Position numbers and translations under genes: made by a program
Assembly (NCBI GenBank): GCA_028688325.1
Contig: JAQTYI010000001.1
Span: forward strand, 104,820-168,819
Length of the DNA stretch: 64,000 bases
Source: Candidatus Portnoybacteria bacterium
Lineage (GTDB): Bacteria; Patescibacteriota; Minisyncoccia; Portnoybacterales; GWB1-42-6
Reading direction: 5' to 3'
Part shown: in pieces, positions 1-64,000 of the stretch
Position numbering within the stretch: the first letter of the stretch is position 1
Layout: every line of letters begins with the position of its first letter
Notes under the pieces: generated by a model
Seen by the model: only the letters and a program-made list of their open reading frames with translations
Database searches by the model: none
What the model was told of the DNA's origin: nothing

Positions 1-632
1 TTGTGCTTAACTTTGCTCTTCTCCAAGAGCCGCTTAATTTCATCCAGCGCCGCGGGCGAGACCGAAATAACGGTTTGGCCAGGGCTGTTAAGATTGCTGA
101 CATAAAATTCCGTTTTCGCCAGAATATTTTTAGTTGACTGTTCATTGGCGTTAACGGCCATCATAAATCCCGCTTCGTTGGCCTTGGGGCAAAAAAGATC
201 GCGATGGTAAATAATATCAAACATTTCTTCAAATGAAATTATTCCCGCCGCCACCAGCGCCGCGTATTCGCCAAAGCTGTGGCCTGTCACGATTTGAGGA
301 ATGATTTTCTGGTCAACAAGAATTTCATGCAGCGCCACTTCCAGGGTAAACAAGGCCAGATTCCTGACAATCGGCAATGTTTCTTCTTTTAAGCCCTCTG
401 TCTGCAAAATATAGTTTGATATTTTGGGCAAGGCAAGTTCCTTCGCCAAAGAATCCGCTTGCTTAAACTTATCGCGGATTATTTTAAAGTCCGCATATTG
501 TTTTTTGAACATTCCAGGAAAAGCAGCGCCCTGCCCGGGAAAAATAAAACAACGCCTGGAAAAGTCTGCTCCCAGGTATTGCTCCGCCTCAACGCGATAA
601 GCGCCAAAATAATATCCCCGGCTGTTATTCAT
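1..632 (-). CDS. Discrete acyltransferase (malonyl-CoA:ACP transacylase-type AT domain), 3' end runs off window
   Basis: Manual reverse-complement translation from ATG at 632-630: MNNSRGYYFGAYRVEAEQYLGADFSRRCFIFPGQGAAFPGMF...VTGHSFGEYAALVAAG. It carries the FPGQGA and GHSxG motifs typical of FabD/PKS AT domains. The start overlaps the ketosynthase (KS) stop at 625-627. The ORF is open to position 1, which is probably why it is missing from the ORF track. Confidence 0.65.
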   Translation of the reverse strand, partial: MNNSRGYYFGAYRVEAEQYLGADFSRRCFIFPGQGAAFPGMFKKQYADFKIIRDKFKQADSLAKELALPKISNYILQTEGLKEETLPIVRNLALFTLEVALHEILVDQKIIPQIVTGHSFGEYAALVAAGIISFEEMFDIIYHRDLFCPKANEAGFMMAVNANEQSTKNILAKTEFYVSNLNSPGQTVISVSPAALDEIKRLLEKSKVKH

Positions 633-2691
633 GGTAATCTATTTTTTTAATCAGTTCGTTGATCGGATAATTGTTCTTTTGGGCGAAAGATAGAGTGGAT
701 AAAATCAAGCAGTGAATTTTTGTTCTTTCAATTTTGAGCTTGCTCTTATTCAGTTTCTCTTCGCTGCCGATCAGAATAATTAAGCCATCCTGTTTTTGCA
801 GTTCACGGCCGGCAATATTCAAGGCGGCGTCAAAAGAATTGAAATCGGCGTCAACATTGAAATTTTTTCCTTTAAAATCAAACGCGTTGCAAATTCTGCC
901 GGCAACGACATTATTTAAGACGCCCGGGCCGGTATCTTCGGTCGCTTCGGGAAATTTGTTTTTATGCCCGATCAAAAGCTCCAACGAATTTTTATCAAGA
1001 AAAGCTAAGGCGTCTTTAAACTCCCAATGCCTGATCCGTTTGTCAAAATCAATGGCCGAATCCAAGCCCAGGCAGCCGGCCGAAATTACCTTAACATTTT
1101 CTTTGTCCAGCGAATCAATTTCCATATTGGCCTTGGCCAATGCTGCAGCAACCGCCAACAAAGCATTCAATTGGCTCTTGTCCATGTGCGGCAAGCTCTG
1201 CGGAGGAATTTTAAATTTTGCCGCTATCAAATTAAAATCAACTTTTTTCAGAGAGATGGAGCTGCCGCCCAAAATAACCACGGGGCTGGCCGCTCCGCCC
1301 TTTTTGGCTTTTATTATTTCTTGGCCGCCATTGAATTCATCCAGCACCAAATGATAATTTATATTGCCAAACCCAAAAGAAGAGATTCCCAAGCGCAGGG
1401 GCCGGGAAATGTTTCCCAGCATGACCGGCTCTTTGTTGATATATACGGACTTATTCTGGCCGACTATGAGCGCTTCAAAATATTTGACCGGCGGAATCAC
1501 TTTATTTTGCAAGATCAAAACGCATTTAAGCAGTCCGGCCGCTCCGGCTGCGCCCTTGGTGTGGCCGATCAATGATTTTACCGAACCGACGGGAAGCCGT
1601 TGGCCGACAAAAAACTCACTTAAAGACGCCAATTCCGTGCTATCGCCCACTTTCGTGCCAGTGCCATGGCCCTCAATATAGCTGACGCTGTTTTTGTCCA
1701 AACTCCGGTATGCCCGTTTAAAAGCCAAGACCTGGCCACCTTGGCTCGGCGAAAATAAGCTAGAACTCCGGCCGTCGCTGGAACTACCGATTGATCTTAT
1801 CACACCGTAAATTTTGTTTTTATCTTTAAGCGCGTCGGCCAGACGCTGCAAAACGAAAATAACCGTCCCTTCGCCCTGCAACAATCCTTCAGTTTTTTTA
1901 TCGTAAGGCAAACATTTGCCGGGCGACAAAGCGCCGGCCTTGCTGAATAAAATAAAAGTGTTCGGAGACAAATTGCTCTCCACTCCCCCGGTTATGGCCA
2001 AGTTCGCCTGATAATTTTTTAAAGCCGTGGCAGCCGCGTCAATCGCCGCCAAAGAAGAGGCGCAAGCCGCGTCAATCAAGGCGCCCTCTCCCTGGAGACA
2101 GAATTTTTGTTTGATCAAGTTTATGACGGAAGTTGTGAGCACCGAAGAAACCATGATTTCTGTCTTTGTCTCGCGCCGATTAAAATATTCCTTGATTGAT
2201 TTAAAGATCCGCTTCTGATTTTTTAAATTACTTCTGCCAATGTGTCTCTTTAACGACTCCTCCGTGTGCCGATAGAACTTAACCAGCGAAAAGGCCTCGT
2301 CCAGCTCCATGCAGCCCAAAAAAATCGGCGTGTTTTGCCTTTCTCTGGCCAGTGTTTCGCGGTTCAAACCGGACAGGGCCTGCTCGGTTGCTTCCAGTGC
2401 CATCGTCTGCAGCCGGTTGCTTTGGGAGAAATCAGGACCAAGTTTATCGCGCAATTTCTCAAGTTGCCTTTCTTCCACAAAGGCCGCGACATTAGAATAG
2501 GTCTTATCCGGCTCATTTTTGTCTTGGCTAAAATAAAGACGGCTCGGCCACCGCTCTTCCGGCACTTTCCTGATGGAGCATTTCCCAGCCGAAAGATTGT
2601 GCCAAAATTCCGAGGGATTGCCGGCGTCCGGTAAAACGCATCCCAGGCCTACAATACAAATATCATTATCGTAATAAAAGCGTTTGTTCAT
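625..2691 (-). CDS. Type I PKS-like beta-ketoacyl synthase (KS domain plus ~250 aa C-terminal region of unknown function)
   Basis: 688-aa ORF with KS signatures: active-site Cys motif IDAACASSL, HGTGT, and GHTKGAAG. The stop overlaps the start of the downstream AT gene. Confidence 0.75.
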   Translation of the reverse strand: MNKRFYYDNDICIVGLGCVLPDAGNPSEFWHNLSAGKCSIRKVPEERWPSRLYFSQDKNEPDKTYSNVAAFVEERQLEKLRDKLGPDFSQSNRLQTMALEATEQALSGLNRETLARERQNTPIFLGCMELDEAFSLVKFYRHTEESLKRHIGRSNLKNQKRIFKSIKEYFNRRETKTEIMVSSVLTTSVINLIKQKFCLQGEGALIDAACASSLAAIDAAATALKNYQANLAITGGVESNLSPNTFILFSKAGALSPGKCLPYDKKTEGLLQGEGTVIFVLQRLADALKDKNKIYGVIRSIGSSSDGRSSSLFSPSQGGQVLAFKRAYRSLDKNSVSYIEGHGTGTKVGDSTELASLSEFFVGQRLPVGSVKSLIGHTKGAAGAAGLLKCVLILQNKVIPPVKYFEALIVGQNKSVYINKEPVMLGNISRPLRLGISSFGFGNINYHLVLDEFNGGQEIIKAKKGGAASPVVILGGSSISLKKVDFNLIAAKFKIPPQSLPHMDKSQLNALLAVAAALAKANMEIDSLDKENVKVISAGCLGLDSAIDFDKRIRHWEFKDALAFLDKNSLELLIGHKNKFPEATEDTGPGVLNNVVAGRICNAFDFKGKNFNVDADFNSFDAALNIAGRELQKQDGLIILIGSEEKLNKSKLKIERTKIHCLILSTLSFAQKNNYPINELIKKIDYHE

Positions 2692-3836
2692 TGAGTCCTT
2701 TTTAATTTGATGACAATTGATTTTTCTTGCAAAAATCTGATGCTCAGCGCTCCGATCAGCCAGCCCAAACCGAGCAAACCGACCGGCAAAATAAAATAAG
2801 CAAGAGACGGCTCATCCATGGGGAAAAAATCTTTAACGAGCCAGGACAATTTCTGACTGGCGAACATTTGCGCCACATAGATCCAAAGAATTCCCTTGCC
2901 GTAGCTGTTTATTATGCCATATTTGCTAAAGCGGCTGTTATTTAAAAAAGTGTTGGCTACGACCACCAGCAGACAAAAAAGCCCCAATGCCGCCAGTACC
3001 CAGCCGATCTTTGGCTGAAAAATACTGGGACCCCAAACATAATTAGGATCCAAATAAGGCGAGGCCTCGCCCCGCGAAACGGCCAAGGATAAAAGAATCG
3101 CGCCAGCAGCAAATAACCCAACCCTGAATTTAACGCTGTCTTGATATTTCAAATAATAATGCGCGACTAAAAATCCGAATACCACCACGCCAAACCAAGG
3201 AAAAAACGGCCAAAAAATAAAAGCATTATGAACTCCGATAAAAATCCCGACAAAATACAGGTGGTCCCAGTTTCCCAAAATATTCCTTAGAGGATCGGCT
3301 ACCAGCAAAACGGCCAGCCCGAACCAGCCAACAGCGCGAACAGAAAACTTTTTCAGCAAAAAAACAATAACAATTAACGATAAGCCAATCAATTGCAAAA
3401 CATTCCAGGAAAAAGTGTAACCGATGCCGAAAGTGATCATATTCATAAAAAAACCAGCCAATGATAGAAAAGTCGCTATTTTTATTATTCCGCCGAGACG
3501 ATAATCATTCTTTAACTTATCCTGAATGAACCCTTTATCCAGGTCCATTCTTAAAACAGCGCCGGCGATTATCGGTAAAGCAATCAAAAATAAGCCCAGA
3601 TACATAAGGTTGCTGGTAATTTTGTAAAAAATGCCGAACGGATTGACGAAAACGCCCGAATTGGTGACCAACGCCACATGGGCGTGGACGAATATCAGTA
3701 CGGCCAAACAAACAAATTTGACCGCGCTTAACGCGGGCCATCTTTTTTTCCGATGCTCTAAATCATCAATCATTGCCCTATTATAGCACTTCAAAAAAGT
3801 TTTCTCTATGTTAAACTTTATTGCGCTAAAAAACAA
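2688..3836 (-). CDS. Polytopic membrane protein, acyltransferase-3/DUF1624-like candidate
   Basis: 382 aa with about 10 hydrophobic segments. The N-terminal R/K...L...H pattern (KRWPALSAVKFVCLAVLIFVHAH) resembles membrane O-acyltransferases. The stop overlaps the KS start in an ATGA arrangement. Confidence 0.35.
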   Translation of the reverse strand: MFFSAIKFNIEKTFLKCYNRAMIDDLEHRKKRWPALSAVKFVCLAVLIFVHAHVALVTNSGVFVNPFGIFYKITSNLMYLGLFLIALPIIAGAVLRMDLDKGFIQDKLKNDYRLGGIIKIATFLSLAGFFMNMITFGIGYTFSWNVLQLIGLSLIVIVFLLKKFSVRAVGWFGLAVLLVADPLRNILGNWDHLYFVGIFIGVHNAFIFWPFFPWFGVVVFGFLVAHYYLKYQDSVKFRVGLFAAGAILLSLAVSRGEASPYLDPNYVWGPSIFQPKIGWVLAALGLFCLLVVVANTFLNNSRFSKYGIINSYGKGILWIYVAQMFASQKLSWLVKDFFPMDEPSLAYFILPVGLLGLGWLIGALSIRFLQEKSIVIKLKRTQ

Positions 3837-3933
3837 GCCGGGCTTGCCGTCTCAACTTTTGCATCAACAAAATCATGCTCTTTCCAAAAAGAAAAAGCGC
3901 ATAGCCGTTTGGCGGACTATGCGCTTAATAACT

Positions 3934-4533
3934 TTAACGCATCCAGCTTTTAACAAGCTGGATGACCACTTGAGAATTGAGCACTTCGGTATGCTCGCCC
4001 TCGACAACCTTTTGGTCAATAACTTTTTTGCCTCGAAGATCCAAGGCGGATTTCAAGTCGACGACACCATCGTTCTTTTCAGTTCCCATATAAAACCTGG
4101 GAGCTGAGTTGTTGTATGCCGCGATGACATACAACGGGGTTTTGCTTTCTTTGTCTCCTGTGTCAAAGAAAACTCTGACGAACGCCGGACCGAATCCGCC
4201 GGACGGAGAAGCTATGGTAATAATCTTCTCCACCAAGCCGGGATTATCGGCGTCAATCCTCCGGGCAATTAAACCACCCCAGGAATGAGCAACGACAATA
4301 AATTGTTCGGTTACTCCCGCTTCTCTTATTCGTCCGAGAAGCTCTTCGGCTGCATAAGACAGCGGCCACATCTTGTCCGGAATAATTACGATGGATCCGG
4401 GAATGCCGTCCTTTAGACCATTCACTTGCTCCAGATTACTACCCACGCCTCCCACAATAATAATCGGGGTTTCGGCGAGGGCGACAGATGCAACCAGCAA
4501 AAAACTGATTACTGCCAATGCTATCTTCTTCAT
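3934..4533 (-). CDS. Secreted alpha/beta hydrolase (lipase/esterase-like)
   Basis: Signal peptide MKKIALAVISFLLVASVALA. GXSXG nucleophile elbow AHSWGG. Confidence 0.6.
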   Translation of the reverse strand: MKKIALAVISFLLVASVALAETPIIIVGGVGSNLEQVNGLKDGIPGSIVIIPDKMWPLSYAAEELLGRIREAGVTEQFIVVAHSWGGLIARRIDADNPGLVEKIITIASPSGGFGPAFVRVFFDTGDKESKTPLYVIAAYNNSAPRFYMGTEKNDGVVDLKSALDLRGKKVIDQKVVEGEHTEVLNSQVVIQLVKSWMR

Positions 4534-4768
4534 TTTGGCACCCTCCTTTCCGAGGTATGGTTTTATTAAGTTTTTAAGGGGCCGTGAAACATCCGGTATT
4601 CCCTTTTCTTCCTACCCTTATTATACTGCAATTAAAAATGCTTGTCAAGCCCTATTCGCACATTTGGACTTCTTGCGATTGGGGCGTTTTCGCCTGTCCC
4701 CCTCCATATCCGTATAAATAAGTGAAAAATTAAAGATTGCGCCGCGAAAAAAGCGGGCGGCCTTTTGG

Positions 4769-5596
4769 TTATCCGCAAAGCGCGAGGAAACCGAGCCAAG
4801 CCGACAAAAATTGTCCCCAAAACAAGGCCGCCAATGTCCCGAATACCAAGAACGGGCCGAAGGGAATTTGCGACTTCATGGTCTTGCGCTTCAGCGCTAT
4901 CAGAACCAGGCCCGCCGCCGCGCCGGAAAAAAAAGCCGAAAATAAAGCGAATAAAATGCCGGGCCAGCCCAAAACCAGCCCCATAAAAAAGGTTAGCTTT
5001 ACATCCCCCATCCCCATGCCCCGGCCGCGCGTTGCGAGCGCCAAAAACAAAAAAAACGCGGCGGCGGCGATGGCGGATAACAGATAGGGGTAAAGAATTT
5101 CCAATCTCCAGCTCCCGATTCCCAACAAATGGCCTGCCTTAAGACCAGAAACTTCAAACAAACGATATATTAACGAAATTATAACCGCCGGAAACAGAAC
5201 CTTGTCCGGAATGATATAATGGCGCAAATCATAAACAAAAATTACGACGCAGCAACTGATGATAAAAAACCGATAAATAAGATCGATCTGATCCGCGATT
5301 TGAAAATTGAAAATTGCGACAAACAACGCCCCGGTCGCCGCTTCCACCAGCGGATATTGCCAAGATATTTTTTCGCGGCAATTGCGGCATCGGCCGCGCA
5401 AAACAATAAAGCTGAGGATCGGGATCAGGTCGTGCCATGCCAGGACCCGTCCGCATAACGGGCAATGGGAGCGCTTTTTGACGATATCTTCTTTTTCCAG
5501 GCGGAAAATGACCACATTCAAAAAACTGCCGACGGCGGAACCGATAATAAAAATTATGATGTCGAATAAATAGCTCATATCGTCGCTAATTGTCAT
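4769..5596 (-). CDS. pilD: Type IV prepilin leader peptidase (A24 family)
   Basis: N-terminal zinc motif CPLCGR...CRNC. Catalytic Asp motifs YDLRHYIIPD and GMGDVKL. Polytopic membrane protein. Confidence 0.8.
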   Translation of the reverse strand: MTISDDMSYLFDIIIFIIGSAVGSFLNVVIFRLEKEDIVKKRSHCPLCGRVLAWHDLIPILSFIVLRGRCRNCREKISWQYPLVEAATGALFVAIFNFQIADQIDLIYRFFIISCCVVIFVYDLRHYIIPDKVLFPAVIISLIYRLFEVSGLKAGHLLGIGSWRLEILYPYLLSAIAAAAFFLFLALATRGRGMGMGDVKLTFFMGLVLGWPGILFALFSAFFSGAAAGLVLIALKRKTMKSQIPFGPFLVFGTLAALFWGQFLSAWLGFLALCG

Positions 5597-5668
5597 TCGT
5601 TCGTTTTGTTCGGAACGACAACAAAAAAAGATCTCACGCGAAATAACAATTATATTCTAACATAAAAA

Positions 5669-5709
5669 ACAAAAACCATCCCGAAAAGCGGCTATGGTTT
5701 TTGTTTTTT
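5669..5709 (-). terminator. Stem-loop plus U-run downstream of pilin gene 1 (near-identical copy at 6339-6378)
   Basis: aaaaaccat-cccgaaaagcggct-atggttttt followed by tgtttttt. It could function on either strand. Confidence 0.5.
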
Positions 5710-5727
5710 AAAAATATGAAAATAAAA

Positions 5728-6192
5728 CTACGGAATCACATCATAAACATTGTCCGTGCCGTCAAAGCCGCCCGCGGCGCAATCGGCGGCCGCCTTATCC
5801 GCGTCGCTGTTTAAGGCGGAGTTGGCCGCCTCCAGCGGCGCATTGGTTCCCAAATGATAACCGTGGGAAGCGGAAACGCAATATTTGAAGTCAAGATTGT
5901 TGAGCGGGTCTTTGGGCAGGGAGTTGATATAAACCGGGGTTAAAAGCACCAAGGCGTCCCCGTCTTGGCCGACCGGATAATAGCCGTTGGCGTCATAATA
6001 CATTTGCAGCGCCACCTTAAATTGCCCGATATCGGAGATCCTTTTCACATCTCTGGCTTTGGCGCGGGCCGTGTTTAAAGAAACCGTCACTATCGTGGCC
6101 AAAAGGCCGATAATGGCGATAACCACCAGCAATTCAATCAAGGTAAAACCTTTTGATTTGCTCGGGGCAATGCCTTTTTTTTGTTTATTCAT
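5728..6192 (-). CDS. Type IV pilin (prepilin, N-terminal methylation motif)
   Basis: KGFTLIELLVVIAIIGLLA class III signal. Confidence 0.8.
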   Translation of the reverse strand: MNKQKKGIAPSKSKGFTLIELLVVIAIIGLLATIVTVSLNTARAKARDVKRISDIGQFKVALQMYYDANGYYPVGQDGDALVLLTPVYINSLPKDPLNNLDFKYCVSASHGYHLGTNAPLEAANSALNSDADKAAADCAAGGFDGTDNVYDVIP

Positions 6193-6338
6193 AATCGTCG
6201 CTATCCTTTCGTTTGCGCGTTATTTTAACATACAAACAACTAAACGCGTCCGGACGCAAAACCCGACCATCTTGGACGCTGAAATATTTATATGTTTAAT
6301 GCTTAGTATTATTGCTCATATTATATCACTCTTTTTAA

Positions 6339-6378
6339 AAAAACAAAAACCATCCCGAAAAGCGGCTATGGTTTTTGT
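6339..6378 (-). terminator. Duplicated stem-loop terminator downstream of pilin gene 2
   Basis: Same ~40-nt sequence as at 5669-5709. Confidence 0.5.
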
Positions 6379-6400
6379 CTGCAATTTAATTAAGGTGAAA

Positions 6401-6835
6401 TTACGGGCAAGCATATACGCCGGCCGCTAAATTGGCCAATACCATTTTGTTGTTACCTGTGCTGTCAACGCACCAAAAATTAGAACTTTTAAGCGCTGAT
6501 GAAGCCGCCCAGTCGGCTGCCCGATTGTTGCAAACCGTTGCCCCGCCGCTCGCCGAGTCGGCCGAAGCCAAGGCCTTCACGACTGTCGCGTCGGCGCAAA
6601 CGGCCGCGTATGAACTATTCGTATCGTAGACCATTTCCGCTTGGGTCATTACGGCTTTCAAATTCGCTTTTATGGCCGTATCCGCGCCTTTGCTTCTCGC
6701 TGAATTCAACGAAACCATCACGATTGAAGCCAGAATGCCGATAATGGCGATAACCACCAGCAATTCAATCAAGGTAAAGCCCGTCTGTTTGTTGTTTCTC
6801 AATTTTTTCACCTCCTTTCGCACCGCGGATATCAA
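6401..6835 (-). CDS. Type IV pilin (second paralog)
   Basis: QTGFTLIELLVVIAIIGILA. Tandem paralog of the 5728-6192 pilin. Confidence 0.8.
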   Translation of the reverse strand: MISAVRKEVKKLRNNKQTGFTLIELLVVIAIIGILASIVMVSLNSARSKGADTAIKANLKAVMTQAEMVYDTNSSYAAVCADATVVKALASADSASGGATVCNNRAADWAASSALKSSNFWCVDSTGNNKMVLANLAAGVYACP

Positions 6836-6963
6836 CGCGGATCCGGCACGCGGATTTAAACGCTGATAAAATACGGTTTTTTAATTTTTATTTTATTGTA
6901 AACTGTCTTTCCCTCTGATCCGCCTTAAGATCCGCGCAACGGATCAGCGTTTTGATCCGCGGC

Positions 6964-8172
6964 TTAGAGGCCTCCCGCGACATTATATATCGGCATCAAA
7001 ATAGCCATAATAAGCACAATAACCCCGCCGCCGATCAGCAGAATAAGAAATGGTTCTATCAGCTGGCTTATGGTATCAATGGTGGTGTCGGCCTCGCGGC
7101 TGTAAAATTGCCCCATTTTTTTCAGAATGACATCCAAGGAGCCGGTTTGTTCGCCGGTAGCGATCATTTGCGTGACCAGCGGCGGCATTTCTTTGTGTTT
7201 GGCCAAAGAGCTGGAAAGCGATTCGCCGATCCGCACGCTTTCTTTCGCCTCAATGACTATGTCGCGGTATATGACATTGCCCAAGACCTCGCTGGTCACC
7301 TGCAAGGCCTGCAAAATGGAAAGTCCGCCTTGGATCAGGGTGCTCAGATTTTCCGCAAAACGGGTGATGTAAATTTTTTCAAAAACCCTTTTGCCGAACA
7401 CCGGCATTTTTAATTTCAAAAGGTCCCATTGCCGGCGGGCCGAGGGTTTGTTCTTAACGGCGTAAAAAGCGTAGTAGGTCCCTCCGGAAATCAGAATGAG
7501 CAGCAACCACCACCAGCTTATCAAAAAATTGGATGTGCCGATCATCGCCCTCGTCATAAAGGGCAGCTCCTGGCCGGCTTCCTGCAAAAAGCTTGTGAGC
7601 TTGGGCACCACGAATATCATCATTAAAACCGCGATGGCCGCGAACGCCCCCAGAATCACTCCCGGATAAATCAACGCTCCGCGCACCCGAGAATTCAAGT
7701 GGTCTTGTTTTTCCAGATAATCAGCCAAATACAGCAGGGATTTTTCCATCCCCCCCGAGGCCTCCCCCGCTTTTATCATATTGACAAAAAACTCCGAAAA
7801 GATCTTGGGATGGCGAGCCAGCGCCTTGGAAAAAAGAGTTCCGCCTTCAATATCATTAGACACCTCAAAGAGGATCTCCTTGAAATATTCGTTTTCCACT
7901 TGCTTGGACAGCGACTGCAGCGATGTCAAAAGCGGCACCTGAGCCGAAACCAAAGTCGCCAGCTGGCGGGCGAAAATGGAAACTTCTTTGGATTTGACCC
8001 GCTGAAAAAGTTTGAGGTTCAGAGAAAAAGCGGAGCCGGAAAACGCTTTCAATTCCAAAATTATCAAGCCCTTGGCTTGCAGCGCCGCGATGGCCGCTTT
8101 CTCGTTGATCGCTTCAACCACGCCGTTTTGCATTTCGCTCAGTTTGGTTCTGGCTATATAGTCAAATTGCAT
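6964..8172 (-). CDS. pilC: Type IV pilus inner-membrane platform protein (GspF/PilC family)
   Basis: 402 aa with two GspF-type repeats and three TM segments. Confidence 0.8.
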   Translation of the reverse strand: MQFDYIARTKLSEMQNGVVEAINEKAAIAALQAKGLIILELKAFSGSAFSLNLKLFQRVKSKEVSIFARQLATLVSAQVPLLTSLQSLSKQVENEYFKEILFEVSNDIEGGTLFSKALARHPKIFSEFFVNMIKAGEASGGMEKSLLYLADYLEKQDHLNSRVRGALIYPGVILGAFAAIAVLMMIFVVPKLTSFLQEAGQELPFMTRAMIGTSNFLISWWWLLLILISGGTYYAFYAVKNKPSARRQWDLLKLKMPVFGKRVFEKIYITRFAENLSTLIQGGLSILQALQVTSEVLGNVIYRDIVIEAKESVRIGESLSSSLAKHKEMPPLVTQMIATGEQTGSLDVILKKMGQFYSREADTTIDTISQLIEPFLILLIGGGVIVLIMAILMPIYNVAGGL

Positions 8173-8291
8173 AACAATGATTTTTTATTATCGATTTTTT
8201 TAATTATCAAAAACTTAATTATTGAAAGGCCCGGTCGTTTCTCTGCTTCCTGCGGTTTAGAAAATAGAAGTAAAAATTCCCGCGTCTCTTT

Positions 8292-9416
8292 CTACCTTTG
8301 CAGTATCATCTTTAATTCGTGGGGGTTGTTGGAAAACATTTCCGCGTTTTCAAAGCTGACCAATCCCTGGTTCACCAAGTCCGCCAGCGACCGATTCAGC
8401 GATATCATCCCTTCTTCCACGCTGGTTTCTATCACCATATCGATTTGGTGGGTTTTACCCTCGCGGATCAAATTGCGCACGGCGGAGTTGGCGATAAGCA
8501 ATTCCACGGCGTTTATCAGCCCGCCCTTTGCCGCCGGAACCAAGCGGCGCGAAAGCACACCCAGCAAAGTGGCGGAAAGCTGCATGCGAATCTGCCCCTG
8601 CTGATGGGGCGGGAAGCTGTCAATTATGCGGTCGATGGTCTGGGCTGCGGTGTTGGTATGCAAAGTTGAGAAGATAAGATGTCCCGTTTCGGCCGCGGTC
8701 ATGGCGGTGGAAATGGTTTCCGGGTCGCGCATCTCACCTATCATGGCCACATCCGCATCCTGGCGGAACATGGCGCGCAGACCGCGATGAAAATCGGCCA
8801 CATCCACGCTCACCTCGCGCTGGTCAATGATGCATTTGTCCTGCGGAAAAATATATTCTATCGGGTCTTCAATGGTTATCATATGATCCGTCCTAGAATG
8901 GTTGATCTCATCCACCATGGCGGCCAGCGCGGTTGATTTGCCGTGCCCGGAAGGGCCCACCACCAGAAAGAATCCCTGCGAGGCCTGAGTGAATTGATGC
9001 AATATCGGCGGCAAACTCAATTCTTCTATCGTGCGGATGCGGGAAGGAATAAAACGCATCGCCGCCGCGATATTATTGCTTTCCTGGTAAATATTGACCC
9101 TGAATCTGGCCTTGTCTTGATACGCGATGGAAAGATCGACATCTTTGTCAGCCAAAAATTTTTCTTCCTGCGCCTTATTAAGAAGACTCAGGGCAAGGCC
9201 TTTGGCGTGATCGGGAGAAATAGGATCCTTGCCTTCCATAACAACCAATCCTCCGTCAACCCTGAAAATCGGCGGCCGGCCGGCTGAAATATGCAGGTCG
9301 GTCGCATCACGCTTAATAACCTCTTCCAGGAGCCCGTCCATCTCTTTTTTATAATCTTCTGGCATATATCGCTGATCTGAGCGCCGATCCGACAAGCGAA
9401 TCTTAACGCCGATCAA
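8292..9416 (-). CDS. pilT: Twitching-motility retraction ATPase PilT
   Basis: Walker A GPSGHGKST. Asp box, His box and AIRNLIREGK-like motif (SAVRNLIREGK). It has no PilB-type N-terminal domain. The true start may be an internal Met. Confidence 0.75.
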   Translation of the reverse strand: MIGVKIRLSDRRSDQRYMPEDYKKEMDGLLEEVIKRDATDLHISAGRPPIFRVDGGLVVMEGKDPISPDHAKGLALSLLNKAQEEKFLADKDVDLSIAYQDKARFRVNIYQESNNIAAAMRFIPSRIRTIEELSLPPILHQFTQASQGFFLVVGPSGHGKSTALAAMVDEINHSRTDHMITIEDPIEYIFPQDKCIIDQREVSVDVADFHRGLRAMFRQDADVAMIGEMRDPETISTAMTAAETGHLIFSTLHTNTAAQTIDRIIDSFPPHQQGQIRMQLSATLLGVLSRRLVPAAKGGLINAVELLIANSAVRNLIREGKTHQIDMVIETSVEEGMISLNRSLADLVNQGLVSFENAEMFSNNPHELKMILQR

Positions 9417-9531
9417 AAATTAAATTATTATAATACCGCTAAACTACTATATTAACACCAATCCGTATGATTTGAACTTACCTGAATCGCGTCCATATCC
9501 GCGTCGTAGATCTGCGTTAAAATCCGCGGTC

Positions 9532-9912
9532 CTATATTCCCAGCACTTTTTTAATTTTGGCCACCACTTCGGTGGGCGTAAAATGCGCTTTGATGATGTA
9601 GTCGCTGGCGCCCAGCGACATGCCCTTTTCCACTTCTTCTTTTTGCCCAAGATTCGTCAGGGCAATGATTTTCATATCTTTCAGAAACCCTTTTTCTTTT
9701 AGCGCCGCCAAAACCTCAAACCCGTCTTTTTTGGGTAAAACGATGTCCAGCAAGACCAGTTTGGGCTTTATATTTTCTGCCTTGGCCAGCCCTTCCTCTC
9801 CATTAAAAGCGGTCTCCACGATAAAACCGCTTTCGGTCAATTTGGTAGCATACATCTCCGAAAGAAATCTATCATCTTCAATGAGTAAAATTTTGATTTT
9901 TTCTTCGGCCAT
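9532..9912 (-). CDS. Stand-alone CheY-like response regulator receiver domain
   Basis: MAEEKIKILLIEDD...LLDIVLPKKDGFEVL...KIIALT. The track ORF 9532-10059 is trimmed to the ATG at 9912 because its 5' extension overlaps the pilB 3' end. Confidence 0.65.
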   Translation of the reverse strand: MAEEKIKILLIEDDRFLSEMYATKLTESGFIVETAFNGEEGLAKAENIKPKLVLLDIVLPKKDGFEVLAALKEKGFLKDMKIIALTNLGQKEEVEKGMSLGASDYIIKAHFTPTEVVAKIKKVLGI

Positions 9913-10003
9913 ACATAATAAAATTATTTTAATGTCAAACATCAAGTGTGCGAACCTCCGATGCGCTTGCCGCGCCGACCGGCGCCGCAAAACTTCAATG
10001 CAT

Positions 10004-11662
10004 TTATTCTTCCGCCGCCTCTTTTTGCAGCACCTCCACCGACCCGATAAGCTCCTCAAAAGAAATGACGCCGCGCAGAACTTTGATTATCCCGTCCTGT
10101 TTCATCGTTGTCATGCCCTGGCGCGCGGCCTCTTTGGCGATTTTTCCTTCCGTCGCCCCCTCAACCACGATTTGCTCAAGCTGAGGCGTCATGGTGAGCG
10201 CTTCAAAAATGGCGATGCGCCCTTTGGTGCCTTTTTGCGCGCAAAACTTGCAGCCCGGCGCTTGCCAAATTTTCAAATTTTTAAAATCAACATCCTTGAC
10301 GCTCTCCTTGGCCGTCGTTGGCAATTCTGCCACTTCCCTCGCCAGCAGCTCTTTGACTTTCGGCGCCGGTTCAATCGCTTTTTTGCACTCCGTGCATAGC
10401 CGCCGCAACAGCCGTTGCGACATGGCCAAAGACAAAGCGGAGGGTATCAAAAATCTTTGCACGCCCATATCGGTCAACCGCGGAATCACGCCGACGGCGT
10501 TATTGGTATGGATGGTTGAAAGCACAATATGGCCGGTCAAAGCGGCATGCGTCGCCAACTCGGCGGTTTCGCTGTCGCGAATTTCGCCGACCATGATGAC
10601 ATCCGGATCCTGGCGCAAGATTGAGCGAAGCCCCGAAGCGAATGAATAGCCGATCTCCGGCTTGATCTGCGACTGGCTTACGCCTTCTATATAATACTCC
10701 ACCGGGTCCTCCAGGGATACGATATTCACCGCTTCTTCGTTCAGGGTTTTCAAGATCGCATACAAAGTCGTTGTTTTGCCGGAACCCGTGGGGCCGGAAA
10801 GCAATATCATGCCGAAGGGTTTGCCGATCGCTTCTTCAACCACCTGGCGATTATGACCATCCAGCCCCAGCTGTTCAAAAGTCCTCACCCCTTGGCTGGG
10901 ATCCAGCAGGCGCAACACGACTTTTTCGCCGAAAGCCGTCGGGAAAGTGGAAACGCGAAAATCAATTTTATTGTTGTCAATGACCGAATGAAACCGCCCG
11001 TCTTGCGGCACCCGCGTTTCGTCAATTTTCAAAGAAGATAAAATTTTTATCCTGGAAACGACCGCCGGCTGAATGGCCCGAGGCAAAAGCAAGCTGGTGT
11101 AAAGGATTCCGTCCACCCGGAAACGGATTTTTAAGCGGTCCTCCACCGGCTCAATATGGATATCGGAAGCCCGGCCTTCGTTAGCGTGGCGCAAAATGAC
11201 CGCCACGATTTTAGTTATCGGCGCTTCCGCCATCACCCGCTCCAGCGCCGATTCGGCTTCCAGCTTTCTGTCTTCATTGCCGGCCGTTTCGTCGCGGACA
11301 GACAACTCTTTTTCCAACTCCGACAAGGCCGTGTCCACCTCTTCTTTCAAGGTGCGGTATTGCTTCAAAACATTCTTAAAATCATTATCCGTAATTAAAA
11401 AAATCTTGGGAACAAAATTTTTGTTTTGGGCGATAAAACGCAAGGCCTCCTGCGATTTTATGTCATCGGGATTAAGCATTCCCACATCCAAAACATTCCC
11501 TCTTTTTTCCAGCGGAACGAACTGATAAAAAGTCGCCGCTTCTTCGGTCATCTCCCTTAAAACCTGCGGCGGTATCAGCTTGCCAGTCAAGTCGGCCAAA
11601 GGAACGCCCAACCCCTTGGCGCGCTCTTGAGCAAGCTTTATTTCATTGGCTGGATTGGGCAC
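10004..11662 (-). CDS. pilB: Type IV pilus assembly ATPase (GspE/PilB family)
   Basis: 552 aa. Walker A GPTGSGKTTTLY. Tetracysteine motif CTEC...CKFC. N-terminal GSPII-like domain. Confidence 0.85.
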   Translation of the reverse strand: MPNPANEIKLAQERAKGLGVPLADLTGKLIPPQVLREMTEEAATFYQFVPLEKRGNVLDVGMLNPDDIKSQEALRFIAQNKNFVPKIFLITDNDFKNVLKQYRTLKEEVDTALSELEKELSVRDETAGNEDRKLEAESALERVMAEAPITKIVAVILRHANEGRASDIHIEPVEDRLKIRFRVDGILYTSLLLPRAIQPAVVSRIKILSSLKIDETRVPQDGRFHSVIDNNKIDFRVSTFPTAFGEKVVLRLLDPSQGVRTFEQLGLDGHNRQVVEEAIGKPFGMILLSGPTGSGKTTTLYAILKTLNEEAVNIVSLEDPVEYYIEGVSQSQIKPEIGYSFASGLRSILRQDPDVIMVGEIRDSETAELATHAALTGHIVLSTIHTNNAVGVIPRLTDMGVQRFLIPSALSLAMSQRLLRRLCTECKKAIEPAPKVKELLAREVAELPTTAKESVKDVDFKNLKIWQAPGCKFCAQKGTKGRIAIFEALTMTPQLEQIVVEGATEGKIAKEAARQGMTTMKQDGIIKVLRGVISFEELIGSVEVLQKEAAEE

Positions 11663-11760
11663 AGAAAAAAAGAATCGTGAATTGTGAATTATGAATTATA
11701 ATTCAATTTTCCCTAATTCATCATCCGCGATTCATTGTTCGTTATTCACGCGTCCCGACC

Positions 11761-12102
11761 TTAATACGGAGCGAATGGATTTTCTCTCCCCCGCTGGCCG
11801 ATGCTTACGGGAAATTCGCCGTTTTGCGTCAACGCCTCAAATTTCTTCTCCTTAAAAACCATATTTTCCAGATCGGCTTTTCGCAAACCGTCAAAAAGTT
11901 TGTTATCTTGGGCCGTCTGCGCGGCGTCGGCATCCGGCGCGCCGGTCTTGGCGGGTGAAGAATCGCCTTTTATCCCAAGATATAAAAACACCGCGGCAAC
12001 AATAACGATCAAAACCAGCAGATAGCTCATCTGCTCGGTTTTTTTCCGCTGCTGCGTTTCTATGTTTAATTCTTTGTTCACTCCGTTTGGAATAATCGCC
12101 AT
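11761..12102 (-). CDS. Small single-pass membrane protein in the T4P operon (function unknown, possible PilP-like accessory)
   Basis: 113 aa with one TM helix (YLLVLIVIVAAVFLYL). The assignment rests on its position only. Confidence 0.35.
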   Translation of the reverse strand: MAIIPNGVNKELNIETQQRKKTEQMSYLLVLIVIVAAVFLYLGIKGDSSPAKTGAPDADAAQTAQDNKLFDGLRKADLENMVFKEKKFEALTQNGEFPVSIGQRGRENPFAPY

Positions 12103-12111
12103 ATATAAAAT

Positions 12112-12672
12112 TTATTCGCGATAATAAGCATTGATTAAAACCTGAAAATCGGTCTGCTCGGAAGATGCAGAAACATTAAAATTCACAGACGAAACATCCA
12201 TTAATCTCAGATTGCTTTCCACCGCCTTCAAAAAATTCCTGAATGCGTTTTCCGCGCCGCTTAAACTGATGTCCAAGACAGTGTTTTTGGCGAAAGCCGA
12301 AACGCTTTCGCCGCCGGACGAGGAAGGCGCGGCGGCATCCTGTTTTTTAGCCGGCGAAGAAAAAGCGATTGAATTCAAGATCAAGCCGTTCTGCGAAGAC
12401 AGCGCTTCCATTTGAACCAGAAGCCCGGAAAGATCTTCTTTTCGCGGCACAACCGCGGCCATTTTTTCGGCCTCGCTTCCCAGGGCGCTGTATTTTTTGT
12501 CGAGCTCTCCCAATTTTTGTCTCAGCTTGACGGTGTCTTCCAATTTCGCCTGCCAAGCGTTGCGCTCCTTGCGCAACAAAGAAACATCGCCGTAAGCCGG
12601 CAAAAAAATCTGCCAGATGAAAAAACCCAGCGCCAAAATTAAAATTATCAAAATAAATCCCTGTTTGTTCAT
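12112..12672 (-). CDS. pilO: PilO-like pilus assembly protein
   Basis: N-terminal TM, coiled coil, then a C-terminal domain. Located between the pilN-like gene and pilB. Confidence 0.5.
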   Translation of the reverse strand: MNKQGFILIILILALGFFIWQIFLPAYGDVSLLRKERNAWQAKLEDTVKLRQKLGELDKKYSALGSEAEKMAAVVPRKEDLSGLLVQMEALSSQNGLILNSIAFSSPAKKQDAAAPSSSGGESVSAFAKNTVLDISLSGAENAFRNFLKAVESNLRLMDVSSVNFNVSASSEQTDFQVLINAYYRE

Positions 12673-12683
12673 TTTCTTTTTTG

Positions 12684-13328
12684 TTATTTACGCAAAAACT
12701 TGGGGTCAAAATTCAAGCCCGCCTCAAAAGCGACGCCGCCCAATTTATCAAGTTTGATTTTGCTAACGGACACATTTAAAAATCCGCTTTCCCGCAAAGC
12801 CAGTATTTGCTTGGCCAGAACGGAATAATTGCTCGCCGCGCCTCCAAGCTTAAGAGATCTTTCGGCCGCCAACAGATTCAGCGATCGCCACTGCACCTGC
12901 GGCAAAGTGGCGGCGGCCAGTTTGTTAAAAAACTCGGAGACGAAATTATGGGAAATCAGCAGCTCCTTGGCCGACTCGGAACTTTTTTCCAAATTGATGA
13001 TTTTCAGGGCCGTTTCTTTGTCTTTGTCGCTGAAAACTTTGGATTGCTTGTCTTTCAAGCCGATTATTTGATCGGTTAAAGAATTTTTATAATAAAACAT
13101 CCCGCCCCACAGCGTCAGCGCGGCAACCATTAAAATGCTGCAGATTATTATGCCCGGACGCGTTAACGATTGGCCGACATCCGTCAACCTGGAAAGATCG
13201 ACGGATTTCAAATCAAACTTTCCCGAGCCGGAACCGGGCAAGCTGCCATTCGCGTTTTCTTTTGTTTTATATTCCTTGGGAAGCAGATCCATGTTTAAAA
13301 TTTTAGCGCCGCTCCGCGACTTATTCAA
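12684..13328 (-). CDS. pilN: PilN-like pilus assembly protein
   Basis: Cytoplasmic N-terminus, a single TM (IIICSILMVAALTLWG), and a periplasmic domain. It directly follows pilM. Confidence 0.5.
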   Translation of the reverse strand: MNKSRSGAKILNMDLLPKEYKTKENANGSLPGSGSGKFDLKSVDLSRLTDVGQSLTRPGIIICSILMVAALTLWGGMFYYKNSLTDQIIGLKDKQSKVFSDKDKETALKIINLEKSSESAKELLISHNFVSEFFNKLAAATLPQVQWRSLNLLAAERSLKLGGAASNYSVLAKQILALRESGFLNVSVSKIKLDKLGGVAFEAGLNFDPKFLRK

Positions 13329-13369
13329 TTATTGCCCGGAGCGAATATTTTAATTTTACATTTTACTTT

Positions 13370-14341
13370 TTAAATTTCCCTGAGCGCCAATCCGACGGCC
13401 ACGGCAAATTGGGGAGCTATCTCTTTTAGCGTCAGTTCCTTTGCCACCCCGTGGCCGATACGCGCAAAAGGGTCGCCGATCTTAACAGGAACTTTCAGCT
13501 TTATGGACAAAAATTCAAACATCTCCTTTTCGCCCGCCCGTCCGCCGGTCAGCAAACATTGTCCCACCTTTTTATTATAACGCATTTGAAAAATGTTAAC
13601 AATGCGATCTATTTCCATTAAGATAATGTCCTTGTTTACGGATTCCAAATTATGGCTCAGTTTTATAAACCCTTGATCCACCACGATAATGTCGGTTCCC
13701 CGCCGGCCAAGATCTATCACCATGAAAGTATTCTTATCGTTGCCGATAAGAGAGCGCACCAAGCTGAAGGCCTCTTGTTCAAGCGCGTCCACGCTCAATC
13801 CGGCCAACCGCACAACATTGGTTATTTTATTTATTATTTCTTTGGGCACCGCCAGCAGCAATATCTGGATCGCCTGATCCTGGCCGGCTTGACCGCCCTG
13901 AATGGAATCGGCCGCGCCCGCCGGTCTGGTTTTTGCCGGACCCGGGCTGCCGGAAATCACGGTCCAATCCAGCACCACTTCGTTCAAGGGCACCGGCACA
14001 TATTTTTGCGCCTCAAAAGAAACTGCCGCCGCCAATTCGTTTTCCGGCATTATCGGCATGGAAATGACCGTGGAAAATGTTTTTTCAACCGGCAAAGAAA
14101 CATTGGCGCTCCGGCCGGTAATTTTCGCTTCGGCGATTAATTTTTTCAGAATATCGGCCAATTCCGCATCTTTCAGGTCGGCAATGTTAAAAATCGCTTC
14201 GCTTTTTGCTTGAATTAAGCCGTAGTTCGCCAAAAAAGCCCGTTCGTCCTTCCGGCCGAGTTCCGCAATCTTGATTGACGAACTGCCCAAATCAATGCCA
14301 ATCCGCGTTTTTGATTTTTTTCCGAAAAGCCAATCAAACAT
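13370..14341 (-). CDS. pilM: PilM, actin-like ATPase of the T4P alignment complex
   Basis: GIDLGSSSIKIAEL N-terminal phosphate-1 motif. Ends with ...LTGGRAG. Confidence 0.75.
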   Translation of the reverse strand: MFDWLFGKKSKTRIGIDLGSSSIKIAELGRKDERAFLANYGLIQAKSEAIFNIADLKDAELADILKKLIAEAKITGRSANVSLPVEKTFSTVISMPIMPENELAAAVSFEAQKYVPVPLNEVVLDWTVISGSPGPAKTRPAGAADSIQGGQAGQDQAIQILLLAVPKEIINKITNVVRLAGLSVDALEQEAFSLVRSLIGNDKNTFMVIDLGRRGTDIIVVDQGFIKLSHNLESVNKDIILMEIDRIVNIFQMRYNKKVGQCLLTGGRAGEKEMFEFLSIKLKVPVKIGDPFARIGHGVAKELTLKEIAPQFAVAVGLALREI

Positions 14342-14467
14342 TTTTTAAGCTTAAATTACTTTTAGTATGCCGCGGCTAATTTTTAGCGCGGCGTTTTTAC
14401 CCGTAAAAAACGCATAGCACTCAATGTTGTTTTGTCATGTCGCATAATCAATTCTTTCTTCGCCTGA

Positions 14468-15505
14468 TCAACGAATGCTTTCGGCAAAACTATTGTTGAT
14501 ATAGTCCTCTATCCTCGCTTTTTTATTAATAACGCCGTATTTTATTTCCAGATCCTGGAGTTGATATAATCTATCCACATTAACGACTGGCGGATAATCA
14601 TATTCCGGCAAAGCGCCGATTTCTTTCCAATCGCCAATAACAAATTCGACGCCGGTTTCCGATAAATTCTTTTGGAAATCCGGCCTGTCTTTTTCATATT
14701 TCAATCTTTTGCCGTAGGCCCGGATTATTTTTTCCACTTTGTCTGTGTGATTTTTAATAAAATCCTGATTAAAGACCAAAACTGAAAAATTTAAACGTGG
14801 GTCCAGCCAATCCATTTGGCGATAAACATATCCTGTATCTTCCTTTAAAATGGTTTCTATGTCCCGCGATTTATATATCCCGCCGTCCACTTTTTTTTCT
14901 TTCAGCAGTTCCAAGCTTTTGGCGCTATTTACCTGATCGATAATCTTCACATCAACGGCCGGGTCCATTCCCGCGCTTTTAAAAAATTCTTTCAAATACA
15001 TTACTTCTTCCTGGCTTCCCGACTGAGATAGGAATGTCATTCCCTTCATTTCACCGGGAGAGCCAATTTTGATGTCTTTTCTCAAAATGAAATTCCTGTT
15101 TAAGGCCTGATTATAGCCCAATCCTGTAACGACCGCGATCGGAAGATTTCTATTGACGGCGAACAAAAACGCTCCGCCGTCGACCACTCCTCCGTCAAAT
15201 TCCTTATTTGCGATTTTTTGAATAATATCTCTCCCCGATGTTTCGCCAAAATTGGTGAAATTGTTGTCAAAAATCTTGAATTCGCCGCTTTTCAGATCTT
15301 TGCTGTACAGCTTTACCTTGACATCTTCGCCGTCAAAATAATTTCCTAAATATGTGCGGTATATTATGCTGTTTCTTTTATTGGGAAAGGCCGCCAGCGT
15401 TGTGTCTCGGTTGACAATGTTCGCGTTGTAATAAAACCAACCGGCTATTCCCAGGCCCGACAAAACAATGAATGAAATAATTATTATCGCAAGTCGTCTG
15501 TTCAT
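14468..15505 (-). CDS. Membrane-anchored periplasmic solute-binding protein (NMT1/SsuA-like)
   Basis: 345 aa. N-terminal anchor followed by a substrate-binding-protein-like domain. Confidence 0.4.
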   Translation of the reverse strand: MNRRLAIIIISFIVLSGLGIAGWFYYNANIVNRDTTLAAFPNKRNSIIYRTYLGNYFDGEDVKVKLYSKDLKSGEFKIFDNNFTNFGETSGRDIIQKIANKEFDGGVVDGGAFLFAVNRNLPIAVVTGLGYNQALNRNFILRKDIKIGSPGEMKGMTFLSQSGSQEEVMYLKEFFKSAGMDPAVDVKIIDQVNSAKSLELLKEKKVDGGIYKSRDIETILKEDTGYVYRQMDWLDPRLNFSVLVFNQDFIKNHTDKVEKIIRAYGKRLKYEKDRPDFQKNLSETGVEFVIGDWKEIGALPEYDYPPVVNVDRLYQLQDLEIKYGVINKKARIEDYINNSFAESIR

Positions 15506-15618
15506 AATAAATAATTTTAAATCGCTTAATACTATCCATATTTTATCAAATCAACGACGCTAAGTCCATTGCTCCGCGCGCCGTTCCTATATTCCCATGG
15601 AAATTAACATTTTAAAAA

Positions 15619-15648
15619 TTGACGAAAATACGATTATCGTGATATAAA
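15619..15648 (+). promoter_or_regulatory. Sigma70-like promoter upstream of tctA
   Basis: TTGACG-N18-TGaTATAAA (extended -10), about 65 nt upstream of the tctA ATG. A strong SD sequence GGGAGG lies at 15703-15708. Confidence 0.4.
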
Positions 15649-15715
15649 TTAATTGTTTTAAGTTCAAGTAGGGGGAGTTCTTTTATAATTACATTATAAC
15701 ATTAGGGAGGGAAAA

Positions 15716-17227
15716 ATGCTAAACGCTTGCATTGATGGACTGTTGATAAACCTGCAGCTGATGCCCTTTACCTATATGCTGATCGGCTGCGCGATAGGAT
15801 TTTGGGTAGGAATACTGCCGGGGCTGGGAGGAGGGGCCGCTATGGCTCTTATGATGCCATTCATCTATACTATGACGCCCCGGGAAGCTCTGCCTTTTTT
15901 ATTGGGCATGCATTCGGTCACCGCTACCACCGGGGACATCACTTCGGTCTTGTTCGGGATTCCCGGAGAAGCGACAACCGTGGCCACGATCGTTGACGGC
16001 TATCCCATGGCCAAAAAAGGAGAAGCGGGTCGGGCGCTGGGAGCGGTTCTGACGAGCTCTTTGGTCGGGGCGATATTCGGAGCAATGGTCTTGGCTTTTA
16101 TTATCCCCGTCGTGCGACCGGTGGTCTTTGCTTTCGGCTCCCCAGAAATATTCATGCTGACGATTTTGGGACTAACCTGCATTTCCTCTCTGAGCAGCCA
16201 TGGGAAAAAAGGCCTTTTGCAGGGGCTGATGATCGGCGGGTTTGGATTCATTTGCTCCATAGTGGGACAAGACGGCCAAGTAGGCACCCTTCGTTTCACC
16301 TTCGGCACATTCTATTTGTGGGGCGGACTGGAGATTGTTCCGGTGGCAGTGGGATTTTTCGCTATTCCGGAAATCATAAACCTGGCCATACAAAAAACAG
16401 CCATTGCCGGCAATGTTCCGTTCGGCAAGCTGGGAGCTGGGGCAATAGAAGGAATAAAAGACACCTTCCGGCACTTCTGGCTCGTAATGCGTTGCAGTTT
16501 TATCGGCTCTTTCATCGGACTGCTGCCTGGAGTCGGCGGTGGCATACCCCAATGGATCGCCTACGCCCACGCAACGCAAAGCGCCAAAAACGAAAAAGAG
16601 AAAGATAGTTTTGGCAAAGGAGATATCCGCGGAGTTTTGGGGCCAGGGGCCTCAAATAATTCCCGAGAAGGAGCGGCCTTGATTCCGGTTGTTGCCTTTG
16701 GCATTCCCTCCGGTCCGGGTATGGCCATTCTTCTTGGAGCTCTAATGGTGATGGGAATTATGCCCGGCCCGGATATGCTCACCAAACACCTGGCCCTGAC
16801 CTATTCCATGGTCTGGACAATCGTCATCGCCAATATCGTTTGCGTTGCCGTTTCGCTGCTTTTCATCAACCACATTGCCAAACTCACGACGATCCGCGGA
16901 GAGCTGATGGTCCCCTTTCTGTTATTTTTGTGCTTTGTGGGCGCCTTCACTAGTAATCACTATGGCGACCTTGTTGTGCTGATAATTTTTGGAGGCATCG
17001 GCTACATTCTGATGAGATGCGGCTGGCCTCGTCCGCCCTTCATTCTGGGTTTTGTCCTGGGCCGGGTTACGGAAATAAATCTTTTTACGACCATAACTCG
17101 ATACGAGAAGTTCATCTGGCTTTACCGGCCTCAAGTGATCGCCATCCTGCTGATTATCGCGCTTTTCATCATAGCACCGGGATTCCTGGAGAAATGGAGG
17201 TTGCGCGATGAAGAAAACGGAAATTAA
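15716..17227 (+). CDS. tctA: Tripartite tricarboxylate transporter large permease TctA
   Basis: 503 aa polytopic. Characteristic GLGGG and PGVGGG loops. Confidence 0.8.
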   Translation: MLNACIDGLLINLQLMPFTYMLIGCAIGFWVGILPGLGGGAAMALMMPFIYTMTPREALPFLLGMHSVTATTGDITSVLFGIPGEATTVATIVDGYPMAKKGEAGRALGAVLTSSLVGAIFGAMVLAFIIPVVRPVVFAFGSPEIFMLTILGLTCISSLSSHGKKGLLQGLMIGGFGFICSIVGQDGQVGTLRFTFGTFYLWGGLEIVPVAVGFFAIPEIINLAIQKTAIAGNVPFGKLGAGAIEGIKDTFRHFWLVMRCSFIGSFIGLLPGVGGGIPQWIAYAHATQSAKNEKEKDSFGKGDIRGVLGPGASNNSREGAALIPVVAFGIPSGPGMAILLGALMVMGIMPGPDMLTKHLALTYSMVWTIVIANIVCVAVSLLFINHIAKLTTIRGELMVPFLLFLCFVGAFTSNHYGDLVVLIIFGGIGYILMRCGWPRPPFILGFVLGRVTEINLFTTITRYEKFIWLYRPQVIAILLIIALFIIAPGFLEKWRLRDEENGN

Positions 17228-17708
17228 AAACAACAGCGCAATATGGATAAGTTTGGCATTGATGTTCATCGGCGCCGGCGTGGCCATTACGGCGATCGTA
17301 AAAAAATGGCCTTTCCGGTCCGCCCTGTTTCCGGTGGTCGTCGGCCTTTGCATCCTTATTTTGGCTGCCGCCTATTTATTGTTGGAGCTGTTCGGGAAAA
17401 AAGAGGAAAATCCAAAACAAAAAGTGCTTGATGTGGAAATTTCCTCTAGCATTGACCGGAAAACGGAGATCAGCCGGACCATTTTCATCTTCCTGTGGAT
17501 ATTCCTGTTCTTTTTGCTGGCTGTCTTTCTCGGCCTCCCCGTTGCCACCCCTCTGCTGATCTTTTCGTATCTGAAATTCCAAAACAAAGAAAGCTGGGGG
17601 CTCTCGCTTCTTTTAACCGGCGCAACAATTCTTTTCTTCTGCGTCCTGTTCGTCTGGTTAATGGAAATCCAGTTCCCCGCGGGGCTCCTCATTGAATGGC
17701 TGAGCTGA
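17208..17708 (+). CDS. tctB: Tripartite tricarboxylate transporter small permease TctB
   Basis: 166 aa with 4 TM segments. It overlaps the tctA stop. Confidence 0.6.
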   Translation: MKKTEIKNNSAIWISLALMFIGAGVAITAIVKKWPFRSALFPVVVGLCILILAAAYLLLELFGKKEENPKQKVLDVEISSSIDRKTEISRTIFIFLWIFLFFLLAVFLGLPVATPLLIFSYLKFQNKESWGLSLLLTGATILFFCVLFVWLMEIQFPAGLLIEWLS

Positions 17709-17744
17709 ACAGTCGTTTCCGTACCTTAATTAATATTGATTTTG

Positions 17745-17777
17745 AGACACCATGAGTAATCGTGGTGTCTTTTTTTA
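17745..17777 (+). terminator. Rho-independent terminator after tctB
   Basis: agacacca-tgagtaatc-gtggtgtct followed by ttttttt. Confidence 0.65.
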
Positions 17778-17875
17778 TGATCGCGCGCCTTATATTTTAC
17801 TAAAAATAAAGGGCTGTCCGAGATAAATCTCGGACAGCCCGGATAATGCTTTTACAAAAAACGAAGAACCAAAAA

Positions 17876-18823
17876 CTATTTGCCGGAAAAACCCGACGCG
17901 GAACCGTAATGAGGATTGGCATTGGCCACATAATGGGACGCGTATTTGATCTTACCCATATGGAAATGGAAAGACGAGCCGCTCTGAAAAAAACCATCGC
18001 CCCGCGAACTGACCTCATCTCCCGGCAAATCCATATAGAGTTCATCAACATGCTTGAGGCGCTCCTGATGCGTCAACAGTATGACTGCACCCGCAAACCC
18101 ATCAAGGCCGAATTCCTCGGCAGACATTGTCTCCAACGCCCGGCGGATTGAACAGCCCCGATGCATGAATCCAAGCTGGGCGGCAAAGATTAAAAAGTCG
18201 CAATTCCTTTGTTCTTTGCCCATCCGCCGAAACTTTCCGGCTGTTTTGGCTGATTGCCGAAGATGGCGCGGACCAAGCTGATTTTCCCGCCAATTGTAAA
18301 ATTTACCGTTCCGAGATTTACCGATCAAATCAAGAACAATGCCAAACGCTTCATTGTATGTCGGCGCGATATCTTCCCATTTGGGAACCGCAAACCATCC
18401 CTCGGCTCCGCCCGGAAGAGGCCGTTTAGCGAAGCGTTCATTGGCGCGGGTAAAACCGGGAAAAAATTGACGCAAAAGCCGAAGTTGTTCCGAGATATCC
18501 TTGGGCTTATCATACCCGGAAACATAACCAAAATCCGACCGGACTTCTTCATCCGCAAAGCGACCGTTCGCAGTCAGCCCTTGAAGGATGTCCGTGATGC
18601 GGGCTTGGAGTTCGTCGCTGTTTTCCATAAGCCGCAACTTCCCATTTTTACCGACTCCGGCTCTTTTAGCCGCCGCCCCAAAAACATCTTTTAAAAACCT
18701 ATCATACTTTTTTTGCGTTGATGTTTTTGTTGTACTCTCCCTTTTTTTCATTTTATTTATTTTTTTATTTATGGATATATTTTTAAGATACATCGCTTTG
18801 TCAGCATATGAAAACAACGCCAA
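17876..18823 (-). CDS. Hypothetical protein
   Basis: 315-aa ORF with no recognisable motifs. Confidence 0.3.
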   Translation of the reverse strand: MALFSYADKAMYLKNISINKKINKMKKRESTTKTSTQKKYDRFLKDVFGAAAKRAGVGKNGKLRLMENSDELQARITDILQGLTANGRFADEEVRSDFGYVSGYDKPKDISEQLRLLRQFFPGFTRANERFAKRPLPGGAEGWFAVPKWEDIAPTYNEAFGIVLDLIGKSRNGKFYNWRENQLGPRHLRQSAKTAGKFRRMGKEQRNCDFLIFAAQLGFMHRGCSIRRALETMSAEEFGLDGFAGAVILLTHQERLKHVDELYMDLPGDEVSSRGDGFFQSGSSFHFHMGKIKYASHYVANANPHYGSASGFSGK

Positions 18824-18857
18824 AAAGTCAAATACCGCGCCTTACGGCCGCGAATAT

Positions 18858-18891
18858 AAAAAAAGGGGCGCCTGATGCTAAATGGCGCCCC
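18858..18891 (-). terminator. Rho-independent terminator after tctC (minus strand)
   Basis: ggggcgcc-tgatgctaaat-ggcgcccc with an adjacent A7 run (U-run on the minus strand). Confidence 0.6.
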
Positions 18892-18903
18892 GCATATATT
18901 GTT

Positions 18904-19932
18904 TTAGATTTTTAAGTACTTTTTTACCCCCTCCACCACTTCTGGCGGCTGATTAAGAATCCGCTTGATTTCATTCAAGGATTTTTCCGCCGAAGTGTAT
19001 TCAACCGGGGTCCCCTGCCTTTCGGCATCCTTTAAAAACAGGGGGTCTTTGCTTACATCACCAAAGGCCTTTCTTAGGATGTCCGCTGTCTCTTTTCGCA
19101 TGCCCGGAGGAGCAACAAACGGCCGGGAAAGGTTGTCCATAATTGACCGGATGGCCATAAGCTGCTTGCCGATTTTATCCGTGGTTAAATCTTCATCAAC
19201 CGGCAAATATTTGGTTGCCGGATTGGAATTTCTTCCCCGCAAAATCGGCCTGAGCGCGCCTCGATCAATCGCCGGTTTTAAAAAACTGTATGCGGTCGCC
19301 GTGCCGTCCGTTTCCCCGCTCTCCACTTTCATCACCAGCCCGGGAGGAGGAGTGCCAGCATAGTATATGATCTTAATATTCTGGCTTAAAAAATTTTCCG
19401 CCAAAATACTGAATTGGGTGGAGCGGGACACTGGTCCGGCGCCGGCAATGGGGATTTTTTCCTTTACTTTCCTGAATTCGTCAAAGGTTTTATAGGGCAG
19501 ATTACCTCTGATGCACAGCAGGGTTATTTCGCTGCTGACCGACCCCAGCCAAGTAAATTGGCTGAAGTCAAATTTTATCCCCTCCATCTTTATTAACTGG
19601 CCCAGCAAAAGGCCGGGGTTAATGGTTCCAACGGTCAGGCCATCTGGCTTAACAACATTAAATACATAGTTTGCCGCCACCATGCTGCTGGCGGTCGGCT
19701 GGTGTTCGATAATAATCTTGGGATTGCCGGGAACATACTTGGGAAGATGTTTGGCCAGCAATCTGGATACATTATCAAACCCGCTGCCCGGAGGCCCCCC
19801 GACAATAATTTTGATTTTTTTGCCCTGATAGTACGGGGCGGCCCAAAGACCGGAAGAAAAAATAGTCAAAATAATAAAGAACGAAACTACCGCGTACATT
19901 GCCGCTCGCCACCCATACCTTTTCATAATCAA
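18904..19932 (-). CDS. tctC: Bug/TctC-family tripartite tricarboxylate transporter substrate-binding protein
   Basis: 342 aa with a signal/anchor sequence. Size and composition match the Bug family. It is adjacent to tctAB. Confidence 0.55.
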   Translation of the reverse strand: MIMKRYGWRAAMYAVVSFFIILTIFSSGLWAAPYYQGKKIKIIVGGPPGSGFDNVSRLLAKHLPKYVPGNPKIIIEHQPTASSMVAANYVFNVVKPDGLTVGTINPGLLLGQLIKMEGIKFDFSQFTWLGSVSSEITLLCIRGNLPYKTFDEFRKVKEKIPIAGAGPVSRSTQFSILAENFLSQNIKIIYYAGTPPPGLVMKVESGETDGTATAYSFLKPAIDRGALRPILRGRNSNPATKYLPVDEDLTTDKIGKQLMAIRSIMDNLSRPFVAPPGMRKETADILRKAFGDVSKDPLFLKDAERQGTPVEYTSAEKSLNEIKRILNQPPEVVEGVKKYLKI

Positions 19933-19956
19933 CTCTCCTCTCTCTGTTTTTCTGCG

Positions 19957-20385
19957 TTATAAGTTTGACAAAGGCAGTTCTGAAACAGGAATTTCTTCCG
20001 TTTCAAACGCACCGTCAAAACCTCTATTCAACAAATCCATGGCCTTTAAAAAACGATGGCGCACCCCTTCTTCTCCCGAGGGCTTTCTGTCGCCGATCTT
20101 TTCATCAAGCCGCCGAAACTCGGCTGCATTGGAACCGCGGTAACGATAAGGGGTTATTGTCGTTAAACGATAAGCCCTGCCGCTCTTGCGTCCGATAATG
20201 GTGAATGTTCTTTTGCCGCCGGATTTTTCGCCGTAATTTTCCAGGATCAGATTGCCTTTTTCCGTTGTTACCCCCAGCAGCACTTTTAAAGCGTCCACGC
20301 CGCAAGAATCATTTTCGGGAATTACCATCACTTCTTCGCCGGAACGGTCCGGCCCGAAAAGACGGATCGCTTCTTTTGCCGCCAA
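19957..20385 (-). CDS. Hypothetical protein (weak FmdE-like resemblance)
   Basis: 142 aa. The DSCGVDALKVLLG segment loosely resembles the FmdE HxCPG region. Confidence 0.25.
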   Translation of the reverse strand: MAAKEAIRLFGPDRSGEEVMVIPENDSCGVDALKVLLGVTTEKGNLILENYGEKSGGKRTFTIIGRKSGRAYRLTTITPYRYRGSNAAEFRRLDEKIGDRKPSGEEGVRHRFLKAMDLLNRGFDGAFETEEIPVSELPLSNL

Positions 20386-20683
20386 GTACCCGTAAACCAG
20401 CCCAAGGCAAAGATGGCTGTGAAAATCAACGCACTTTTGCAGATCAGCGGGAATCGCTCCTTCTTTCCCTGCCGATAACTTTTTATTTTTTCCCTTTATA
20501 AATGCCTCCTTTCATGCAAAATATAATTTATGGTTTTTTAAGAACTGCTTGGTCTTTATCGGCCATTTCGCGCCTAAAAAACACTGTTCATACGATAACA
20601 TAAATATTATAACATATCAACCAAAAACCTATCAGATAATTCTGCCGCGCCCGGCCATAAAGATTTACCGCCGATACCCATCT

Positions 20684-21346
20684 TTATTTCTTAACGAAAA
20701 ATCCTGTCACTATCGAACGGCGCGCTGCCTCAATGTTAATGATAATTTTTTCACTGACCGCGCCTTCCGGAAAAAGATTATTTTTTTTAAGAAGCTCTGA
20801 CAGACCGTTTTTCGGCAAAAGAACCGAAGGTCGGCCGGAAGCCCTCAAATAAACGAATTTTTTGTCTTTGGCTTTTTTCAATTTATCACTCGTGGTTTTG
20901 GAAGAAAAAACCGCCAGCACCAATTTTCCGCCACTTTTAAGTATCCTTGCCGTTTCACTGAACGCCGTTCTCAATTCTTGAAAAGAGCAGGCATTATGGT
21001 ATGTCCCAATCGAAACGGCGTAATCAAAAAATCCGTCCGGGTACGGCAAAGAAGTCATGGGAGCGGAAACAATGTTTCTCGCCATTTTCCCGCTTATTTT
21101 GGCGATTCTTTTTTTCGTGAATCTGACCATCGCCCCGGCGCAATCGCAGGCGTAAACATCAAAGCCGAGCTTAACCAACAGCTCCGCGTTTCTTCCTCCG
21201 CCGCAACCGATATCCAACACCTTAATCCCTTCGGCCTTTTTTATTTTGGTGAAATAATCCGCGATCTGTGCGGAGGGCTCCATATCCGCGAAAACATTTA
21301 CGATTTTTTTTGAATTAAAATGTTTTCTAATTATTTTCTGGCTCAT
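20684..21346 (-). CDS. Class I SAM-dependent methyltransferase
   Basis: Motif I VLDIGCGGGRNA. Confidence 0.7.
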   Translation of the reverse strand: MSQKIIRKHFNSKKIVNVFADMEPSAQIADYFTKIKKAEGIKVLDIGCGGGRNAELLVKLGFDVYACDCAGAMVRFTKKRIAKISGKMARNIVSAPMTSLPYPDGFFDYAVSIGTYHNACSFQELRTAFSETARILKSGGKLVLAVFSSKTTSDKLKKAKDKKFVYLRASGRPSVLLPKNGLSELLKKNNLFPEGAVSEKIIINIEAARRSIVTGFFVKK

Positions 21347-21553
21347 GTTCTCTCTTTATGCGATTTTTTAAAAAAGTTGGCTGATGCGTTATCGCGCCTA
21401 AAAAACTCCGATAACAAGATAATGATAATATTTTAACATATCGATTGGCTATCGTGGTTCCTGCTCTATTTCAAAACCGCGGCTAAACTTGCCGCAATCA
21501 TAATAAGTCCGTTGTTTTTAATATAAGATCGGTTTGACGGAGGCAAAACAGCG

Positions 21554-22843
21554 ATGTTATTCTTATCTACAATGGACGACAATAATCTGCCAAAATTCAA
21601 GAAATTATTGCGCTTTGTTTATAAAAACAAGCTCAGCGATTTTTATCGCGCCAAATACGGCAAAGCGGGATTTAATCCCCCGGCGGATTTCCGTTCAATG
21701 AACGATGTTGAAAAGATTCCCCTCCTCTCCAAAAAAGAATTGTCCCAAAAAACCGCCGGGGAAATATTATTTGTTCCGGAAAAAGACATTCTTTGCATAG
21801 CCGCATCTTCCGGCACGACGGGAGAGCCGATGTTATTCTTTCACTCCAAACCCGAAAAGCCCGGCGTGTTCCGCCTTCACGGCGCGCCCTTCGGCCGGAT
21901 AATGTTTTTAAGAAATTCCTTCCGCGCCGGCCGAGATGTATTAAGGGCGCACGAATTGGAGCACGCTTCATTGGTCGGCGACATCCACGACCTGTCCACC
22001 AGCTGCCGATTGGCGGAAAAAGCCGGAATTGAAACCATTGTGACCATCCCCACCTTGGCCATCATATTAAAGGATTATCTGAAAAAATACCCGAATTTGG
22101 AAAAATCATTGAAATTTTTCCGTTTAAGCGGCGAAACAGTTTCTCCCGTCAAAAAAAACTTTTTGAAAAAATTGTTTCCCGGCGTGGAAATTTTTTTCCA
22201 CTACGGCAGCGCCGAGACCAGTCGGCGGGCGTACCAATGCCGGTACCTGGCCCGCAAAGACGGTCCTGTTTTCTATCACCCGTTGCTGGCCGATTTTCAT
22301 TTCGAGCTGATAGACCAAGAAACCGGCCAACCGACCAAGTTCGGCGAGAAAGGAGAACTGGTGCTAACTGATTTTTGGAACCGGGCCACACCCTTGATCC
22401 GGTATAAAACCGGCGACTCGGCCAGCTTTCATAAAAATAACTGCCCTTGCGGCGCCCCCGGGCCCTTGCTGCAAGTTTGGGGCAGGATAAATCGTGATTC
22501 GGTCCGCGCCGGCGGGCTTGAAATAAGGAAAGATATGCTGGAAAAACCGCTTATTAATTTAAGGGACCATATCAAAGAAGATTTTGAAGCGCATATCTAT
22601 GAAAGCTTCGTAAACACCAAACCAAAAATAAAAATAATCTTGAATTTGTCTCTGAAAGAGGGCGTCGAGGAATCGCTCTGGCTCAAAAAAACAATAACCG
22701 AAGAATTTTTAAAGAACTGTCAGCTCTCTCCCCGCTTGAATTTGAAAATGGCGGTCGAGGCCGGATTGTTCTACCGGCCGGAAATAAATTTCGTCGTCTT
22801 CCCCCGATCGGCCAAGACCAAAGGAGCGTTGATTCTACACTGA
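21554..22843 (+). CDS. Adenylate-forming enzyme, phenylacetate-CoA ligase / coenzyme F390 synthetase (PaaK) family
   Basis: SSGTTGEP AMP-binding motif. 429 aa, which fits the PaaK family. Confidence 0.6.
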   Translation: MLFLSTMDDNNLPKFKKLLRFVYKNKLSDFYRAKYGKAGFNPPADFRSMNDVEKIPLLSKKELSQKTAGEILFVPEKDILCIAASSGTTGEPMLFFHSKPEKPGVFRLHGAPFGRIMFLRNSFRAGRDVLRAHELEHASLVGDIHDLSTSCRLAEKAGIETIVTIPTLAIILKDYLKKYPNLEKSLKFFRLSGETVSPVKKNFLKKLFPGVEIFFHYGSAETSRRAYQCRYLARKDGPVFYHPLLADFHFELIDQETGQPTKFGEKGELVLTDFWNRATPLIRYKTGDSASFHKNNCPCGAPGPLLQVWGRINRDSVRAGGLEIRKDMLEKPLINLRDHIKEDFEAHIYESFVNTKPKIKIILNLSLKEGVEESLWLKKTITEEFLKNCQLSPRLNLKMAVEAGLFYRPEINFVVFPRSAKTKGALILH

Positions 22844-22848
22844 CACCA

Positions 22849-24324
22849 ATGAAAAATAAGCGTTTGTTTTCGATTTTTTCTCCAGGCATCTTGGCGGTTC
22901 TGCTCATTTTGGCGGCCGCTCTCGTTTTTTTCGCGCTCAAAAACCAGCAAAAATCCGCCCAAGAAAACTTAGCAGCTTTTAATGAAATGACATCCTTAGA
23001 CCCCCTTTTTTATTCGCCGTTTTTTGACCAAAAAAACTTTGACGAAGCGATCAACGGCTTGGCGGAATCGGAAAATATCCTCAAAAAAAGTATTGTCGAC
23101 AACCTCAAGCTTCCCACCAATGCCAATGAAGCGTGGCATGTCCCCGTACTGAAAGACACGCCTCTCTTCCCTTTCCAGTTTTTAAGGGATTTATCCGTGA
23201 TAAACCGAAAAACCGATGAATTCTTAAAAAACCCCTCCCCAAAACAAGCCCGGAATCTTTTGGCGCTTTATGATGACGCCGCCGACGCTTATCTTGAAGG
23301 TGTTTCGAATCTGATCAGCGGCCTCGAGCAGACCGAGAGAAAAAAACTCATGGATTCTTACTTCTTTTTTACCGACAGCGTCTCTTCCGTCAATGTCGCC
23401 AAAAATGACCTATCGACTATCCGGGCCAACGGCTATGCGCTGAAAGAGGAAATAAAAAAAAGAAGAAAATGCCTTCTGGATAAAACATTCTGCCGCGTAT
23501 CAGCCGCCAAAGACAACGGCTCTTTTGTCGATTCCCTGAACGCTGATTTCAATTTAAAAGGCGAAAAAATCGATTTTATCAAAAATACCCTCCCCGCCGC
23601 CGCCCAAGATAAAATAAAAGGGCCTTATAAAATCGCCTCTCCCTGCTGGCAAGGTGCCGATTCCAAACATTGGCTGTATCTTATCTACGCCGCAAAAGAC
23701 AACAAATCCATCGTTATCCCGAAACTGGCGGACCAAAATTATTATCAAAAACTTCCCCCTCGTTCGGAGGCCAAAACAAACGAGATTCTTTTATTGGAAA
23801 AAAATATAAATTTTGTCAGGCGCCTGGAAGCCAACACTTATCAATGCCTTGACTTGAATTTTTACCCCCTTCTTCTTGCTTTGGATTTTATAAAAGACCG
23901 GTTTGGCGCAAAAAAAATCACCATTGGCGATTTTAATGAAAACCCTGGTTATCGGCTGCTGGCGGAAAACCAATTCGGCCTAATTGCGCCGGCCATAAAC
24001 AGAGTTTCCGACAATCTGAAAACACTGAAAATAAACCTGCTGATTAATAAAGCAACCGTTTCTCCAGAATATTTATTTTCGGTAAGGTCCTCTTATTCGA
24101 TTTTTTATTTCCCTTTTGCCAGGTCAATCTGGAGAGCCGACAGACAGCTTCAATATTTTATTCCCAAGGAAGATGCGCCATTAAATAAAGAATCGGGTTA
24201 TTTCACTTTAGATCAATTGGAAAAAATGGGTTATTCAAAAAAAGAAATCGAGCGATTCAATGTCAACACCGCTGGCCTCCTTGAACTTTTCAAGGCATCG
24301 CCGGAAAGTCAATCTCTCAAATAA
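22849..24324 (+). CDS. Membrane-anchored hypothetical protein
   Basis: 491 aa. An N-terminal TM, then a large hydrophilic domain. Confidence 0.35.
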   Translation: MKNKRLFSIFSPGILAVLLILAAALVFFALKNQQKSAQENLAAFNEMTSLDPLFYSPFFDQKNFDEAINGLAESENILKKSIVDNLKLPTNANEAWHVPVLKDTPLFPFQFLRDLSVINRKTDEFLKNPSPKQARNLLALYDDAADAYLEGVSNLISGLEQTERKKLMDSYFFFTDSVSSVNVAKNDLSTIRANGYALKEEIKKRRKCLLDKTFCRVSAAKDNGSFVDSLNADFNLKGEKIDFIKNTLPAAAQDKIKGPYKIASPCWQGADSKHWLYLIYAAKDNKSIVIPKLADQNYYQKLPPRSEAKTNEILLLEKNINFVRRLEANTYQCLDLNFYPLLLALDFIKDRFGAKKITIGDFNENPGYRLLAENQFGLIAPAINRVSDNLKTLKINLLINKATVSPEYLFSVRSSYSIFYFPFARSIWRADRQLQYFIPKEDAPLNKESGYFTLDQLEKMGYSKKEIERFNVNTAGLLELFKASPESQSLK

Positions 24325-24442
24325 TAGAATCTCGCCCTTAATTCAGGGTAGCCGATCATCAATAGATGCCGGTCATTTTAAGCAATGAAAAACACCGATT
24401 TGCCGGTGAAATAATATTACCGCTCTTATCGGGGGATAAACG

Positions 24443-24766
24443 CTAAAAAATTCCGCTGCAACCGACGGAGAAACAATTGACTATTTCCGTTTTGCCATAT
24501 TCCTTTAAAATTAAATCATTCCCCTGTTCGTTCAGCAGGTCGTCGCAAACCACTTTGGGCTTATTTGCTTCCTTTTTACTTAAATCCGGCGCGCCGGAAC
24601 GGCTGGAGTCATAATTTTCCCTCGGCGGCTGTTTTAGGCCGTAACTAAAACCGTTTTTTGCTTCCTTAATGATTATCCCGACCGCCGCGCTCAGCAATAA
24701 AACGCCCAGAGAAACGATTTTTACTATCTTTTTTGTTTTTTTATTCAATATGGACATATTTTTCAA
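24443..24766 (-). CDS. Small anchored protein with C-terminal Cys cluster (candidate substrate or accessory)
   Basis: 107 aa. TM/signal segment, then ...VVCDDLL...IVNCFSVGCSGIF. The start is TTG at 24766 or ATG at 24757. Confidence 0.35.
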   Translation of the reverse strand: MKNMSILNKKTKKIVKIVSLGVLLLSAAVGIIIKEAKNGFSYGLKQPPRENYDSSRSGAPDLSKKEANKPKVVCDDLLNEQGNDLILKEYGKTEIVNCFSVGCSGIF

Positions 24767-24866
24767 ACGATGATCTTTTATCCGGACGCATCATCTTCTC
24801 TTGTCTATAATATCACGCTTCTTTTAATTTACCTTAATCATTATCCACAATCGCCGGCAATATCAG

Positions 24867-25814
24867 CTATCCCGCCCGATAGATAACCGGCTTTAATTCT
24901 TCGTCCCCGTAATGGCCCAGATATGTTTTCCAGATTCCTTCGCACCGGTCGCGCAACCGGCACTTCTGGCACTTGGCGGTTTTAGCCCGACCGACCATGG
25001 CCCGGGAACTCTCCACATCAAAATTAACAAAGTCCGGAGCCAGATGCTCCGTTTTGAATTTTTCAACTTCCAGTAGTTCGCTCACCTGGTCAAGGTAATC
25101 GGCAAAATAACAAAGGGGCACATAACGGATATGCCAATGCCCGGCTTTATTTTTTTTGCCGATATCCAGGCACTGCCGTATAAAAGGCGCGGCTTCCGAT
25201 ATTTTGGGGACAAGTTCTTCAAAATTGTTGTGCGCCGCCCCCTCGTTGCAGTCAACAAAAATAAATTCGCAATTGCGGATGCCGAGCCCCAAAATGAACT
25301 CCCCGATTTTTGGCAGCTCTTGATAATTATGTTTGACGATAGTTGTGTTGGAGCCGATATTTTCAATCCCTAAGAATTCTTTGGCGTTGTTTAAGCCCGC
25401 CAGCAATTGGTCAAAACTGCCCTTGGCCTGGGTCAAAAAATCGTGCGTACCGGCGCTTGCGCCGTGAATAGAAAAAACCACGCTGTTAAGTCCGGCGGCA
25501 AAAAGTTTTTTCGCGTAAGGCCGGTAAGAAAGCATCCGGCCGTTGGTAGCCATCATGATGGTTTTAAAACCTAAGGCCTTGGCTTTTTTCACCAGGCGCA
25601 CAAAATCCGGCCTGACTGTGGTTTCTCCGCCGATGAATTCCAGATAGGTGGTTCCCCTTTTTCTGGCGTCGAGCATTTCCCGCTCGATCTGCGCCGTGCT
25701 TTTCTTGACTAGCCGGCGCTTGTCCGAGTCAATGCAAAAACGGCAATTGTTATTGCACTCATACCCGATGATGATGACGGTTTTTTTTATTTTCGACTGC
25801 TGCTTCCTTTTCAT
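24867..25814 (-). CDS. Radical SAM enzyme, twitch/SPASM-like paralog 1
   Basis: CNNNCRFC, GGETT, TNGRML, SIHGASAGTHD, AKGSF. C-terminal C-x2-C-x5-C (CQKCRLRDRCEGIW). The start is taken as the ATG at 25814, which overlaps the upstream gene stop in an ATGA arrangement. The track gives 25895. Confidence 0.8.
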   Translation of the reverse strand: MKRKQQSKIKKTVIIIGYECNNNCRFCIDSDKRRLVKKSTAQIEREMLDARKRGTTYLEFIGGETTVRPDFVRLVKKAKALGFKTIMMATNGRMLSYRPYAKKLFAAGLNSVVFSIHGASAGTHDFLTQAKGSFDQLLAGLNNAKEFLGIENIGSNTTIVKHNYQELPKIGEFILGLGIRNCEFIFVDCNEGAAHNNFEELVPKISEAAPFIRQCLDIGKKNKAGHWHIRYVPLCYFADYLDQVSELLEVEKFKTEHLAPDFVNFDVESSRAMVGRAKTAKCQKCRLRDRCEGIWKTYLGHYGDEELKPVIYRAG

Positions 25815-27037
25815 AAGCGACTGACCCATTCCAATAAGATATTGGCCAGAGATTTTTCCAGAAGCAAAGTGGTTATCGCTCCCGCGAACATCCACAAGGC
25901 GAACGGAGAACTTTTAAAGACATTCAACGAATCGATATTTTTACCCAAAAGAACCGCCTTGATCTTTTGGGCCCCCTCGCTGCTCAAACCGCCGATGGAA
26001 TCGCCTTTCATATCCGCCAGGCCCATGCTTTCCAGGCAAGCCGGATCAATCGCCATGCCGGGCTTCAGATCCGCAGTTTTCACCGTCTGAAGCTGATTTT
26101 TTTTCGTATAAAAATCCGACAGCCACTGGAACAAAGCCAGCAGAACAACAAAAATAACAGACGCGTTGACCGTCCGATAAAGTATCTGCAAGGTGGCGGA
26201 AAAATCATTTAAAAGGCCGAGAACGCAGATAAGAACGGTTGCCGATATTATCCATTTGGCGGCCCGGGCTTTCTTGATCGCGCCGGCCACGGCTTTATTA
26301 AAGAGAATCAAGGCCGCAAAAATTATCTGCTGCGCGCCCCCCAGATCGATCGACCAGCGGGATTGCGCCAGATGCTGGATGAAGTTGAACGCCAATATCA
26401 GGAATACCGGGATCATCAATCCGTTCAAAAAACTCTTGATCTTGTCTGCGGCCTTGGGCAAAAAATGCGCCCAATCAAAAATCTTTTCCCGCCTCAGCGC
26501 CTCAAAAAAACCGGCAGGATTATCCGCCAGCCGCCGGTAAAAGGAAAAGAAAAAGTGGCCGATCGCGCTGAATAAAAAATAAACCCAAAAAACAAGAAAG
26601 ATGTTGACCAGCAGGACAAAAGAGGGAAAGACCGGCAAATAGGACTTTTGATAATGAAAAAGCGGAATGAGTAGGGAGTAAACGATGAAAAGCTTGGCAT
26701 CGCCGGCCGCCCAAGAGTTGGCTTTCCACATGATAAAGCTCACCACCGCGGCGACAATGAAATTCAGAAAACTTTTCAGCAAGAACGGCAGATTGAAAGT
26801 ATATACCGTCAATGGCGCGTCCGCCGGCAACTTCAAAATTTTGGAATGATAAAAAGCGGTCAGTGAAGGAGCCAAAAAATACCAGACGAGAAACAAAAAA
26901 AGCGCTCCCAGCCCCCAATATAACCCCAAGGTTATCCATTTATTCCTGATCTTATTATATTTTATGTCTTCATAGCTTGTGACCAGTCCAATAAAAAAAA
27001 GCATCGGCAACAACACTATGTCAAGCAATAGCAACAT
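25811..27037 (-). CDS. Polytopic membrane protein with N-terminal A24-type aspartyl peptidase-like domain (TadV/CpaA-like)
   Basis: Motif YEDIKYNKIRN aligns with the YDLRHYIIPD of the pilD in this window. Motif AAGDAKL aligns with GMGDVKL. About 250 aa of additional TM domain follow. Confidence 0.45.
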   Translation of the reverse strand: MLLLLDIVLLPMLFFIGLVTSYEDIKYNKIRNKWITLGLYWGLGALFLFLVWYFLAPSLTAFYHSKILKLPADAPLTVYTFNLPFLLKSFLNFIVAAVVSFIMWKANSWAAGDAKLFIVYSLLIPLFHYQKSYLPVFPSFVLLVNIFLVFWVYFLFSAIGHFFFSFYRRLADNPAGFFEALRREKIFDWAHFLPKAADKIKSFLNGLMIPVFLILAFNFIQHLAQSRWSIDLGGAQQIIFAALILFNKAVAGAIKKARAAKWIISATVLICVLGLLNDFSATLQILYRTVNASVIFVVLLALFQWLSDFYTKKNQLQTVKTADLKPGMAIDPACLESMGLADMKGDSIGGLSSEGAQKIKAVLLGKNIDSLNVFKSSPFALWMFAGAITTLLLEKSLANILLEWVSRL

Positions 27038-27084
27038 TGATTTAATGGGAATTGCGGCTAATTTTCTAGGCCGCGTTGATTAAT

Positions 27085-27597
27085 CTATTTTTTTACTTCA
27101 GCGCACAAAGGAGCGGTTTTAAAATTCCTGTCTCCCCAGCCCCACCAGCCGGCTTTCTGCCCGCTTGCATCCTCAACGGTCACGCCCCAATAATACGGCT
27201 TGTCAAATTCCAATTCCGGCCCGTCAACCGAATAATTTGTTGCCGGCGACTCTTTTTTTTGCGCGTCAAACACCACCATGGGAAAAACATTGTTATAATA
27301 GGCCTGGCTGCTGACCTGAACCTGAAAATATTTTTGATCTTTGGCCGCCGCTTCATCGCAATATTTCCATTTGAAGGTCGGGGTCGGAAAATTTCCGTTG
27401 TAGCATTGCGGCTGCTCGACCGAAACGCTGCAAAACGGGAACGCGACCTCCGGCCCGAAAAATTGCGTCAACTGCAAAGATTGTGTGTCATTCTTTAAAT
27501 AAAACCGGTTAAAAAAATATCCCAAAACGACAACCGCAACGATAATAATGATTATTAATTTTATATTATTTTTAAAAAAATTGGTTAAAGCGCTCAT
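27085..27597 (-). CDS. Membrane-anchored Cys-containing hypothetical protein
   Basis: 170 aa. An N-terminal TM (IIIIIVAVVVLGYFF) and 4 Cys. Confidence 0.35.
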   Translation of the reverse strand: MSALTNFFKNNIKLIIIIIVAVVVLGYFFNRFYLKNDTQSLQLTQFFGPEVAFPFCSVSVEQPQCYNGNFPTPTFKWKYCDEAAAKDQKYFQVQVSSQAYYNNVFPMVVFDAQKKESPATNYSVDGPELEFDKPYYWGVTVEDASGQKAGWWGWGDRNFKTAPLCAEVKK

Positions 27598-27637
27598 ATT
27601 GATATTGTTTTAATTAATTATAAAGCTTATGTATATA

Positions 27638-28588
27638 TTATAATATCACAACATCACCTGCCGGCAAAATGTTATTGATCGGCCGGTAAAAATCGCCGGA
27701 CAGCTCCATTCCTATCTTTTCTTTGACTGGAAAAAAATCTTCCCGGCCGACGCTCTTCAAATATCCTTTATGAATCCCGGAGCAAAGCTTTTTATAGCCG
27801 CATTTGCCGCAAGCCCTGACAAAACTCACTTCCTTGGCCGGCAAAGTCCGCCAAACATACGGCCAGATATTTTTGGCGACTGTGCACAAAGGAAAATGAT
27901 AGAACCTTATATCCTTGAAATCTTTCAGGATCGGCCCGGCTTCGTCAAGATACGGGCGCGCCTGGGCGTAATTAATTTTGACCAAATCAATATTTTTTAT
28001 GGCCTGCGCTTCAAATTCCATAAAAATAACGATTACCCTGTCTAGATCCTGAAATTTATCGCGCAACAGCCGCAGTGTGCCGCCGATATGTCGAAAAGTG
28101 GCTTTATTCAGAACGGTCCTGACGCCTATCTCTTGTCCCGGACGCCTGTTTTCCAAGATTATCCGCAGTCCCTTGGCCGCCTGCTCAAAGCTCCCCGCGG
28201 CCCTGGTTACGCCGTCGTGCACCGCGCTTTCCGGCCCGCAAAGCGACATATCAATTTCCAGATTATTGGTCACGGCCAAAAATTTTTCTGCAAAATCCCG
28301 ATAAATGAATCTCCGTCCGTTGGTTAAAAGCTTGATGCGCTGAGCGGGAAATGTTTTAGCCAAGTATCTAAAAATATCCAAAAAACGCGGGTGCAAGGTC
28401 GGCTCCCCGCCTGTCAGATAAATGGATTCGGCGGCTTTTATTTTTTTCCGGTTTTTTTCAAGCCGCCCGATGATCGCTTCAAAAGAATAATCAAAACTGC
28501 CGTCCCAAGCTGGCCAGGGCCTGTCGGGGTTGGTGCACATCAAACATTTGTTGTTGCATCTGTCCCAGACGCAAAGATCAATGGTCAT
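27638..28588 (-). CDS. Radical SAM enzyme, paralog 2
   Basis: CNNKCLMC, GGEPTL, TNGRRF, C-terminal CGKCGYKKLCSG. Confidence 0.8.
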   Translation of the reverse strand: MTIDLCVWDRCNNKCLMCTNPDRPWPAWDGSFDYSFEAIIGRLEKNRKKIKAAESIYLTGGEPTLHPRFLDIFRYLAKTFPAQRIKLLTNGRRFIYRDFAEKFLAVTNNLEIDMSLCGPESAVHDGVTRAAGSFEQAAKGLRIILENRRPGQEIGVRTVLNKATFRHIGGTLRLLRDKFQDLDRVIVIFMEFEAQAIKNIDLVKINYAQARPYLDEAGPILKDFKDIRFYHFPLCTVAKNIWPYVWRTLPAKEVSFVRACGKCGYKKLCSGIHKGYLKSVGREDFFPVKEKIGMELSGDFYRPINNILPAGDVVIL

Positions 28589-29460
28589 AATTTAAATTCC
28601 TTCGCGCCGTATAAATTTATGTAATACTGGTGGACGCCGGCGCACTTTGAGACATAAGCGCATTTGGCGCACAAATCAAAACGGACTTTCTGCGGGCTTT
28701 CTTCCAGACACGGAAAAGACAGGTGCCGATATTTTTTAGGAAAAATGCAAGGCGGATACTCAACAAACAAAAATTTGGCCAAAGCACCGAATTTTTCCTG
28801 GATTTTGATGAGATACGGCGCAGCTTGCGACATCTTTGCTATGATGCAGCGGGAATTTACGATGTTTTTGTTGAAGGGCAGGATGTGCCCGATATTAATC
28901 TCTTTTACTCCCAGGTCAATGTAAAATTTTACGATTTTAAGTAGCTCCTTGTAGTTAAGTTTGGTAACCATAACATTCAAGACCAAACTTAATCTGCGCT
29001 CTTTTTGCAAAGCAATGAAATTTTTTATTCCTTGCAGTGTTTCCTTGAAGCTTCCCTTGGCCGCGGTATGCCTGTCGTGCAGCAGAGCGTTGCACCCGGC
29101 CACCGTTATCACTGCCTGGTCCAAGCCGCTGTCGGCCAGCTTGTGCGCAAAATCCGGATAAGCCAGCAAACGGCCGTTGGTGGTTATCCCGATCTGCGAG
29201 AATTTCAAACCTTTGGCATATCTTATCAACTCAAAAATGTCCTTGCGCAGAGTCGGCTCCTGCCCCATAAAATTAATGAGATCAAATTTTTCTCTGATGG
29301 CGGCGATCTCGCGCCTGAGCTCGTCCGTGCTTTTTTGGCGGAAAATCAGGTCCCTTTCAAAGCAATAAACGCAGCGGTTGTTGCAAACATCGCCGGCGTA
29401 AACAAAGGGGCTGGCGCCCACCGGGCCCTGATAATTTTCTCTTTTAATGGCTGCCCTCAT
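28585..29460 (-). CDS. Radical SAM enzyme, paralog 3
   Basis: CNNRCVYC, TNGRLL, AAKGSF, C-terminal CAKCAYVSKCAG. ATGA overlap with paralog 2. Confidence 0.8.
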   Translation of the reverse strand: MRAAIKRENYQGPVGASPFVYAGDVCNNRCVYCFERDLIFRQKSTDELRREIAAIREKFDLINFMGQEPTLRKDIFELIRYAKGLKFSQIGITTNGRLLAYPDFAHKLADSGLDQAVITVAGCNALLHDRHTAAKGSFKETLQGIKNFIALQKERRLSLVLNVMVTKLNYKELLKIVKFYIDLGVKEINIGHILPFNKNIVNSRCIIAKMSQAAPYLIKIQEKFGALAKFLFVEYPPCIFPKKYRHLSFPCLEESPQKVRFDLCAKCAYVSKCAGVHQYYINLYGAKEFKL

Positions 29461-29476
29461 AATCTGTTCCCGTTAT

Positions 29477-30466
29477 TTATTTTACCGGTTTGAGCTCTGT
29501 CAAACCGAAAAGTTCGGCGTAAGAGCGCCAAACACCGTGGCAAGCGCTGTTATATTTGCATTGCTGGCAAACCGGCGCTTTGATCTTTTTCCCTTTCATC
29601 GATTCGTCGAGCATCGCTTCAAATTCCGGCCCGATAAGCAAAGTGCCCAGCGGCCCTAGATCATTGATATATATCTCGTGACCCGGTACCAGGCAAGGCA
29701 CCATATTATATATGAAAGATTGCACTCTTCTTGCCGTTAAATTATTAACAATATCTATGGCCCGGCAAAGATACGGCGCCACCTTGCTCATCGGGGCGAC
29801 AATATCGGTATTATCAATGGCATTGCCTTCAAGCATGACCATGGTAAAACGAATTTCTTGAATCTTAAAATTCTTCAATAAAAATTTAACATGCTCTTCC
29901 AGCTGTTTATAGTTTAATTCCAGCATAACTATGTTGATCTTGACCTTGTGGCCGAGTTCATTGAGATTTTTTATTCCCTGGAAGGCCTGTTTGAAAGTCC
30001 CCGGCACGCCCATGATCTTGTCGGCCAGCTCGGGCTTGTGGGAATGGAAAGAAACCACAAAATTATTAACGCCGCTGTCAATTAATTTCCGGCAATATTC
30101 TTTGTACGCGTAAACCCGGCCGTTGGACTGGACTTCAATATGAGATAGGCCGATCTTTTTGGCGTAAGCGGCCAATTCCGGCAGGTCCCGGCGTAAATTC
30201 GGCTCGCCGCCCGAAAAAGCGAAACCCGCCGCCTTCATTTCCTTTACCCTGTCTATATCTTTTTTAACATCCTCAAAGGGACGCACGGCATGATAATCGG
30301 CGCTGCCGATGTTGCGCTTTATTTGGAGCCCCGTAGAACACATCAGGCAATTGCAATTGCACTTAAAAATCACCAAACTTTCCACTTTGCTCGCCTGCCT
30401 CCCCTCTGGCATTGTTTGTTCTTCTATATTTTTTGTATTTTGCTTAACTGTATTTTTTTTAACCAT
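29477..30466 (-). CDS. Radical SAM enzyme, paralog 4
   Basis: CNCNCLMC, GGEPNL, SNGRVY, C-terminal CQQCKYNSACHG. Confidence 0.8.
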   Translation of the reverse strand: MVKKNTVKQNTKNIEEQTMPEGRQASKVESLVIFKCNCNCLMCSTGLQIKRNIGSADYHAVRPFEDVKKDIDRVKEMKAAGFAFSGGEPNLRRDLPELAAYAKKIGLSHIEVQSNGRVYAYKEYCRKLIDSGVNNFVVSFHSHKPELADKIMGVPGTFKQAFQGIKNLNELGHKVKINIVMLELNYKQLEEHVKFLLKNFKIQEIRFTMVMLEGNAIDNTDIVAPMSKVAPYLCRAIDIVNNLTARRVQSFIYNMVPCLVPGHEIYINDLGPLGTLLIGPEFEAMLDESMKGKKIKAPVCQQCKYNSACHGVWRSYAELFGLTELKPVK

Positions 30467-30469
30467 AAA

Positions 30470-31450
30470 TTAATTAAGGCAGCCGTGTTTTGCCGCCAGT
30501 TTTTTTATTTCCGCGCCGCCGTAACGGTTTAAATATTCCCGCCAAATGCCGCCGCATTCCTTATAATACCGACAGCCGGCGCAAATGGCAATGTTTTCCC
30601 GGTAGGCATCCGCGAAAATCCCCTCTTCATTTTTTTCTATGCGTTTGGGGTCATATCCAACCTGATAGCTTGTTTCCGCCCGTTTTTTGGCGTTGACCAA
30701 GCAGACATTTTTCAAAGACCTAATCTCGGGCGAAAAAACGCAAAGCGGAAAATCAAAAAAACCAAGCTCCTTAAAATCGCCGGCGATCGATGCCAGAGAA
30801 TTCAGTTCTTTGGCCAATTCAGCCAAACGCACGGCCAAAATATCATAAAACTTTTTGGCATTGCCGTCGGGGATCAGATCCAGCAAATACCAATGCTTGA
30901 CCCCCAGGCCCCGCACAAAAGCGCCGAACTTTTCCAAAGATTTATGGTTCAAGCGCGAAATGACCGAGCTGATGTTTAAATGGACTGGCGGAAACTTTTT
31001 TATGTTTTCTATCCCCGCCAAAATTTCGCCAAAAGATCCCGGCACGCGCGTCAGCGCTTCATGCGTTTTTTTATCCGGCCCCAGCAATGAAAAAGTCACT
31101 TTATTGAGCCCGGCCGCCACGATCTTTTGGCAAAAATCCGGATAACCCAGCAGCCGACCATTGGTGCTCAGCGCAATAGTTTGATACCCTATGTCTTTAG
31201 CCGCTGCCACCAGATCAAAAATATCGCGCCGCAGCGTCGTCTCCCCGCCAGTGAATTCAACCCCGTTAAAACCCTCTTCCCTGCCTTGCTTCAGATCTCC
31301 TATCAGATCATGATGGGTCCGATCCGGGTAAAATTTTTCTTTTCCCCTGATCGAACACATCAGGCAGTTATTGTTACAGGAAAAGCCGACCAGCACCAAA
31401 AGGCCTTCGGCGATCGGTTCTTTTTTTTCAGCTTTTTTCTTTTCAGGCAT
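30470..31450 (-). CDS. Radical SAM enzyme, paralog 5
   Basis: CNNNCLMC, GGETTL, TNGRLL, C-terminal CAGCRYYKECGG. Confidence 0.8.
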   Translation of the reverse strand: MPEKKKAEKKEPIAEGLLVLVGFSCNNNCLMCSIRGKEKFYPDRTHHDLIGDLKQGREEGFNGVEFTGGETTLRRDIFDLVAAAKDIGYQTIALSTNGRLLGYPDFCQKIVAAGLNKVTFSLLGPDKKTHEALTRVPGSFGEILAGIENIKKFPPVHLNISSVISRLNHKSLEKFGAFVRGLGVKHWYLLDLIPDGNAKKFYDILAVRLAELAKELNSLASIAGDFKELGFFDFPLCVFSPEIRSLKNVCLVNAKKRAETSYQVGYDPKRIEKNEEGIFADAYRENIAICAGCRYYKECGGIWREYLNRYGGAEIKKLAAKHGCLN

Positions 31451-31459
31451 TTTTCAACT

Positions 31460-32479
31460 TTAATAATACCGCCGATGGCAGCAACAGCCGCAAATCGCGG
31501 GCAACCCTCCTTTTTTAATTTGTTTGCGGAAGCCGGCCAAAGCCGGCCCCTGCCAGATCTCTTTAATGCCAGCTGATTTTAAATTACCCAAAATAAAATT
31601 ACAACCCAAAACTCCGCCGCCTGGCGAAACATCAAGATCGGGTAACAAGCTCAAGCCAAGCCATGGCAAAAAACAATCTTTTTTGAATCTATCTTTGCCG
31701 GCGGGAAAATAAAAATCGGCCAGATCTCTCTTTTTGACCGCCGGAACAAAAATGACATCAAAGGGCAGGTCCATTTTCTCCAGCGCCGACATTTGCGCCG
31801 CTATTTCTTCAGAATTCAGCTTTGTCGGCTTGGCGTTGGCGGCAAAATAAGGGTGCTGAAAAGACAAGAGGTTTATTTCAATCCGATTATCAGCAAAATA
31901 TCGCGCGATCTGCGCCAAACGAAAAAAATTATTTTCTCCAATTAAGCAGTTAACATTGATTATCTTCTTGTTCCGCTTCCCCTTCTCCAGGGCGCGCATC
32001 TTCTTTATCCCCGCCAGTGCCAATTCGAAACAGCCGCGCAGTTTCCTTGCTTCATCATGCGTCTCGCCCAGATCATCCAATGAAACATTGATCTGGTCCA
32101 AGCGCGACGAAGATAAAATTTCAGCCCGGCGGCCCAGCATAACGCCGTTAGTTGTCAGGGAAAATCTGAACCGGCCGGCGTCAAGCGACTTTACTATTTT
32201 TTCAAACTCCGGGTGCAACAACGGCTCTCCCCCGAACAAATGTATCCGGGGTTTGATAAAAAATTTTTTGGCCTCTTTTAAAATACGCTCAAAATCACCC
32301 AAAGCCATAAAGCCCTTTCGACCGCGGTAAAAATCGCCGTTTTTTTGGTAGCAAAAAGCGCAATCGCAATTGCATTCCAAAGTCAGATGGACCAGCAAAA
32401 AAAGCGGCGAGGGGCCGCCGAAAAATCTTATCGGAGCAAAAAATTTTGATGATTTACCGATTATTTTTTTCAGATTCAT
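31460..32479 (-). CDS. Radical SAM enzyme, paralog 6 (divergent Cys-rich C-terminus)
   Basis: CNCDCAFC, GGEPLL, TNGVML. C-terminal GGGVLGC...CGCCCH. Confidence 0.75.
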   Translation of the reverse strand: MNLKKIIGKSSKFFAPIRFFGGPSPLFLLVHLTLECNCDCAFCYQKNGDFYRGRKGFMALGDFERILKEAKKFFIKPRIHLFGGEPLLHPEFEKIVKSLDAGRFRFSLTTNGVMLGRRAEILSSSRLDQINVSLDDLGETHDEARKLRGCFELALAGIKKMRALEKGKRNKKIINVNCLIGENNFFRLAQIARYFADNRIEINLLSFQHPYFAANAKPTKLNSEEIAAQMSALEKMDLPFDVIFVPAVKKRDLADFYFPAGKDRFKKDCFLPWLGLSLLPDLDVSPGGGVLGCNFILGNLKSAGIKEIWQGPALAGFRKQIKKGGLPAICGCCCHRRYY

Positions 32480-32483
32480 CTTT

Positions 32484-33692
32484 TTATTTAGCCGATCCGT
32501 TCTTGATCAAATTATTTGATCTTATTATTTCACTCAGCATTTGCGCGGCGACCGCGTGTCCCCTTTCGTCGTAGTGGCCGCCTTCATCGCCTGTTTCCAA
32601 TTTTGATTTGACATCCCGCACATCGTCCACGCGGTCGCAAATATTGGCATAAAATATATCCTTGCCGCCGGCAAACTTTCTCAATTTTTTGTCGAGCTCC
32701 GCACCCCGATATTTCCTCTTAGCCAGACAGAGATTCTCGCTGGCAAAAGCCGGAGGGAAATTAATCAGTATGAAGGGGATGTTTTTCTTTTTGGCCAACT
32801 CGCCAAATTCAGCCAAAGAATCAAAAGCGGCGTTCATGGTGTCGTCGGTAATACTATTTCCGGCATATATTAGATTCAATTTATAAGACACAAATCTCAT
32901 AAAATTTGAATTTTTCAATAAAAAAGAGCTGGTGCTCCGGCCGACCATCGGCAGCATCGGGACTATCTTATCGCCGACCAACAGCACATCAGTTTTTGTG
33001 CTGACGCTCTGGCCGCTGCCGTTGAATCCCAATTGGTATCTGACCGGCCCAAGGTCGTTATTGGTGAATTGAAGGATCAAAAGATCCGGCTGGAGCCCAA
33101 GGCCGATTTCTTTGAATAATTTCAATTCCTGATAAGTATTCAGCCCGCCGTCCGATAAATTTATGACCTGGACCGGGACTGCCTTTTCGGGCGCATCCTT
33201 AGTTAATAATCCTTCCAGCTGATTAGTGTATATGCTGCCGTTTTTCTGAGGACTCTCCAGGCCGGCGCCGGTCGTAAACGAGTCGCCTACGGCCAATATC
33301 CGGAAAGTGCCTTCTTTTTCAATCTTCGTATTTCTCAAATACCACTGCTCGGAAATTTTATTATCACTTAGATCATAGACAAGGCCGTCTTCTCTGTCGA
33401 TATACGCGTCGTTCTTAAAAAAATTTTCCAATATGCTGGCCTTCCAGCGAGTATGCTCGTCATATATGCTTTTCTCGTCAAAAAATAATCTGCTGGGTAT
33501 TTCCAGCGCCGAAAAAACAGCCGCCATGGCTACGATGGATATCGCGATATTTATTATGTATTTGCTCAAAAGATCCCTATTGATCGATTTCATTAAAATA
33601 TCGTGTAGATAAAAGGCGAAAGGGCGCTTTCCTGGCCCAGAACGATCAGCAAACCGGCTAAGGCCAGCATCACGATGATCGGCGCCAACCAC
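32484..33692 (-). CDS. Membrane-anchored SGNH/GDSL-family hydrolase
   Basis: GDSx block AVGDSFTTG. C-terminal DEGGHYDERGH (DxxH). An alternative start is the ATG at 33593 (MKSINRDLL... followed by a TM). Confidence 0.6.
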   Translation of the reverse strand: MVGADHRDAGLSRFADRSGPGKRPFAFYLHDILMKSINRDLLSKYIINIAISIVAMAAVFSALEIPSRLFFDEKSIYDEHTRWKASILENFFKNDAYIDREDGLVYDLSDNKISEQWYLRNTKIEKEGTFRILAVGDSFTTGAGLESPQKNGSIYTNQLEGLLTKDAPEKAVPVQVINLSDGGLNTYQELKLFKEIGLGLQPDLLILQFTNNDLGPVRYQLGFNGSGQSVSTKTDVLLVGDKIVPMLPMVGRSTSSFLLKNSNFMRFVSYKLNLIYAGNSITDDTMNAAFDSLAEFGELAKKKNIPFILINFPPAFASENLCLAKRKYRGAELDKKLRKFAGGKDIFYANICDRVDDVRDVKSKLETGDEGGHYDERGHAVAAQMLSEIIRSNNLIKNGSAK

Positions 33693-33769
33693 CAGGCCTT
33701 CCTAACTTTCAAAAAATCCCAGATTTCCGCCGACAATGATTTATTTTCTTGTTCCATAAAATTGATCTA

Positions 33770-35485
33770 TTATTGTTTTTTTATTAAAAAATTACCCATG
33801 ACCAAATAGTCTATCCCGGTATTCAAGAAGCACAAATAAGCGTCTTTCAGCGAAGAAACTATCGGCTCGCGATTTATATTGAAAGAAGTATTGACCAGAA
33901 TCGGCACTCCCGATATTTTACCAAACTTCTTGATTAAATCATAATACGGCGGATTATCGCTTCTCTTGACGATTTGCGGGCGGGCAGTGCCGTCAATGTG
34001 GCAAACCGCCGGAATTTTTGTTTGCCAATATTTTTTTATCGGACAGACCGCCAGCATATACTCGGCCGGGATAAAAAGCGCTTTGTCCAGCTTAAAATAT
34101 TCTCCGGCGTCTTCACGGCAGACGGCGGGAGCGAACGGCCGGAAATTTTCCCGATGCTTGACCCCCAGATTCAGGATATCTTTCATTTTCGGGTTCAGCG
34201 GATTGGCTAAAATGCTTCTGGCGCCCAGCGCCCGCGGCCCCCACTCTTCCCTGCCCTGAAACCAACCGATAATTTTGTCTTCGAATATCAACCGGGCGGT
34301 TTTTTCAACCAATTCTTTTTTATCGGCAAATTCATGATATGCCGCCCGATTCCGATCTAAAAATTCTTTGATTTCCTGATCGGAATATTCCGGCCCCAGA
34401 TAAGCATCGGGCAGCAGCCGGCGATTCCCATTGGCGAAGATTTGATGATAGGCGAAAAGTGCCGCCCCCAGGCTCGTTCCGCCATCGGCAGCATTGGGCT
34501 GTATCCAAACATTTTTAAATTTGGTTTTTTCCGGGATCTTTCCGTTTAAAACACTGTTTAACGCCACCCCGCCGGCCAAAATGATATTTTTGCATTTATA
34601 AATATCGTATAGATGGTTCAATATTTTGAAAACCGCCTCTTCCGTTATCATCTGCAGGGCCGCAGCGATGTCTTGGTGCCGCTTTTCTATCGAAGAATCT
34701 TTTTCCCGAACCGGGCCACCAAGCAACGAACACAATTTAGACGATGGCATCCGGCCGGCATAATGATACTCAAAATAGCTCATGTCGATCCTGAAACTTC
34801 CATCTTCCTTGATATCTATCGCTCCCCTTAATTTTTCATAATAAATATTTTTCAGCTTGTCTTTTTCCCCGTATGCGCCAAGCCCCATAACCTTATATTC
34901 CGAGTCATTGACCGGAAAGCCCAGATAAGCGGTAATTGCCGAATAGAACAGCCCCAAAGAGTGCGGAAAATTTATCTGACCGGCAAGCTTTATTCTGTCC
35001 TTATCGCCAAATCCGTAAGCGGTCGTCGCCCACTCACCAGCTCCGTCAACGGTCAAGATCGCCGCCTTTTCAAAAGGGCTACAGAAAAAAGAACCGGCCG
35101 CGTGCGCCTGATGGTGCTCAACGAACAAAACGCTTTTTTTATATCCTAATTTTTTTCTGACCGCTTTCATTATCCGCAATCTTTCGCCCAGCCATACCGG
35201 AATAACCGCTAAAAACCGGCGCCAGCCCCGAGGAAAGGTCTCTATGAACTGACAAAGAAGTCTTTCAAATTTCAGTAAGGGCTTTTCATAAAAGACGATG
35301 AAATCGATTTCATCGATCAAAATTCCCTGGCTGGACAGACAATAATCGATCGCTCCGGAGGGAAAAGAATTGTCGTGCTTTTTCCGCGTCAATCGCTCCT
35401 CTTGGATGGCCGCCACCACTCGGCCGTCTTTTAGCAGGGCGGCGGAAGAATCATGAAAAAAACAGCTGATGCCTAAAATATACAT
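33770..35485 (-). CDS. NodU/CmcH/TobZ-family carbamoyltransferase
   Basis: N-terminus MYILGISCFFHDSSAALL is the family signature. 571 aa, the same size as TobZ. Confidence 0.75.
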   Translation of the reverse strand: MYILGISCFFHDSSAALLKDGRVVAAIQEERLTRKKHDNSFPSGAIDYCLSSQGILIDEIDFIVFYEKPLLKFERLLCQFIETFPRGWRRFLAVIPVWLGERLRIMKAVRKKLGYKKSVLFVEHHQAHAAGSFFCSPFEKAAILTVDGAGEWATTAYGFGDKDRIKLAGQINFPHSLGLFYSAITAYLGFPVNDSEYKVMGLGAYGEKDKLKNIYYEKLRGAIDIKEDGSFRIDMSYFEYHYAGRMPSSKLCSLLGGPVREKDSSIEKRHQDIAAALQMITEEAVFKILNHLYDIYKCKNIILAGGVALNSVLNGKIPEKTKFKNVWIQPNAADGGTSLGAALFAYHQIFANGNRRLLPDAYLGPEYSDQEIKEFLDRNRAAYHEFADKKELVEKTARLIFEDKIIGWFQGREEWGPRALGARSILANPLNPKMKDILNLGVKHRENFRPFAPAVCREDAGEYFKLDKALFIPAEYMLAVCPIKKYWQTKIPAVCHIDGTARPQIVKRSDNPPYYDLIKKFGKISGVPILVNTSFNINREPIVSSLKDAYLCFLNTGIDYLVMGNFLIKKQ

Positions 35486-35491
35486 AAAAAA

Positions 35492-35743
35492 TTAAAATTG
35501 CCTGAAAAAATTATCTTTTTTTTCGCCAACTATGCTCCGTTTTTCCCAATAAGTTTTTGCTTTTTTATCAATATCTAAACTTAGAAATTTTTTGCCCATT
35601 ATTTTTGCCGCCAAAAAAACCGAACCCGCGCCAAAAAAATAGACCAGCGCCAACAAAAATAAATTTAAAAAAATTCCGATATTTTCGGAGAAAACGACGA
35701 ATCCCTTTCTAAGACCTTTAAAAAAATGCGTCCTTGCGGTCAT
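35492..35743 (-). CDS. Small membrane hypothetical
   Basis: 83-aa ORF with one TM. It overlaps the GT2 start by 25 nt. Confidence 0.25.
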   Translation of the reverse strand: MTARTHFFKGLRKGFVVFSENIGIFLNLFLLALVYFFGAGSVFLAAKIMGKKFLSLDIDKKAKTYWEKRSIVGEKKDNFFRQF

Positions 35744-36599
35744 AAATTGATCTACTGATCAAACGGCCCAAAAAATAGAGTGCCGCGACCAAAGCCCCCA
35801 CCAAAAAAATCCCCGGATAGCCGGCCCTCCGGAACAACAAAAAGTAAAAAAAGGCGGTGAAAAAACAAAAAGCCGAAGTAAAACCGAGTTTTTGACCGAT
35901 CTTTTCCGGCTTAACGCCCCGGAAAGATATCTCCGCCCTTTTTTTGAACAGAAAGAATATGTTTCCCAGTCCGTCGCGCCATTTTCTCAATTTGACTTCG
36001 CCGATCCGGTCAGCATAGCCGATCGGCACTTCGGCGAATTTGAGACCCTCGGCCAGCAGCGCCTCCATTTTTATCTCTTCAGACAGCGCCATCCCCTTGC
36101 TTTTGAGCATGAACGAAAAAAGAACTTTCCGCTTAAACACCCACATGCCCGACTGGGAATCTTTCATCCTTTTTGCCGTCATCAAAAAAAACAGAGCGGT
36201 CAGTATCGCGTTGCCGAATTTATTGATCGTCTTCATTGAGCCGCTTTTTTTCAAAGGGAATCTGGCTCCGGAAATAAAATCCAGATCCCGGTCAAAGAAA
36301 ACCGCCAGAAGCCCCTTAACCTCTTCAATGGGATAAGAATTATCGCCGTCCATCGTCACAATAACATCTCCGCCGGCCGCCCGGAAACCGGCCTGATAAG
36401 CCGCTCCATATCCCCGCCGCGCCTCAAAAACGACTTTGGCGCCCAATCCTTCGGCCACCTTCGCGCTTTTATCGGTTGAGCGGTTGTCGACCACTATAAT
36501 TTCGTCGAAAAAATCCGGCCGGCGTTCCAGGATTTTTTTTATTCCTTCTTCTTCGTTATAGCAAGGAATGACCAACGAGATCTTTCTATCGCAAAACAT
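35718..36599 (-). CDS. Family 2 glycosyltransferase (Dpm1/GtrB-like, C-terminal TM anchor)
   Basis: VIPCYNEE, VVDNRSTD, TMDGD (DxD). Confidence 0.7.
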   Translation of the reverse strand: MFCDRKISLVIPCYNEEEGIKKILERRPDFFDEIIVVDNRSTDKSAKVAEGLGAKVVFEARRGYGAAYQAGFRAAGGDVIVTMDGDNSYPIEEVKGLLAVFFDRDLDFISGARFPLKKSGSMKTINKFGNAILTALFFLMTAKRMKDSQSGMWVFKRKVLFSFMLKSKGMALSEEIKMEALLAEGLKFAEVPIGYADRIGEVKLRKWRDGLGNIFFLFKKRAEISFRGVKPEKIGQKLGFTSAFCFFTAFFYFLLFRRAGYPGIFLVGALVAALYFLGRLISRSIYDRKDAFF

Positions 36600-36607
36600 A
36601 ATCGGCG

Positions 36608-38548
36608 TTATTTAACTTTCATCTTATACACGGATAAGAGCCCTTGAGTGAAAAGCAATTCTTTTTTTTCCAGATTATCCCGCAAAAAACGGCAACCCCG
36701 GTCGGCGAACAAAGGATCAGAGCAGAGGCGGTCGCCGATATAAACCAAGCACTCATTTTTTTTCACTTCCCGCAAAAAGAGATGCTCCGTTTCGTCGTTC
36801 ACTAAAGAAAGAGAGGCGGTTTGCCGGCGATTATCCTTGAAATAATCGCTGGTAACCACCATATGCTGGCTGGTTATTATCAAGCACCCGTTGGGAATTC
36901 TACCGATCGCCATCCAGTAATCTTGGGGGGGATAAATCAAAGAACGGTCGCCTTTCTTGTCCGCCCGGGCATCTTGGAAGATAACGCCGGGAAAATAAAC
37001 CGATGAAATCTGCTCCCGAGAGACCATCCTGCCGGAAAAGTAAGAGAGGGCTCCGCCGGGCTTAGAAAAAGGAAAATAAGAAATAATATTGAAAGACGCG
37101 GCGGCCAAAAAGACAAGCAGCAAGTTCAATGCCAAAAATCGCCGTCCTTTCATCGGATTGAAAGAATAAAATCCCCAGCCGGCGATTATCGCCATCGGCA
37201 GATGGAACATCAGCGAGCGGCGATAGTAATCCCCCGTCAAAGCGCCGGTGCCGCTGATATTGCCGTCAAAAAGCATGCAATAAACCAGAAAATAAGCGCC
37301 AAAAAATCCCCAGGGCAGCCAGTGTTCTTTTTCTTTCCAATAGGAAAAAAGCAGCGCCGCGGCCGCCAGAAAAACCAAAGAAACCAAAAGATCATAATGC
37401 CAGATCCCGCTTCCCAGGGGCGACAGATTGAAAAATTGCAGAAAAAACGCCCAAGCCGGTAAGGCCGCCGTCTTTAACGACAACGCAAGAAAACCGATTT
37501 TTCCTCCTTGATAAGTGCTGTAAGGATTATTGAACAGGAGCCAATGCAGCACCGGCAACTGCAAAATGATAAAAAACAAGGCAAAAGACGCCACCATAAA
37601 AAGCCCTTTGAAATCCGGCCGGCCGGACAACAAAGACAAAAACCATGACTTGATTCGCGGCCAATTGAAAACCAGCAGGAAAAACAGGAAAAAAGGCACC
37701 AGAACATAACTTTCCTGCCTTATATAAATGGCGTAGGACAAGCTGGCCAGCCAAGCCAGCCAGACGGCCGGCCGGCCGTTTTTTTGCGCCAGGATGAAAA
37801 GCAGCAGTGCCAGCCCCGCGAAAAAAAGACCCGCCGGGCGCGCCTCGCCGCTCTGCGAGTTGATGATATTGAGCGGAATCAAAGAAAAAACCAGCGCGGC
37901 ATAGAGCCCCGCTTCTTCTTTTTTGAAGACAAGGTATGCGATGAGGAATGCCAGCAGTATCGTCAAGCTGCTCAGGATCGCTGAGATAACTGAAGCGTTC
38001 AAACTGTGTATCCCGAATACCAGATGAGCCAAAGCAATGAGGAAAGGAAAACCGGGCGGCGCCAAAACCTGCTCAAACAGCTGGCAATCAGCATGGGTTC
38101 CTAGCGCACAAGATTTAACGAACTGGCCGTGCAGGACCCAAAGATGGGCCGATTCTTGCGCCACATAGCCGTCGGTATGCGGCCCCAGCCAATACTGGGC
38201 GTTTCTCACCCAAAAACCATATAAAAAAATCACCAGCAAAAGCAGCCAGATTTTTTTATCTATTTTTTTCACTTCTTCCCAAGTGCGCCGGGCGTTTATG
38301 GCAACTAGAAAAACCAGCAGCGAAAAATGCGCCAACATGAAATAAAAAAGCCAACTTTGGAAGATTTTATAACCGAACATAAAGGGTATTAAACTCCAGA
38401 ACAAAGCCCTGGGCTCAAAGCCGGAGAATGCCCCCGCAATTGCGTGGTTAAGGCATAAAAGGGCCCTGTATTTTGTTTTCACTCGAACAATATGCCCCTG
38501 GCGCATTGTCCTCGCTATCCAAAATAAAAAACTCCCCGGCTTAAACAA
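36608..38548 (-). CDS. Large polytopic membrane protein, GT-C (ArnT/PMT-like) glycosyltransferase candidate
   Basis: 646 aa with more than 12 TM segments. It is paired with a GtrB-like GT2. There is no sequence-level proof. Confidence 0.35.
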   Translation of the reverse strand: MFKPGSFLFWIARTMRQGHIVRVKTKYRALLCLNHAIAGAFSGFEPRALFWSLIPFMFGYKIFQSWLFYFMLAHFSLLVFLVAINARRTWEEVKKIDKKIWLLLLVIFLYGFWVRNAQYWLGPHTDGYVAQESAHLWVLHGQFVKSCALGTHADCQLFEQVLAPPGFPFLIALAHLVFGIHSLNASVISAILSSLTILLAFLIAYLVFKKEEAGLYAALVFSLIPLNIINSQSGEARPAGLFFAGLALLLFILAQKNGRPAVWLAWLASLSYAIYIRQESYVLVPFFLFFLLVFNWPRIKSWFLSLLSGRPDFKGLFMVASFALFFIILQLPVLHWLLFNNPYSTYQGGKIGFLALSLKTAALPAWAFFLQFFNLSPLGSGIWHYDLLVSLVFLAAAALLFSYWKEKEHWLPWGFFGAYFLVYCMLFDGNISGTGALTGDYYRRSLMFHLPMAIIAGWGFYSFNPMKGRRFLALNLLLVFLAAASFNIISYFPFSKPGGALSYFSGRMVSREQISSVYFPGVIFQDARADKKGDRSLIYPPQDYWMAIGRIPNGCLIITSQHMVVTSDYFKDNRRQTASLSLVNDETEHLFLREVKKNECLVYIGDRLCSDPLFADRGCRFLRDNLEKKELLFTQGLLSVYKMKVK

Positions 38549-39485
38549 AATTCAAAAAATACGCGGCTAATTGCTCGTTGTTGCGCCATTCGAAGATTTT
38601 TTTAGCTCCCTTGAAAACCGAAAAATGCTCCCTGCCAAAAACTATCTTGTTGCCGCCAGCAATCCCCTTTTTCACAGAGAGCAAAGCCGCGCCGTCCCTT
38701 TCTTTTTCTCCGAATTCCGGATAACTAGCCCTGAGATATCTCGCCCGCTCGTAAAAAAGCCCTCCCCGGCCCGCCTTTCCGTCGAATAAAAACCCTTGCC
38801 GCCTGTCCCAAGAATTATAAATATTCTCGCCGACCGGATCTAAAAAGATCAGCAACGGTCTTTTCAGGAGGCCGACCAGCTCCCGATAAAATTCCGGCGA
38901 ATCTTTTTTGACGCAAGCCATGATCTTTTTATGGTAAGCCAGGGTGCTCTTGCAGGAAAAGGAACAGGGCAGATGGAAAGAGAGATAATGATTGGAAATG
39001 CCGTTCAAAAAACTGTTCATCAAAAAATCAATCTTCGGCGGGATCTCTTTAAAAATAGGGCTCTGCGCGGCGGTGACCGAATGCGTCACATTTTCGATGT
39101 AGCGGTCGACACAGCAAGCCGGATAGCCCAAAAGCCGGCTGAATTCCTTGACTTCTTTCAGCGCCTGGCCGAAGTCTTTTTTTTCTATGATGATTTTGAA
39201 AGACGGATCGACCCTCTTGGCTTTCTTGGCCGATTTCGCGTCAAGCGAAAAATAGATGTTATGTCTGCCCAGCAATTTTTTGTCGCTGACAGCCATCTTC
39301 AGCCCCCATTTTTTGCACACCTCCCGATAAAGCGCCAGGTCTTCCTCCTTGCTGATCTCTCCCCGAAAAACTTTTTTCAATCCGTTCTTGACGGCGATGA
39401 GATCCACCGAAGAGAGCAGCATATCCCCTCCCCAGAAGCCCCTAACGCTCTCGCCCGGCCAGAATGTTTTTTCTTTTTTTGCCAT
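38541..39485 (-). CDS. Hypothetical Cys-motif protein (LGYPACC motif)
   Basis: 314 aa, embedded in the rSAM array. Motifs GYPACCVDRY and HLPCSFSCK. Confidence 0.4.
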   Translation of the reverse strand: MAKKEKTFWPGESVRGFWGGDMLLSSVDLIAVKNGLKKVFRGEISKEEDLALYREVCKKWGLKMAVSDKKLLGRHNIYFSLDAKSAKKAKRVDPSFKIIIEKKDFGQALKEVKEFSRLLGYPACCVDRYIENVTHSVTAAQSPIFKEIPPKIDFLMNSFLNGISNHYLSFHLPCSFSCKSTLAYHKKIMACVKKDSPEFYRELVGLLKRPLLIFLDPVGENIYNSWDRRQGFLFDGKAGRGGLFYERARYLRASYPEFGEKERDGAALLSVKKGIAGGNKIVFGREHFSVFKGAKKIFEWRNNEQLAAYFLNFV

Positions 39486-39486
39486 G

Positions 39487-40383
39487 CTATTTCTTTACCG
39501 GCTTAAACTCGCTCCATCCGAAAATCGCCGGATATTCCTTCCAAGGACCCTCGCACCGGCTAAAATACTTGCAGGAACGGCATTTGGCCGCCTTTTCTTT
39601 GCCGCTGTTGCGGCGATAATCGCCGTAATCGGCCACTGTGAAATTAGAGTCGTAGATGCTGGTCTTGGGCATGATATCTTCGGCCACGCATTGTTCATAT
39701 CCCCTCAAAAAACAGAACGGAACGGCTTCGGCGGTGACTCTTTTGCCGGCCTTGAGGCCGATCTCAAGGCCCTTTTTCAGATACGGCATTATCTCGCTTT
39801 TTTTAGGCACAAGCCACTTTTCGTTCTCCTTGGCCGAGCCCAGGATATGCACGAACGCGAATTGGAACTGGTCCACTCCCAAATCCACCAAAACCTTTGC
39901 CAGTTCCGGCAAAAATTTATAATTGCTGCTGGTGATAACGGAATTGGTCAAAACGAATTGGTTTAATTTTTTCAGGTTCTTGATGCCCCGCGTCGTTTGC
40001 TCAAAGCTCCCTTTGGCCGCCGTCAGAGAGTCATGGATCTTCGCATTGTGGCCATGAAGCGACGGGCCAAATTGCGTGGCTCCGGCCCTGATGGCCCGAA
40101 CGCAAAAATCAGGATACGCGAAAATCCGCCCGTTGCTCTGGATCTGAATTTCTTCAAAGCCGATCTTTTTGGCCGCCGCGATCAATTCGAGAAAATTAGT
40201 GTGTAAACTCGGCTCGCCGCCGGTGAAGACCACTTCCCTTTTTCCCGCCGCAAAAGCTTCTTGCAGCGAATCGACCACTTCCTTTTTGCTTTTGGACGGA
40301 AGGGTTTCCCGTTTCCTGCCTTGCACGCAAAAAACGCAGTGGTTGTTGCAGTTAAAGCCAACTTTTATGTCCACTCTTTCCAT
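39487..40383 (-). CDS. Radical SAM enzyme, paralog 7
   Basis: CNNHCVFC, GGEPSL, SNGRIF, AAKGSF, C-terminal CRSCKYFSRCEG. Confidence 0.8.
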   Translation of the reverse strand: MERVDIKVGFNCNNHCVFCVQGRKRETLPSKSKKEVVDSLQEAFAAGKREVVFTGGEPSLHTNFLELIAAAKKIGFEEIQIQSNGRIFAYPDFCVRAIRAGATQFGPSLHGHNAKIHDSLTAAKGSFEQTTRGIKNLKKLNQFVLTNSVITSSNYKFLPELAKVLVDLGVDQFQFAFVHILGSAKENEKWLVPKKSEIMPYLKKGLEIGLKAGKRVTAEAVPFCFLRGYEQCVAEDIMPKTSIYDSNFTVADYGDYRRNSGKEKAAKCRSCKYFSRCEGPWKEYPAIFGWSEFKPVKK

Positions 40384-40405
40384 ATATAAATATCGCTAAA
40401 AATAG

Positions 40406-40431
40406 ATACCGCGGCCCGACAGCCGCGGTAT
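40406..40431 (-). terminator. GC-rich hairpin plus U-run downstream of the 73-aa ORF
   Basis: ataccgcgg-cccgacag-ccgcggtat. On the minus strand it is followed by cuauuuuuag. Confidence 0.45.
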
Positions 40432-40469
40432 TGCGCCGTAAACATCAAAACCGGCCGGCTCCGGCAATG

Positions 40470-40691
40470 CTATTTCACTTCGTCTATCAATTTTACGATT
40501 TTGTCCTTGGTCCCGGGAATTTCTTCGTAAGGAAAATTGTTGATAAAAAGAAATGTCTCCAGTTCCTTTACCTGATCTCCCTGTTTGTCAAAAATGGTGA
40601 AGGTCGCCAAAAACGGCTCGCCTTTTTTCATTTTTTTGACTTTGGCCGTGAAGCTTTTATACATATCGTTGCCCGATTCTTTTTTCTTCAT
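40470..40691 (-). CDS. Small 73-aa protein with own promoter and terminator (candidate precursor or recognition element)
   Basis: MKKKESGNDMYKSFTAKVKKMKKGEPFLATFTIFDKQGDQVKELETFLFINNFPYEEIPGTKDKIVKLIDEVK. It has no Cys. Confidence 0.4.
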   Translation of the reverse strand: MKKKESGNDMYKSFTAKVKKMKKGEPFLATFTIFDKQGDQVKELETFLFINNFPYEEIPGTKDKIVKLIDEVK

Positions 40692-40724
40692 ATTGTTGTC
40701 TTTATTGGTTATCCTGTGGCTTTT

Positions 40725-40752
40725 ATTATACAGCTTAGAAAATTTATTTCAA
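40725..40752 (-). promoter_or_regulatory. Sigma70-like promoter for the 73-aa ORF
   Basis: On the minus strand: TTGAAA-N16-TATAAT, ending about 33 nt upstream of the ATG. It overlaps the rSAM paralog 8 stop. Confidence 0.4.
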
Positions 40753-41751
40753 CAGAGAATCCCTTTCCGCAAAAAAGATCCTAAAATCGTCGATTTTTTT
40801 CCCCTTCACGGGCTTCAGCTCCCCGAAGCCGTAAAAATCCGCGTAGCCCTCCCTGATGCCGTAACAGATATTGTCGTAGCGGCATCCGGCGCATCCTTTA
40901 TCCTTGCGGTCATGGGCGTTTTTGGGCTCGATCGTGATGACAAAATTGGGGTTATCAATGACCGTTTTTTTCTGGACCTTCACCCAGATATTATATTTAT
41001 TCGCTTCGCCGAGCACGCAAAACGGCAGATGCTGGACGGAAATTTTAGTTTTACCGGAATTGGCTTGCAGCGCTTTTTTTATATATGGCACGGCGTCTGT
41101 CATTTTCGGCACAAGATTGCGGTGCCGCATCAGTTCTCCGGACATAATAGGAAAGCTCAAGGTGACGCTCGATTGCCCCAGCTTATCTCTCAATAAGCGC
41201 ACTACTTCGGGCAAATATTTATAGTTGCGGGCGGTAATGACAATATTTATGCTAACTCTCTGACCCAAATTACCCAAATTGATGATCCCTTGCTTAGCCC
41301 TGGTGAAAGAACCCGGAGAACAGGTCATTGAATCATATAGTTTCGCGTTATGGCCGTGAAAAGAAATGAAAAAATCATCGGCGCCGGCCTGAACCGTTTT
41401 TTCGGCAAAAGACAAATCGGAAAATTTCTGGCCGTTCGATTCCACGGCGATGGTCTCAAAACCGATGCTTTTGGCGTATTTTATTATCTCCAGGAAATCT
41501 TTTCTAACCGCCGCTTCGCCGCCCGTTATCCTGATTTTATGCGACAATTTCTTGAATTGATCCAGCCGGTTTTTTATTTCCGAAAGAGCCGGCTCTTTCC
41601 GGCCGCCGGGCTTGTTGGCGCTCACGGAACAAAACAGACAATTTTGGTTGCATCTGCCGGTTATATATATTTCCGGAACAAACAAGGCGCCTTTGTGATT
41701 TTCGGCTCTTGATTCGGATCGACTGTTGCCCGGTAATTGTTCTTTTTTCAT
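40744..41751 (-). CDS. Radical SAM enzyme, paralog 8
   Basis: CNQNCLFC, GGEAAV, SNGQKF, C-terminal CAGCRYDNICYG...GELKPV. Confidence 0.8.
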   Translation of the reverse strand: MKKEQLPGNSRSESRAENHKGALFVPEIYITGRCNQNCLFCSVSANKPGGRKEPALSEIKNRLDQFKKLSHKIRITGGEAAVRKDFLEIIKYAKSIGFETIAVESNGQKFSDLSFAEKTVQAGADDFFISFHGHNAKLYDSMTCSPGSFTRAKQGIINLGNLGQRVSINIVITARNYKYLPEVVRLLRDKLGQSSVTLSFPIMSGELMRHRNLVPKMTDAVPYIKKALQANSGKTKISVQHLPFCVLGEANKYNIWVKVQKKTVIDNPNFVITIEPKNAHDRKDKGCAGCRYDNICYGIREGYADFYGFGELKPVKGKKIDDFRIFFAERDSLLK

Positions 41752-41778
41752 ATTTTAACGCCCGGCTTTTTCCATTGA

Positions 41779-42696
41779 TTATTTTAAAATCGCTTTCAAT
41801 TTTCCCGTCCCGAATTCCTCCAGATCGCTTTTGGCAAAACCATCGCAGAAAGAATCGGCCTTGCACTTTTTACATATGGCCGCCTTGCTTTTCAACCGAT
41901 AGATCGGCAGATCTTTTATTTTTGTTTTTAATTTTCTTTCCGGCTGGCAGTATTTTCCATGGTCCGGCGGCAAGCAATTATTGATGATGTTGTTTTTTAT
42001 TTCTCCAAAAACACAAAAAGGAATTTCCATAAAACGAACCGTCTTGCCGTGTTTCCGGGAGTATTCCGCCGCTTTCTTTACATAAGGCGGCAGATCCTTT
42101 ATCGGGATATAATATTCGTGGTTGTTCCCCTCCACCTTTTTTCTGAAGGGTATAGACAAATAATAATCAACAATTGCCAATTCGTCCATTAATCTTAACC
42201 AATCCGCTAAATCGTTCTTATTTTGCTCCATGATCAAATTGGATACCTGTATCTCGATTGCCGGTGCAAGTTTTTTTATGGTGCGGAGCCCCTTTAAGAC
42301 CGAATCGAAGCTCCCTTTTCTTCTGGTGATCAAATCGTGTATCTCTTTATTTGACCCGTAAACGGGGACCCTTAATTTATCGACGCCGGTTTTTATTAAT
42401 TTTTTTAAAAAATCCTCTTCCCCCAGTTTGTTGCCGTGGCTGGAAAGCTGCACGAATCCAAATCCGATATTTTTCGCATATTTTATCAGCCTTAAGATCC
42501 CGCCGTACTCGATCGGATCCGCTCCTGATATTTCCAGCCGCCCCAGGCCCTTTTGTTTGAATTCAAGCAAACACTTGAAAACATTGATCTCTTGCTTTTC
42601 CAGTTCGGTTCGGCTGGCTTTCGGCACCCTTCGACAAAAAACACAATGGTTTTCGCATGAGGGATTGATGATTACGCCCCCTGTTTCTTTTTTCAT
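41779..42696 (-). CDS. Radical SAM enzyme, paralog 9
   Basis: CENHCVFC, C-terminal CKKCKADSFCDG. Confidence 0.75.
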   Translation of the reverse strand: MKKETGGVIINPSCENHCVFCRRVPKASRTELEKQEINVFKCLLEFKQKGLGRLEISGADPIEYGGILRLIKYAKNIGFGFVQLSSHGNKLGEEDFLKKLIKTGVDKLRVPVYGSNKEIHDLITRRKGSFDSVLKGLRTIKKLAPAIEIQVSNLIMEQNKNDLADWLRLMDELAIVDYYLSIPFRKKVEGNNHEYYIPIKDLPPYVKKAAEYSRKHGKTVRFMEIPFCVFGEIKNNIINNCLPPDHGKYCQPERKLKTKIKDLPIYRLKSKAAICKKCKADSFCDGFAKSDLEEFGTGKLKAILK

Positions 42697-42703
42697 ATCT
42701 TTA

Positions 42704-44044
42704 TTAAATCAGCGGATCTCGGGCCGACCATCGGCCGCCGGCCAATTTGGCCGCGTGCCGGCTGCCGCCGCGGCACTTATATCTGAAGTCGCAATTATCG
42801 CACCCTTTGGGCAAAAATCCCAGCGAGCGCATTTTTTTCATGAAGGGATGGCGCCAGGCCTTTAAAATTTCCAAAGGGCCGGCCAGCTTCTTGTCGATAA
42901 AATAATGCGGCTTGACAAATCCCCGCGGGTCGACCACCAGGCGGCTGTGGCCTTCATCAAATAAAGCGCCCGAGCTTATCGCGTTCATTTTGTTCCGGTC
43001 CTCTATCACACAGAACGGAACGGAATTGGCAATGGAAATTATTTTATCCGTCCGGTTTCTCAACTGAAAAATTTTATCAACCAGAGCACTTAAATCCGCT
43101 CGGCTGAGCTCGGCTTGCTTGCTAATGAACGCCGGCCGGTAAAATTCCCACTCGTCGATCGGCAAAGCTAAAATAAATTCGGCCATTTTGTCAAAATTTA
43201 AAATGGCATCGCGGCTGACCACGCTCCCCGCCCTCACCTTTGGAACTCCGGCTTTTTTCAATGAAGTTGCCGCTTTTGTCTTTTTTTCCAAAGCATCAGG
43301 AAAGCCGCAAAGTTTCTCCTCGATTTTATTATCACAACTTTCTATCGGTATCAAAATATTATCGACTAAGCCGGTCAGCTTTTTAATTGTTCGCTCATCC
43401 AATAAAGAACCGTTGGTATTAAGCCGCGTTTCCAGCTTCTTTTTCTTGGCGTAACGCAAAAGTTCAAAAATATCCGCTCTGAGCATGGGCTCACCGCCCG
43501 TAAACCTGATAATTTTTACGCCCGCTTTAGCAACGCTGTCAATAATTTTTTTCACATATTGCGTACTGAAAGGCCTGACATTCCTGCCTTGTTTGGCAAA
43601 AGATATTTTATTGAAACAAAATTGACAATTGAAATTACACTTGGGTTCAACTTCAACCATAACCTCAACAGGCAGATCTTTGATCGGCTTAATCTCTTGA
43701 TTGCCGTATTTTTTAAAATAACCGGCTGGGAAACCCGCGCAATCCTTAAAATATTTACACTGACGGCAATCGACTGTTTTTTTTCTCCTACGAGCTCCTT
43801 TTTCCGGCAAAATGTGGTCCCGTGATCTTTCATTGACAACGCAAAAAGGAAACCCTTTCAGCCAGACCTCCAGATGGTCTTCTTTATCCAAAGCATGATA
43901 AACCGATGGAATGATCGCGGAAAATTGCGGCAAAACGGCCGCCCGCTTGTTCACCGTTATTTCCAGCTTGCCGCCCCTCTTGGCGGCGATATCGGCCGCC
44001 GCCGGGATTTTTGCATGGTTGGATTTATCCGTTATGAATATCAT
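42704..44044 (-). CDS. Radical SAM enzyme, paralog 10, with extra N-terminal copy of the Cys-rich C-terminal domain (fusion)
   Basis: N-terminal FPFCVV...CRQCKYFKDCAG...YGNQEIKPI, then the core CNFNCQFC, GGEPML, TNGSLL, and a C-terminal CDNCDFRYKCRGG. Confidence 0.75.
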   Translation of the reverse strand: MIFITDKSNHAKIPAAADIAAKRGGKLEITVNKRAAVLPQFSAIIPSVYHALDKEDHLEVWLKGFPFCVVNERSRDHILPEKGARRRKKTVDCRQCKYFKDCAGFPAGYFKKYGNQEIKPIKDLPVEVMVEVEPKCNFNCQFCFNKISFAKQGRNVRPFSTQYVKKIIDSVAKAGVKIIRFTGGEPMLRADIFELLRYAKKKKLETRLNTNGSLLDERTIKKLTGLVDNILIPIESCDNKIEEKLCGFPDALEKKTKAATSLKKAGVPKVRAGSVVSRDAILNFDKMAEFILALPIDEWEFYRPAFISKQAELSRADLSALVDKIFQLRNRTDKIISIANSVPFCVIEDRNKMNAISSGALFDEGHSRLVVDPRGFVKPHYFIDKKLAGPLEILKAWRHPFMKKMRSLGFLPKGCDNCDFRYKCRGGSRHAAKLAGGRWSARDPLI

Positions 44045-45036
44045 TTTTCCGTTCCGGTTAAATTTTTATCACGGTCTTGCGCCAATTTTTTATAAACCGC
44101 CGCGCAATAATCGCATCTGTAACATTCGCTCTTGCAGCTTAATATTTTTTTATGGAAAGCCGCGGGTAATTTGTCAGTGGTGATGCCCAAAGGAGATTTT
44201 TTGCTGGTAAAAACGGCGCTAACATCCATCGGTTCGCCAAAAACATAATACCTGATCATTTTTTCCAACATATCGACGGGCGTGTCCCGGCCGACCAATT
44301 TGAAGAACTTCGCCTTGTAGTACGGCAGCATCTCCCTGGTAACAAACGGCGATCTTAAAACATTGGCGGGATCGTTGGCAAAAAAAGAATTGCAGAGGCT
44401 CTTTATTTTTGCCAGGGGCTGGCTCTGATCGGAAAAGTGCGCCAGAGTGATGAAAGTGCCGTGGTCGCCCGAGAGCGAACAGCGAGGCGCGCAACCTTCA
44501 TTGAGCATCACATCGGCGTCCACGCCGATTGAATCAGCGTAATCTATGATCCTATTGACCAACTTATAGTCGCGGTTGATATCTCTGTCTATTACAAGAT
44601 ATTTTATTTCCGGGAACCTGGACTTGATGCTGTGCAAATGCTGAGGCGTACCAACCCGATAAGTGACACTCACGCCTTTCTGGAAATTCCCAAAATTCTT
44701 ATGCGCGAACAAAACCATGGAGGCAAAGATCAGGACGGTATGCTTGCTACTATAAGGCGTCAGATCGACCGCGTCGTAATCAAAACCTCCTTGAAGATCG
44801 TGCGGAGTTGCGTTGAACAAAATGTTGAATCTTTTATTATTTTTAAGACACCACTTATATACCCTGTCGAAAAAATCTTCAGAAGGAGAAAGCAGCACCC
44901 GGCCGGAGGGAGCATTTTGCCAACCCAAATATACTCCACCTATGAATTTCTTATATTTTTCCAAGATGCGGAAATATCCCTCGTCGTCCTTGCCTATAGG
45001 CATCAAAAAACGGTTATTCAAAAAATTTTGAGTCAT
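44041..45036 (-). CDS. Hypothetical protein with C-terminal CxxxCxxCxxC
   Basis: 331 aa. NEGCAPRCSLSG and CKSECYRCDYC. A weak resemblance to U32-type proteins is not established. Confidence 0.35.
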   Translation of the reverse strand: MTQNFLNNRFLMPIGKDDEGYFRILEKYKKFIGGVYLGWQNAPSGRVLLSPSEDFFDRVYKWCLKNNKRFNILFNATPHDLQGGFDYDAVDLTPYSSKHTVLIFASMVLFAHKNFGNFQKGVSVTYRVGTPQHLHSIKSRFPEIKYLVIDRDINRDYKLVNRIIDYADSIGVDADVMLNEGCAPRCSLSGDHGTFITLAHFSDQSQPLAKIKSLCNSFFANDPANVLRSPFVTREMLPYYKAKFFKLVGRDTPVDMLEKMIRYYVFGEPMDVSAVFTSKKSPLGITTDKLPAAFHKKILSCKSECYRCDYCAAVYKKLAQDRDKNLTGTEK

Positions 45037-45041
45037 GGCGG

Positions 45042-45989
45042 TTAATTTCCGATACGGCTGAAATTATTTTTTATGGTTTTTGGCGGCCAACAGAACATCG
45101 GATGAAAGCAGGCCTCGTCGCAACAAGGGCATTGTTCATGCTGCCCCAAGTCCTTTATTTTTTTAACATAAACGCCTTTGGCGACATTTCCTATTTCCCG
45201 GGTGCTGTTAAAACAGGGATACACCGACCCATCCGGCCTAACATCGGCAAAAATGTTTCCGGCCAGGCATTTATCCATCAGCGGCATCTTGCCTGTTTTT
45301 AAATATTCGCCTTGCGCCTTTAAAAATGGATCATCCGAGCCGCAATTTTTTATGAAATCGACAACCAGCGCCTTTTGCTTGCCAGAAAATTCAAGCCGCT
45401 TTTCATGATTATAATGGTAAACGCTGTTATAAAACGGCCTGAAAGAAAAAGCACTGCCGGTTTGGACCGCGATTTTTTTAATATGATTAAGAGAGCGTCG
45501 ATTGCAATTTAGATGTGTTAAAGTGGTTAAAATAACCGTCTGTAGCCGAGGCGCCGCTGCTCGACAAAGCTTTAAAGTCAGGAGCGCAGAATTATAGCTG
45601 TCAATGCCTCTGATCTTTTTATTAGTCACCCCGTCTCCTTCCAAAGAAACGGCCAAGCGCAAGGTTTTTATCTGTTGATTTTTATTCAATTTTTTAAATA
45701 ATTCAGCCGCTTTTAAGGGAGAAGTGCCGTTGGTCGTTAAAAGAAACTTCGTAACCTTGGGCATGGAGCGCAAAATAGTTTTAATAATCTGCTCTATGTC
45801 TTTTCTCAAAAATGCCTCTCCTCCGGAAATAAAAAATTCTTCCACTTCTTGAAATTCCGGTTGGGAAAATAATTTTTTATATTGAGAAGCGCTAACTTCT
45901 CGACCCGTTGCTTGTTCCTTCCAAAGATGACAAATCAAACAACGACTGTTGCATTTTCTGGTAACTCTAATTCCCAAGCTTTTTAACAT
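45042..45989 (-). CDS. Radical SAM enzyme, paralog 11
   Basis: CNSRCLIC, GGEAFL, TNGTSP. C-terminal Cys residues CPCCDEAC. Confidence 0.75.
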   Translation of the reverse strand: MLKSLGIRVTRKCNSRCLICHLWKEQATGREVSASQYKKLFSQPEFQEVEEFFISGGEAFLRKDIEQIIKTILRSMPKVTKFLLTTNGTSPLKAAELFKKLNKNQQIKTLRLAVSLEGDGVTNKKIRGIDSYNSALLTLKLCRAAAPRLQTVILTTLTHLNCNRRSLNHIKKIAVQTGSAFSFRPFYNSVYHYNHEKRLEFSGKQKALVVDFIKNCGSDDPFLKAQGEYLKTGKMPLMDKCLAGNIFADVRPDGSVYPCFNSTREIGNVAKGVYVKKIKDLGQHEQCPCCDEACFHPMFCWPPKTIKNNFSRIGN

Positions 45990-46038
45990 TGTTTTTTATT
46001 AAATTCGCTTCTGTCCGCACAAAGAACCTCCCCGATTT

Positions 46039-47262
46039 TTAACCGAAATTCTCGTTGATAGAACCAATCACCGTTCCCAGCGCTTTATTTAAAATATTTT
46101 TTCTAATATTAAGTGGCGGCTGCACAAACAGCATGTTATCGGAATAATTTTTAAAAAGCAGCACGCCCTTTTTTAAACAATCATTAAAAATCTTTCTGGC
46201 GTCATTGTTGTTAAAAAATTCTATCGCGATAATCAGCCCCTTTCCTCTAATCTCTTTGACTGCCTTGTTTTTACTCAAACTTTTTTTTAAAAAACCGAGG
46301 GTCAAGCGTCCCAGATCACAGCTGTTTTTTGCCAGTTTTTCCTCTTCAATGATGTTAATATTTTCCAGGGCAACGGCGCACGCCAAAGGAGACCAGGCGA
46401 AAGTCGACATATAAACAAAGTTACCGATAAGTTCTTTTCTGGAAACCACCGCCGATATTGGAGCGTAACCGCTGCCAAGCCCCTTGGCCAAACAAACCAT
46501 ATCCGGACAAATACTGAAATGCTCGAAAGAAAACATTTTGCCAGTCCGGCCAAAACCCGTCAAAACCTCGTCAAAGATAAGTAAGGTTCCGTATCGCCGG
46601 CACATTTTAAGAACTTCTTTGAAAAAACCATCCGGAAAATTAAAACAGCCGGCGCTGGTCACGACTCCCTCCGCTACAAATCCCGCGCAGCCCCCCCGCT
46701 TAAGCTCCTTTTCTATGGACTTTAAAGTTTTTTTAAAATCAGCGGGAAGGGCGCGGCCTTTGTTCAAAGAAGACGGATGTTTGATAGTGGCAAAGCGCGC
46801 TAATATCGGCGTAAATTCTTTGGTCAGCCGGTTCTCCCCTCCCAAAGACATAGCGGCGAAAGTATGGCCGTGGTAGGCACCCTTAAAACTCAAAAATTTG
46901 CTCCGCCCTGTTTGGCGCGCGGCGATTTTCATGGCGATTTCCACCGCTTCGCTCCCGGTCGTGGCGCGCAAAACCGAATCAAAACCCGCCGGGAACAGAC
47001 CTAAAATCTTTTTGGCCAATAAGATCGATTCGCTGGTTTCCTGTAATTGCGGCGAAAATATGTTTTTTTCGGCCTGCCGGCGCATCACTTCCTTCATCCT
47101 ATGACTGTTGTACCCCACGGCCACCACGCCGGCGCTGGCCGACAGATCAACATATTTTTTATTGTTTTCATCGTAAAGATAAACATCGTCCGTCCGGACG
47201 ATTTTCAAGCCGGGCAGATTGCAAGGATAAAGATATGATTCTTTTTTCGGTTTCGTTTTCAT
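46039..47262 (-). CDS. Class III PLP-dependent aminotransferase
   Basis: DEVLTGFGRTG motif. 407 aa. Confidence 0.75.
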   Translation of the reverse strand: MKTKPKKESYLYPCNLPGLKIVRTDDVYLYDENNKKYVDLSASAGVVAVGYNSHRMKEVMRRQAEKNIFSPQLQETSESILLAKKILGLFPAGFDSVLRATTGSEAVEIAMKIAARQTGRSKFLSFKGAYHGHTFAAMSLGGENRLTKEFTPILARFATIKHPSSLNKGRALPADFKKTLKSIEKELKRGGCAGFVAEGVVTSAGCFNFPDGFFKEVLKMCRRYGTLLIFDEVLTGFGRTGKMFSFEHFSICPDMVCLAKGLGSGYAPISAVVSRKELIGNFVYMSTFAWSPLACAVALENINIIEEEKLAKNSCDLGRLTLGFLKKSLSKNKAVKEIRGKGLIIAIEFFNNNDARKIFNDCLKKGVLLFKNYSDNMLFVQPPLNIRKNILNKALGTVIGSINENFG

Positions 47263-47272
47263 TAAAATAAGT

Positions 47273-48355
47273 TTACCGACGCTTTTTATTCTTTAAGACC
47301 AGCGGCCGGATAATATCTTCGTATTTTTTTACCCAATCGTTGATGGAAAAATTATTTTCGGCGTATCGCCTGACTCCCCGCCGGTTGATATTCCCTATTT
47401 TTTTTATCGCCCGGGCCATTGCTTCTATATCCCCGTCGGGAACTATATAGCCGCTAACCTTGTCTTCCACAACTTCCCTTACCGCCGCCCGGTCAAAAGC
47501 AATGACGGGCGCGCCACAAGCCATTGATTCCACCAAAACTAAGCCGAAGGGCTCATCCCATTGGATCGGAAAAAGGGTCGCTGCGGCTTTTTGAAAAAGC
47601 TTAATCTTTGTCTTAAAATCCACTTCTCCCGAATAAACAATGTTTTTATTGTCAATATGCGGTTTTATGAGATCGTTGAAATAAGAAAGGTTGGACGGGC
47701 TGATGCCGCCGGCGATGATCAGTTTCCTGCCCGCCCTTTTGGCGGCCTCGATCGCCAAATGAACTCCTTTTTCCGGGCAAATCCTGCCGATAAACAGCAA
47801 ATGTTCTTTTTTTGAAAAAGACAAGGGAAAATCCTTAAAATCAAAAGATGGATAAAACGGTTCCAGATAATTGAGTCCCGGCATCGCGCTTTTTATGAAA
47901 TCGGACATCGGCAAATAATGAACATTTTTTATCCCTGATATGGATTTTTTTAAATAAGGAAAAATTTCTTTGTGGGGATAATTTATTTGAATTACTATCG
48001 GTATTTCTGACTGCCCGGCAAAGGGCAGAATTTTATAAAAAACATGGTCATTGAACTGAATCAGGTCAAAATTTTTCTGCCGGCCGGAACTGAAAAAATC
48101 GGCCAGCGCCACGGTATCGTAAAAATTATTGACTCTTTCTTCCAGCTGACCCCTTTCCAATTTTGCAATAGTGGAAAATGGAGAAATTTTCTCAACTTTT
48201 GCTCCTTTTATCTTTGACCCGGGCGCGGCAAAAAGAACGATCTTGTGGCCTCTTTTTACCAGCTCTTTTATCAAATAAAATGCCGGCTGTTCTATTCCGC
48301 CGGTTTTTGGCGGCGGCACGATATTTCTTGAAGACATAAAAAAAGCGATTTTCAT
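47273..48355 (-). CDS. GT-B glycosyltransferase (GT4-like)
   Basis: EPFGLVLVESMACGAPVI motif. Confidence 0.7.
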   Translation of the reverse strand: MKIAFFMSSRNIVPPPKTGGIEQPAFYLIKELVKRGHKIVLFAAPGSKIKGAKVEKISPFSTIAKLERGQLEERVNNFYDTVALADFFSSGRQKNFDLIQFNDHVFYKILPFAGQSEIPIVIQINYPHKEIFPYLKKSISGIKNVHYLPMSDFIKSAMPGLNYLEPFYPSFDFKDFPLSFSKKEHLLFIGRICPEKGVHLAIEAAKRAGRKLIIAGGISPSNLSYFNDLIKPHIDNKNIVYSGEVDFKTKIKLFQKAAATLFPIQWDEPFGLVLVESMACGAPVIAFDRAAVREVVEDKVSGYIVPDGDIEAMARAIKKIGNINRRGVRRYAENNFSINDWVKKYEDIIRPLVLKNKKRR

Positions 48356-48372
48356 TGGAGCGAAGTAAAAAA

Positions 48373-49293
48373 TTATTTGCTTTTTATCACCGCCTTATCC
48401 CAAAAAATCCGGTCGACGGAAAGGGAGCAGGAACATTCTTCGTATAAACACTGGGAAAATGTTTTTCTTAGCTCAAAATCACCCTTTAAAAGATTACCCA
48501 AATAGCCCTTTTTCGCCCGGCAAGCCATCACGCAAGAATAGGCGGCCCCGTTAGGAAGCATAAAAAAAGACCAGAAACCGGCAGAACATTTCCGGCCCTT
48601 AAAGCTGGCCGACGGCTTGTCTATCCCCTGATTGCTGCAAGCCGCGGCAAAATCATTGAATCTTGGCAGATTATAATTTTGGTTGAGCTGCTTCAGAATT
48701 TTTTTTTGTCTGGCAGAATATTGAAAAAAAGTGCGATCGGGGCGCTGATAGGCCCAAATTATAAGCTGAACACCGGCTTCAAAAAACTTCTTTTTGATTT
48801 TCTCCAGATAAGGCAGCTTATCGACTATTCCGACCGAGGTGACCAGCAAATTTTTTTTAAAACCGGGAAATGATTTTTCTATTTCTGATACCTTGCTTAA
48901 AAAAGCATCTGACTTGACATAATCTAAGTGCAAGCTGGCAAAAACCAAGAAAAGTCGGCCCTTGGTTATCTTCAAGAATTTGACGATCTTATCCGACTTG
49001 GCAGAAAAATTAGTGTAAATGGAAATGCGATGCAACTGCTTTAGCTTGGTCAATCCTTTAATCGCTTCCAAAAAATCATCGTGAAAAAACGGCTCTCCGC
49101 CTAAAATAGTAACATCCCATTTCCCCTTCAGTTTGTTTTTCAGGCCTTCCACTATTGCCAGAGGGCTAACCGAGCTTGGTTCTTTTTTCACCGAGGCAAA
49201 ACAATACGGACACCTGTAATTGCAAGTATCTGTAATAACCCAATTGATATTATGAGTATAAATCGAGAACGGATTATTTTTTGCCTTTTTCAT
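48373..49293 (-). CDS. Radical SAM enzyme, HxsC-like partner maturase
   Basis: CNYRCPYC, GGEPFF. A Cys-rich C-terminus distinct from paralogs 1-11. It lies immediately downstream of the HxS-repeat gene. Confidence 0.6.
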   Translation of the reverse strand: MKKAKNNPFSIYTHNINWVITDTCNYRCPYCFASVKKEPSSVSPLAIVEGLKNKLKGKWDVTILGGEPFFHDDFLEAIKGLTKLKQLHRISIYTNFSAKSDKIVKFLKITKGRLFLVFASLHLDYVKSDAFLSKVSEIEKSFPGFKKNLLVTSVGIVDKLPYLEKIKKKFFEAGVQLIIWAYQRPDRTFFQYSARQKKILKQLNQNYNLPRFNDFAAACSNQGIDKPSASFKGRKCSAGFWSFFMLPNGAAYSCVMACRAKKGYLGNLLKGDFELRKTFSQCLYEECSCSLSVDRIFWDKAVIKSK

Positions 49294-49430
49294 AATAATG
49301 ACCGATCAAGCCGATTTAAATATCGCCAAATAAAAACAACTTTTTATAATATTTACTCCATTATATTCTTCCAAACTGATAAGTCAATTAATTCTCTCAA
49401 TGGCAAAACCCGGATAAAATCGCGCGGTCT

Positions 49431-49465
49431 AAAAAAGGATTCCGAACAAAAAATGCTCGGAATCC
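49431..49465 (-). terminator. Rho-independent terminator after the HxS-repeat gene
   Basis: On the minus strand: ggattccgag-cattttttgt-tcggaatcc followed by tttttt. Confidence 0.6.
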
Positions 49466-49498
49466 TACAGAATTATCCGCCCGCCGCAAAAATTCCGG

Positions 49499-49897
49499 TT
49501 AATAAGAGTTGTGCGAGCCGTGGGAGCTGTGAGAAGCGTGAGAAGCGTGAGAAGCGTGAGAAGCGTGGGAGCCGTGGGAAGCATGGGAAGCATGGGAAGC
49601 ATGAGAGCCATGAGAGCCATGGGAAGCATGGGAAGCATGAGAAGCATGAGAAGCATGAGAAGCATGAGAGCCATGAGAGCCATGAGAAGCATGAGAGGCA
49701 TGAGAGGCATGAGAGGCATGAGAGGCATGGAAGCAATAAGCGGAAGCATTATCCGCTTTGGCGAGCCCCGATAACCCCGCGCCCAGAGACAAAACAACCA
49801 AAGATATTTTAGCCATATCCTTTTTGATGATCTTGCCCTCCTCGCTCGTTAAAAAGGTCCTAATGTCTTTTTTTATCTGAGGTAATTTTTTCCTCAT
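49499..49897 (-). CDS. hxsA: His-Xaa-Ser repeat protein (HxsA-like), secreted
   Basis: An alternative ATG at 49816 gives a signal peptide MAKISLVVLSLGAGLSGLAKA. The core is DNASAYCF(HAS/HGS)n...SHNSY. It is flanked by two rSAM genes, as in the defined Hxs system. Confidence 0.55.
   Translation of the reverse strand: MRKKLPQIKKDIRTFLTSEEGKIIKKDMAKISLVVLSLGAGLSGLAKADNASAYCFHASHASHASHASHASHGSHGSHASHASHASHASHASHGSHGSHASHASHASHGSHASHASHASHASHSSHGSHNSY
49511..49735. repeat. About 25 tandem 9-bp units (RTGVGARSC) encoding the HxS repeats
   Basis: Sequence is gtgagaagc/gtgggaagc/atgagagcc... It is open in 4-5 reading frames on both strands. Confidence 0.9.
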
Positions 49898-49970
49898 TTT
49901 TCTTTTCTCAAAATTTTATTCTTTTGCCTCTTTCGGTTTCAAAATCGGCGCAAAACACCTTCTTCGTTTG

Positions 49971-50000
49971 ATTATAACAGATAATAAATATCCCCGTCAA
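49971..50000 (-). promoter_or_regulatory. Near-consensus sigma70-like promoter for the HxS-repeat gene
   Basis: On the minus strand: TTGACG-N18-TATAAT, about 70 nt upstream of the ATG at 49897. Confidence 0.5.
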
Positions 50001-50041
50001 CGATCTTATCGGCAACCGTTCCGCTTGGCGCGGCAAAAGGA

Positions 50042-51514
50042 TCATCGTTTCACCCAGTTCTCAAAAACCGCCTTTATTTTATCATCGGACATCTTCTCAA
50101 AAAGATAATCCAGGATTGCCTTGCTTATTTTGCAGCGCTCGTTGGTCGCCATCTGGCCAAAAATATTTCCCTGGTCCACATAATTGAAAATGGGGCAGGT
50201 GCCGCAATATGGCTGATAAGCGCAATCGCTGCAGCCGGCCGCGCCCGCCAGGCAAGAAGCCAGGCAAACGGTCTTTATCACCGGACTGTCTATCAATTCC
50301 CGGTAAGTATTCTTATGGACATTCCCGAGCTTGAAGCTTTCGTCATCCATCATGCTCAGCATCCGGCCTTCGTCGCAAGTGTAAACATCGCCATTGTAAT
50401 TATAAGCCATCTGGCCAATGCCCGCGCCGCAAGGCGAACGGTAATCAACCATATTGATATCTTCGTCGGTCAAAATCTTCATCAGAAATATCTTGGCAAA
50501 CCGTTCCTCGAATTTTACGCCTTTCAGGTTTATCTCAATGATGTAATCCAGGGCCTTTTTATAGAAAGCGATGAAATCGTCGCTGTCGTAGCCGAACTGG
50601 CTCCAAGCTTTTTTGGAAAAGCCGAATGGATCAAGCGGTCGCAAAAAGATATTGCCGAATCCCAATCGCACATATTCGTCGACTATCTCTTTGGGATGCG
50701 CCAGCGCCGGCCGGCTCACAGTTATGATCCCGGCCACGCGCCAGATAAAGCCCTTCCTTTCCATTTTCGCGTAATCTTTTTGGAACCTTTCTATCCAACG
50801 GACGGCCCGTTCATATCCGTTCGCCTTTTTACCGTTATCTATCAGCGGCCGGTTCTGGTTGTGGATCGCTTCCGGGCCGTCGAGAGAAGTGCAGGTGCTG
50901 ACTTTATTCTTCAGCAAATACTGGTATTTTTCCTCGGTCATCAAGCTGAAATTGGTCACAAGGCGCAACTCCAGTTTTTTCCCGGTCTTTTTACTTTTCT
51001 GACGCGCTTTTTTAACGATGAACCGCACCAGAGGCCAGTTGGCCAGCGGCTCGCCGCCCTGGAATTCAATGGCGACAAAGGGGCTCGTCGTTTCAAAGAT
51101 GACATCCAAAGCTTTGGCCGCCGTTTCTTTGCTCATATCCGCGTTTTTCTGCTCTATCGTCTGGGCCGAAGCGTGGCAATAAACGCACCGGTGGTTGCAG
51201 CGCAGAGTAACCACCATAACATGCAGAGTTGGACCAAAAAACAGGTATTCGTGCCTTGAGCGGTGCTGCCTGATGGCCAGTTCCGCGTTGAATTCCTTTT
51301 TGACGAAATTATTTTCAACCAAAGACAAATATGGCTTGCTTTTTTTATCCAGCTTGCCCTCAATGAAATTCGTGAATTCTTTGGCGGCCAGAAATTGGTA
51401 TCTCCCCTCTTCATTGGTCAGAAGATACTTGTCTTTCAGTTTCTTGAACCGAAAAAATCCCAATTCCTTATATTTTATTTTTTTCAGGTCTATCACCATA
51501 GCGCCGTTTATCAA
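50042..51514 (-). CDS. hxsB: Radical SAM/SPASM enzyme, HxsB-like (anSME-like)
   Basis: CNHRCVYC, GGEPL, SLDGPEAIHNQNRP. Full SPASM domain: CGAGIGQ...C and CLAGAAGCSDCAYQPYCGTCP. Confidence 0.6.
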   Translation of the reverse strand: MINGAMVIDLKKIKYKELGFFRFKKLKDKYLLTNEEGRYQFLAAKEFTNFIEGKLDKKSKPYLSLVENNFVKKEFNAELAIRQHRSRHEYLFFGPTLHVMVVTLRCNHRCVYCHASAQTIEQKNADMSKETAAKALDVIFETTSPFVAIEFQGGEPLANWPLVRFIVKKARQKSKKTGKKLELRLVTNFSLMTEEKYQYLLKNKVSTCTSLDGPEAIHNQNRPLIDNGKKANGYERAVRWIERFQKDYAKMERKGFIWRVAGIITVSRPALAHPKEIVDEYVRLGFGNIFLRPLDPFGFSKKAWSQFGYDSDDFIAFYKKALDYIIEINLKGVKFEERFAKIFLMKILTDEDINMVDYRSPCGAGIGQMAYNYNGDVYTCDEGRMLSMMDDESFKLGNVHKNTYRELIDSPVIKTVCLASCLAGAAGCSDCAYQPYCGTCPIFNYVDQGNIFGQMATNERCKISKAILDYLFEKMSDDKIKAVFENWVKR

Positions 51515-51517
51515 CGA

Positions 51518-51736
51518 TTATTTCATCAGCCCCAGAACATAATTGCAAAATTCCTGCTCAACGGCGCCGGCCATTTCCGGGTCGATATTCCTCAACAAAA
51601 CCTTGATATATCCTTTTCCGTCAACCACGGAAAAATCGGCCAGGTCCTTAAATTCCCGGCTGGCCATCTTTATCGCTTTCAAGCTGTAGAAGCGCTTGTT
51701 GAAATTGATATCCGCGCTGTTTTTTTCTTTAGGCAT
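51518..51736 (-). CDS. Small protein, HxsD-like by position
   Basis: 72 aa from MPKEKN. The track ORF extends to 51841, which would overlap the upstream gene. Confidence 0.3.
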   Translation of the reverse strand: MPKEKNSADINFNKRFYSLKAIKMASREFKDLADFSVVDGKGYIKVLLRNIDPEMAGAVEQEFCNYVLGLMK

Positions 51737-51747
51737 CCTTCTCGTGG

Positions 51748-52290
51748 TTATTTCTTGCTCTTGGCTTTTTTCGGCTTTTTCTCTTCTTGTTTCGCTTCGG
51801 GCTCTTCCTGTTTTTCCGGCTGACCGTATTTTTCTTCCCAAGGAACAGCGATGCCCAAGGGGTCGCTGGCGGAATCAAAGCCGATTTCCACGGGTTTGGC
51901 TTCGCAGTCGCACGGTTCACTGTTGGCGGCTGAAAATAACGCCCGCTCCACCACATATTGGCGGATCTTCTTGTTCTCCGCGGAAATCCCGACCCGCAAA
52001 GCGTAGTTTAAAAGTTCATTCAGAAAGTCGCCGGCCAAAACCCGGAGCTCTCCGGCCGACAACTTTTGCTTGGGCGTCAGAACCACTTCTATTTTTGAAC
52101 CGTTGCTGTCCAGAAACAAATATGCCTTGTCTATAAAAACATAACTGGCGCCGTAAACGGCCTCCAGCGGATAAATCGTCGTATTTAATGCCAAGGTTAA
52201 AGAATTTTTGTTGATTTTTTTTAGCATGCGTCGAAAATAATTTATTGGTGTTGTAATTTTAGACGACTGCCTGGCGGAAGTCAATATCAA
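51748..52290 (-). CDS. Hypothetical protein with Lys/Glu-rich C-terminal tail
   Basis: 180 aa. Confidence 0.35.
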   Translation of the reverse strand: MILTSARQSSKITTPINYFRRMLKKINKNSLTLALNTTIYPLEAVYGASYVFIDKAYLFLDSNGSKIEVVLTPKQKLSAGELRVLAGDFLNELLNYALRVGISAENKKIRQYVVERALFSAANSEPCDCEAKPVEIGFDSASDPLGIAVPWEEKYGQPEKQEEPEAKQEEKKPKKAKSKK

Positions 52291-52326
52291 AAATCATTCA
52301 ATTTGTTTTCCGCGCTGAATATAGAA

Positions 52327-52827
52327 TTACTTCAACCTTATGTCGCCCCGAATCCTTAGTCCGCCTTTTAAATTGATCGAAGGGATAAGCAAGAGAAAAG
52401 AATCACCGGAAATCCAGTCTGTAACACTGCTGTTATTATCGGTTATCTGCAACCGCCAATAATACCTAATGTTCAAAGACAAACCGCCAGTGCTATATGA
52501 TCTGGCTGCAGCGTTTGAAACGACCCCGGAATCCACATTAACCGAGCCGAACCCGGAATCATCATCAATCTGCACCTGATAAGCTGCTTGCGTATTGCCA
52601 ACAGCCGAAGCAAAAGTCCAATAAACAGTGGCATAACCGGCCCAAGGAGACAAAACGGCCTGGGCCGTGCAAGCGGTAAAATTACTGCCGGCATTCAATG
52701 TGGCCGCTTGGGCTTTCTGAATCGGAGAAAAAGAATGAAATATTAAATCTAAAACCAGCGCTAAAGCGATCATTTTATAAATTGCCGGTTTTGATAAAAA
52801 TTTTAATTCTGGCTTAATAAAAATCAT
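52327..52827 (-). CDS. Secreted hypothetical protein
   Basis: 166 aa. N-terminal anchor or signal sequence. Confidence 0.35.
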   Translation of the reverse strand: MIFIKPELKFLSKPAIYKMIALALVLDLIFHSFSPIQKAQAATLNAGSNFTACTAQAVLSPWAGYATVYWTFASAVGNTQAAYQVQIDDDSGFGSVNVDSGVVSNAAARSYSTGGLSLNIRYYWRLQITDNNSSVTDWISGDSFLLLIPSINLKGGLRIRGDIRLK

Positions 52828-52883
52828 TTTTGTTGCCGTTGATTAATTCTGATTTCCTTGTAGAAACCGAACCTACAAATATT

Positions 52884-53603
52884 TTATTCTAAAATTACGC
52901 CCCTTACACTTTCCAGCGATAGATCGTTAAGCCCTTTTTTAACTGACTTCTCATATCCCCTTTTTCCGCCAAAAACTTCCAGCAAGAAATCCCTTTGCGT
53001 GACCGATGGAAAATTATACTCGCCCAAATAATCCAAGTGGCTGCTCCATTTATATTTGTTCAAAAATTTCCATGCTTTGTCCGAATCTTTAATTTTTCCT
53101 TCCCGCCATTCCGGCGCCGCCAAATCCAACGGATTTAAATGAATATAATAAGGCAAATGGATGAAATGGGATCGGTTCTCAACCAAAACCGATTTGTATT
53201 TTCTTTCAAAAAGAGTTCCGGTCCTCTCGCGGCGTTGATTGAAATATTGAACATATCCGCCGTTTAATTTTTGCATGAATAACGCGATGCCTTTCTCAAC
53301 CGCCGGGCTTAGCAATAAATGATAGTGGTTTGGCATCAGACAAAAAGCGTGGATTTTAACCAACAATTTCCTTTCTCTTTGCCGTATCTCACGCACTCTG
53401 ACTGCGTGAGATACGGCATTAAACTTATAAAAATTTGACTGGACTCTTTGCTGATCGTTGAATTCAAAAAGGTCGTGGATAAAACGAAAACGGTCTTTAT
53501 CGTCCATAAAAATTTTACGCTTGTCGACTCCCCTGTTCAGCACATGGTATATTTCCGTCATAAATTTTAATTTAATTTTATTAAGTATCGCGCTCCGCCT
53601 CAC
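52884..53603 (-). CDS. Y1 (HUH) transposase, COG1943 / IS200-like long form
   Basis: HRGNRRQDIF-type N-terminus HVLNRGVDKRKIFMDDKDR. HUH motif LMPNHYHLLL. RYKS Tyr block. The likely start is the ATG at 53561. Confidence 0.7.
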   Translation of the reverse strand: MRRSAILNKIKLKFMTEIYHVLNRGVDKRKIFMDDKDRFRFIHDLFEFNDQQRVQSNFYKFNAVSHAVRVREIRQRERKLLVKIHAFCLMPNHYHLLLSPAVEKGIALFMQKLNGGYVQYFNQRRERTGTLFERKYKSVLVENRSHFIHLPYYIHLNPLDLAAPEWREGKIKDSDKAWKFLNKYKWSSHLDYLGEYNFPSVTQRDFLLEVFGGKRGYEKSVKKGLNDLSLESVRGVILE

Positions 53604-53630
53604 GCAGTCAGAGTGCGTGAGATTACGATG
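53380..53630. mobile_element. IS200-like subterminal hairpins
   Basis: Hairpin 53380-53418 (16-bp stem) and hairpin 53599-53621 (8-bp stem). Their cores are exact reverse complements of each other. Confidence 0.4.
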
Positions 53631-53870
53631 TTGGGGTCGGGGTTGGTGTAGCTTCCGGAGTAGTCAATGGAGTCGATGTTGGTGTTGGTGTTGGGGTTGG
53701 TGTAGCTTCCGGAGTAGTCAATGGGGTCGGTGTTGGTGTAGGAGTTGGGGTTGGGGTTGGTGTTGGGGTTGATGTCGGAGTCGGAGTAGCGGCCGGGGTT
53801 GGTGTTGGTGTGGCTTCCGGAGTAATCAATGGGGTAGCAGTTGGTGTTGGTGTAGCCAAAGGAATTTCCG
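53623..53870. repeat. GGTGTT-rich microsatellite-like region with about three ~57-bp tandem units encoding the TP linker
   Basis: The unit ggtgtagcttccggagtagtcaatgg(a/g)gtcg repeats and encodes LTTPEATPTPTP... Confidence 0.7.
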
Positions 53871-56800
53871 CCTGCCGGGTATTTTCGGCTACCGTGTCCA
53901 CTATCCACCAGCTGAAGCCGATTATTTGAGTGGAAGAAGCATTCATGCAAACCCTGAATCCCTGCGGCCGCTCAACGCTTCCCACATATTCGGGCTGGCT
54001 ATGCCGCTCGCAAATACCCATCGCCACCGGCATATCCGGCGTCACAAATATCTTGGTGGTTGTTGAAACCTGATTATTCATTATATAGGTATCCATTTCG
54101 CCTACATTTATTTGGCTCGAACCGATGGTCGCGTCTCCTTGGGCCGGAGTGGTGTTAATGGCCAGCTTGTCGGCCTGCAAAATATTTGCCGCCAATTTTT
54201 GCGCCTGCACTATTCCCTGACCCACTATCAGACCCATTTGGCGCAAACCGCCGATGACCGAAGCATACAAATTATCCACTAAAGCCACGATGGACGAAGG
54301 CGCAAGTTCTATCTTGTCGCCGCCTAATGTTTCCAACACCTGGTTGAAATTCGTCTGGGCGCTCAAAGCCCCGCTGGCCACGGTGTTTTCCAGTGTTGCC
54401 AGCCGCGTTTCCAGCGAATCAGTTTTTATTTTCACTTCGTCCACTTTGCCGCTCAGCGTTTTAACGCCCGCCAAAGTGAAGCTCGACAATTTATACAAAT
54501 CCACCCCTTTGCCGTCCGCGCTCAAAACCTCAAGCGGCGCTTCTTCGGCAATAAGGCCCAAGCGCTTATTACAGCCCCCGCTCCCACTATTGTCACCCTG
54601 AACTTGGTTCAGGGTCTGAGATCCCGAACCAAGTTCGGGATGACAAACTTCATCGCTGTTGTAGTAATAGGTCGCCACTTTGGCGTTGGTTATTTTGGCC
54701 AAAACATTCTCATAGTCCGCCGAACTCAAATACTCAATATCTTTTTTCGCCTCGCGCGTTGACAAATTGACAAAACCGGTAGCGCCGATATCCCCGCCCA
54801 CGGCCAGCCGAATGCCTGTGCTGGTGGCCGGTGTGCTTGTGCCGATGCCAATATTCCCCAGCGCATCCACGCTCATAAACGGCGAAGTGGTGGAAATGTC
54901 CGAAGCAATACTGATGCCCGAGAATAAGGGGGAAGAAGAAGCATAGAGCGCTTGGATGGAGTTAACCAGATAAGGAATTATGAAATCGGTTTTTAATCCC
55001 AGCATGCCGGTGGCCGGGTTTGTAACAACCACCGCTTCTGGAATCACGCTTTGTACCTCCTGCGCGATAAAGCCAAGTTGATTGGTTTGGCCATTGATAT
55101 AATCAAACCGTACGGGATTTAACTGAAGGATTATCTCCAACCCTCTGCCCAAATTGACAACATTTTCTTTAAGGCGGCGATCCGAACCATAAACCCAAGA
55201 AGCGGCTTTTATTTCCGCATATCCGTCATCGCGTATCACCAGAGTCGCGGAATCGTTTGAATCAACGACGATAAGACCATAGGTGCCACTCGTAGTTCCG
55301 CTACCTCCGACTTTTAATCTGGCGGATATATTCGCCGTCCCGATGCCGACATTGCCGCTGGTATCTATCGTCATTCTTTGCGGATTAGTCGCCCCGTCAA
55401 TTTCCTGAAACATTAATCTGCCTGTATCAGTCATATGCTGTATTCTCCAGGTTTGCGGCGAATCTTTATCAATAAGATCTAAAAAAGGATAATCTCCGGT
55501 CAATTCAACTCCACCGTTTCCCGTTGTTGTAAGGTTTAGGATAACATTATCAGAGCCAGCGTTTACATCTAATTTATACCCCGGGCTCGCCGTCCCGATG
55601 CCGACATTGCCGTTTTTAGAAATCTGCATAACTGGTGTGGTTGCATCATTGTTTGTAAAGAACATGAAATTACCGAAATTGGTTCCGGAGCCGGCCGTGG
55701 AGTAGTTGATAAACTTCATATTATCGTTTGCGTCGTTTACTAACATGTCTATCTTCCCATTCGCAGAAGATAATCTTATTGTTCCATTAACACCAGAGAC
55801 AGAATAAACATGCAACTTCGCCTCTGGACTATTTGTCCCAATTCCGACATTGCCGTTTCCATCAATCGTCAATCTATCGCTAGTACCGACCGCGGTAGAA
55901 GAAGCAATCTTGAATTTATTGGCGTCAGCGGTGTCTATTCCCATAGTCCATGCAATAGTTCCATCTCCGGTTGTGATGCCTATGGCTGGAGTAGTATCGT
56001 TATGGAGAGTTAAAACATTGTTGGGAGTGCTCGTCCCTATCCCCACACTCCCATTGGCCAGCACGGTCAGCAGAGTGGAGGTTGCCGTTCCGGCGGTGGT
56101 GCTCGCGATAGTGAAGAGCGGCGTGTTGGCAAGAGTGGTTGCGCTGTTTGAAATGGAAAGTAGAGAATATGGCGAGGTGGTGCCGATGCCGACGGAGCCC
56201 TCTATTATTGCTCCCGATGTAGGCGCAGCCAATGTTCCATAGGTCGCTCCTACGGCAAGATTTCCGACAACGCCCAATTTTGCCGCCGGCGCTGTTCCAG
56301 TGCCAACCCCCAAATAACCAAGAATATTGTTAGAGGCAGATGCCCCCCTAACATAAAGACCGCGAAATGAATCTGTGCCATCTACATCAAGGCCTATGTT
56401 AGAAGAGTCGGCAGGATATATAATAACACTCGACTTCCCAGCCGAAGGCACAACATGTAGTTGGCCTATCGGCGCCGCCGTTCCGATGCCCACATTTCCA
56501 TTCTCGTCCACCGTGAAATATGTGCCGGTGGATGAGCCGATGGAGAAACTATGCGCGCCGGCCGGGGCGTTCACGGACAAAGTAGACCAGGGAGTAGTAG
56601 TGCCAATCCCCACATTCCCGTTGGCCGAAACCGTCAAGGTTGAGGTGGCCTGCCAAGCCGAGTCCTGATAGGTCAAGGTCTGGCCTTGGGTGCCGACGGG
56701 CAAAGTGTTTACGCCTATCGTGAATAAAGTTGAGGTGCTCACCCATTCGGTGGCCGAGCCGGTGGATTTGAGAATGTAGCCGTTGGCGCCGGCCGAAGAC

Positions 56801-59800
56801 AAGCTGTCATAGAAGCCGCCGGTCAGGGCGAAGTTGCCCGAGACCGAGAACTTCTGGTAAGGCGAGGAGGTGGCAACGCCGATGTTGCCATTCTTATCCA
56901 CGATGAAGCGGGTAGCGGTGGAAGAGCCAATAGCAAAGGCGTCGCTGCCGGCGGGGGCGTTGACGGAAAGAAGAGCGGCCGGAGAGGAGGTGCCGACGCC
57001 AAAGTTGCCGGAAGAATTTATACGGAAGACATCTGAGTAAGCCAGCGAGCCGGTTGGCGAGCGCTTGATGGCAAAGTAATCATTCTGGCCGCCTAAGGTA
57101 ATATTCCAGGCCGAATAGACATCATTGATAAGGGCGCCCTGGGAGTTGTCGTTGGAGGAGAGAACCAGGTCTCCGGTGCTGGGTGCAATGTAGGCCTGGT
57201 AGGAAAGGTTGCCGGTGGCCTGGTAGTTTTGAAGAGTGAGAAGCCGGGTGTCGCCGGAAGCTTTGCTCTCGTAAAGATGGAGTTTGCCCACGGCCGCGGT
57301 GGTGGAGGCCATGCCAATGCCAACATTGCCGGTGGTGTTAAACCACAGGTTGTTGGAACCAAAGTTGGCTGAAGAGATGGCGGTGCGCAAATCTACCGGG
57401 ACGGTGTGGGTGTCCCCGTCGGTCTGGGTAACCAAGAGCATCATTGACTGGCCGGCCTGGATAGTATCGCCCGAACCCGCGTAGGTGGTTTCGGTGAAGG
57501 TGAGGTCGCCGGTCACAACATTCCGGCCATAGATATTGTTGAATCGCCGGTCGCCGGAACCCAAATTATAAAAAATGTCGGAAGTCGGCACTAAGCTACC
57601 GACCGTGGTCGTGCCGGTCGTATTGATGTTTCCGCTATTCCAGTTAGCAACATCTTCCGCCGTAATCAAAGCCGCGGTGCTGGAAGCAAAAATCGGGTCG
57701 GTCTCCGCCACCAGGCCACCATCACTACTAATCTCGCCCCAGCTTGAAATACACTCCCCGCCCAAGCACAATACGCCGGTGGTGGTGGTAGCGGTAACCG
57801 ACAGACCGTTAAGCGTTAGTTGGGAAAGAATGGAGGCGCCGGAAAGCAGGTCTACTTTGGAGTTGAGTTCCTGAATACCGGCTGTCAGAATTGCCTCAAA
57901 GCCGGAGGGATTATACCAATAGTATTCGTCGCCGCCCTGTTTGACCATTTCCGGAATAACATCCATCAATTCCTGAGCCACGAAGCCATACATCACGCTG
58001 TCAGTGGAGGTGCCATAGAGCTGTTGGTGCAAACTATTCCATTCATATTTGATGGGGCGGAGCCGCGATAAAGTATCTAAGGCCGTGCCATTCAGATCAG
58101 CCAGAATGTTCTTTAGACGGCTGTCAGACAAATCGCTCCAAGCTGTGCCGCCCACGGTCTTGCCGGCTGAACCGGTAACCTGCAAGGTATTGGATGAGGG
58201 GTTAGTCGTCCCGATGCCGACATTGCCGTTATTTTTTATGACCATCTTGGTATTGTCTGTAATGTTATATATATTGGAATCGCTGCTGTCGTCTATGGCA
58301 AAAAACATATCTTGCATTCCGTAGGACGCGCCCGTTGCCTGAGTTACTATAGCCGCTTTTGGAACGCCCACTATATTATTGGCAAATTCGTAGCCGACAA
58401 TCCCAGCATCAGCCACATTGTGCTCAACTAAAATTTTTGAGTTGCTACCATAGACGGTCAAACTACGAGCCGGATCTGTCGTTCCGATGCCGACATTGCC
58501 GCCGGAATTAATAACCATTTGCTGAGAACCATTAGTTCTAAATGTCATTTCGTTTGCTGAATGGTTATACCATAATGCTCCCGGATACTCCGCTTGCGGA
58601 TCTCCCCACATCAAACCAGCCTCCACAGTATTAGGAGTTTGAAATTGTAAAAAAGTTTGAGTATTACTTTCAATGGTCATTCCTACTTCTGCTGATCTAG
58701 CCGTTCCACCAGAAGCACCTAAATAACTATGTAATTTAGACAACGGATTCGCCGTCCCGATTCCGACATTCCCGCTGGCCAGCACAGTAAATAAGGTTGA
58801 AGTAGCCGTTCCGGCAGTGGTGCTCGCGATAGTGAAGAGCGGCGTGTTGGCAGGAGTGGTTGCGCTGTTTGAAATGGAAAGTAGAGAATATGGCGAGGTG
58901 GTGCCGATGCCAAAGTTGCCGGCGCTGGTGAGAATCATCTGGCCCACGCCGCTGCCAGATGTGGCGCCGTTGGAGTAGAAGCGCAGGCCATTACCGGTGT
59001 CGGCCGCCATTACTAAATCCGCGCTCGTATCCGCTTCCCACTGGCCGGAGACGCCGATAAGGCCAGAACGCGTAGCGCTCTTGTAGAAGCTAACCGCGCC
59101 GCCGCGGTTATTATTATCAATTTTCAAATCAGCATCTGTTCCCGTGCCGCGGATTTCCAGGAGCGAGCGGGCGGTTGAGGTGCCGATGCCAACATTCCCG
59201 GTATTGTAGTAAACATCGGAGCCCGTAATATTCCAGAGGTTGGAAGAAGGCGCCATTTTGATACAATAGAGAACCGATGTGTTGACCGGCCGGGTTTCGG
59301 TGCCGCCGGTGGAACCGGAATTAAATTGAGAAATGTCTAAAGCGTGGGTGTGGTCGCCAGCGCTTGATGTATTAGTAACTCCAAAGGTGGTATTCGCACC
59401 GGCCCTCACGGTACTTTGATCTGATCCGACAGCAACATCATCATTCAGTATGCTATGCGTATGCGCCCCGTCACTGGAACTGGTCGTTGATGGCGGATCA
59501 ACCGCATGCAAGTGGCTAGCGTTGGTGTAGGTCTGATATGACCCGACAACATCCCCCGTCGTGCCATCGCCTCTGGCGCCGCGGCTGGCTCTGTCCGGGT
59601 CAGAAGTCGAGGCGTTGGCCCAACCTCTTAAGAACACGCCTCGGTAATCCGGCAGTTTAAAGCTGGCGTCCGAACCGCCGTAGGTGTAGCCGATCTCGTT
59701 AAATAAATCCGGATAAGTGGAGGTAGCCACGGTCGCGCCGTTGGCTTCTGACCAGCCAGTCGGACAGGTGGAGGTGGCAAAAGCCGAGACGGTGCCGGTG

Positions 59801-62800
59801 GGCACAGTGTCCACGCTCACATAGTTGGTCTGGCCCGGCGCGCTGATAGATGTCCAGGAGCCGCCGGAGTTTTTGTATTGTACGGTGCCGGAAAAATCTC
59901 TCAAACCATAACCGGAAGTACCGGCCGTGGCGTTGAAATTGATATAGTTATTGGCGCCCGAAAGCATCAAGCTGCCGGCCGCGTCCAAAACTGAAGCGGG
60001 GCTGGCCGTGCCCAAGCCCACAAAGCCACCTGGCGTGATATACAAACTATTAGCCGGCGCGGCCATGTTCACAACCAAGGCGGCGCTGTTACCAGCCACA
60101 AATCCGCCCGAGAGAGTGGAAGTGGCAGTGGTGGTGGTGGCCGTGAAATAGTCAGCTCTGATATCTTGATTGAAAACCCCGCGGCCGGCGACGGCTAAAG
60201 CGGCGTATGGGGAGGTAGTGCCAATTCCCACATTCCCGTTGGCCAGCACCGTCAGAGTTGAAGTCGCTTGCCAGGCAGAATTTTGATAGGTCAAGGTCTG
60301 GCCTTGGGTGCCGACGGGCAAGGTGTCCACTCCTATCGTGAATAAAGTTGAGGTGCTCACCCACTCGGTGGCCGAGCCGGTGGATTTGAGAATGTAGCCG
60401 TTGGCGCCGGCCGAAGACAAGCTGTCATAGAAGCCGCCGGTCAGGGCGAAGTTGCCCGAGACCGAGAACTTCTGGTAAGGCGAGGAGGTGGCAACGCCGA
60501 TGTTGCCATTCTTATCCACGATGAAGCGGGTAGCGGTGGAAGAGCCAATAGCAAAGGCGTCGCTGCCGGCGGGGGCGTTGACGGAAAGAAGAGCGGCCGG
60601 AGAGGAGGTGCCGACGCCAAAGTTGCCGGAAGAATTTATACGGAAGACATCTGAGTAAGCCAGCGAGCCGGTTGGCGAGCGCTTGATGGCAAAGTAATCA
60701 TTCTGGCCGCCTAAGGTAATATTCCAGGCCGAATAGACATCATTGATAAGGGCGCCCTGGGAGTTGTCGTTGGAGGAGAGAACCAGGTCTCCGGTGCTGG
60801 GTGCAATGTAGGCCTGGTAGGAAAGGTTGCCGGTGGCCTGGTAGTTTTGAAGAGTGAGAAGCCGGGTGTCGCCGGAAGCTTTGCTCTCGTAAAGATGGAG
60901 TTTGCCCACGGCCGCGGTGGTGGAGGCCATGCCAATGCCAACATTGCCGGTGGTGTTAAACCACAGGTTGTTGGAACCAAAGTTGGCTGAAGAGATGGCG
61001 GTGCGCAAATCTACCGGGACGGTGTGGGTGTCCCCGTCGGTCTGGGTAACCAAGAGCATCATTGACTGGCCGGCCTGGATAGTATCGCCCGAACCCGCGT
61101 AGGTGGTTTCGGTGAAGGTGAGGTCGCCGGCGATGATATTCTGGCCGTAGATATTGGCGAATTTCCTGTCTGGCGAACCGAGATTGTATGAAAGATTGAT
61201 AGACGGCACCAAGCTGCCCACCGTCGTTGTACCGATTAAGTCAATCTCTCCCCCATCGCCCCAAGCCGTCCGGCAACTATCGCCCAAGCACAACGCGCCA
61301 GTCGTGGTGGTAGCGGTAACCGACAGACCGTTAAGCGTTAGCTGGGAAAGAATGGAGGCGCCGGAAAGCAAGTCTACTTTGGAGTTGAGTTCCTGGGTGG
61401 CCTTTATTAATATTGGCACAAACTTTGAATAAGCTACTGTTTTATAACCATCCTCCCCTTCACCAACCAACTGAGGAAAAATACTTTCTATTTCCTGCGC
61501 AATCACGCCAATATCGTTGGCTGCGACCTGATGGTCAGAAATAAAACTATATTCCCTAACCTTTATATTGTTCAAATCGCTCAAATAGCCCCGCGCGTCA
61601 ACAATATTTTCTTTTAATCTAATATCTGATATGCCGCCGTATGAGTTGTCGTGGTTTTGGACATCGCCATCGGAATAAATAATAACCCGCGCAGTTGTAC
61701 TGTCTTGTCCTTTAAATAAATAACTGCTGTTATCATCTGGAGAGCCGCCGCTAAAAGAGACATAAATACCCAAAGGAACGGTAGCATTCGTATTAACAAA
61801 TTGAGCGGCTAAGGATTGTTCGCCGGTTTGTACCTGTAATTTATACTCCGGCGCCGCCGTCCCGATTCCGATGTTGCCGGTCGAGTCCATTCTCATCAAT
61901 ACCGCGTCTGAGGAGTTGACGATATACAAGGGGGACTCAGATGCTCCAGCTTTGATGGAGACCGTGGAAGCGGGAGTGGAAGTGCCCACGCCGAACTTGG
62001 AGCCGGTATCAACATAGACATTGCCATTGTCACCGTTATTGCCAGCGATGGTCATCAGGCCGTTGGAATCAACGCCAATCGTGCCGTATTTGGTGTCGCT
62101 ATAAGCCAGCGTTAATTGGGAAGAGCCGGTTGACTTGAGGGACAAAAGGGACATGGGCGAAGTTGTTCCGATGCCGACATTGCCGTTATTCAAAATGGTT
62201 AAAGCCGCCGGGGTTGAAGTGGCATAGGAATCGGTGGAAGTGCCAACATATAAGTTCCCGCCCATACTTGATAGCAACCAATGTTTCAAATTGGCAGAAG
62301 CGGAATAGTCCGAAAGGGCCAGCGATGGACGCGTGCCGGAGATTTGGGTCTTCCAGGCCGGACTCGTCGTCCCGATCCCGACATTGCCGCTCTTTATCAC
62401 CATACTGACGGTGTCGGTAACGCCGGAAACAAACCCCAGAGTATTAGCTCCGACCCAATACATGCCAGTATCCGTATCCCCGTCAAAAGAATATGTCGGC
62501 CAATTAACATTTCCCGCGGTATCGCTGTCAATTAAAAATGTGCCGGTGGTGCCAGAGCCCACGATTGAGCCGTCGTCCCAAATGCCCATACGCCGGGTGC
62601 CGTTGGTGGAAATACCGATAACATTGGCGCTCATGCTATAAATACCAGTATTCGGATCGCTCCCAAAGGTATATGAAGGCAAAGCCGCCGAGCCGTTCGA
62701 GGCATAGAACATCCCGCTCGTTTCAATATTGCCCAAAGCGTAAAAATTGCCGCTTGTGCCAAGGTTGCCGGTGGAAGTGGCGGCGCCGGAGATGCTCAAT

Positions 62801-63999
62801 GCGCCGCCAAGAACGGCGGCGCCGGTGACGGACAAATTCCCGCCGGTATAAAGAGCGCCGCCAAAGTATCCCATACCCGTACTCTGCACGACTCCCGCGG
62901 TGGTGGTGGCAATGCCCACTCCCAAACCGCCGGCCATGTAAGTATTGCCGGTGACCGAATCCACGGTCAGATAAGTGGTGTTCACTGAAAAGTTGCCAGC
63001 AACATTCAACGCGCCGTCAACCTGCAAATCCGAGCCAAAAGTGGAAGCGCCGGAAAAATAGGCCGAGCCCTCCACCGATAATTTCTTGAACGGGGAGGTC
63101 GTGCCAATGCCAATGTTACCATTATTTAAAAGAGTTAACGCGGCCGGCGAACTCGTGGCATACGAATCCGTGGAGGTGCCAACATACAAATTCCCACCCA
63201 TAGAAGATACAAGCCAATGCTTCAGGTTCGTTCCGGCCGAAGAGTCAGAGAGCGCCAAGGAGGGCCGCGTACCGTTAACTTGCAGTTTCCAGTAGGGAGT
63301 GGTCGTGCCGATGCCAACATTGTAGGAGATATCGTTTACATAAATACTTGAGCCGCTCTTATCCCAATAGATCGCCGAACTGCCGACCAGTGCCGTGCCG
63401 TTCCAATAAAGCGCGCCGCTCAACGAGTAAAGCCGGTTATCGGTCGCCACCGGCGCGACTGTATCGCCGATTATGATATTGCCGTTGCTGGCCACGCCAA
63501 AGGGCGGATTGCCGGAAACTTTGGTGGAAGTTGAAATGAAAAAGTCGTTAGTGTCGTTGGAATTAAAATCCGTGCCGATGACGAACTGTTCCCCGCTGGT
63601 GCTGTCGCCATAAAACAAAGCTCGCGTGGTGTGTGAAGCGGTATCGTTATTGATAATACGCAAGCCGTATTTGATATCGCCGGTGGCGCGGCCGTTGGCC
63701 AAAATATCAAGATGCGAAGTCGGGGTGGTGGTGCCGATTCCAACCAAACCGTTGACCACGAATTCGGCGCTCGGATTGGTGTAGCCAATGCCGATGTTCC
63801 CTGATGAATTCATATACAAACCGTTATTGGAGCCGGTTTTGATTTGAATGTCGCGCACCTGGCCCACGCCGCCCTGAGCCGTGGCGATGATAAAAACATC
63901 CGTGCCGGAAAATCCAATATTGGCCTTTTCATAATTATTGCCGGTGCGCGTCCAAACATTCAAACCGGCAGTTCCCAAATTTGCTTCCTTCCAGCGCAA
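53623..63999 (-). CDS. Giant repetitive surface protein (C-terminal 3458 aa; N-terminus beyond window) with S74-like intramolecular chaperone modules
   Basis: Single ORF open to the window edge. GN(V/I)GIGTTSP repeats. SD(I/S/R)RLKENI(V)... modules occur at least 3 times. C-terminal (TP)n linker. Confidence 0.75.
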   Translation of the reverse strand: MRWKEANLGTAGLNVWTRTGNNYEKANIGFSGTDVFIIATAQGGVGQVRDIQIKTGSNNGLYMNSSGNIGIGYTNPSAEFVVNGLVGIGTTTPTSHLDILANGRATGDIKYGLRIINNDTASHTTRALFYGDSTSGEQFVIGTDFNSNDTNDFFISTSTKVSGNPPFGVASNGNIIIGDTVAPVATDNRLYSLSGALYWNGTALVGSSAIYWDKSGSSIYVNDISYNVGIGTTTPYWKLQVNGTRPSLALSDSSAGTNLKHWLVSSMGGNLYVGTSTDSYATSSPAALTLLNNGNIGIGTTSPFKKLSVEGSAYFSGASTFGSDLQVDGALNVAGNFSVNTTYLTVDSVTGNTYMAGGLGVGIATTTAGVVQSTGMGYFGGALYTGGNLSVTGAAVLGGALSISGAATSTGNLGTSGNFYALGNIETSGMFYASNGSAALPSYTFGSDPNTGIYSMSANVIGISTNGTRRMGIWDDGSIVGSGTTGTFLIDSDTAGNVNWPTYSFDGDTDTGMYWVGANTLGFVSGVTDTVSMVIKSGNVGIGTTSPAWKTQISGTRPSLALSDYSASANLKHWLLSSMGGNLYVGTSTDSYATSTPAALTILNNGNVGIGTTSPMSLLSLKSTGSSQLTLAYSDTKYGTIGVDSNGLMTIAGNNGDNGNVYVDTGSKFGVGTSTPASTVSIKAGASESPLYIVNSSDAVLMRMDSTGNIGIGTAAPEYKLQVQTGEQSLAAQFVNTNATVPLGIYVSFSGGSPDDNSSYLFKGQDSTTARVIIYSDGDVQNHDNSYGGISDIRLKENIVDARGYLSDLNNIKVREYSFISDHQVAANDIGVIAQEIESIFPQLVGEGEDGYKTVAYSKFVPILIKATQELNSKVDLLSGASILSQLTLNGLSVTATTTTGALCLGDSCRTAWGDGGEIDLIGTTTVGSLVPSINLSYNLGSPDRKFANIYGQNIIAGDLTFTETTYAGSGDTIQAGQSMMLLVTQTDGDTHTVPVDLRTAISSANFGSNNLWFNTTGNVGIGMASTTAAVGKLHLYESKASGDTRLLTLQNYQATGNLSYQAYIAPSTGDLVLSSNDNSQGALINDVYSAWNITLGGQNDYFAIKRSPTGSLAYSDVFRINSSGNFGVGTSSPAALLSVNAPAGSDAFAIGSSTATRFIVDKNGNIGVATSSPYQKFSVSGNFALTGGFYDSLSSAGANGYILKSTGSATEWVSTSTLFTIGVDTLPVGTQGQTLTYQNSAWQATSTLTVLANGNVGIGTTSPYAALAVAGRGVFNQDIRADYFTATTTTATSTLSGGFVAGNSAALVVNMAAPANSLYITPGGFVGLGTASPASVLDAAGSLMLSGANNYINFNATAGTSGYGLRDFSGTVQYKNSGGSWTSISAPGQTNYVSVDTVPTGTVSAFATSTCPTGWSEANGATVATSTYPDLFNEIGYTYGGSDASFKLPDYRGVFLRGWANASTSDPDRASRGARGDGTTGDVVGSYQTYTNASHLHAVDPPSTTSSSDGAHTHSILNDDVAVGSDQSTVRAGANTTFGVTNTSSAGDHTHALDISQFNSGSTGGTETRPVNTSVLYCIKMAPSSNLWNITGSDVYYNTGNVGIGTSTARSLLEIRGTGTDADLKIDNNNRGGAVSFYKSATRSGLIGVSGQWEADTSADLVMAADTGNGLRFYSNGATSGSGVGQMILTSAGNFGIGTTSPYSLLSISNSATTPANTPLFTIASTTAGTATSTLFTVLASGNVGIGTANPLSKLHSYLGASGGTARSAEVGMTIESNTQTFLQFQTPNTVEAGLMWGDPQAEYPGALWYNHSANEMTFRTNGSQQMVINSGGNVGIGTTDPARSLTVYGSNSKILVEHNVADAGIVGYEFANNIVGVPKAAIVTQATGASYGMQDMFFAIDDSSDSNIYNITDNTKMVIKNNGNVGIGTTNPSSNTLQVTGSAGKTVGGTAWSDLSDSRLKNILADLNGTALDTLSRLRPIKYEWNSLHQQLYGTSTDSVMYGFVAQELMDVIPEMVKQGGDEYYWYNPSGFEAILTAGIQELNSKVDLLSGASILSQLTLNGLSVTATTTTGVLCLGGECISSWGEISSDGGLVAETDPIFASSTAALITAEDVANWNSGNINTTGTTTVGSLVPTSDIFYNLGSGDRRFNNIYGRNVVTGDLTFTETTYAGSGDTIQAGQSMMLLVTQTDGDTHTVPVDLRTAISSANFGSNNLWFNTTGNVGIGMASTTAAVGKLHLYESKASGDTRLLTLQNYQATGNLSYQAYIAPSTGDLVLSSNDNSQGALINDVYSAWNITLGGQNDYFAIKRSPTGSLAYSDVFRINSSGNFGVGTSSPAALLSVNAPAGSDAFAIGSSTATRFIVDKNGNIGVATSSPYQKFSVSGNFALTGGFYDSLSSAGANGYILKSTGSATEWVSTSTLFTIGVNTLPVGTQGQTLTYQDSAWQATSTLTVSANGNVGIGTTTPWSTLSVNAPAGAHSFSIGSSTGTYFTVDENGNVGIGTAAPIGQLHVVPSAGKSSVIIYPADSSNIGLDVDGTDSFRGLYVRGASASNNILGYLGVGTGTAPAAKLGVVGNLAVGATYGTLAAPTSGAIIEGSVGIGTTSPYSLLSISNSATTLANTPLFTIASTTAGTATSTLLTVLANGSVGIGTSTPNNVLTLHNDTTPAIGITTGDGTIAWTMGIDTADANKFKIASSTAVGTSDRLTIDGNGNVGIGTNSPEAKLHVYSVSGVNGTIRLSSANGKIDMLVNDANDNMKFINYSTAGSGTNFGNFMFFTNNDATTPVMQISKNGNVGIGTASPGYKLDVNAGSDNVILNLTTTGNGGVELTGDYPFLDLIDKDSPQTWRIQHMTDTGRLMFQEIDGATNPQRMTIDTSGNVGIGTANISARLKVGGSGTTSGTYGLIVVDSNDSATLVIRDDGYAEIKAASWVYGSDRRLKENVVNLGRGLEIILQLNPVRFDYINGQTNQLGFIAQEVQSVIPEAVVVTNPATGMLGLKTDFIIPYLVNSIQALYASSSPLFSGISIASDISTTSPFMSVDALGNIGIGTSTPATSTGIRLAVGGDIGATGFVNLSTREAKKDIEYLSSADYENVLAKITNAKVATYYYNSDEVCHPELGSGSQTLNQVQGDNSGSGGCNKRLGLIAEEAPLEVLSADGKGVDLYKLSSFTLAGVKTLSGKVDEVKIKTDSLETRLATLENTVASGALSAQTNFNQVLETLGGDKIELAPSSIVALVDNLYASVIGGLRQMGLIVGQGIVQAQKLAANILQADKLAINTTPAQGDATIGSSQINVGEMDTYIMNNQVSTTTKIFVTPDMPVAMGICERHSQPEYVGSVERPQGFRVCMNASSTQIIGFSWWIVDTVAENTRQAEIPLATPTPTATPLITPEATPTPTPAATPTPTSTPTPTPTPTPTPTPTPLTTPEATPTPTPTPTSTPLTTPEATPTPTPTS
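56590..57885. repeat. Internal duplication copy 1 within the giant gene
   Basis: Near-identical to 60210-61395, with an offset of 3618 bp that shrinks to 3522 bp after a 96-bp indel. Confidence 0.8.
60210..61395. repeat. Internal duplication copy 2 within the giant gene
   Basis: See copy 1. The identical shadow ORFs 57093-57362/60711-60980 and 57284-57484/60902-61102 confirm the identity. Confidence 0.8.
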
Positions 64000-64000
64000 A

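What the first reader, a model, noticed from the sequence alone, without database searches (positions are those of the whole stretch)
48373..52290. His-Xaa-Ser (Hxs)-type cassette: repeat peptide flanked by two radical SAM maturases
A 132-aa ORF with a signal peptide has a core made almost entirely of HAS/HGS triplets, about 25 units.

Upstream of it is an SPASM rSAM of 490 aa with an anSME-like SLDGPEAIHNQNRP block. Downstream is a second, smaller rSAM. A small ORF sits upstream of the SPASM enzyme.

This reproduces the gene set of the bioinformatically defined Hxs system: HxsA repeat protein, HxsB and HxsC rSAM maturases, and HxsD. The chemistry of that system is still unknown.

Here the cassette is physically continuous with the 11-paralog rSAM array. 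That raises the possibility that the HxS-repeat protein, or its His/Ser side chains, is the common substrate.
Basis: partly seen in the sequence, partly recalled or inferred. Interest (0 to 1): 0.8.

Follow-up and report, generated by a model that had tools for sequence, protein, structure and literature searches.

The report
CPR His-Xaa-Ser cassette without HxsC

Summary
On the minus strand lie hxsD (51748-52290), a short hxsD paralog (51518-51736), hxsB (50042-51514) and hxsA4 (49499-49897; exactly 25 H-x-S units). All four pass curated NCBIfam cut-offs. Codon-position variation and a sister-strain comparison fix the HxS reading frame.

The 306-aa "second rSAM" (48373-49293) is not HxsC (25.8 bits, cut-off 267.9). 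A strong terminator and a promoter-like site separate it from hxsA4. Its orthologs elsewhere sit with aminotransferase and GT4 genes, never with Hxs genes (0 of 85 loci).

Eight paralogs in the upstream array have HxsC4 or HxsC as best match (74-165 bits, all below cut-off) and share HxsC's C-terminal CxxCx5C motif. Of 38 related Hxs loci, 26 carry at least one such rSAM downstream of hxsB and 9 carry three or more. Such arrays also occur without an adjacent Hxs cassette, so HxsA4 is unlikely to be their common substrate.

"Chemistry unknown" is out of date: canonical HXS was shown in 2026 to be an antiphage system with a +8 Da modification. This is a new variant of a known kind: no HxsC in the cassette, an extra HxsD-like gene, neutral repeats of hypervariable number and no peptidoglycan-binding domain.

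The parts
51748..52290 (-). hxsD (180-aa ORF from TTG). It is longer than the canonical 96-aa HxsD and has a Lys-rich C-terminal tail.
   Evidence: TIGR03976 60.6 bits, cut-off 50. Orthologs sit directly upstream of hxsB in 42 of 52 related loci.
51518..51736 (-). hxsD-like gene, about 72 aa from the internal ATG (the maximal ORF reaches 51841). It is a paralog of the HxsD core domain.
   Evidence: NF038315 68.7 bits, cut-off 41. Orthologs are 65-99 aa. hhalign against HxsD gives 93.4% probability, E 2.4e-7. Present in 32 of 52 loci.
50042..51514 (-). hxsB, a SPASM-domain radical SAM maturase. The ORF is 490 aa; homologs align from residue 6, so the true start is probably the ATG at 51499.
   Evidence: TIGR03978 541.5 bits, cut-off 370; Pfam Radical_SAM, Fer4_12 and SPASM. 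37% identical to Aeromonas HxsB. All cluster cysteines are invariant in 31 CPR homologs.
49971..50000 (-). Promoter-like site directly upstream of hxsA4 (TTGACG, 18-nt spacer, TG, TATAAT).
   Evidence: 11 of 12 consensus matches. This is a consensus match only, not evidence of function.
49499..49897 (-). hxsA4, the 132-aa repeat pre-protein. It has a conserved Lys-rich N-terminal 29 aa, a hydrophobic segment (residues 31-45), AKA|DNASAYC, then 25 HxS units (nt 49505-49729) and a C-terminal Tyr.
   Evidence: NF038313 92.2 bits, cut-off 55; no hit to canonical HxsA at E<=0.01. N-terminal motif conserved in 30 distinct homologs. Frame evidence.
49436..49466 (-). Intrinsic terminator-like hairpin (13-bp stem, 5-nt loop, T-run), beginning 32 nt after the hxsA4 stop codon. 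It marks the end of the Hxs operon.
   Evidence: Best-scoring terminator-like site in 45900-53700.
49360..49387 (-). Promoter-like site (TTGACT, 16-nt spacer, TATAAT) ahead of the 306-aa rSAM.
   Evidence: 11 of 12 consensus matches.
48373..49293 (-). 306-aa radical SAM ('rSAM-306'). It is not HxsC and not part of the cassette. It is the first gene of a tightly packed rSAM-GT4-aminotransferase module.
   Evidence: HxsC 25.8 bits against 267.9; best match STM4011 family 69.6 against 200. Only 8 homologs in 5.8 billion sequences. Orthologs are coupled to aminotransferase and GT4 genes in non-Hxs loci. 0 of 85 other Hxs loci carry it.
46039..48355 (-). GT4 glycosyltransferase (47273-48355) and class-III aminotransferase (46039-47262), partners of rSAM-306.
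   Evidence: Pfam Glycos_transf_1 and Aminotran_3. The GT4 is 59% identical to the GT4 that follows the rSAM-306 ortholog in L007. Intergenic gaps are 17 and 10 nt.
39487..40383 (-). HxsC/HxsC4-like twitch-type rSAM (298 aa). It is the best candidate for a trans-acting HxsC.
   Evidence: HxsC4 162.4 and HxsC 104 bits, both below cut-off. Its 76% ortholog follows hxsA4 after one small ORF in L012. 49-59% orthologs form one half of the fusion enzyme that follows hxsA in L039, L041, L053, L062 and L093. CxxCx5C-EGxW tail as in true HxsC4. AF2 pLDDT 91.9.
40744..42696 (-). Two HxsC-like paralogs (40744-41751 and 41779-42696).
   Evidence: HxsC4/HxsC scores 112.2/102.7 and 74.4/69.8 bits. Both carry the CxxCx5C motif.
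27638..31450 (-). Four HxsC-like paralogs in tandem (27638-28588, 28585-29460, 29477-30466, 30470-31450). 27638-28588 is the closest to canonical HxsC.
   Evidence: 27638-28588 scores 154.3 bits on TIGR03977 over profile positions 29-289 of 292. It is the best blastp hit of Aeromonas HxsC in the window, E 1e-19.
24867..25895 (-). Eighth HxsC-like paralog.
   Evidence: HxsC4 164.8 and HxsC 84.2 bits. CxxCx5C motif present.
52327..52827 (-). Small membrane-anchored Ig-like protein (Ig_Rha78A_N), a conserved neighbour directly upstream of hxsD. It has a paralog at 27085-27597 at the far end of the array.
   Evidence: Pfam 34.3 bits. Orthologs directly upstream of hxsD in L012 (62%) and L015 (48%). 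Paralog identified.

Best explanation
The locus is a Patescibacteria-type ('A4-type') His-Xaa-Ser system made of hxsD, a short hxsD paralog, hxsB and hxsA4. It is transcribed on the minus strand and closed by an intrinsic terminator.

Shown:
- All four genes pass curated family cut-offs.
- The same D, D-like, B, A order recurs in dozens of related loci.
- HxsA4 is translated in the HxS frame and is under purifying selection.
- The cassette contains no HxsC.
- The neighbouring 306-aa rSAM belongs to a separate rSAM-GT4-aminotransferase (sugar-type) module.
- Eight rSAMs in the adjacent array belong to the HxsC/HxsC4 family.

Inferred mechanism:
- In the cytoplasm, HxsB (a SPASM rSAM with two auxiliary clusters), helped by the small HxsD and HxsD-like proteins, recognises the conserved Lys-rich N-terminal segment of HxsA4. 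It installs a radical-mediated modification on His/Ser repeat residues. In E. coli the equivalent change is +8 Da on SHRSS, plus N-terminal processing.
- The HxsC-type step, which is essential in E. coli, is supplied in trans by one or more HxsC-like paralogs. The best candidate is 39487-40383, whose orthologs follow hxsA in many related loci.
- The modified His/Ser polymer is then exported through its signal or anchor segment and displayed at the cell surface. By analogy with E. coli HXS it acts at the envelope, most plausibly against phage genome entry.
- Because its repeats lack Arg and Lys, any DNA or metal binding would depend on histidine.
For: Family membership:
- NCBIfam: HxsB 541.5 (cut-off 370), HxsD 60.6 (50), HxsA4 92.2 (55), HxsD-like 68.7 (41).
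- The organism is Candidatus Portnoybacteria. HxsB homologs are named in Portnoybacteria, Falkowbacteria and Magasanikbacteria.

Architecture:
- The conserved order and the HxsA4 N-terminal motif recur in L011-L017 and in the 80 metagenome loci.
- Frame and selection evidence.

rSAM-306 is excluded:
- Terminator and promoter-like sites separate it from hxsA4.
- Its orthologs lie in non-Hxs loci. In the sister genome one lies about 467 kb from the Hxs cassette on the same contig.

Array paralogs are HxsC-family:
- HxsC4 or HxsC is the best HMM for eight paralogs.
- Canonical HxsC's best window hits are these paralogs.
- They share the CxxCx5C(-EGxW) tail with HxsC and HxsC4.

Linkage:
- Of 38 loci, 26 have at least one, 14 at least two and 9 at least three HxsC-like rSAMs downstream of hxsB.
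- True HxsC4 (606 and 627 bits) directly follows hxsA in L072 and L090.

Canonical function: PMC13128918 reports HxsB, HxsC and HxsD all required, an HxsC-HxsD complex, a +8 Da modification, export, and a block to phage DNA entry.
Against: - No HxsC-like paralog reaches a curated HxsC or HxsC4 cut-off (maximum 165 bits against 500, and 154 against 268).
- Twelve of 38 related Hxs loci have no HxsC-like gene within 10 kb downstream of hxsB. The system may therefore work without HxsC.
- Four of four sampled HxsC-like arrays have no Hxs genes within 10 kb on either side. These arrays are rich in glycosyltransferases.
- The closest solved structure to the paralog is BlsE, a sugar-nucleoside rSAM, ahead of the RiPP maturase SkfB. 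The paralogs could act on carbohydrates.
- HxsA4 lacks the peptidoglycan-binding domain and the basic residues that the E. coli DNA-binding model relies on.
- CPR cells are not known to have a Gram-negative periplasm (own knowledge).
- PADLOC gives no defence-system hit beyond generic viperin-like rSAM similarity.
- No expression, mass-spectrometry or phenotype data exist for this variant.
Confidence: 0.6

Rival explanations
1. One reading: a complete canonical four-gene Hxs cassette in which the 306-aa rSAM downstream of hxsA is HxsC.
For: It is an rSAM of roughly the right size, on the same strand, 205 nt downstream of hxsA4. It has a weak TIGR03977 hit, E 4.4e-6, over the N-terminal rSAM core only.
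Against: - It scores 25.8 bits against a cut-off of 267.9.
- Canonical HxsC does not hit it by blastp, although it hits seven array paralogs.
- It has no CxxCx5C motif.
- A terminator and a promoter-like site lie between it and hxsA4.
- Its orthologs occur in 0 of 85 other Hxs loci. They are instead coupled to aminotransferase and GT4 genes.
- One relative is fused to a polysaccharide deacetylase.
Confidence: 0.04
2. The CPR Hxs system is self-sufficient. HxsB with HxsD and the extra HxsD-like protein matures HxsA4 without any HxsC-type enzyme. The neighbouring rSAM and glycosyltransferase array is an unrelated cell-surface glycan or small-protein pathway that is often syntenic by shared ancestry.
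For: - Twelve of 38 Hxs loci lack HxsC-like genes within 10 kb.
- Several loci (L014-L017, L021-L024) instead carry a membrane-anchored Cys-rich protein after hxsA4.
- Arrays occur without Hxs genes, and with their own conserved ~70-aa protein.
- The array contains GT2, PMT_2, a carbamoyltransferase, GDSL and GT4 genes.
- The structural best hit is BlsE.
- A terminator closes the cassette.
Against: - HxsC is genetically essential in the only system studied, and it partners HxsD.
- The paralogs' best HMMs are HxsC4 and HxsC, and they share HxsC's C-terminal motif.
- In many loci an ortholog of 39487-40383 directly follows hxsA on the same strand.
- Bona fide HxsC4 follows hxsA in L072 and L090.
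Confidence: 0.3
3. One reading: HxsA4, with its 25 repeats, is the common substrate of the whole 11-paralog array, each paralog modifying the repeats differently.
For: Eight paralogs are HxsC-family. Arrays of three to five HxsC-like genes follow hxsA in L041, L053, L054, L058, L059 and L062. Tandem fusions of two or three HxsC-like domains exist.
Against: - Arrays of five to seven HxsC-like rSAMs occur with no Hxs genes within 10 kb on either side.
- Three of the 11 window rSAMs are not HxsC-like.
- Repeat number and paralog number do not track each other. L019 has at least 149 repeats, and L015 and L016 have 33 and 42 repeats with no nearby paralog.
Confidence: 0.08
4. HxsA4 is mainly a histidine-rich metal-binding or glycosylated surface polymer, not an antiphage effector. 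Its Ser residues would be O-glycosylated outside the cell by the PMT_2 and GT2 polyprenyl-phosphate-sugar machinery encoded in the array. Radical modification would be accessory.
For: - After the putative cleavage site the protein has 25 His, 27 Ser and no Lys or Arg, with pI 7.2.
- PMT_2 (36608-38548) and a Dol-P-hexose-transferase-like GT2 (35718-36599) lie in the same cluster.
- PMT_2 recurs near Hxs or array genes in L012, L100 and L101.
- PMT-family enzymes O-mannosylate Ser/Thr of exported proteins (own knowledge).
Against: There is no direct link between any glycosyltransferase and HxsA4. The GT-rich arrays also occur without Hxs genes. The conserved HxsB and HxsD genes argue that radical modification is central.
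Confidence: 0.1
5. The repeat is not a real HxS protein. It is either translated in another frame (LMP or LSC repeats) or is an assembly artefact.
For: Alternative-frame ORFs exist mechanically at 49465-49797 and 49473-49736.
Against: - The gene hits HxsA4, including the N-terminal non-repeat region.
- The N-terminus is conserved in 30 homologs.
- Variation is confined to the third codon position.
- Seventeen of 18 inter-strain differences are synonymous in the HxS frame, and an independent assembly has the same 25 units.
Confidence: 0.01

Closest known systems
Canonical proteobacterial HXS antiphage system: HxsD-HxsB-HxsC-HxsA (TIGR03976-TIGR03979; Li et al., Nat Commun 2026, PMC13128918)
   Same: - HxsB ortholog: 37% identity to Aeromonas HxsB, above the equivalog cut-off.
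- An HxsD family member sits upstream of hxsB.
- The substrate protein has an N-terminal export signal and tandem His-Xaa-Ser triplets.
- Two kinds of radical SAM enzyme from the same families are encoded in the neighbourhood.
   Different: - No HxsC in the cassette. The order is D, D-like, B, A rather than D-B-C-A.
- There is an extra HxsD-like paralog.
- HxsA4 fails the canonical HxsA model. It has 25 neutral repeats (x = A, G, S or N) instead of about 5-6 Arg-rich ones, and repeat number ranges from 4 to at least 149 in relatives.
- HxsA4 has no peptidoglycan-binding domain. It has a long conserved N-terminal motif and a C-terminal Tyr or Trp.
- HxsD is about twice as long as the canonical one.
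- The HxsC relatives lack canonical HxsC's ~105-aa N-terminal extension and occur as multi-paralog arrays.
- The host is a CPR bacterium, whereas 99.7% of described systems are in Pseudomonadota.
NCBIfam 'type 4' Hxs models: HxsA4 (NF038313), HxsD-like (NF038315), HxsC4 (NF038332). These are curated but were not found in the searchable literature.
   Same: HxsA4 and HxsD-like pass their cut-offs. The array paralogs align nearly full-length to HxsC4 and share its CxxCxYxxxCEGxW...GWxEFxPV tail.
   Different: No window protein reaches the HxsC4 cut-off (maximum 164.8 against 500). True HxsC4 (L072, L090) is a single gene directly after a short hxsA with 11 repeats. Here the relatives are eight diverged paralogs lying 7-25 kb away.
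Twitch and SPASM radical SAM enzymes: SkfB, SuiB and PapB (RiPP maturases) and BlsE and DesII (sugar-modifying)
   Same: The HxsC-like model (pLDDT 91.9) superimposes on BlsE (E 1.6e-13, 28% identity) and SkfB (E 3.4e-12). It has a C-terminal Cys motif suited to an auxiliary cluster. HxsB's next-best HMMs are PapB and SCIFF-type maturases.
   Different: No equivalog-level match to any of them. The substrate class, peptide or carbohydrate, cannot be read from the fold.
rSAM plus aminotransferase sugar-tailoring pairs, following the DesI/DesII logic (analogy from own knowledge), proposed for the 306-aa rSAM
   Same: Orthologs overlap the stop of a DegT/Aminotran_1_2 aminotransferase gene by 4-20 nt and are followed by a GT4 gene. 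A relative is fused to a polysaccharide deacetylase.
   Different: There is no significant similarity to DesII specifically. The best HMMs are the STM4011 family (69.6 against 200) and prokaryotic viperin (46 against 180), both below cut-off. Here the aminotransferase is class III, and the GT4 gene separates it from the rSAM.

Membership tests
His-Xaa-Ser system (canonical; TIGR03976-TIGR03979) | HxsB SPASM radical SAM maturase above the TIGR03978 cut-off | tested here: met
   541.5 bits against 370, aligned over profile positions 3-466 of 466
His-Xaa-Ser system (canonical; TIGR03976-TIGR03979) | HxsD small protein above the TIGR03976 cut-off, upstream of hxsB | tested here: met
   60.6 bits against 50 for ORF 51748-52290
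His-Xaa-Ser system (canonical; TIGR03976-TIGR03979) | HxsC radical SAM maturase above the TIGR03977 cut-off, adjacent to hxsB | tested here: not met
   The 306-aa rSAM scores 25.8 against 267.9. The best score in the window is 154.3, for 27638-28588, about 21 kb away. No rSAM lies between hxsB and hxsA4.
His-Xaa-Ser system (canonical; TIGR03976-TIGR03979) | HxsA matching the canonical model (TIGR03979), with a few basic HxS repeats and a peptidoglycan-binding domain | tested here: not met
   No TIGR03979 hit at E<=0.01. No Pfam domain. No Lys or Arg after the hydrophobic segment. Compare the Aeromonas HxsA repeat HRSHRSHSSHRSHSSHRSH with its PG-binding tail.
His-Xaa-Ser system (canonical; TIGR03976-TIGR03979) | Gene order hxsD-hxsB-hxsC-hxsA (99.6% of described systems, PMC13128918) | tested here: not met
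   The order here is hxsD, hxsD-like, hxsB, hxsA4, terminator
His-Xaa-Ser system (canonical; TIGR03976-TIGR03979) | rSAM-dependent N-terminal processing and +8 Da modification of HxsA; block of phage DNA entry | not testable with these tools
   Requires expression, mass spectrometry and phage assays. Known only for E. coli HXS.
HxsA4-type variant (NCBIfam NF038313, NF038315, NF038332) | HxsA4 repeat protein above cut-off | tested here: met
   92.2 bits against 55, covering residues 4-98 and so including the N-terminal non-repeat region
HxsA4-type variant (NCBIfam NF038313, NF038315, NF038332) | HxsD-like small protein above cut-off | tested here: met
   68.7 bits against 41. hhalign to HxsD gives 93.4% probability.
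HxsA4-type variant (NCBIfam NF038313, NF038315, NF038332) | HxsC4 radical SAM protein above cut-off (500 bits) | tested here: not met
   The eight paralogs score 74-165 bits on HxsC4. Positive controls L072 and L090 score 606 and 627.
HxsC/HxsC4 superfamily in the broad sense (for the eight array paralogs) | HxsC4 or HxsC is the best-scoring model; canonical HxsC hits the paralogs reciprocally; C-terminal CxxCx5C motif | tested here: met
   Best-HMM results. By blastp, Aeromonas HxsC hits seven paralogs, E 1e-19 to 1e-5. The motif is present in all eight, in canonical HxsC and in HxsC4.
STM4011-family or viperin-family rSAM (for the 306-aa rSAM) | Score above the NF038073 or NF038283 cut-off | tested here: not met
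   69.6 against 200 and 46 against 180. The PDB hits are viperins, matched over the N-terminal core only, E 5e-5.
Sec-type signal peptide (for HxsA4) | Positively charged n-region, hydrophobic h-region, AxA cleavage site | tested here: inconclusive
   The n-region is 29 aa, unusually long, with 9 Lys/Arg. The h-region is residues 31-45 (Kyte-Doolittle 2.0). An AKA|D site follows. No dedicated predictor was available, so it could equally be an uncleaved signal-anchor.

The most novel reading that the evidence does not exclude
In CPR/Patescibacteria the HxsC family has radiated into arrays of up to eight paralogs, including double and triple fusions. Together with HxsB, two HxsD-type chaperones and polyprenyl-phosphate-dependent glycosyltransferases, these arrays would build a heavily radical-modified and glycosylated His/Ser-repeat surface polymer. 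Its length varies widely between strains (4 to at least 149 repeats). This would be a previously undescribed class of ribosomally made, rSAM-tailored envelope polymer, possibly serving as the phage barrier of organisms that lack a periplasm.
Probability: 0.12. Interest if true: 0.85.

Novelty: new variant of a known kind. Interest (0 to 1): 0.55.

Why it matters
The Hxs system was an orphan bioinformatic prediction until 2026, when the E. coli version was shown to block phage DNA entry. That study placed 99.7% of systems in Pseudomonadota and found an almost invariant four-gene layout.

This locus and the related loci gathered here show a second, widespread architecture in Patescibacteria:
- The cassette contains no HxsC.
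- It carries a duplicated HxsD-type gene.
- The repeat protein is far longer, uncharged and hypervariable in length.
- HxsC relatives are expanded into arrays.

If HxsC acts in trans, or is dispensable, the variant separates the roles of HxsB and HxsC, which the E. coli work could not resolve. A substrate with 25 identical sites should also make the unknown +8 Da chemistry much easier to detect by mass spectrometry.

For annotation there is a practical lesson. An rSAM next to hxsA is not automatically HxsC.

Tried and rejected
- **306-aa rSAM as HxsC.** Rejected on HMM score, reciprocal blastp, motif, operon signals and synteny.
- **306-aa rSAM as a member of the array paralog family.** Rejected. 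It shares only the first ~80 residues, the rSAM core (E 1e-5 to 1e-7), and lacks the C-terminal motif.
- **The conserved ~70-aa protein beside 39487-40383 as a cryptic HxsD.** Rejected (hhalign probability 0.2%).
- **The membrane-anchored Cys-rich protein that follows hxsA4 in L014-L017.** Searched for in the window by tblastn; absent.
- **Genome-contig scan with HxsB.** Returned a single locus, L011, truncated inside hxsA.
- **PADLOC.** Gave only generic viperin-like rSAM similarity, with no defence-system assignment. That library dates from 2023, before HXS was published.
- **Fold search of the HxsC-like model.** Could not separate peptide from sugar substrates: BlsE came first and SkfB second.
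- **Base composition.** No sign of a foreign island; GC is 0.40-0.51 throughout.
- **Literature.** Searches for HxsA4, HxsC4, and for Patescibacteria with radical SAM and RiPP, found nothing on this variant.
- **Structure prediction of HxsD and HxsD-like.** Not attempted, because only window sequences could be submitted and the alignment would have been too shallow.

Full report
**1. What is in the sequence**

All relevant genes are on the minus strand. Reading in the direction of transcription:
- A giant ORF of more than 3,458 aa (53623-63999).
- An IS200-like Y1 transposase gene (52884-53603).
- A small Ig-like membrane protein (52327-52827).
- A 180-aa ORF (51748-52290).
- A small ORF (51518-51841 at its longest).
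- A 490-aa SPASM radical SAM gene (50042-51514).
- The 132-aa repeat ORF (49499-49897).
- A 205-nt gap.
- A 306-aa radical SAM gene (48373-49293).
- A GT4 glycosyltransferase gene (47273-48355).
- A class-III aminotransferase gene (46039-47262).
- A long run of radical SAM and glycosylation genes extending down to about 24.8 kb.

The repeat ORF contains exactly 25 uninterrupted H-x-S triplets: 17 HAS, 6 HGS, 1 HSS and 1 HNS. Tandem Repeats Finder reports a 9-nt period with 23 copies. The window comes from a Candidatus Portnoybacteria (CPR/Patescibacteria) genome. The 306-aa protein is 100% identical to an NCBI MAG protein of that name on a 788,852-bp contig.

**2. The reading frame is real**

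That fails on four counts.
- The ORF scores 92.2 bits on NCBIfam HxsA4 (cut-off 55), and the aligned region includes the non-repeat N-terminus.
- Within the repeat, the His and Ser codons never vary at positions 1 and 2. They vary only at position 3, in 8 of 25 units each.
- L018 is an independent metagenome assembly of a sister strain, 99.24% identical over 10.9 kb. It has the same 25 units.
- Of the 18 nucleotide differences in hxsA4 between the two strains, 17 are synonymous third-position changes in the HxS frame. The one replacement, N50T, lies outside the repeat.

**3. Scoring against the Hxs models**

| ORF | Model | Score (bits) | Cut-off | Result |
|---|---|---|---|---|
| 50042-51514 | HxsB, TIGR03978 | 541.5 | 370 | member |
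| 51748-52290 | HxsD, TIGR03976 | 60.6 | 50 | member |
| 51518-51841 | HxsD-like, NF038315 | 68.7 | 41 | member |
| 49499-49897 | HxsA4, NF038313 | 92.2 | 55 | member |
| 49499-49897 | canonical HxsA, TIGR03979 | no hit at E<=0.01 | n/a | not a member |
| 48373-49293 | HxsC, TIGR03977 | 25.8 | 267.9 | not a member |

For the HxsD-like gene, orthologs are 65-99 aa, so the real start is probably the ATG at 51736, which gives 72 aa. It is a paralog of the HxsD core domain (hhalign 93.4%, E 2.4e-7).

For the 306-aa rSAM, the best match is the STM4011 family at 69.6 bits against a cut-off of 200. The gene set is therefore D, D-like, B, A4. It is not the canonical D, B, C, A.

**4. What the 306-aa rSAM is**

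- It belongs to a very small family, with 8 hits in 5.8 billion sequences.
- Its orthologs (44-55% identity) lie in loci with no Hxs genes. There they overlap the end of a DegT/Aminotran_1_2 aminotransferase gene. In L007 the next gene is a GT4 that is 59% identical to the window's GT4.
- On JGI contig Ga0247841_10000011, the rSAM-306 ortholog lies about 467 kb from that genome's Hxs cassette.
- None of 85 other HxsB loci contains a member of this family.
- A relative in L100 is fused to a polysaccharide deacetylase and sits next to a GT4 gene.
- In the window, the strongest terminator-like hairpin of the region (13-bp stem plus a T-run, 49466-49436) follows the hxsA4 stop. A promoter-like site with 11 of 12 consensus matches (49387-49360) precedes the 306-aa gene. 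That gene is then packed 17 nt and 10 nt from the GT4 and aminotransferase genes.

I conclude that it belongs to a sugar-type tailoring module and not to the Hxs operon. The analogy to rSAM plus aminotransferase pairs such as DesI/DesII rests on my own knowledge and was not tested.

**5. Where the HxsC relatives are**

Eight rSAMs in the array have HxsC4 (NF038332) or HxsC (TIGR03977) as their best NCBIfam match.

| Paralog | HxsC4 (bits) | HxsC (bits) |
|---|---|---|
| 24867-25895 | 164.8 | 84.2 |
| 27638-28588 | 98.7 | 154.3 |
| 28585-29460 | 114.3 | 87.1 |
| 29477-30466 | 112.4 | 103.4 |
| 30470-31450 | 148.6 | 82.8 |
| 39487-40383 | 162.4 | 104 |
| 40744-41751 | 112.2 | 102.7 |
| 41779-42696 | 74.4 | 69.8 |

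- All are below the curated cut-offs (500 and 267.9). They are relatives, not equivalogs.
- 27638-28588 aligns to HxsC over almost the whole profile (positions 29-289 of 292).
- Reciprocally, a bona fide HxsC from an annotated Aeromonas plasmid locus hits seven of these paralogs by blastp (E 1e-19 to 1e-5). It does not hit the 306-aa rSAM.
- All eight share HxsC's C-terminal CxxCx5C motif. With true HxsC4 they share an extended tail, CxxCxYxxxCEGxW...GWxEFxPV. The 306-aa rSAM and two other array rSAMs (31460-32479 and 45042-45989) lack the motif. A third, 42704-44044, carries two copies but is best matched by NirJ2/PqqE-type models.
- An AlphaFold model of 39487-40383 is confident (pLDDT 91.9). 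Its nearest solved structures are BlsE, a sugar-nucleoside rSAM (E 1.6e-13), and then SkfB, a twitch-domain RiPP maturase (E 3.4e-12). The fold therefore does not decide between a peptide and a carbohydrate substrate.

**6. Is the link between cassette and array general?**

HxsB homologs at 50-70% identity are abundant in Portnoybacteria, Falkowbacteria, Magasanikbacteria and other Patescibacteria. I collected seven loci by exact-protein look-up and a genome scan, and 80 more from metagenomes. I then surveyed them with HMMs built from the window's own components.
- HxsD lies directly upstream of hxsB in 42 of 52 informative loci, and HxsD-like in 32 of 52.
- An HxS-repeat ORF starts within 1.5 kb downstream of hxsB in 35 of 55.
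- Of 38 loci with at least 5 kb downstream of hxsB, 26 have at least one HxsC-like rSAM (100 bits or more), 14 have at least two, 9 at least three and 5 at least four.
- In the closest relative, L012 (HxsB 70% identical), hxsA4 is followed by a 74-aa ORF and then a 76% ortholog of window 39487-40383. Next comes the ortholog of the DUF483-like gene 38541-39485.
- In L039, L041, L053, L062 and L093, the enzyme that follows hxsA is a 610-650 aa fusion. One half of it is a 49-59% ortholog of 39487-40383.
- L072 and L090 carry true HxsC4 (606 and 627 bits) directly after hxsA.

The reverse test is sobering. The 39487-40383 orthogroup has 1,370 members. Seven of its 38 members on long contigs share an exact contig length with HxsB hits. 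I looked up four members chosen because they lacked such a coincidence, which biases the sample against linkage. All four sit in arrays of five to seven HxsC-like rSAMs with GT2, GT4, GT28, PMT_2 and DUF483 genes. None has HxsB, HxsD, HxsD-like or HxsA4 within 10 kb on either side. The arrays are therefore an entity of their own, and the Hxs cassette is a frequent but not obligatory neighbour.

**7. HxsA4 anatomy**

Across 30 distinct homologs the pre-protein is built as follows.
- A conserved Lys-rich N-terminal motif, PxIKKdIKAFLtSEEGkInKK.
- A hydrophobic segment.
- In 18 of the 30 sequences, a Cys just before the repeats.
- (HxS)n with x = Gly (343), Ser (152), Ala (91) or Thr (30).
- A C-terminal Tyr (13 sequences) or Trp (10).

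Repeat runs range from 4 to at least 149. Close relatives differ widely: 25 here, 18 in L012, and at least 149 in L019, whose HxsB is 71% identical.

In the window protein the n-region is 29 aa with 9 Lys/Arg, and the hydrophobic core is residues 31-45. After the AKA|D site the 84-aa remainder has 25 His, 27 Ser and no Lys or Arg, with pI 7.2.

The canonical Aeromonas HxsA (192 aa) is different. It has an ordinary signal peptide, the repeat HRSHRSHSSHRSHSSHRSH and a C-terminal peptidoglycan-binding domain.

**8. What is known**

The Hxs system was defined bioinformatically by Haft and Basu, as cited in PMC9062424. Li et al. (Nat Commun 2026, PMC13128918) report the following.
- E. coli HXS blocks phage DNA entry.
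- A +8 Da modification maps to SHRSS in the last repeat.
- HxsC binds HxsD.
- 99.7% of systems are in Pseudomonadota, and 99.6% have the order D-B-C-A.

The function is known, and the exact chemistry is still open. NCBIfam curates HxsA2, A3, A4, HxsC4 and HxsD-like models. I found no paper in the library that mentions HxsA4 or HxsC4, or that describes the Patescibacteria variant.

**9. Most likely mechanism**

Shown: the composition of the cassette, its operon boundaries, the reading frame under selection, the exclusion of rSAM-306, and the HxsC-family nature of the paralogs.

Inferred:
- HxsB, with HxsD and HxsD-like, recognises the conserved N-terminal segment of HxsA4 and modifies the repeat residues in the cytoplasm.
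- An HxsC-type step is supplied in trans by an array paralog. The best candidate is 39487-40383.
- The product is exported and acts at the cell surface, plausibly as an envelope barrier to phage as in E. coli.

My estimates are about 0.95 that this is an HxsA4-type Hxs cassette lacking HxsC, about 0.45 that an array paralog serves as HxsC, and about 0.3 that the function is antiphage.

The main rival (0.3) is that the CPR cassette is self-sufficient and the array is an unrelated glycan pathway. Supporting this, 12 of 38 loci have no nearby paralog, arrays occur without Hxs genes, the arrays are rich in glycosyltransferases, and BlsE is the closest fold.

**10. Verdict**

The array link is real as a statistical association, but the 'common substrate' idea is unlikely.

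This is a new variant of a known kind. It is of moderate to high interest for two reasons. It offers a natural experiment separating the roles of HxsB and HxsC, and its substrate carries 25 equivalent sites for solving the +8 Da chemistry.

Noticed in passing
window 40470-40691 (minus strand); also L012 5524-5748, L099 9791-10000, L100 10991-11197, L101 9732-9944, L102 9798-9998: A conserved ~70-aa protein (motif EPFLxTxTxF...LETFLFxNNFPYEE..GTK..I.KLI) sits directly beside every ortholog of the HxsC-like rSAM 39487-40383 that was examined, usually just upstream. It is not HxsD-related (hhalign probability 0.2%). It could be the array's own substrate peptide or a chaperone.
   Followed up: partly
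L019 5170-6687: In a relative whose HxsB is 71% identical, the HxS-repeat ORF has at least 149 consecutive HxS units (more than 505 aa) and runs off the contig end. Repeat number is hypervariable between close relatives (18, 22, 25 and at least 149).
   Followed up: partly
window 49499-49897 compared with L018 4695-5093: Between two strains that are 99.24% identical overall, hxsA4 carries 18 differences in 399 nt (4.5%, about six times the local average). Almost all are synonymous C/T swaps in both directions inside the repeat, which suggests reshuffling or gene conversion among repeat units while the count stays at 25.
   Followed up: no
L014 9080-9997, L015 9057-9911, L016 9728-10549, L017 8878-9789, L021 3313-4221: In one subgroup of CPR Hxs loci, hxsA4 is followed by a membrane-anchored, Cys-containing protein of 273-305 aa with no Pfam family. 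It is absent from this window (tblastn) and from L012.
   Followed up: partly
window 42704-44044 (minus strand): This 446-aa rSAM has an N-terminal extension that resembles the C-terminal part of the HxsC-like paralogs, including a second CxxCx5C motif, as if from a permuted or fused duplication. Its 523-aa orthologs (43% identity) follow the membrane-anchored Cys-rich gene in L014 and L021.
   Followed up: partly
L058 7937-11113; L079 2667-4607; L041 6658-8496: HxsC-like domains occur as fusions: a triple (1,058 aa), a tandem double (646 aa), and a fusion to a second rSAM domain with an HxsB/PapB-like core (612 aa).
   Followed up: partly
window 53623-63999 (minus strand; runs off the window end): A giant ORF of more than 3,458 aa with three Peptidase_S74 (endosialidase chaperone) matches, a phage tail collar domain, a large internal duplication of several hundred residues, and a Thr/Pro-rich C-terminal tandem repeat (53629-53850). 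A comparable giant protein of more than 3,798 aa lies upstream of the Hxs cassette in L015.
   Followed up: no
window 52884-53603 (minus strand); L012 1334-2011: An IS200-like Y1 transposase gene lies between the giant ORF and the Ig-like gene. A 68% identical copy occupies the same position in L012, so it is syntenically conserved and not a recent insertion.
   Followed up: no
window 52327-52827 and 27085-27597 (minus strand); L099 17708-18859, L102 17106-18221: Two small Ig_Rha78A_N-like membrane proteins bracket the whole Hxs and array supercluster in the window. Larger Ig/PKD relatives sit at the ends of rSAM arrays in unrelated loci.
   Followed up: no
window 32484-38548 (minus strand): The array includes a complete extracytoplasmic glycosylation toolkit: a PMT_2 GT-C transferase (36608-38548), a Dol-P-hexose-transferase-like GT2 (35718-36599), a NodU-like carbamoyltransferase (33770-35485) and a GDSL/SGNH protein (32484-33692). 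The Ser-rich HxsA4 could be an O-glycosylation target, but this was not tested.
   Followed up: no
L011 (CAYXNZ010000003.1): The only GTDB species-representative hit is labelled 'uncultured Gammaproteobacteria', yet it carries a CPR-type D, D-like, B, A4 cassette (HxsB 63% identical). It may be mis-binned or mis-classified.
   Followed up: no

Follow-up and report, generated by a model that had tools for sequence, protein, structure and literature searches.

Does hxsA4, a small gene for a His-Xaa-Ser repeat protein that lies beside radical SAM genes in an uncultured, Patescibacteria-like genome, possess a transcription unit of its own, and if so, what would such a unit be for? The first-pass annotation of the window (the whole 64-kb stretch of DNA analysed here) had read the gene as separately promoted and terminated, and had taken this as typical of a substrate or precursor rather than an enzyme. 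Here we describe the gene and its neighbours, the signals on either side of it and their conservation across homologous loci, and weigh a unit dedicated to hxsA4 against other explanations. All features discussed are on the minus strand and their coordinates are collected in Table 1.

The hxsA4 gene and its neighbours

Comparison with protein family models identified the product of the ORF as HxsA4, which in a His-Xaa-Ser radical SAM system is the protein of substrate type; the match to NF038313 covers residues 4–98, and the model itself comprises a conserved N-terminus and the first repeats. The ORF is therefore of substrate type rather than an enzyme, as had been proposed from its expression signals, and since the role of HxsA as substrate was known already (TIGRFAMs/NCBIfam; Nat Commun 2026) and is established, the expression argument adds little that is new to it. 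At the N-terminus of HxsA4 is a conserved segment (LPQIKKDIRTFLTSEEGKIIKKD). A hydrophobic stretch with AKA/D at its end comes only after a conserved N-terminal extension of 29 residues, and is followed by 25 uninterrupted tandem His-Xaa-Ser repeats. Translation from Met28 would yield a textbook signal peptide, but we rejected this start because relatives preserve the amino acids encoded by the first 27 codons while differing there by synonymous changes. Searching Pfam revealed no domain in HxsA4, and hence no peptidoglycan-binding domain was detected. The number of repeats is very variable: the window protein has 25, and a relative whose HxsB is 71% identical has 149 or more.

Upstream of hxsA4 are hxsD, a second HxsD-like gene (hxsD′) and hxsB. 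The true start of hxsD is probably not the far-upstream TTG that is listed but the ATG at 52227, ahead of the part that matches the HxsD model. Judging from its sequence, the promoter-like element P0 is the likely start of a hxsD-hxsD′-hxsB transcript. Downstream of hxsA4 there is a block of eight genes, encoding a radical SAM protein of 306 aa, a GT4 glycosyltransferase, a class III aminotransferase, a second radical SAM protein of 315 aa, an unknown protein of 331 aa, a radical SAM/SPASM protein of 446 aa, and two HxsC-like radical SAM proteins of 305 and 335 aa. The first-pass annotation had given the gene order as hxsB-hxsA-hxsC, with the small ORF in front of its enzyme genes, and this did not hold. 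The 306-aa gene that follows T1 scored only 25.8 bits against HxsC (cut-off 267.9), matches an unrelated family best, and has a promoter-like element of its own that agrees with the consensus at 11 of 12 positions (P2). Besides a strain variant, the fetched homologous loci contained no convincing homologue of this gene, with two marginal partial matches at 21–32% identity. As the gene after the terminator is not hxsC, hxsA4 does not stand in front of its enzyme genes, and instead stands at the end of the hxsD-hxsD′-hxsB group.

A conserved HxsC-like radical SAM gene encoding 298 aa is nevertheless present ~9 kb downstream of hxsA4, with its best matches to HxsC4 (NF038332; 162 bits, cut-off 500) and HxsC (TIGR03977; 104 bits, cut-off 267.9). 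No protein that we examined reaches the cut-off of either model, and none is paired beside HxsB. This gene is preceded by orf73 and by a strong hairpin, T2, the end of which is only ~20 nt from the ATG of the HxsC-like gene. In the homologous locus L082, a 74-aa ORF and the hxsC-like gene directly follow hxsA, whereas their window homologues are both ~9 kb downstream. We looked for insertion scars, for repeats at the boundaries of the ~9-kb block and for similarity to the L082 spacer, and found none. No match to orf73 was detected in Pfam, NCBIfam or PADLOC, and a relationship of orf73 to HxsD was ruled out, with no BLASTP similarity and no family match. Analysis of the locus with PADLOC (2023, without HXS models) returned only generic radical SAM/viperin-level similarity.

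Table 1. Features of the hxsA4 locus, listed in the direction of transcription, with positions counted from the first nucleotide of the window.
Feature	Position	Strand	Details
P0, promoter-like	52256–52284	-	TTGACT-N17-TAAAAT, 10/12; ~30 nt upstream of ATG 52227
hxsD	51748–52290	-	TIGR03976, 60.6 bits, cut-off 50; homologues in 86 fetched loci
hxsD′, second HxsD-like small gene	51518–51841	-	NF038315, 68.7 bits, cut-off 41; homologues in 37 loci
hxsB, radical SAM/SPASM maturase	50042–51514	-	TIGR03978, 541.5 bits, cut-off 370; Pfam Radical_SAM and SPASM
P1, promoter-like	49971–50000	-	TTGACG-N18-TATAAT; extended −10 TGTTATAAT
Weaker proximal promoter-like site	49913–49942	-	TTGAAA-N18-TAAAAT, 10/12; within predicted 5′UTR
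Predicted 5′UTR, ~67 nt	49898–49964	-	Assumes start ~7 nt after −10 box
hxsA4, 132 aa	49499–49897	-	NF038313, 92.2 bits, cut-off 55
First 3′ hairpin	49468–49497	-	Directly after stop codon; fills the gap between stop and T1
T1, intrinsic-terminator-like hairpin and T-run	49431–49466	-	13 pairs, loop UUUUU
P2, promoter-like	49360–49387	-	TTGACT-N16-TATAAT, 11/12; 44 nt after T1
Eight-gene block	40744–49293	-	Between hxsA4 and the orf73/hxsC-like genes
P3, promoter-like	40725–40752	-	TTGAAA-N16-TATAAT, 11/12; upstream of orf73
orf73, 73 aa, unknown family	40470–40691	-	68% identity to L082/L083; homologue of 74-aa ORF after L082 hxsA
T2, strong hairpin	40398–40431	-	ATACCGCGGC/GCCGCGGTAT plus CTATTTTT; −20.6 kcal/mol
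Conserved HxsC-like radical SAM gene, 298 aa	39487–40383	-	Homologues in 51 fetched loci; 76% identity in L082

Promoter-like and terminator-like elements on either side of hxsA4

The promoter-like sequence P1 was found exactly as the first-pass annotation had described it, and is located wholly inside the 144-nt spacer between hxsB, which has its stop at 50042, and hxsA4. It agrees with the consensus at 11 of 12 positions and carries a TG at −15/−14, as judged by promoter rules that are assumed to hold in Patescibacteria, and the end of its −10 box is 73 nt from the hxsA4 ATG at 49897. In a consensus scan of the 11 kb examined, P1 ranked first among promoter-like sites and was the sole top site with the TG. 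Across both strands of the window there are four sites with at least 11 of 12 matches, compared with 0.75 expected from first-order Markov simulations, while the expectation from the same simulations for a site of this quality that also has the TG is 0.05 per window. The minus (coding) strand, where nearly all genes of the window sit, carries all four, and three are wholly intergenic, with the fourth (40752–40725) overlapping the final 9 nt of the upstream gene; two of the four (50000–49971 and 49387–49360) bracket hxsA4. Furthermore, the minus strand of the window contains the exact TGTTATAAT sequence just three times (at 49979, 20614 and 15701), and all three copies are in spacers that precede a minus-strand gene.

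Closer to the start codon, the weaker promoter-like site is a possible alternative start by its sequence, and TAAAAT or TATAAT boxes are seen near this position in the homologous loci L081, L082 and L088. The fold of the predicted 5′UTR was not significant (−10.8 kcal/mol, z = −1.85), and Rfam gave no match at gathering thresholds over the whole window and only a chance-level match locally. The Shine-Dalgarno sequence before the hxsA4 ATG is weak, and very high translation of hxsA4 is thus not suggested; the high-level expression that the first-pass annotation had proposed is unsupported.

On the 3′ side, the first-pass annotation had described a hairpin with a 9-bp stem and a T-run immediately after the stop codon. 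The hairpin and T-run are present (T1), but the stem has 13 pairs and its position is not strictly immediate, as the TAA stop is at 49501–49499 and T1 begins 32 nt later, after another hairpin. The arms of T1 (AGGATTCCGAGCA and TGTTCGGAATCCT, at 49466–49436) form 10 perfect Watson-Crick pairs followed by G.U, C-G and A-U pairs, and the T-run extends to 49431. The 74-nt 3′ flank of hxsA4 has a folding energy of −31.2 kcal/mol (z = −5.5), with none of 200 shuffled sequences folding as well, and besides T1 the window has just one other terminator-like site with 13 pairs. Both spacers of hxsA4 are long (144 nt on the 5′ side and 205 nt on the 3′ side), while neighbouring genes are 3–17 nt apart. 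No terminator was found between hxsB and hxsA4.

Conservation across homologous loci

We fetched 80 genome loci via HxsB alignment, together with the closest metagenomic relatives; a metagenome scan for further ones yielded only four loci, one of them a strain variant with ~99% identity (L087). A ~99% variant of the window is found on JGI contig Ga0265297_10010326. HxsB homologues at 50–91% identity derive mostly from metagenome-assembled genomes named Portnoybacteria, Falkowbacteria, Magasanikbacteria or Patescibacteria group, and the window is therefore most probably part of a Patescibacteria (CPR) genome. In 55 of the 80 genome loci, hxsB is closely followed by an HxS-repeat ORF of the same orientation; 22 loci have the HxsA4-type N-terminal motif in common, and in 20 of these hxsA4 is adjacent to hxsB. 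A strict consensus scan of 50 homologous loci detected terminators in only three and scattered promoters, but such a scan misses loops of more than 8 nt and overlaps between T-tract and stem, and mixes in GC-rich phyla. As it was too blunt, we replaced it with shuffle-calibrated tests.

The first-pass annotation had made its reading depend on conservation of both the promoter and the terminator in homologous loci, and the two elements behaved differently. Defining the extended −10 box as TGnTAnnnT with at least 5 of 6 matches to TATAAT, we found it in the hxsB-hxsA spacer of 10 of the 20 HxsA4-type loci; dinucleotide-shuffled versions of these spacers would give 0.6. The background of such boxes in the fetched loci is 0.37 per kb, giving a ~17-fold enrichment in the spacer. 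All 10 loci with the box are low-GC and Patescibacteria-like, while it is absent from all four high-GC loci. The sequence TGTTATAAT is kept in L081 (91% HxsB identity) and L082 (70%), and the distal extended −10 is absent from L086 and L088 (67–71%). The −35 hexamer is not conserved, with L081, the closest relative, having TTATCA at a shifted position, and the distance from the extended −10 box to the ATG ranges from ~10 to 129 nt. Across the HxsA4 loci the median hxsB-hxsA4 spacer is ~80 nt, whereas genes of the canonical system overlap. Judged by these boxes and spacers, an internal promoter ahead of hxsA4 appears to be a conserved trait of Patescibacteria-type loci, although its exact form drifts.

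The terminator, by comparison, was found after hxsA in the nearest clade only, namely in the window, L082 (arms AAAACAGCTT and AAGCTGTTTT) and L093 (AAAATACCCCG, 11 nt, then CGGGGTATTTT), and the L082 and L093 terminators are analogous to T1 and not homologous with it. The L093 terminator is located between convergent genes. In L094 there is a weak hairpin plus T8 only, and L089 has no terminator after hxsA. Eight HxsA4 loci that are more distant leave no room for a terminator, their next gene beginning 6–18 nt past the hxsA4 stop. Across all HxS loci, shuffle-significant hairpins followed hxsA in 9 of 51 cases (18%) and control gene ends in 13 of 110 (12%); as these frequencies are not different, we dropped the terminator as a family trait, and it reads as a feature of this lineage and not of the HxS family.

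At the strain level, P1, the 5′UTR, T1 and P2 are all unchanged in L087. Its repeat array differs from that of the window by ~19 mostly synonymous substitutions, while the 349 nt of spacer contain a single substitution against ~3.5 expected, a difference that is suggestive of spacer conservation and not statistically compelling.

A proposed hxsA4 transcription unit and its alternatives

Taken with its genetic context, we think it probable that hxsA4 is a gene for a substrate or effector and that P1 to T1 forms a self-contained unit serving a stoichiometric purpose. P1 would act as an extended −10, sigma-70-type promoter and start an mRNA of ~530 nt over hxsA4, which T1 would end ~65 nt after the stop codon. 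hxsA4 would be transcribed from both P0 and P1, with both transcripts stopping at T1; as there is no terminator between hxsB and hxsA4, T1 would also end read-through from hxsD-hxsD′-hxsB. P2 would then restart transcription for a block that looks unrelated and lineage-specific. The predicted minus-strand map is thus P0-hxsD-hxsD′-hxsB, P1-hxsA4-T1, P2 and the eight genes, P3-orf73-T2, and then the hxsC-like gene onward. With regard to purpose, the repeat protein may be consumed or deployed in bulk while the maturases act catalytically, and an extra dedicated promoter would for this reason raise hxsA4 mRNA above that of the enzymes. We infer the in vivo action of P1 and T1, the transcript ends, the relative abundance and the stoichiometric purpose from the arrangement of these elements.

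Several other explanations were weighed against this one. It could be that hxsA4 is simply the last gene of a hxsD-hxsD′-hxsB-hxsA4 operon, with T1 an ordinary terminator, P2 the promoter of a block inserted later, P1 of minor importance and nothing specific to a precursor. This is in keeping with hxsA being the last gene of the canonical HXS system (PMC13128918; Aeromonas pAsa4), with the lack of a convincing homologue of the 306-aa gene after P2 in other loci, and with L082, where the orf74 and hxsC-like genes that are ~9 kb away in the window directly follow hxsA. Furthermore, the L093 terminator between convergent genes resembles an ordinary operon end, and no locus in which hxsA is tightly linked to the gene that follows has a terminator there. 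However, an operon end accounts for T1 and P2 but not for P1, and the extended −10 box is 17-fold above background in HxsA4 loci. In addition, hxsA4 is consistently spaced from hxsB, by a median of ~80 nt where canonical genes overlap, and the insertion that this explanation involves has left no scars or boundary repeats that we could find. We regard it as unlikely.

T1 could also be a leaky attenuator, such that P1 drives both hxsA4 and the downstream genes and T1 terminates only partially, as at lanA-type precursor genes; this we consider quite improbable. In the eight distant loci with a gene 6–18 nt after hxsA4, a promoter before hxsA4 must serve that gene too, and the orf73 unit of the window has exactly such a design, with T2 so close to the ATG of the hxsC-like gene (only ~20 nt) that there is no room for a promoter between them. 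Attenuators after precursor genes are, moreover, documented (PMC7113386). Nonetheless, read-through is not needed at hxsA4, as the 11/12 P2 is directly after T1, and T1, whose hairpin is strong and is followed by a T6 run, is not obviously weakened. Finally, that these motifs match by chance in AT-rich intergenic DNA and play no part in regulation is very improbable indeed. AT-rich spacers easily give −10-like hexamers, and permissive scans found promoter-like and terminator-like sites at frequencies close to those in shuffled sequence (24 versus 17.5 and 14 versus 15.4, respectively). Even so, a site of P1 quality is expected only 0.05–0.75 times per window, none of 200 shuffles folds as well as the T1 flank, both elements are correctly oriented, ordered and spaced about a single small gene, and the promoter box is conserved across loci.

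The first-pass reading was thus a sensible one that is borne out in part. The dedicated P1-T1 unit remains our preferred reading, and it provides a concrete predicted transcription map, from P0 through hxsD/D′/B, P1, hxsA4 and T1 to P2 and onward, for an HxsA4-type cluster in an uncultured Patescibacteria-like genome. Both the design principle and the role of HxsA as substrate are already known, and knowledge of HxsA chemistry and function is unchanged by the finding. On these sequence comparisons, the dedicated-promoter principle of RiPP precursors would extend to the HxsA4 subtype, and the conserved boxes argue that TGnTATAAT extended −10 elements may be real promoters in Patescibacteria-like genomes, which would be useful for heterologous expression of HxsA4-type clusters. 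Two by-products are of use, namely the conserved extended −10 ahead of hxsA4 in Patescibacteria-type genomes and the difference between this arrangement and the tight coupling of the canonical operon.

A wider reading, which we regard as speculative and rather doubtful, is that HxsA4 loci constitute a distinct HXS branch, widespread in Patescibacteria, with a separately promoted, bulk-made and exported poly(His-Xaa-Ser) effector of very variable length in place of the peptidoglycan-anchored protein with five repeats that the last gene of a tight operon encodes. If this were true, export would occur via the signal-like segment, and an envelope or extracellular layer of the protein could bind metal ions or the DNA of infecting phages. 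Bulk amounts, and possibly regulation independent of the maturases, would then be provided by the conserved internal extended −10 promoter.

Comparison with known systems

Lantibiotic precursor genes of the lanA/nisA type have an arrangement of dedicated promoter and downstream attenuator. In the bottromycin cluster of Streptomyces scabies there is an internal transcription start before btmD and a predicted attenuator after it, an arrangement that has been explained by the stoichiometry of substrate and enzyme, and in the same organism every RiPP precursor gene was found with its own start site (PMC7113386). Like these btmD-type units, the hxsA4 unit consists of a small substrate gene by radical SAM or tailoring enzymes, with what appears at the sequence level to be its own promoter despite the enzyme genes upstream, a hairpin terminator following, and the same rationale of more substrate than catalyst. 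It also differs from them in several respects. Instead of a short leader-core peptide, the product is a repeat protein of 132 aa that has a signal-like hydrophobic segment, the terminator is followed by the strong promoter-like P2 so that read-through is not required, and the terminator is conserved in the nearest clade only. The window unit is predicted from its sequence, whereas btmD has transcript mapping.

In Gammaproteobacteria, HXS is an antiphage system that blocks DNA entry, with the canonical gene order hxsD-hxsB-hxsC-hxsA in 99.6% of cases, and canonical HxsA has an N-terminal signal peptide and a peptidoglycan-binding domain (PMC13128918). Examination of Aeromonas salmonicida pAsa4 showed a 4-nt overlap between hxsA and hxsC, and neither a spacer nor any promoter or terminator signal beside hxsA, and HXS loci on Mesorhizobium and Leptospira plasmids are equally compact. 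The window system shares with the canonical one HxsB (37% identity, TIGR03978), HxsD and a His-Xaa-Ser substrate with an N-terminal hydrophobic or signal-like region. Unlike the canonical system, however, its order is hxsD-hxsD′-hxsB-[144 nt]-hxsA4, with an HxsC-like gene ~9 kb off that falls below the cut-offs, and its spacer carries a near-consensus promoter where canonical hxsA is translationally coupled to hxsC. HxsA4 has 25 perfect repeats and no detected peptidoglycan-binding domain, while canonical HxsA (214 aa) has five repeats together with the domain. By its family matches, the window system is thus assigned to the curated HxsA4 subtype and should not be filed as a canonical antiphage operon. 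The NF038313 model, which is curated as an ‘exception’ model, is silent on transcription; what we add is the extended −10 box that is conserved before hxsA4 in low-GC genomes.

Variation in the His-Xaa-Ser repeat array

The HxsA4 homologue in L088, a locus whose HxsB shares 71% identity with that of the window, contains at least 149 His-Xaa-Ser repeats in at least 503 residues, both figures being minima as the ORF continues past the contig end. The window hxsA4 encodes 25 repeats and that of the relative L082 ~25, and repeat number therefore differs greatly among close relatives. When the window array was compared with that of L087, a ~99% identical strain variant, ~19 substitutions were observed in ~400 nt, mostly synonymous, a density around fivefold that of the locus as a whole. 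Repeat number was the same in both strains. Units of the array may have recombined with one another, which could account for this pattern in place of point mutation.

Coordinates of features in the window and in related loci
Feature	Location	Strand	Remark
Repeat array of hxsA4, stretch compared with L087	window 49531-49730
HxsA4 homologue	L088 4572-6080
Second, tandem hxsA4 copy	L004 5459-5717
orf73 unit	window 40398-40752	minus
orf73 promoter	within 40398-40752	minus	TTGAAA-N16-TATAAT, 11/12
orf73 terminator	within 40398-40752	minus	strong, -20.6 kcal/mol
Eight-gene block	window 40744-49293	minus	~9 kb; compare L082 5331-6662
IS200/Y1-transposase-like (REP-associated tyrosine transposase-like) gene	window 52884-53603	minus	just 5' of hxsD
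Small protein gene	window 52327-52827	minus	just 5' of hxsD
Same gene pair	L082 1334-2619		just upstream of hxsD
Giant ORF	window 53623-63999	minus	3458 aa, reaches window edge
Terminator-like hairpin, two copies	window ~5630-5671, ~6304-6345	minus	~40 nt

A second small gene and the block separating it from hxsA4

The window holds a second small gene, orf73, with the same layout as hxsA4, and only ~20 nt separate the end of its terminator from the start codon (ATG) of the conserved HxsC-like radical SAM gene. The 73-residue product matched no known family and is 68% identical to that of a 74-aa ORF lying directly 3' of hxsA in L082; it may serve the system as another substrate or in an accessory role. 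Compared with L082, hxsA4 and the orf73/hxsC-like pair are separated in the window by eight genes, including four extra radical SAM genes, two HxsC-like paralogues, a GT4 glycosyltransferase and a class III aminotransferase. The window cluster has seven radical SAM genes when HxsB and the 298-aa gene are counted, and no boundary repeats were found for the block.

Elsewhere in the window, a hairpin followed by a T-run (AAAAACCATAGCCGCTTTTCGGGATGGTTTTTGTTTTTT) occurs twice, with one copy on either side of the gene at 5728-6192, and is a duplicated terminator-like element.

Genes flanking the core locus

Synteny upstream of hxsD is conserved between the window and L082, as shown by the shared transposase-like gene and small protein gene, with a gene for a giant surface-type protein preceding them. 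An Ig_Rha78A_N domain was detected in the small protein of the window and of the homologous locus L086; the L082 counterpart had no Pfam match. The giant ORF contains a long internal duplication of ~300 aa, numerous 'GNVGIGT' motifs and a Thr/Pro-rich linker at its C-terminal end, features that make its product typical of the giant surface proteins encoded by CPR-like genomes.

On the downstream side, the next gene in more distant HxsA4 loci (L001, L002, L007, L039 and L094) begins 6-18 nt past hxsA4. Its product, ~260-310 aa long, has a transmembrane helix at the N-terminus and is possibly a conserved partner. No gene for a protein of this type lies next to hxsA4 in the window, and in locus L004 its place is taken by the tandem hxsA4 copy.

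Taxonomic spread

Genome stretches confirmed to encode an HxsB relative numbered at least 591, and HxsB homologues with an HxS-repeat gene beside them were abundant among MAGs of Patescibacteria, Omnitrophota, Elusimicrobiota and Myxococcota. A published HxsA-based survey placed 99.7% of HXS systems in Pseudomonadota (PMC13128918), and non-canonical HXS subtypes seem to have been missed by it.

What the first reader, a model, noticed from the sequence alone, without database searches (positions are those of the whole stretch)
53623..63999. Giant surface protein with multiple S74 chaperone-like modules and a 1.3-kb internal near-identical duplication
More than 10 kb of one ORF, truncated by the window, is built from GNVGIGTTSP-type beta-helix-like repeats. 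Three or four SDxRLKENI...Y modules punctuate it. These are characteristic of the C-terminal intramolecular chaperone and autoprotease domains of phage tail fibres and endosialidases. The protein ends in a (TP)n linker.

Two segments, 56590-57885 and 60210-61395, are nearly identical at the DNA level. That implies recent intragenic duplication, or an assembly collapse or expansion risk.

Multiple autoproteolytic modules in one polypeptide could release several fibre-like fragments.
Basis: partly seen in the sequence, partly recalled or inferred. Interest (0 to 1): 0.6.

Follow-up and report, generated by a model that had tools for sequence, protein, structure and literature searches.

The report
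Giant multi-unit fibre protein, four S74 modules
A tiny-celled bacterium (Candidatus Portnoybacteria) carries a chromosomal gene for a huge protein that resembles several phage tail fibres joined end to end; each unit ends in a self-cleaving folding module, an arrangement seen in only a handful of public sequences and not described in the papers searched.

Summary
A minus-strand ORF (53623-63999, 3458 codons, open at the window edge) carries four Peptidase_S74 modules, a T4 gp12-like receptor-binding domain, 20 GNxGxGT shaft repeats and a (TP)n tail. All four S74 modules keep the Ser-x4-Lys dyad.

The "1.3-kb near-identical duplication" is a 766-nt exact repeat (56747-57512 = 60365-61130). Its flanks decay to 84-90% on one side and 76-56% on the other. 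That pattern suits a recent gene-conversion tract between older paralogous units.

The host is cellular. PilB in the window is 100% identical to a Candidatus Portnoybacteria MAG with a 789-kb contig. No phage genes lie downstream.

The two internal S74 modules are each followed by a conserved Cys-loop plus "restart" module. The same S74-then-restart order recurs in about eight public loci and in no IMG/VR contig. In a scan of 1.84 billion representatives, most top hits have two S74 modules, eight have three, and only one (P0121) has five.

Best reading: a trimeric, tail-fibre-like surface adhesin built from at least three units, each folded from its own S74 nucleus and probably self-cleaved. 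Cleavage, surface location and function are inferred, not shown. This is a new variant of a known kind, of moderate interest.

The parts
53623..63999 (-). Giant ORF: 3458 codons plus stop. The 5' end runs off the window.
   Evidence: PilB in the window is 100% identical to a Ca. Portnoybacteria MAG gene lying ~554 kb into a 788,852-bp contig, so the truncation is by the window and not by the assembly.
61630..63999 (-). Shaft of unit I (aa 1-790), GNxGxGT-type tail-fibre repeats.
   Evidence: phrog_9942, phrog_18345, phrog_28766 tail fibre proteins.
61300..61629 (-). S74 module 1 (aa 791-900). Dyad S791/K796.
   Evidence: PF13884, 46.2 bits; module alignment.
60211..61299 (-). Cys-loop (CLGDSC, aa 904-909) plus restart module, copy A (aa 901-1263).
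   Evidence: The module is conserved in P0121 (three copies), P0123, P0128, P0258 and L015-L020.
60365..61130 (-). Exact 766-nt repeat, copy A.
59254..59808 (-). T4 gp12-like receptor-binding domain (aa 1398-1582): Collar plus HxH head, bracketed by C1412 and C1579.
   Evidence: PDB 1ocy, E 7e-10; PF07484, 66 bits; phrog_523.
58129..59253 (-). Shaft (aa 1583-1957).
57778..58128 (-). S74 module 2 (aa 1958-2074). Dyad S1958/K1963.
   Evidence: PF13884, 43.5 bits; MyRF ICA 7dc3 sequence match.
56593..57777 (-). Cys-loop (CLGGEC) plus restart module, copy B (aa 2075-2469). Carries a 32-codon longer linker than copy A.
56747..57512 (-). Exact 766-nt repeat, copy B.
55186..56592 (-). Shaft of unit III (aa 2470-2938).
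54868..55185 (-). S74 module 3 (aa 2939-3044). Dyad S2939/K2944.
   Evidence: PF13884, 61 bits; AF2 pLDDT ~90; Foldseek best match MyRF ICA 7dc3, E 2e-4.
54406..54762 (-). S74' module 4 (aa 3080-3198). Has the STREAK motif and a Cys-bracketed insert.
   Evidence: PF13884, 22.7 bits. It is the most conserved block in 37 homologues, with S and K nearly invariant.
53875..54405 (-). Long helix or helices (aa ~3168-3254) and C-terminal beta-sandwich (aa ~3289-3369).
   Evidence: AF2 model. Weak but concordant similarity to the C-terminal domain of the Pam1 tailspike, 7eea: Foldseek E 7e-3 and profile E 0.021.
53626..53874 (-). (TP)n low-complexity tail (aa 3376-3458).

Best explanation
The gene is a chromosomal gene of a Candidatus Portnoybacteria (Patescibacteria/CPR) bacterium. 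It encodes a giant trimeric fibre related to phage tail fibres, most likely a surface adhesin for contact with a host or partner cell.

The polypeptide is a chain of at least three fibre units. Each unit has a repeat-rich shaft, and unit II also carries a T4 gp12-like receptor-binding knob. Each unit ends in an S74 intramolecular-chaperone/autoprotease module.

By analogy with K1F endosialidase, T5 pb1, Bdellovibrio Bd3182 and MyRF, each S74 module should trimerise, nucleate folding of the shaft N-terminal to it, and then cut at its own Ser. Internal modules would let a fibre of more than 3,400 residues fold segment by segment.

After each internal S74 comes a conserved Cys-x4-Cys loop, a variable linker and a 'restart' module that begins the next shaft. 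The last unit ends in a family-typical cassette: S74, one repeat, S74', coiled coil, beta-sandwich, then a TP linker.

The two restart modules are kept alike by intragenic recombination, which produced the 766-nt identical tract.

Shown here: the domain composition, the conserved dyads, the recurring S74-then-restart order, and the cellular context.
Inferred: trimer state, folding role, cleavage, surface location and adhesion.
For: - Four PF13884 matches plus Collar.
- gp12 homology, E 7e-10, and a MyRF ICA match.
- Tail-fibre PHROG families match along the whole length.
- The Ser and Lys columns read S in 308 and K in 310 of 313 S74 modules from 152 related proteins. This includes every internal module.
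- The AF2 model of the C-terminal cassette (pLDDT 73) best matches MyRF ICA. All 228 significant matches to viral proteins (E<=0.001), where listed, cover only a single S74 module.
- The S74-then-restart order recurs in P0121/L014 (three times), L015 (twice), L018, P0123/L020 and P0128.
- Relatives also hold intragenic restart copies at 77-89% DNA identity.
- The context is chromosomal: type IV pilus genes, radical-SAM and glycosyltransferase genes here, and housekeeping genes around P0121.
- PilB is 100% identical to a Ca. Portnoybacteria MAG.
- The ten Cys residues form five local pairs, as expected for an extracytoplasmic protein.
- Relatives start with an HTH plus transmembrane anchor or a signal peptide.
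- Self-cleavage of a cell-encoded S74 fibre (Bd3182, abolished by S782A) is published (PMC10769870).
Against: - The N-terminus is outside the window, so export and anchoring are unknown for this protein.
- No experimental data exist for any family member.
- If the protein is anchored at its N-terminus, as its relatives are, cleavage at internal S74 sites would detach everything distal. That is not obviously useful.
- AF2 gave no usable model of the restart module (pLDDT 37).
- The restart module also occurs after non-S74 sequence in L016 and L017, so the S74 pairing is frequent but not obligatory.
- The 766-nt exact repeat cannot be checked against reads.
Confidence: 0.6

Rival explanations
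1. The internal S74 modules are in-line trimerisation and registration nodes that do not release anything. The mature fibre stays one continuous chain per protomer, several hundred nanometres long. Only the terminal S74/S74' pair, if any, is processed.
For: Relatives are anchored at the N-terminus (HTH plus TM), so internal cleavage would shed the distal units. The conserved Cys-loop right after each internal S74 could staple the three chains together. The restart module continues directly into a new shaft.
Against: The catalytic Ser and Lys are retained in essentially all modules, internal ones included. That is unexpected if only the chaperone role mattered. Internal S74 (ICA) in MyRF does cleave (established knowledge; structural match).
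Confidence: 0.25
2. The long ORF or its duplication is an assembly artefact. Either several separate fibre genes were falsely joined, or one restart module was duplicated or collapsed by the assembler.
For: A 766-nt exact repeat spaced 3.6 kb apart is longer than short-read k-mers. Independent short-read assemblies of the same organism are fragmented, at 4 and 12 kb contigs.
Against: The frame stays open for 10.4 kb through both copies and all junctions. The flanks of the exact tract diverge gradually, with in-frame indels. A direct two-copy repeat has a single path that uses the unique 2.9-kb sequence between the copies (inference). The same multi-unit layout, with 77-89% intragenic repeats, occurs in independent genomes and metagenomes.
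Confidence: 0.07
3. It is the tail-fibre gene of a prophage, tailocin or contractile injection system, not a cellular adhesin.
For: Every recognisable domain is of phage tail-fibre type. The region upstream of the gene was not seen. A Y1-transposase-like gene abuts the 3' end.
Against: No phage structural, replication or lysis genes lie in the 53 kb downstream. The relative P0121 sits between SecA/Obg/GatB and GAPDH/transketolase genes. No IMG/VR contig encodes the restart module. Relatives carry their own membrane anchors or signal peptides. GC3 matches that of neighbouring genes.
Confidence: 0.06

Closest known systems
Bdellovibrio bacteriovorus MAT (mosaic adhesive trimer) fibres, S74 subgroup, e.g. 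Bd3182 (PMC10769870)
   Same: Both are cell-encoded, phage-tail-fibre-like and presumably trimeric beta-rich fibres with a short recurring V-G-x-G...P...L-type loop motif. Both have an S74 chaperone/protease with an SDxxxK site. Both have an adhesive role in contact with another bacterium, which is proposed there and inferred here.
   Different: MAT proteins are about 1,000 aa with one terminal S74. This protein exceeds 3,458 aa and has four S74 modules, two of them internal and followed by restart modules, plus a tandem S74-S74' end cassette with further C-terminal domains. The MAT-defining N-terminal domain could not be examined. The host phylum also differs (Patescibacteria).
C-terminal intramolecular chaperone domain of phage K1F endosialidase and T5 L-shaped tail fibre pb1 (MEROPS S74; PDB 3GW6, 4UW8)
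   Same: The Pfam family is the same and the Ser-x4-Lys dyad is present. The module sits directly after a repeat-rich shaft, as in those fibres.
   Different: In the phage proteins the module is single, at the extreme C-terminus, and discarded. In every PHROG family matched here the S74 part also lies at the profile's end. Here three of the four modules are followed by more protein.
Eukaryotic MyRF ICA domain (PDB 7dc3)
   Same: It is the best structural and PDB-sequence match to the S74 modules. It is also the known precedent for an S74 domain inside a polypeptide that still cleaves, leaving the domain on the C-terminal product.
   Different: MyRF has a single module in a membrane-bound transcription factor with no fibre shaft, and the topology is different.
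T4 short tail fibre gp12 receptor-binding domain (PDB 1ocy/1pdi)
   Same: aa 1398-1582 align over the whole gp12 collar/head region, E 7e-10, including His-x-His motifs.
   Different: In gp12 this domain is the C-terminal tip. Here it is a mid-chain knob followed by about 1,900 more residues.
Giant surface proteins of CPR epibionts (e.g. Vampirococcus lugosii, PMC8080830)
   Same: Both are very large proteins in a small CPR genome with a putative role in host attachment.
   Different: The proteins described there carry WD40, PKD, DUF11, integrin or fibronectin domains. No S74 or tail-fibre architecture is reported.

Membership tests
Peptidase S74 / intramolecular chaperone auto-processing domain (PF13884) | Significant match to the family profile | tested here: met
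   Four matches at 46, 43.5, 61 and 22.7 bits against a cut-off of 22. The model's structural match to MyRF ICA has E 2e-4, and there are 228 viral S74 matches.
Peptidase S74 / intramolecular chaperone auto-processing domain (PF13884) | Catalytic Ser-Lys dyad (S-x4-K) | tested here: met
   S791/K796, S1958/K1963, S2939/K2944 and S3080/K3085 are invariant in the module alignment. The dyad is kept in 308 and 310 of 313 modules across relatives.
Peptidase S74 / intramolecular chaperone auto-processing domain (PF13884) | Located at the C-terminal end of a trimeric fibre or spike and released after folding | tested here: not met
   Modules 1 and 2 are internal, and modules 3 and 4 are followed by 140 and 260 further residues. 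MyRF shows that an internal position is compatible with the family.
Peptidase S74 / intramolecular chaperone auto-processing domain (PF13884) | Trimerisation-dependent autoproteolysis | not testable with these tools
   This needs expression of segments with Ser-to-Ala controls.
Bdellovibrio-type MAT fibre family | Conserved beta-rich ~130-aa domain directly after the signal peptide (PMC10769870) | not testable with these tools
   The N-terminus lies outside the window. Relatives instead begin with HTH_17 plus a TM helix or with a plain signal peptide.
Bdellovibrio-type MAT fibre family | Long trimeric fibre ending in S74 or an adhesive tip domain | tested here: inconclusive
   Shaft repeats, S74 modules and a gp12-like knob are present. 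Trimer state is not shown, and monomer AF2 of the restart/shaft region failed.
T4 gp12-like receptor-binding domain (Collar, PF07484) | Collar domain match plus homology to the gp12 head | tested here: met
   PF07484, 66 bits. PDB 1ocy aligns over chain residues 11-196, E 7e-10.
Prophage / tailocin tail fibre | Neighbouring phage tail, baseplate or capsid genes | tested here: not met
   No such genes lie in the 53 kb downstream. The upstream side was not visible. Relative P0121 has a housekeeping context.

The most novel reading that the evidence does not exclude
The gene encodes a self-processing 'polyfibre' precursor. A single polypeptide of 3.5-6.5 thousand residues is exported and folded unit by unit by its internal S74 chaperone modules. 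It is then cut at each module into several distinct trimeric fibres. Each distal fibre begins with the previous S74 trimer, a Cys-loop and a restart module. One gene therefore yields several adhesin fibres, one of them carrying a gp12-like receptor-binding knob. These would be either shed or held together non-covalently as a segmented tether between the CPR cell and its host. This would be a bacterial, fibre-type counterpart of a viral polyprotein.
Probability: 0.3. Interest if true: 0.75.

Novelty: new variant of a known kind. Interest (0 to 1): 0.55.

Why it matters
S74 intramolecular chaperones are understood as single, terminal, disposable folding aids of phage fibres and spikes. MyRF is the lone well-studied internal case. 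A family of cellular giant proteins that uses the module repeatedly inside one chain, with a conserved module to restart the fibre after each one, would extend that picture in two ways.

First, it suggests how extremely long trimeric fibres can be folded in register. Second, it suggests that one gene could yield several fibres.

It also gives a concrete, testable candidate for host attachment in Parcubacteria-type CPR bacteria, whose attachment machinery is largely unknown. The test is simple: express segments with Ser-to-Ala controls.

The exact 766-nt tract and the 77-89% intragenic repeats in relatives point to ongoing recombination among units. That would be a route to rapid variation of a host-recognition protein.

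Tried and rejected
1. A whole-protein homology search timed out, so segments were used instead.

2. Idea: the 'YNLGSPxxRF' restart motif mimics a protein N-terminus, because P0121 seemed to start with it. Rejected. The P0121 start is an artefact of an N-run in the scaffold. An upstream ORF (L014:7047-10082; HTH_17, TM helix, then fibre) runs into it. The motif instead matches the End_tail_spike stalk profile, positions 124-154.

3. AF2 of the restart module from a 7-row alignment gave pLDDT 37.5 and was unusable. No fold search was made on it.

4. H-type lectin identity for the C-terminal beta-sandwich was not established.
- Foldseek hits to Helix pomatia agglutinin were not significant, E ~0.08-0.18.
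- Pfam found nothing in this protein.
- Only the relative P0139 gives a sub-threshold H_lectin hit.
- The best weak match is the C-terminal domain of the Pam1 tailspike.

5. Foreign (phage) origin judged from GC content: rejected. The excess GC is at codon position 2, which reflects amino-acid composition. GC3 lies within the range of neighbouring genes.

6. C-terminal truncation by the adjacent Y1-transposase-like gene was considered, because relatives continue into Ig-like DUF5011 domains. No remnant of such a domain was seen downstream in any frame. This is left open.

8. The 5' end of the gene could not be retrieved.

9. Literature searches for S74 together with CPR, Patescibacteria or giant genes found no description of this architecture.
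Full report
**What is there**

The feature is one open reading frame on the minus strand, 53623-63999. It has 3458 codons and a stop at 53623-53625. The frame is still open at base 63999, so the listed 'TTG start' is only the window edge.

The protein is rich in Gly, Thr, Ser and Ala (12.0, 12.0, 11.1 and 8.9%). That composition explains the raised G+C of the region: GC2 is 0.51 against 0.33-0.43 in neighbouring genes. GC3 is 0.59, within the neighbours' range of 0.46-0.62, so composition gives no sign of foreign origin.

**Checking the observation**

Pfam PF13884 (Peptidase_S74) matches four times:
- aa 791-845, 46 bits
- aa 1958-2020, 43.5 bits
- aa 2939-2990, 61 bits
- aa 3080-3129, 22.7 bits against a cut-off of 22; the motif is STREAK rather than SDxRLK

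An alignment of the four modules has the Ser, the Lys five residues later, and the G..A.E motif invariant.

Other confirmed features:
- 20 strict GN[VIF]G[IV][GA]T repeats.
- Tail-fibre PHROG families matching along the whole length.
- A (TP)n tail at aa ~3376-3458.
It lies mid-chain and is followed by about 1,900 more residues.

**The duplication**

BLASTN gives two aligned blocks:
- 56590-57616 vs 60210-61234, 94.9% over 1030 nt
- 57759-57873 vs 61281-61395, 94.8%

An in-frame 96-nt length difference lies between them.

The identity is very uneven. An exact 766-nt tract (56747-57512 = 60365-61130, offset 3618) is flanked by 84-90% identity on one side and by 76% falling to 56%, with indels, on the other. 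In protein terms aa 958-1224 equal aa 2164-2430.

A perfectly identical core with graded, in-frame-diverged edges is what a recent gene-conversion tract between older paralogous units would leave. A fresh duplication of the whole 1.3 kb would look different. This reading is an inference.

An assembly error cannot be excluded without reads, but three points argue against it:
- The frame is intact through both copies.
- A two-copy direct repeat has only one path that includes the unique sequence between the copies (inference).
- Related genes in other assemblies contain the same repeated module at 77-89% DNA identity (L014, L015).

**Whose gene it is**

The 53 kb downstream are cellular:
- Type IV pilus genes for PilC, PilT and PilB.
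- TctA and a ketosynthase.
- A long minus-strand cluster with at least ten radical-SAM genes, HxsD, glycosyltransferases, a PMT_2-type mannosyltransferase, a carbamoyltransferase and an aminotransferase.

There are no tRNA or Rfam hits.

The PilB protein is 100% identical to a protein of a Candidatus Portnoybacteria MAG: GCA_028710785.1, contig JAQTTM010000001.1, 788,852 bp. The gene sits about 554 kb into that contig. The giant gene is therefore cut by the window, not by the assembly.

Homologues of the C-terminal 450 aa are almost all from Patescibacteria. They are annotated 'tail fiber domain-containing' or 'DUF5011' proteins, and the best is 61-64% identical.

**Architecture and its relatives**

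The last ~530 residues form a cassette shared by hundreds of Patescibacteria proteins. It runs S74, one shaft repeat, a variant S74' (the most conserved block, with Ser and Lys nearly invariant in 37 sequences), a long helix, a small beta-sandwich, then a low-complexity linker. In relatives Ig-like DUF5011 domains often follow.

An AF2 model of this cassette has mean pLDDT 73, with about 90 in the S74 cores and the beta-sandwich.
- Its best PDB match is the MyRF ICA domain (7dc3, E 2e-4).
- 228 viral proteins match at E<=0.001, and the listed matches cover only one S74 module.
- The beta-sandwich weakly resembles the C-terminal domain of the cyanophage Pam1 tailspike, concordantly by Foldseek (E 7e-3) and by profile search (E 0.021).

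The two internal S74 modules are the unusual part. Each is followed by this sequence of elements:
- the helix ...ELNSKVDLL...
- a conserved Cys-x4-Cys loop (CLGDSC / CLGGEC)
- a linker of variable length
- a 'restart' module (P.....YNLGSP..RF.NIY...GDLTFTET...THTVPVD...GSNN..FNTTGNVGIG...) that leads into the next shaft

This restart module is rare:
- One hit in the 5.8-billion-cluster word-indexed search.
- None in IMG/VR.
- Six loci in the metagenome collection.
- The proteins P0121, P0123 and P0128 from the representative library.

Where enough upstream sequence is visible, an S74 module usually precedes it by roughly 130-650 residues. This holds for P0121/L014 (three times), L015 (twice), L018, P0123/L020 (where an intein sits in the linker), P0128, and twice here. 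L016 and L017 show the Cys-loop and restart module after other upstream sequence, so the pairing is frequent rather than absolute.

**How rare multiple S74 modules are**

A profile of the four modules was run against 1.84 billion representative proteins. It found 156,351 matches at E<=1e-3. Whole-protein scores add up over modules, so proteins with many modules should rank at the top.

Module counts in the top 150 plus the fetched loci were:

| S74 modules per protein | Number of proteins |
|---|---|
| 2 | 134 |
| 3 | 8 |
| 4 | 1 (the window protein) |
| 5 | 1 (P0121) |

P0121 is listed as 5473 aa. It is really about 6,450 aa, because an N-run splits it from an upstream ORF that encodes an HTH_17 domain, a TM helix and more fibre.

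Across 313 modules the Ser column is S in 308 and the Lys column is K in 310.

**Mechanism**

What is established from other systems (my own knowledge, plus for Bd3182):
- S74 domains trimerise.
- They nucleate folding of the triple-stranded shaft N-terminal to them.
- They then cut at their own serine.
- In MyRF the domain is internal and stays on the C-terminal product.

Applied here, the protein reads as at least three fibre units, each folded from its own S74 nucleus. The near-total conservation of the dyad in internal modules argues that they cut too. If so, the products would be:
- the sequence upstream of residue 791
- 791-1957 (S74-1, restart module, shaft, gp12-like knob, shaft)
- 1958-2938
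- 2939-3079
- 3080 to the end

Evidence bearing on location:
- All ten cysteines sit in five local pairs, which fits an extracytoplasmic protein.
- Relatives begin with an HTH plus TM anchor or with signal peptides.

The difficulty is that in an N-terminally anchored fibre, internal cleavage would free everything distal. The main rival is therefore that the internal modules act as uncut, in-line trimerisation nodes. I put about 0.6 on the general model and about 0.3 on true multi-fragment release.

**Comparison with what is known**

The closest cellular analogue is the S74 subgroup of Bdellovibrio MAT fibres. These are about 1,000 aa with one terminal S74, and self-cleavage has been shown (PMC10769870).

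The giant proteins described for CPR epibionts carry other domains (PMC8080830). The giant-gene survey preprint does not mention S74. No paper in the library combines S74 with CPR or Patescibacteria.

I therefore file the modules as S74 family members. Profile match and dyad are met. Terminal position is not met, and proteolysis could not be tested.

**Verdict**

The protein as a whole is a new variant of a known kind: a Patescibacteria multi-unit S74 fibre with a conserved S74-then-restart order. It is of moderate interest, and it can be tested directly by expressing segments with Ser-to-Ala controls.

Noticed in passing
window 27638-52290, minus strand: A dense cluster of at least ten radical-SAM genes, two of them with SPASM domains. 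It also holds an HxsD (His-Xaa-Ser system) homologue at 51748-52290, GT4 and GT2 glycosyltransferases, a PMT_2 protein-mannosyltransferase-like gene, a carbamoyltransferase and a class-III aminotransferase. It may be a peptide- or glycan-modification locus. Whether it acts on the Thr/Pro-rich tail of the giant protein is pure speculation.
   Followed up: partly
window 52884-53603, minus strand: A Y1_Tnp / REP-associated-tyrosine-transposase-like ORF (39 bits, below the NCBIfam cut-off) starts about 20 nt after the giant gene's stop. Relatives of the giant protein continue past their linker into Ig-like DUF5011 domains, so a truncating insertion is conceivable. No domain remnant was seen downstream.
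   Followed up: partly
window 52327-52827, minus strand: A small (166 aa) protein with an N-terminal hydrophobic segment and an Ig_Rha78A_N-like domain (34 bits), lying between the transposase-like gene and HxsD.
   Followed up: no
window 6964-11662, minus strand: Type IV pilus genes: PilC-like T2SSF, PilT-like and PilB-like T2SSE. PilB is 100% identical to a Candidatus Portnoybacteria MAG protein (GCA_028710785.1, 788,852-bp contig), which identifies the source genome.
   Followed up: yes
L014:7047-10082 and 10001-26422; L004:6353-; P0139: Relatives of the giant fibre begin with a cytoplasmic HTH_17-like DNA-binding domain followed by a TM helix. In L014 a run of N splits what is really one gene of about 6,450 codons into an uncalled 1011-aa ORF and the 5473-aa P0121. 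Why a DNA-binding domain sits on the cytoplasmic end of a giant external fibre is unexplained.
   Followed up: partly
P0123 (= L020) aa ~1116-1471: An intein (Intein_splicing, 59 bits) is inserted in the linker between an internal S74 module and its restart module. Several C-terminal-cassette homologues (P0001, P0017, P0048) also carry precomputed intein hits.
   Followed up: no
giant protein aa 904/909, 2078/2083, 1412/1579, 3119/3143, 3330/3351: The only ten cysteines in 3458 residues form five local pairs. Two pairs are the conserved C-x4-C loop that follows each internal S74 module and is also present in P0121, P0123, P0128 and L016-L019. In a trimer this loop could form an inter-chain disulfide knot or a metal site.
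   Followed up: partly
window 56032-56190 vs 58753-58911; 62155-62288 vs 63092-63224: Further intragenic DNA repeats at 89% and 76% identity, outside the main duplication. One example is the shared 'IGTTSPYSLLSISNSATT..NTPLFTIASTTAGTATSTL' segment in two shafts.
   Followed up: no
P0139 C-terminus; P0005; L017:3-782: Other members of the wider family end in, or contain, different tip or chaperone domains. P0139 has a sub-threshold H-type-lectin match (22.1 bits against a cut-off of 24). P0005 has a Peptidase_G2 (phi29 gp12-type autocleaving chaperone) match (25.5 bits). This suggests mix-and-match of intramolecular chaperones and tips.
   Followed up: partly
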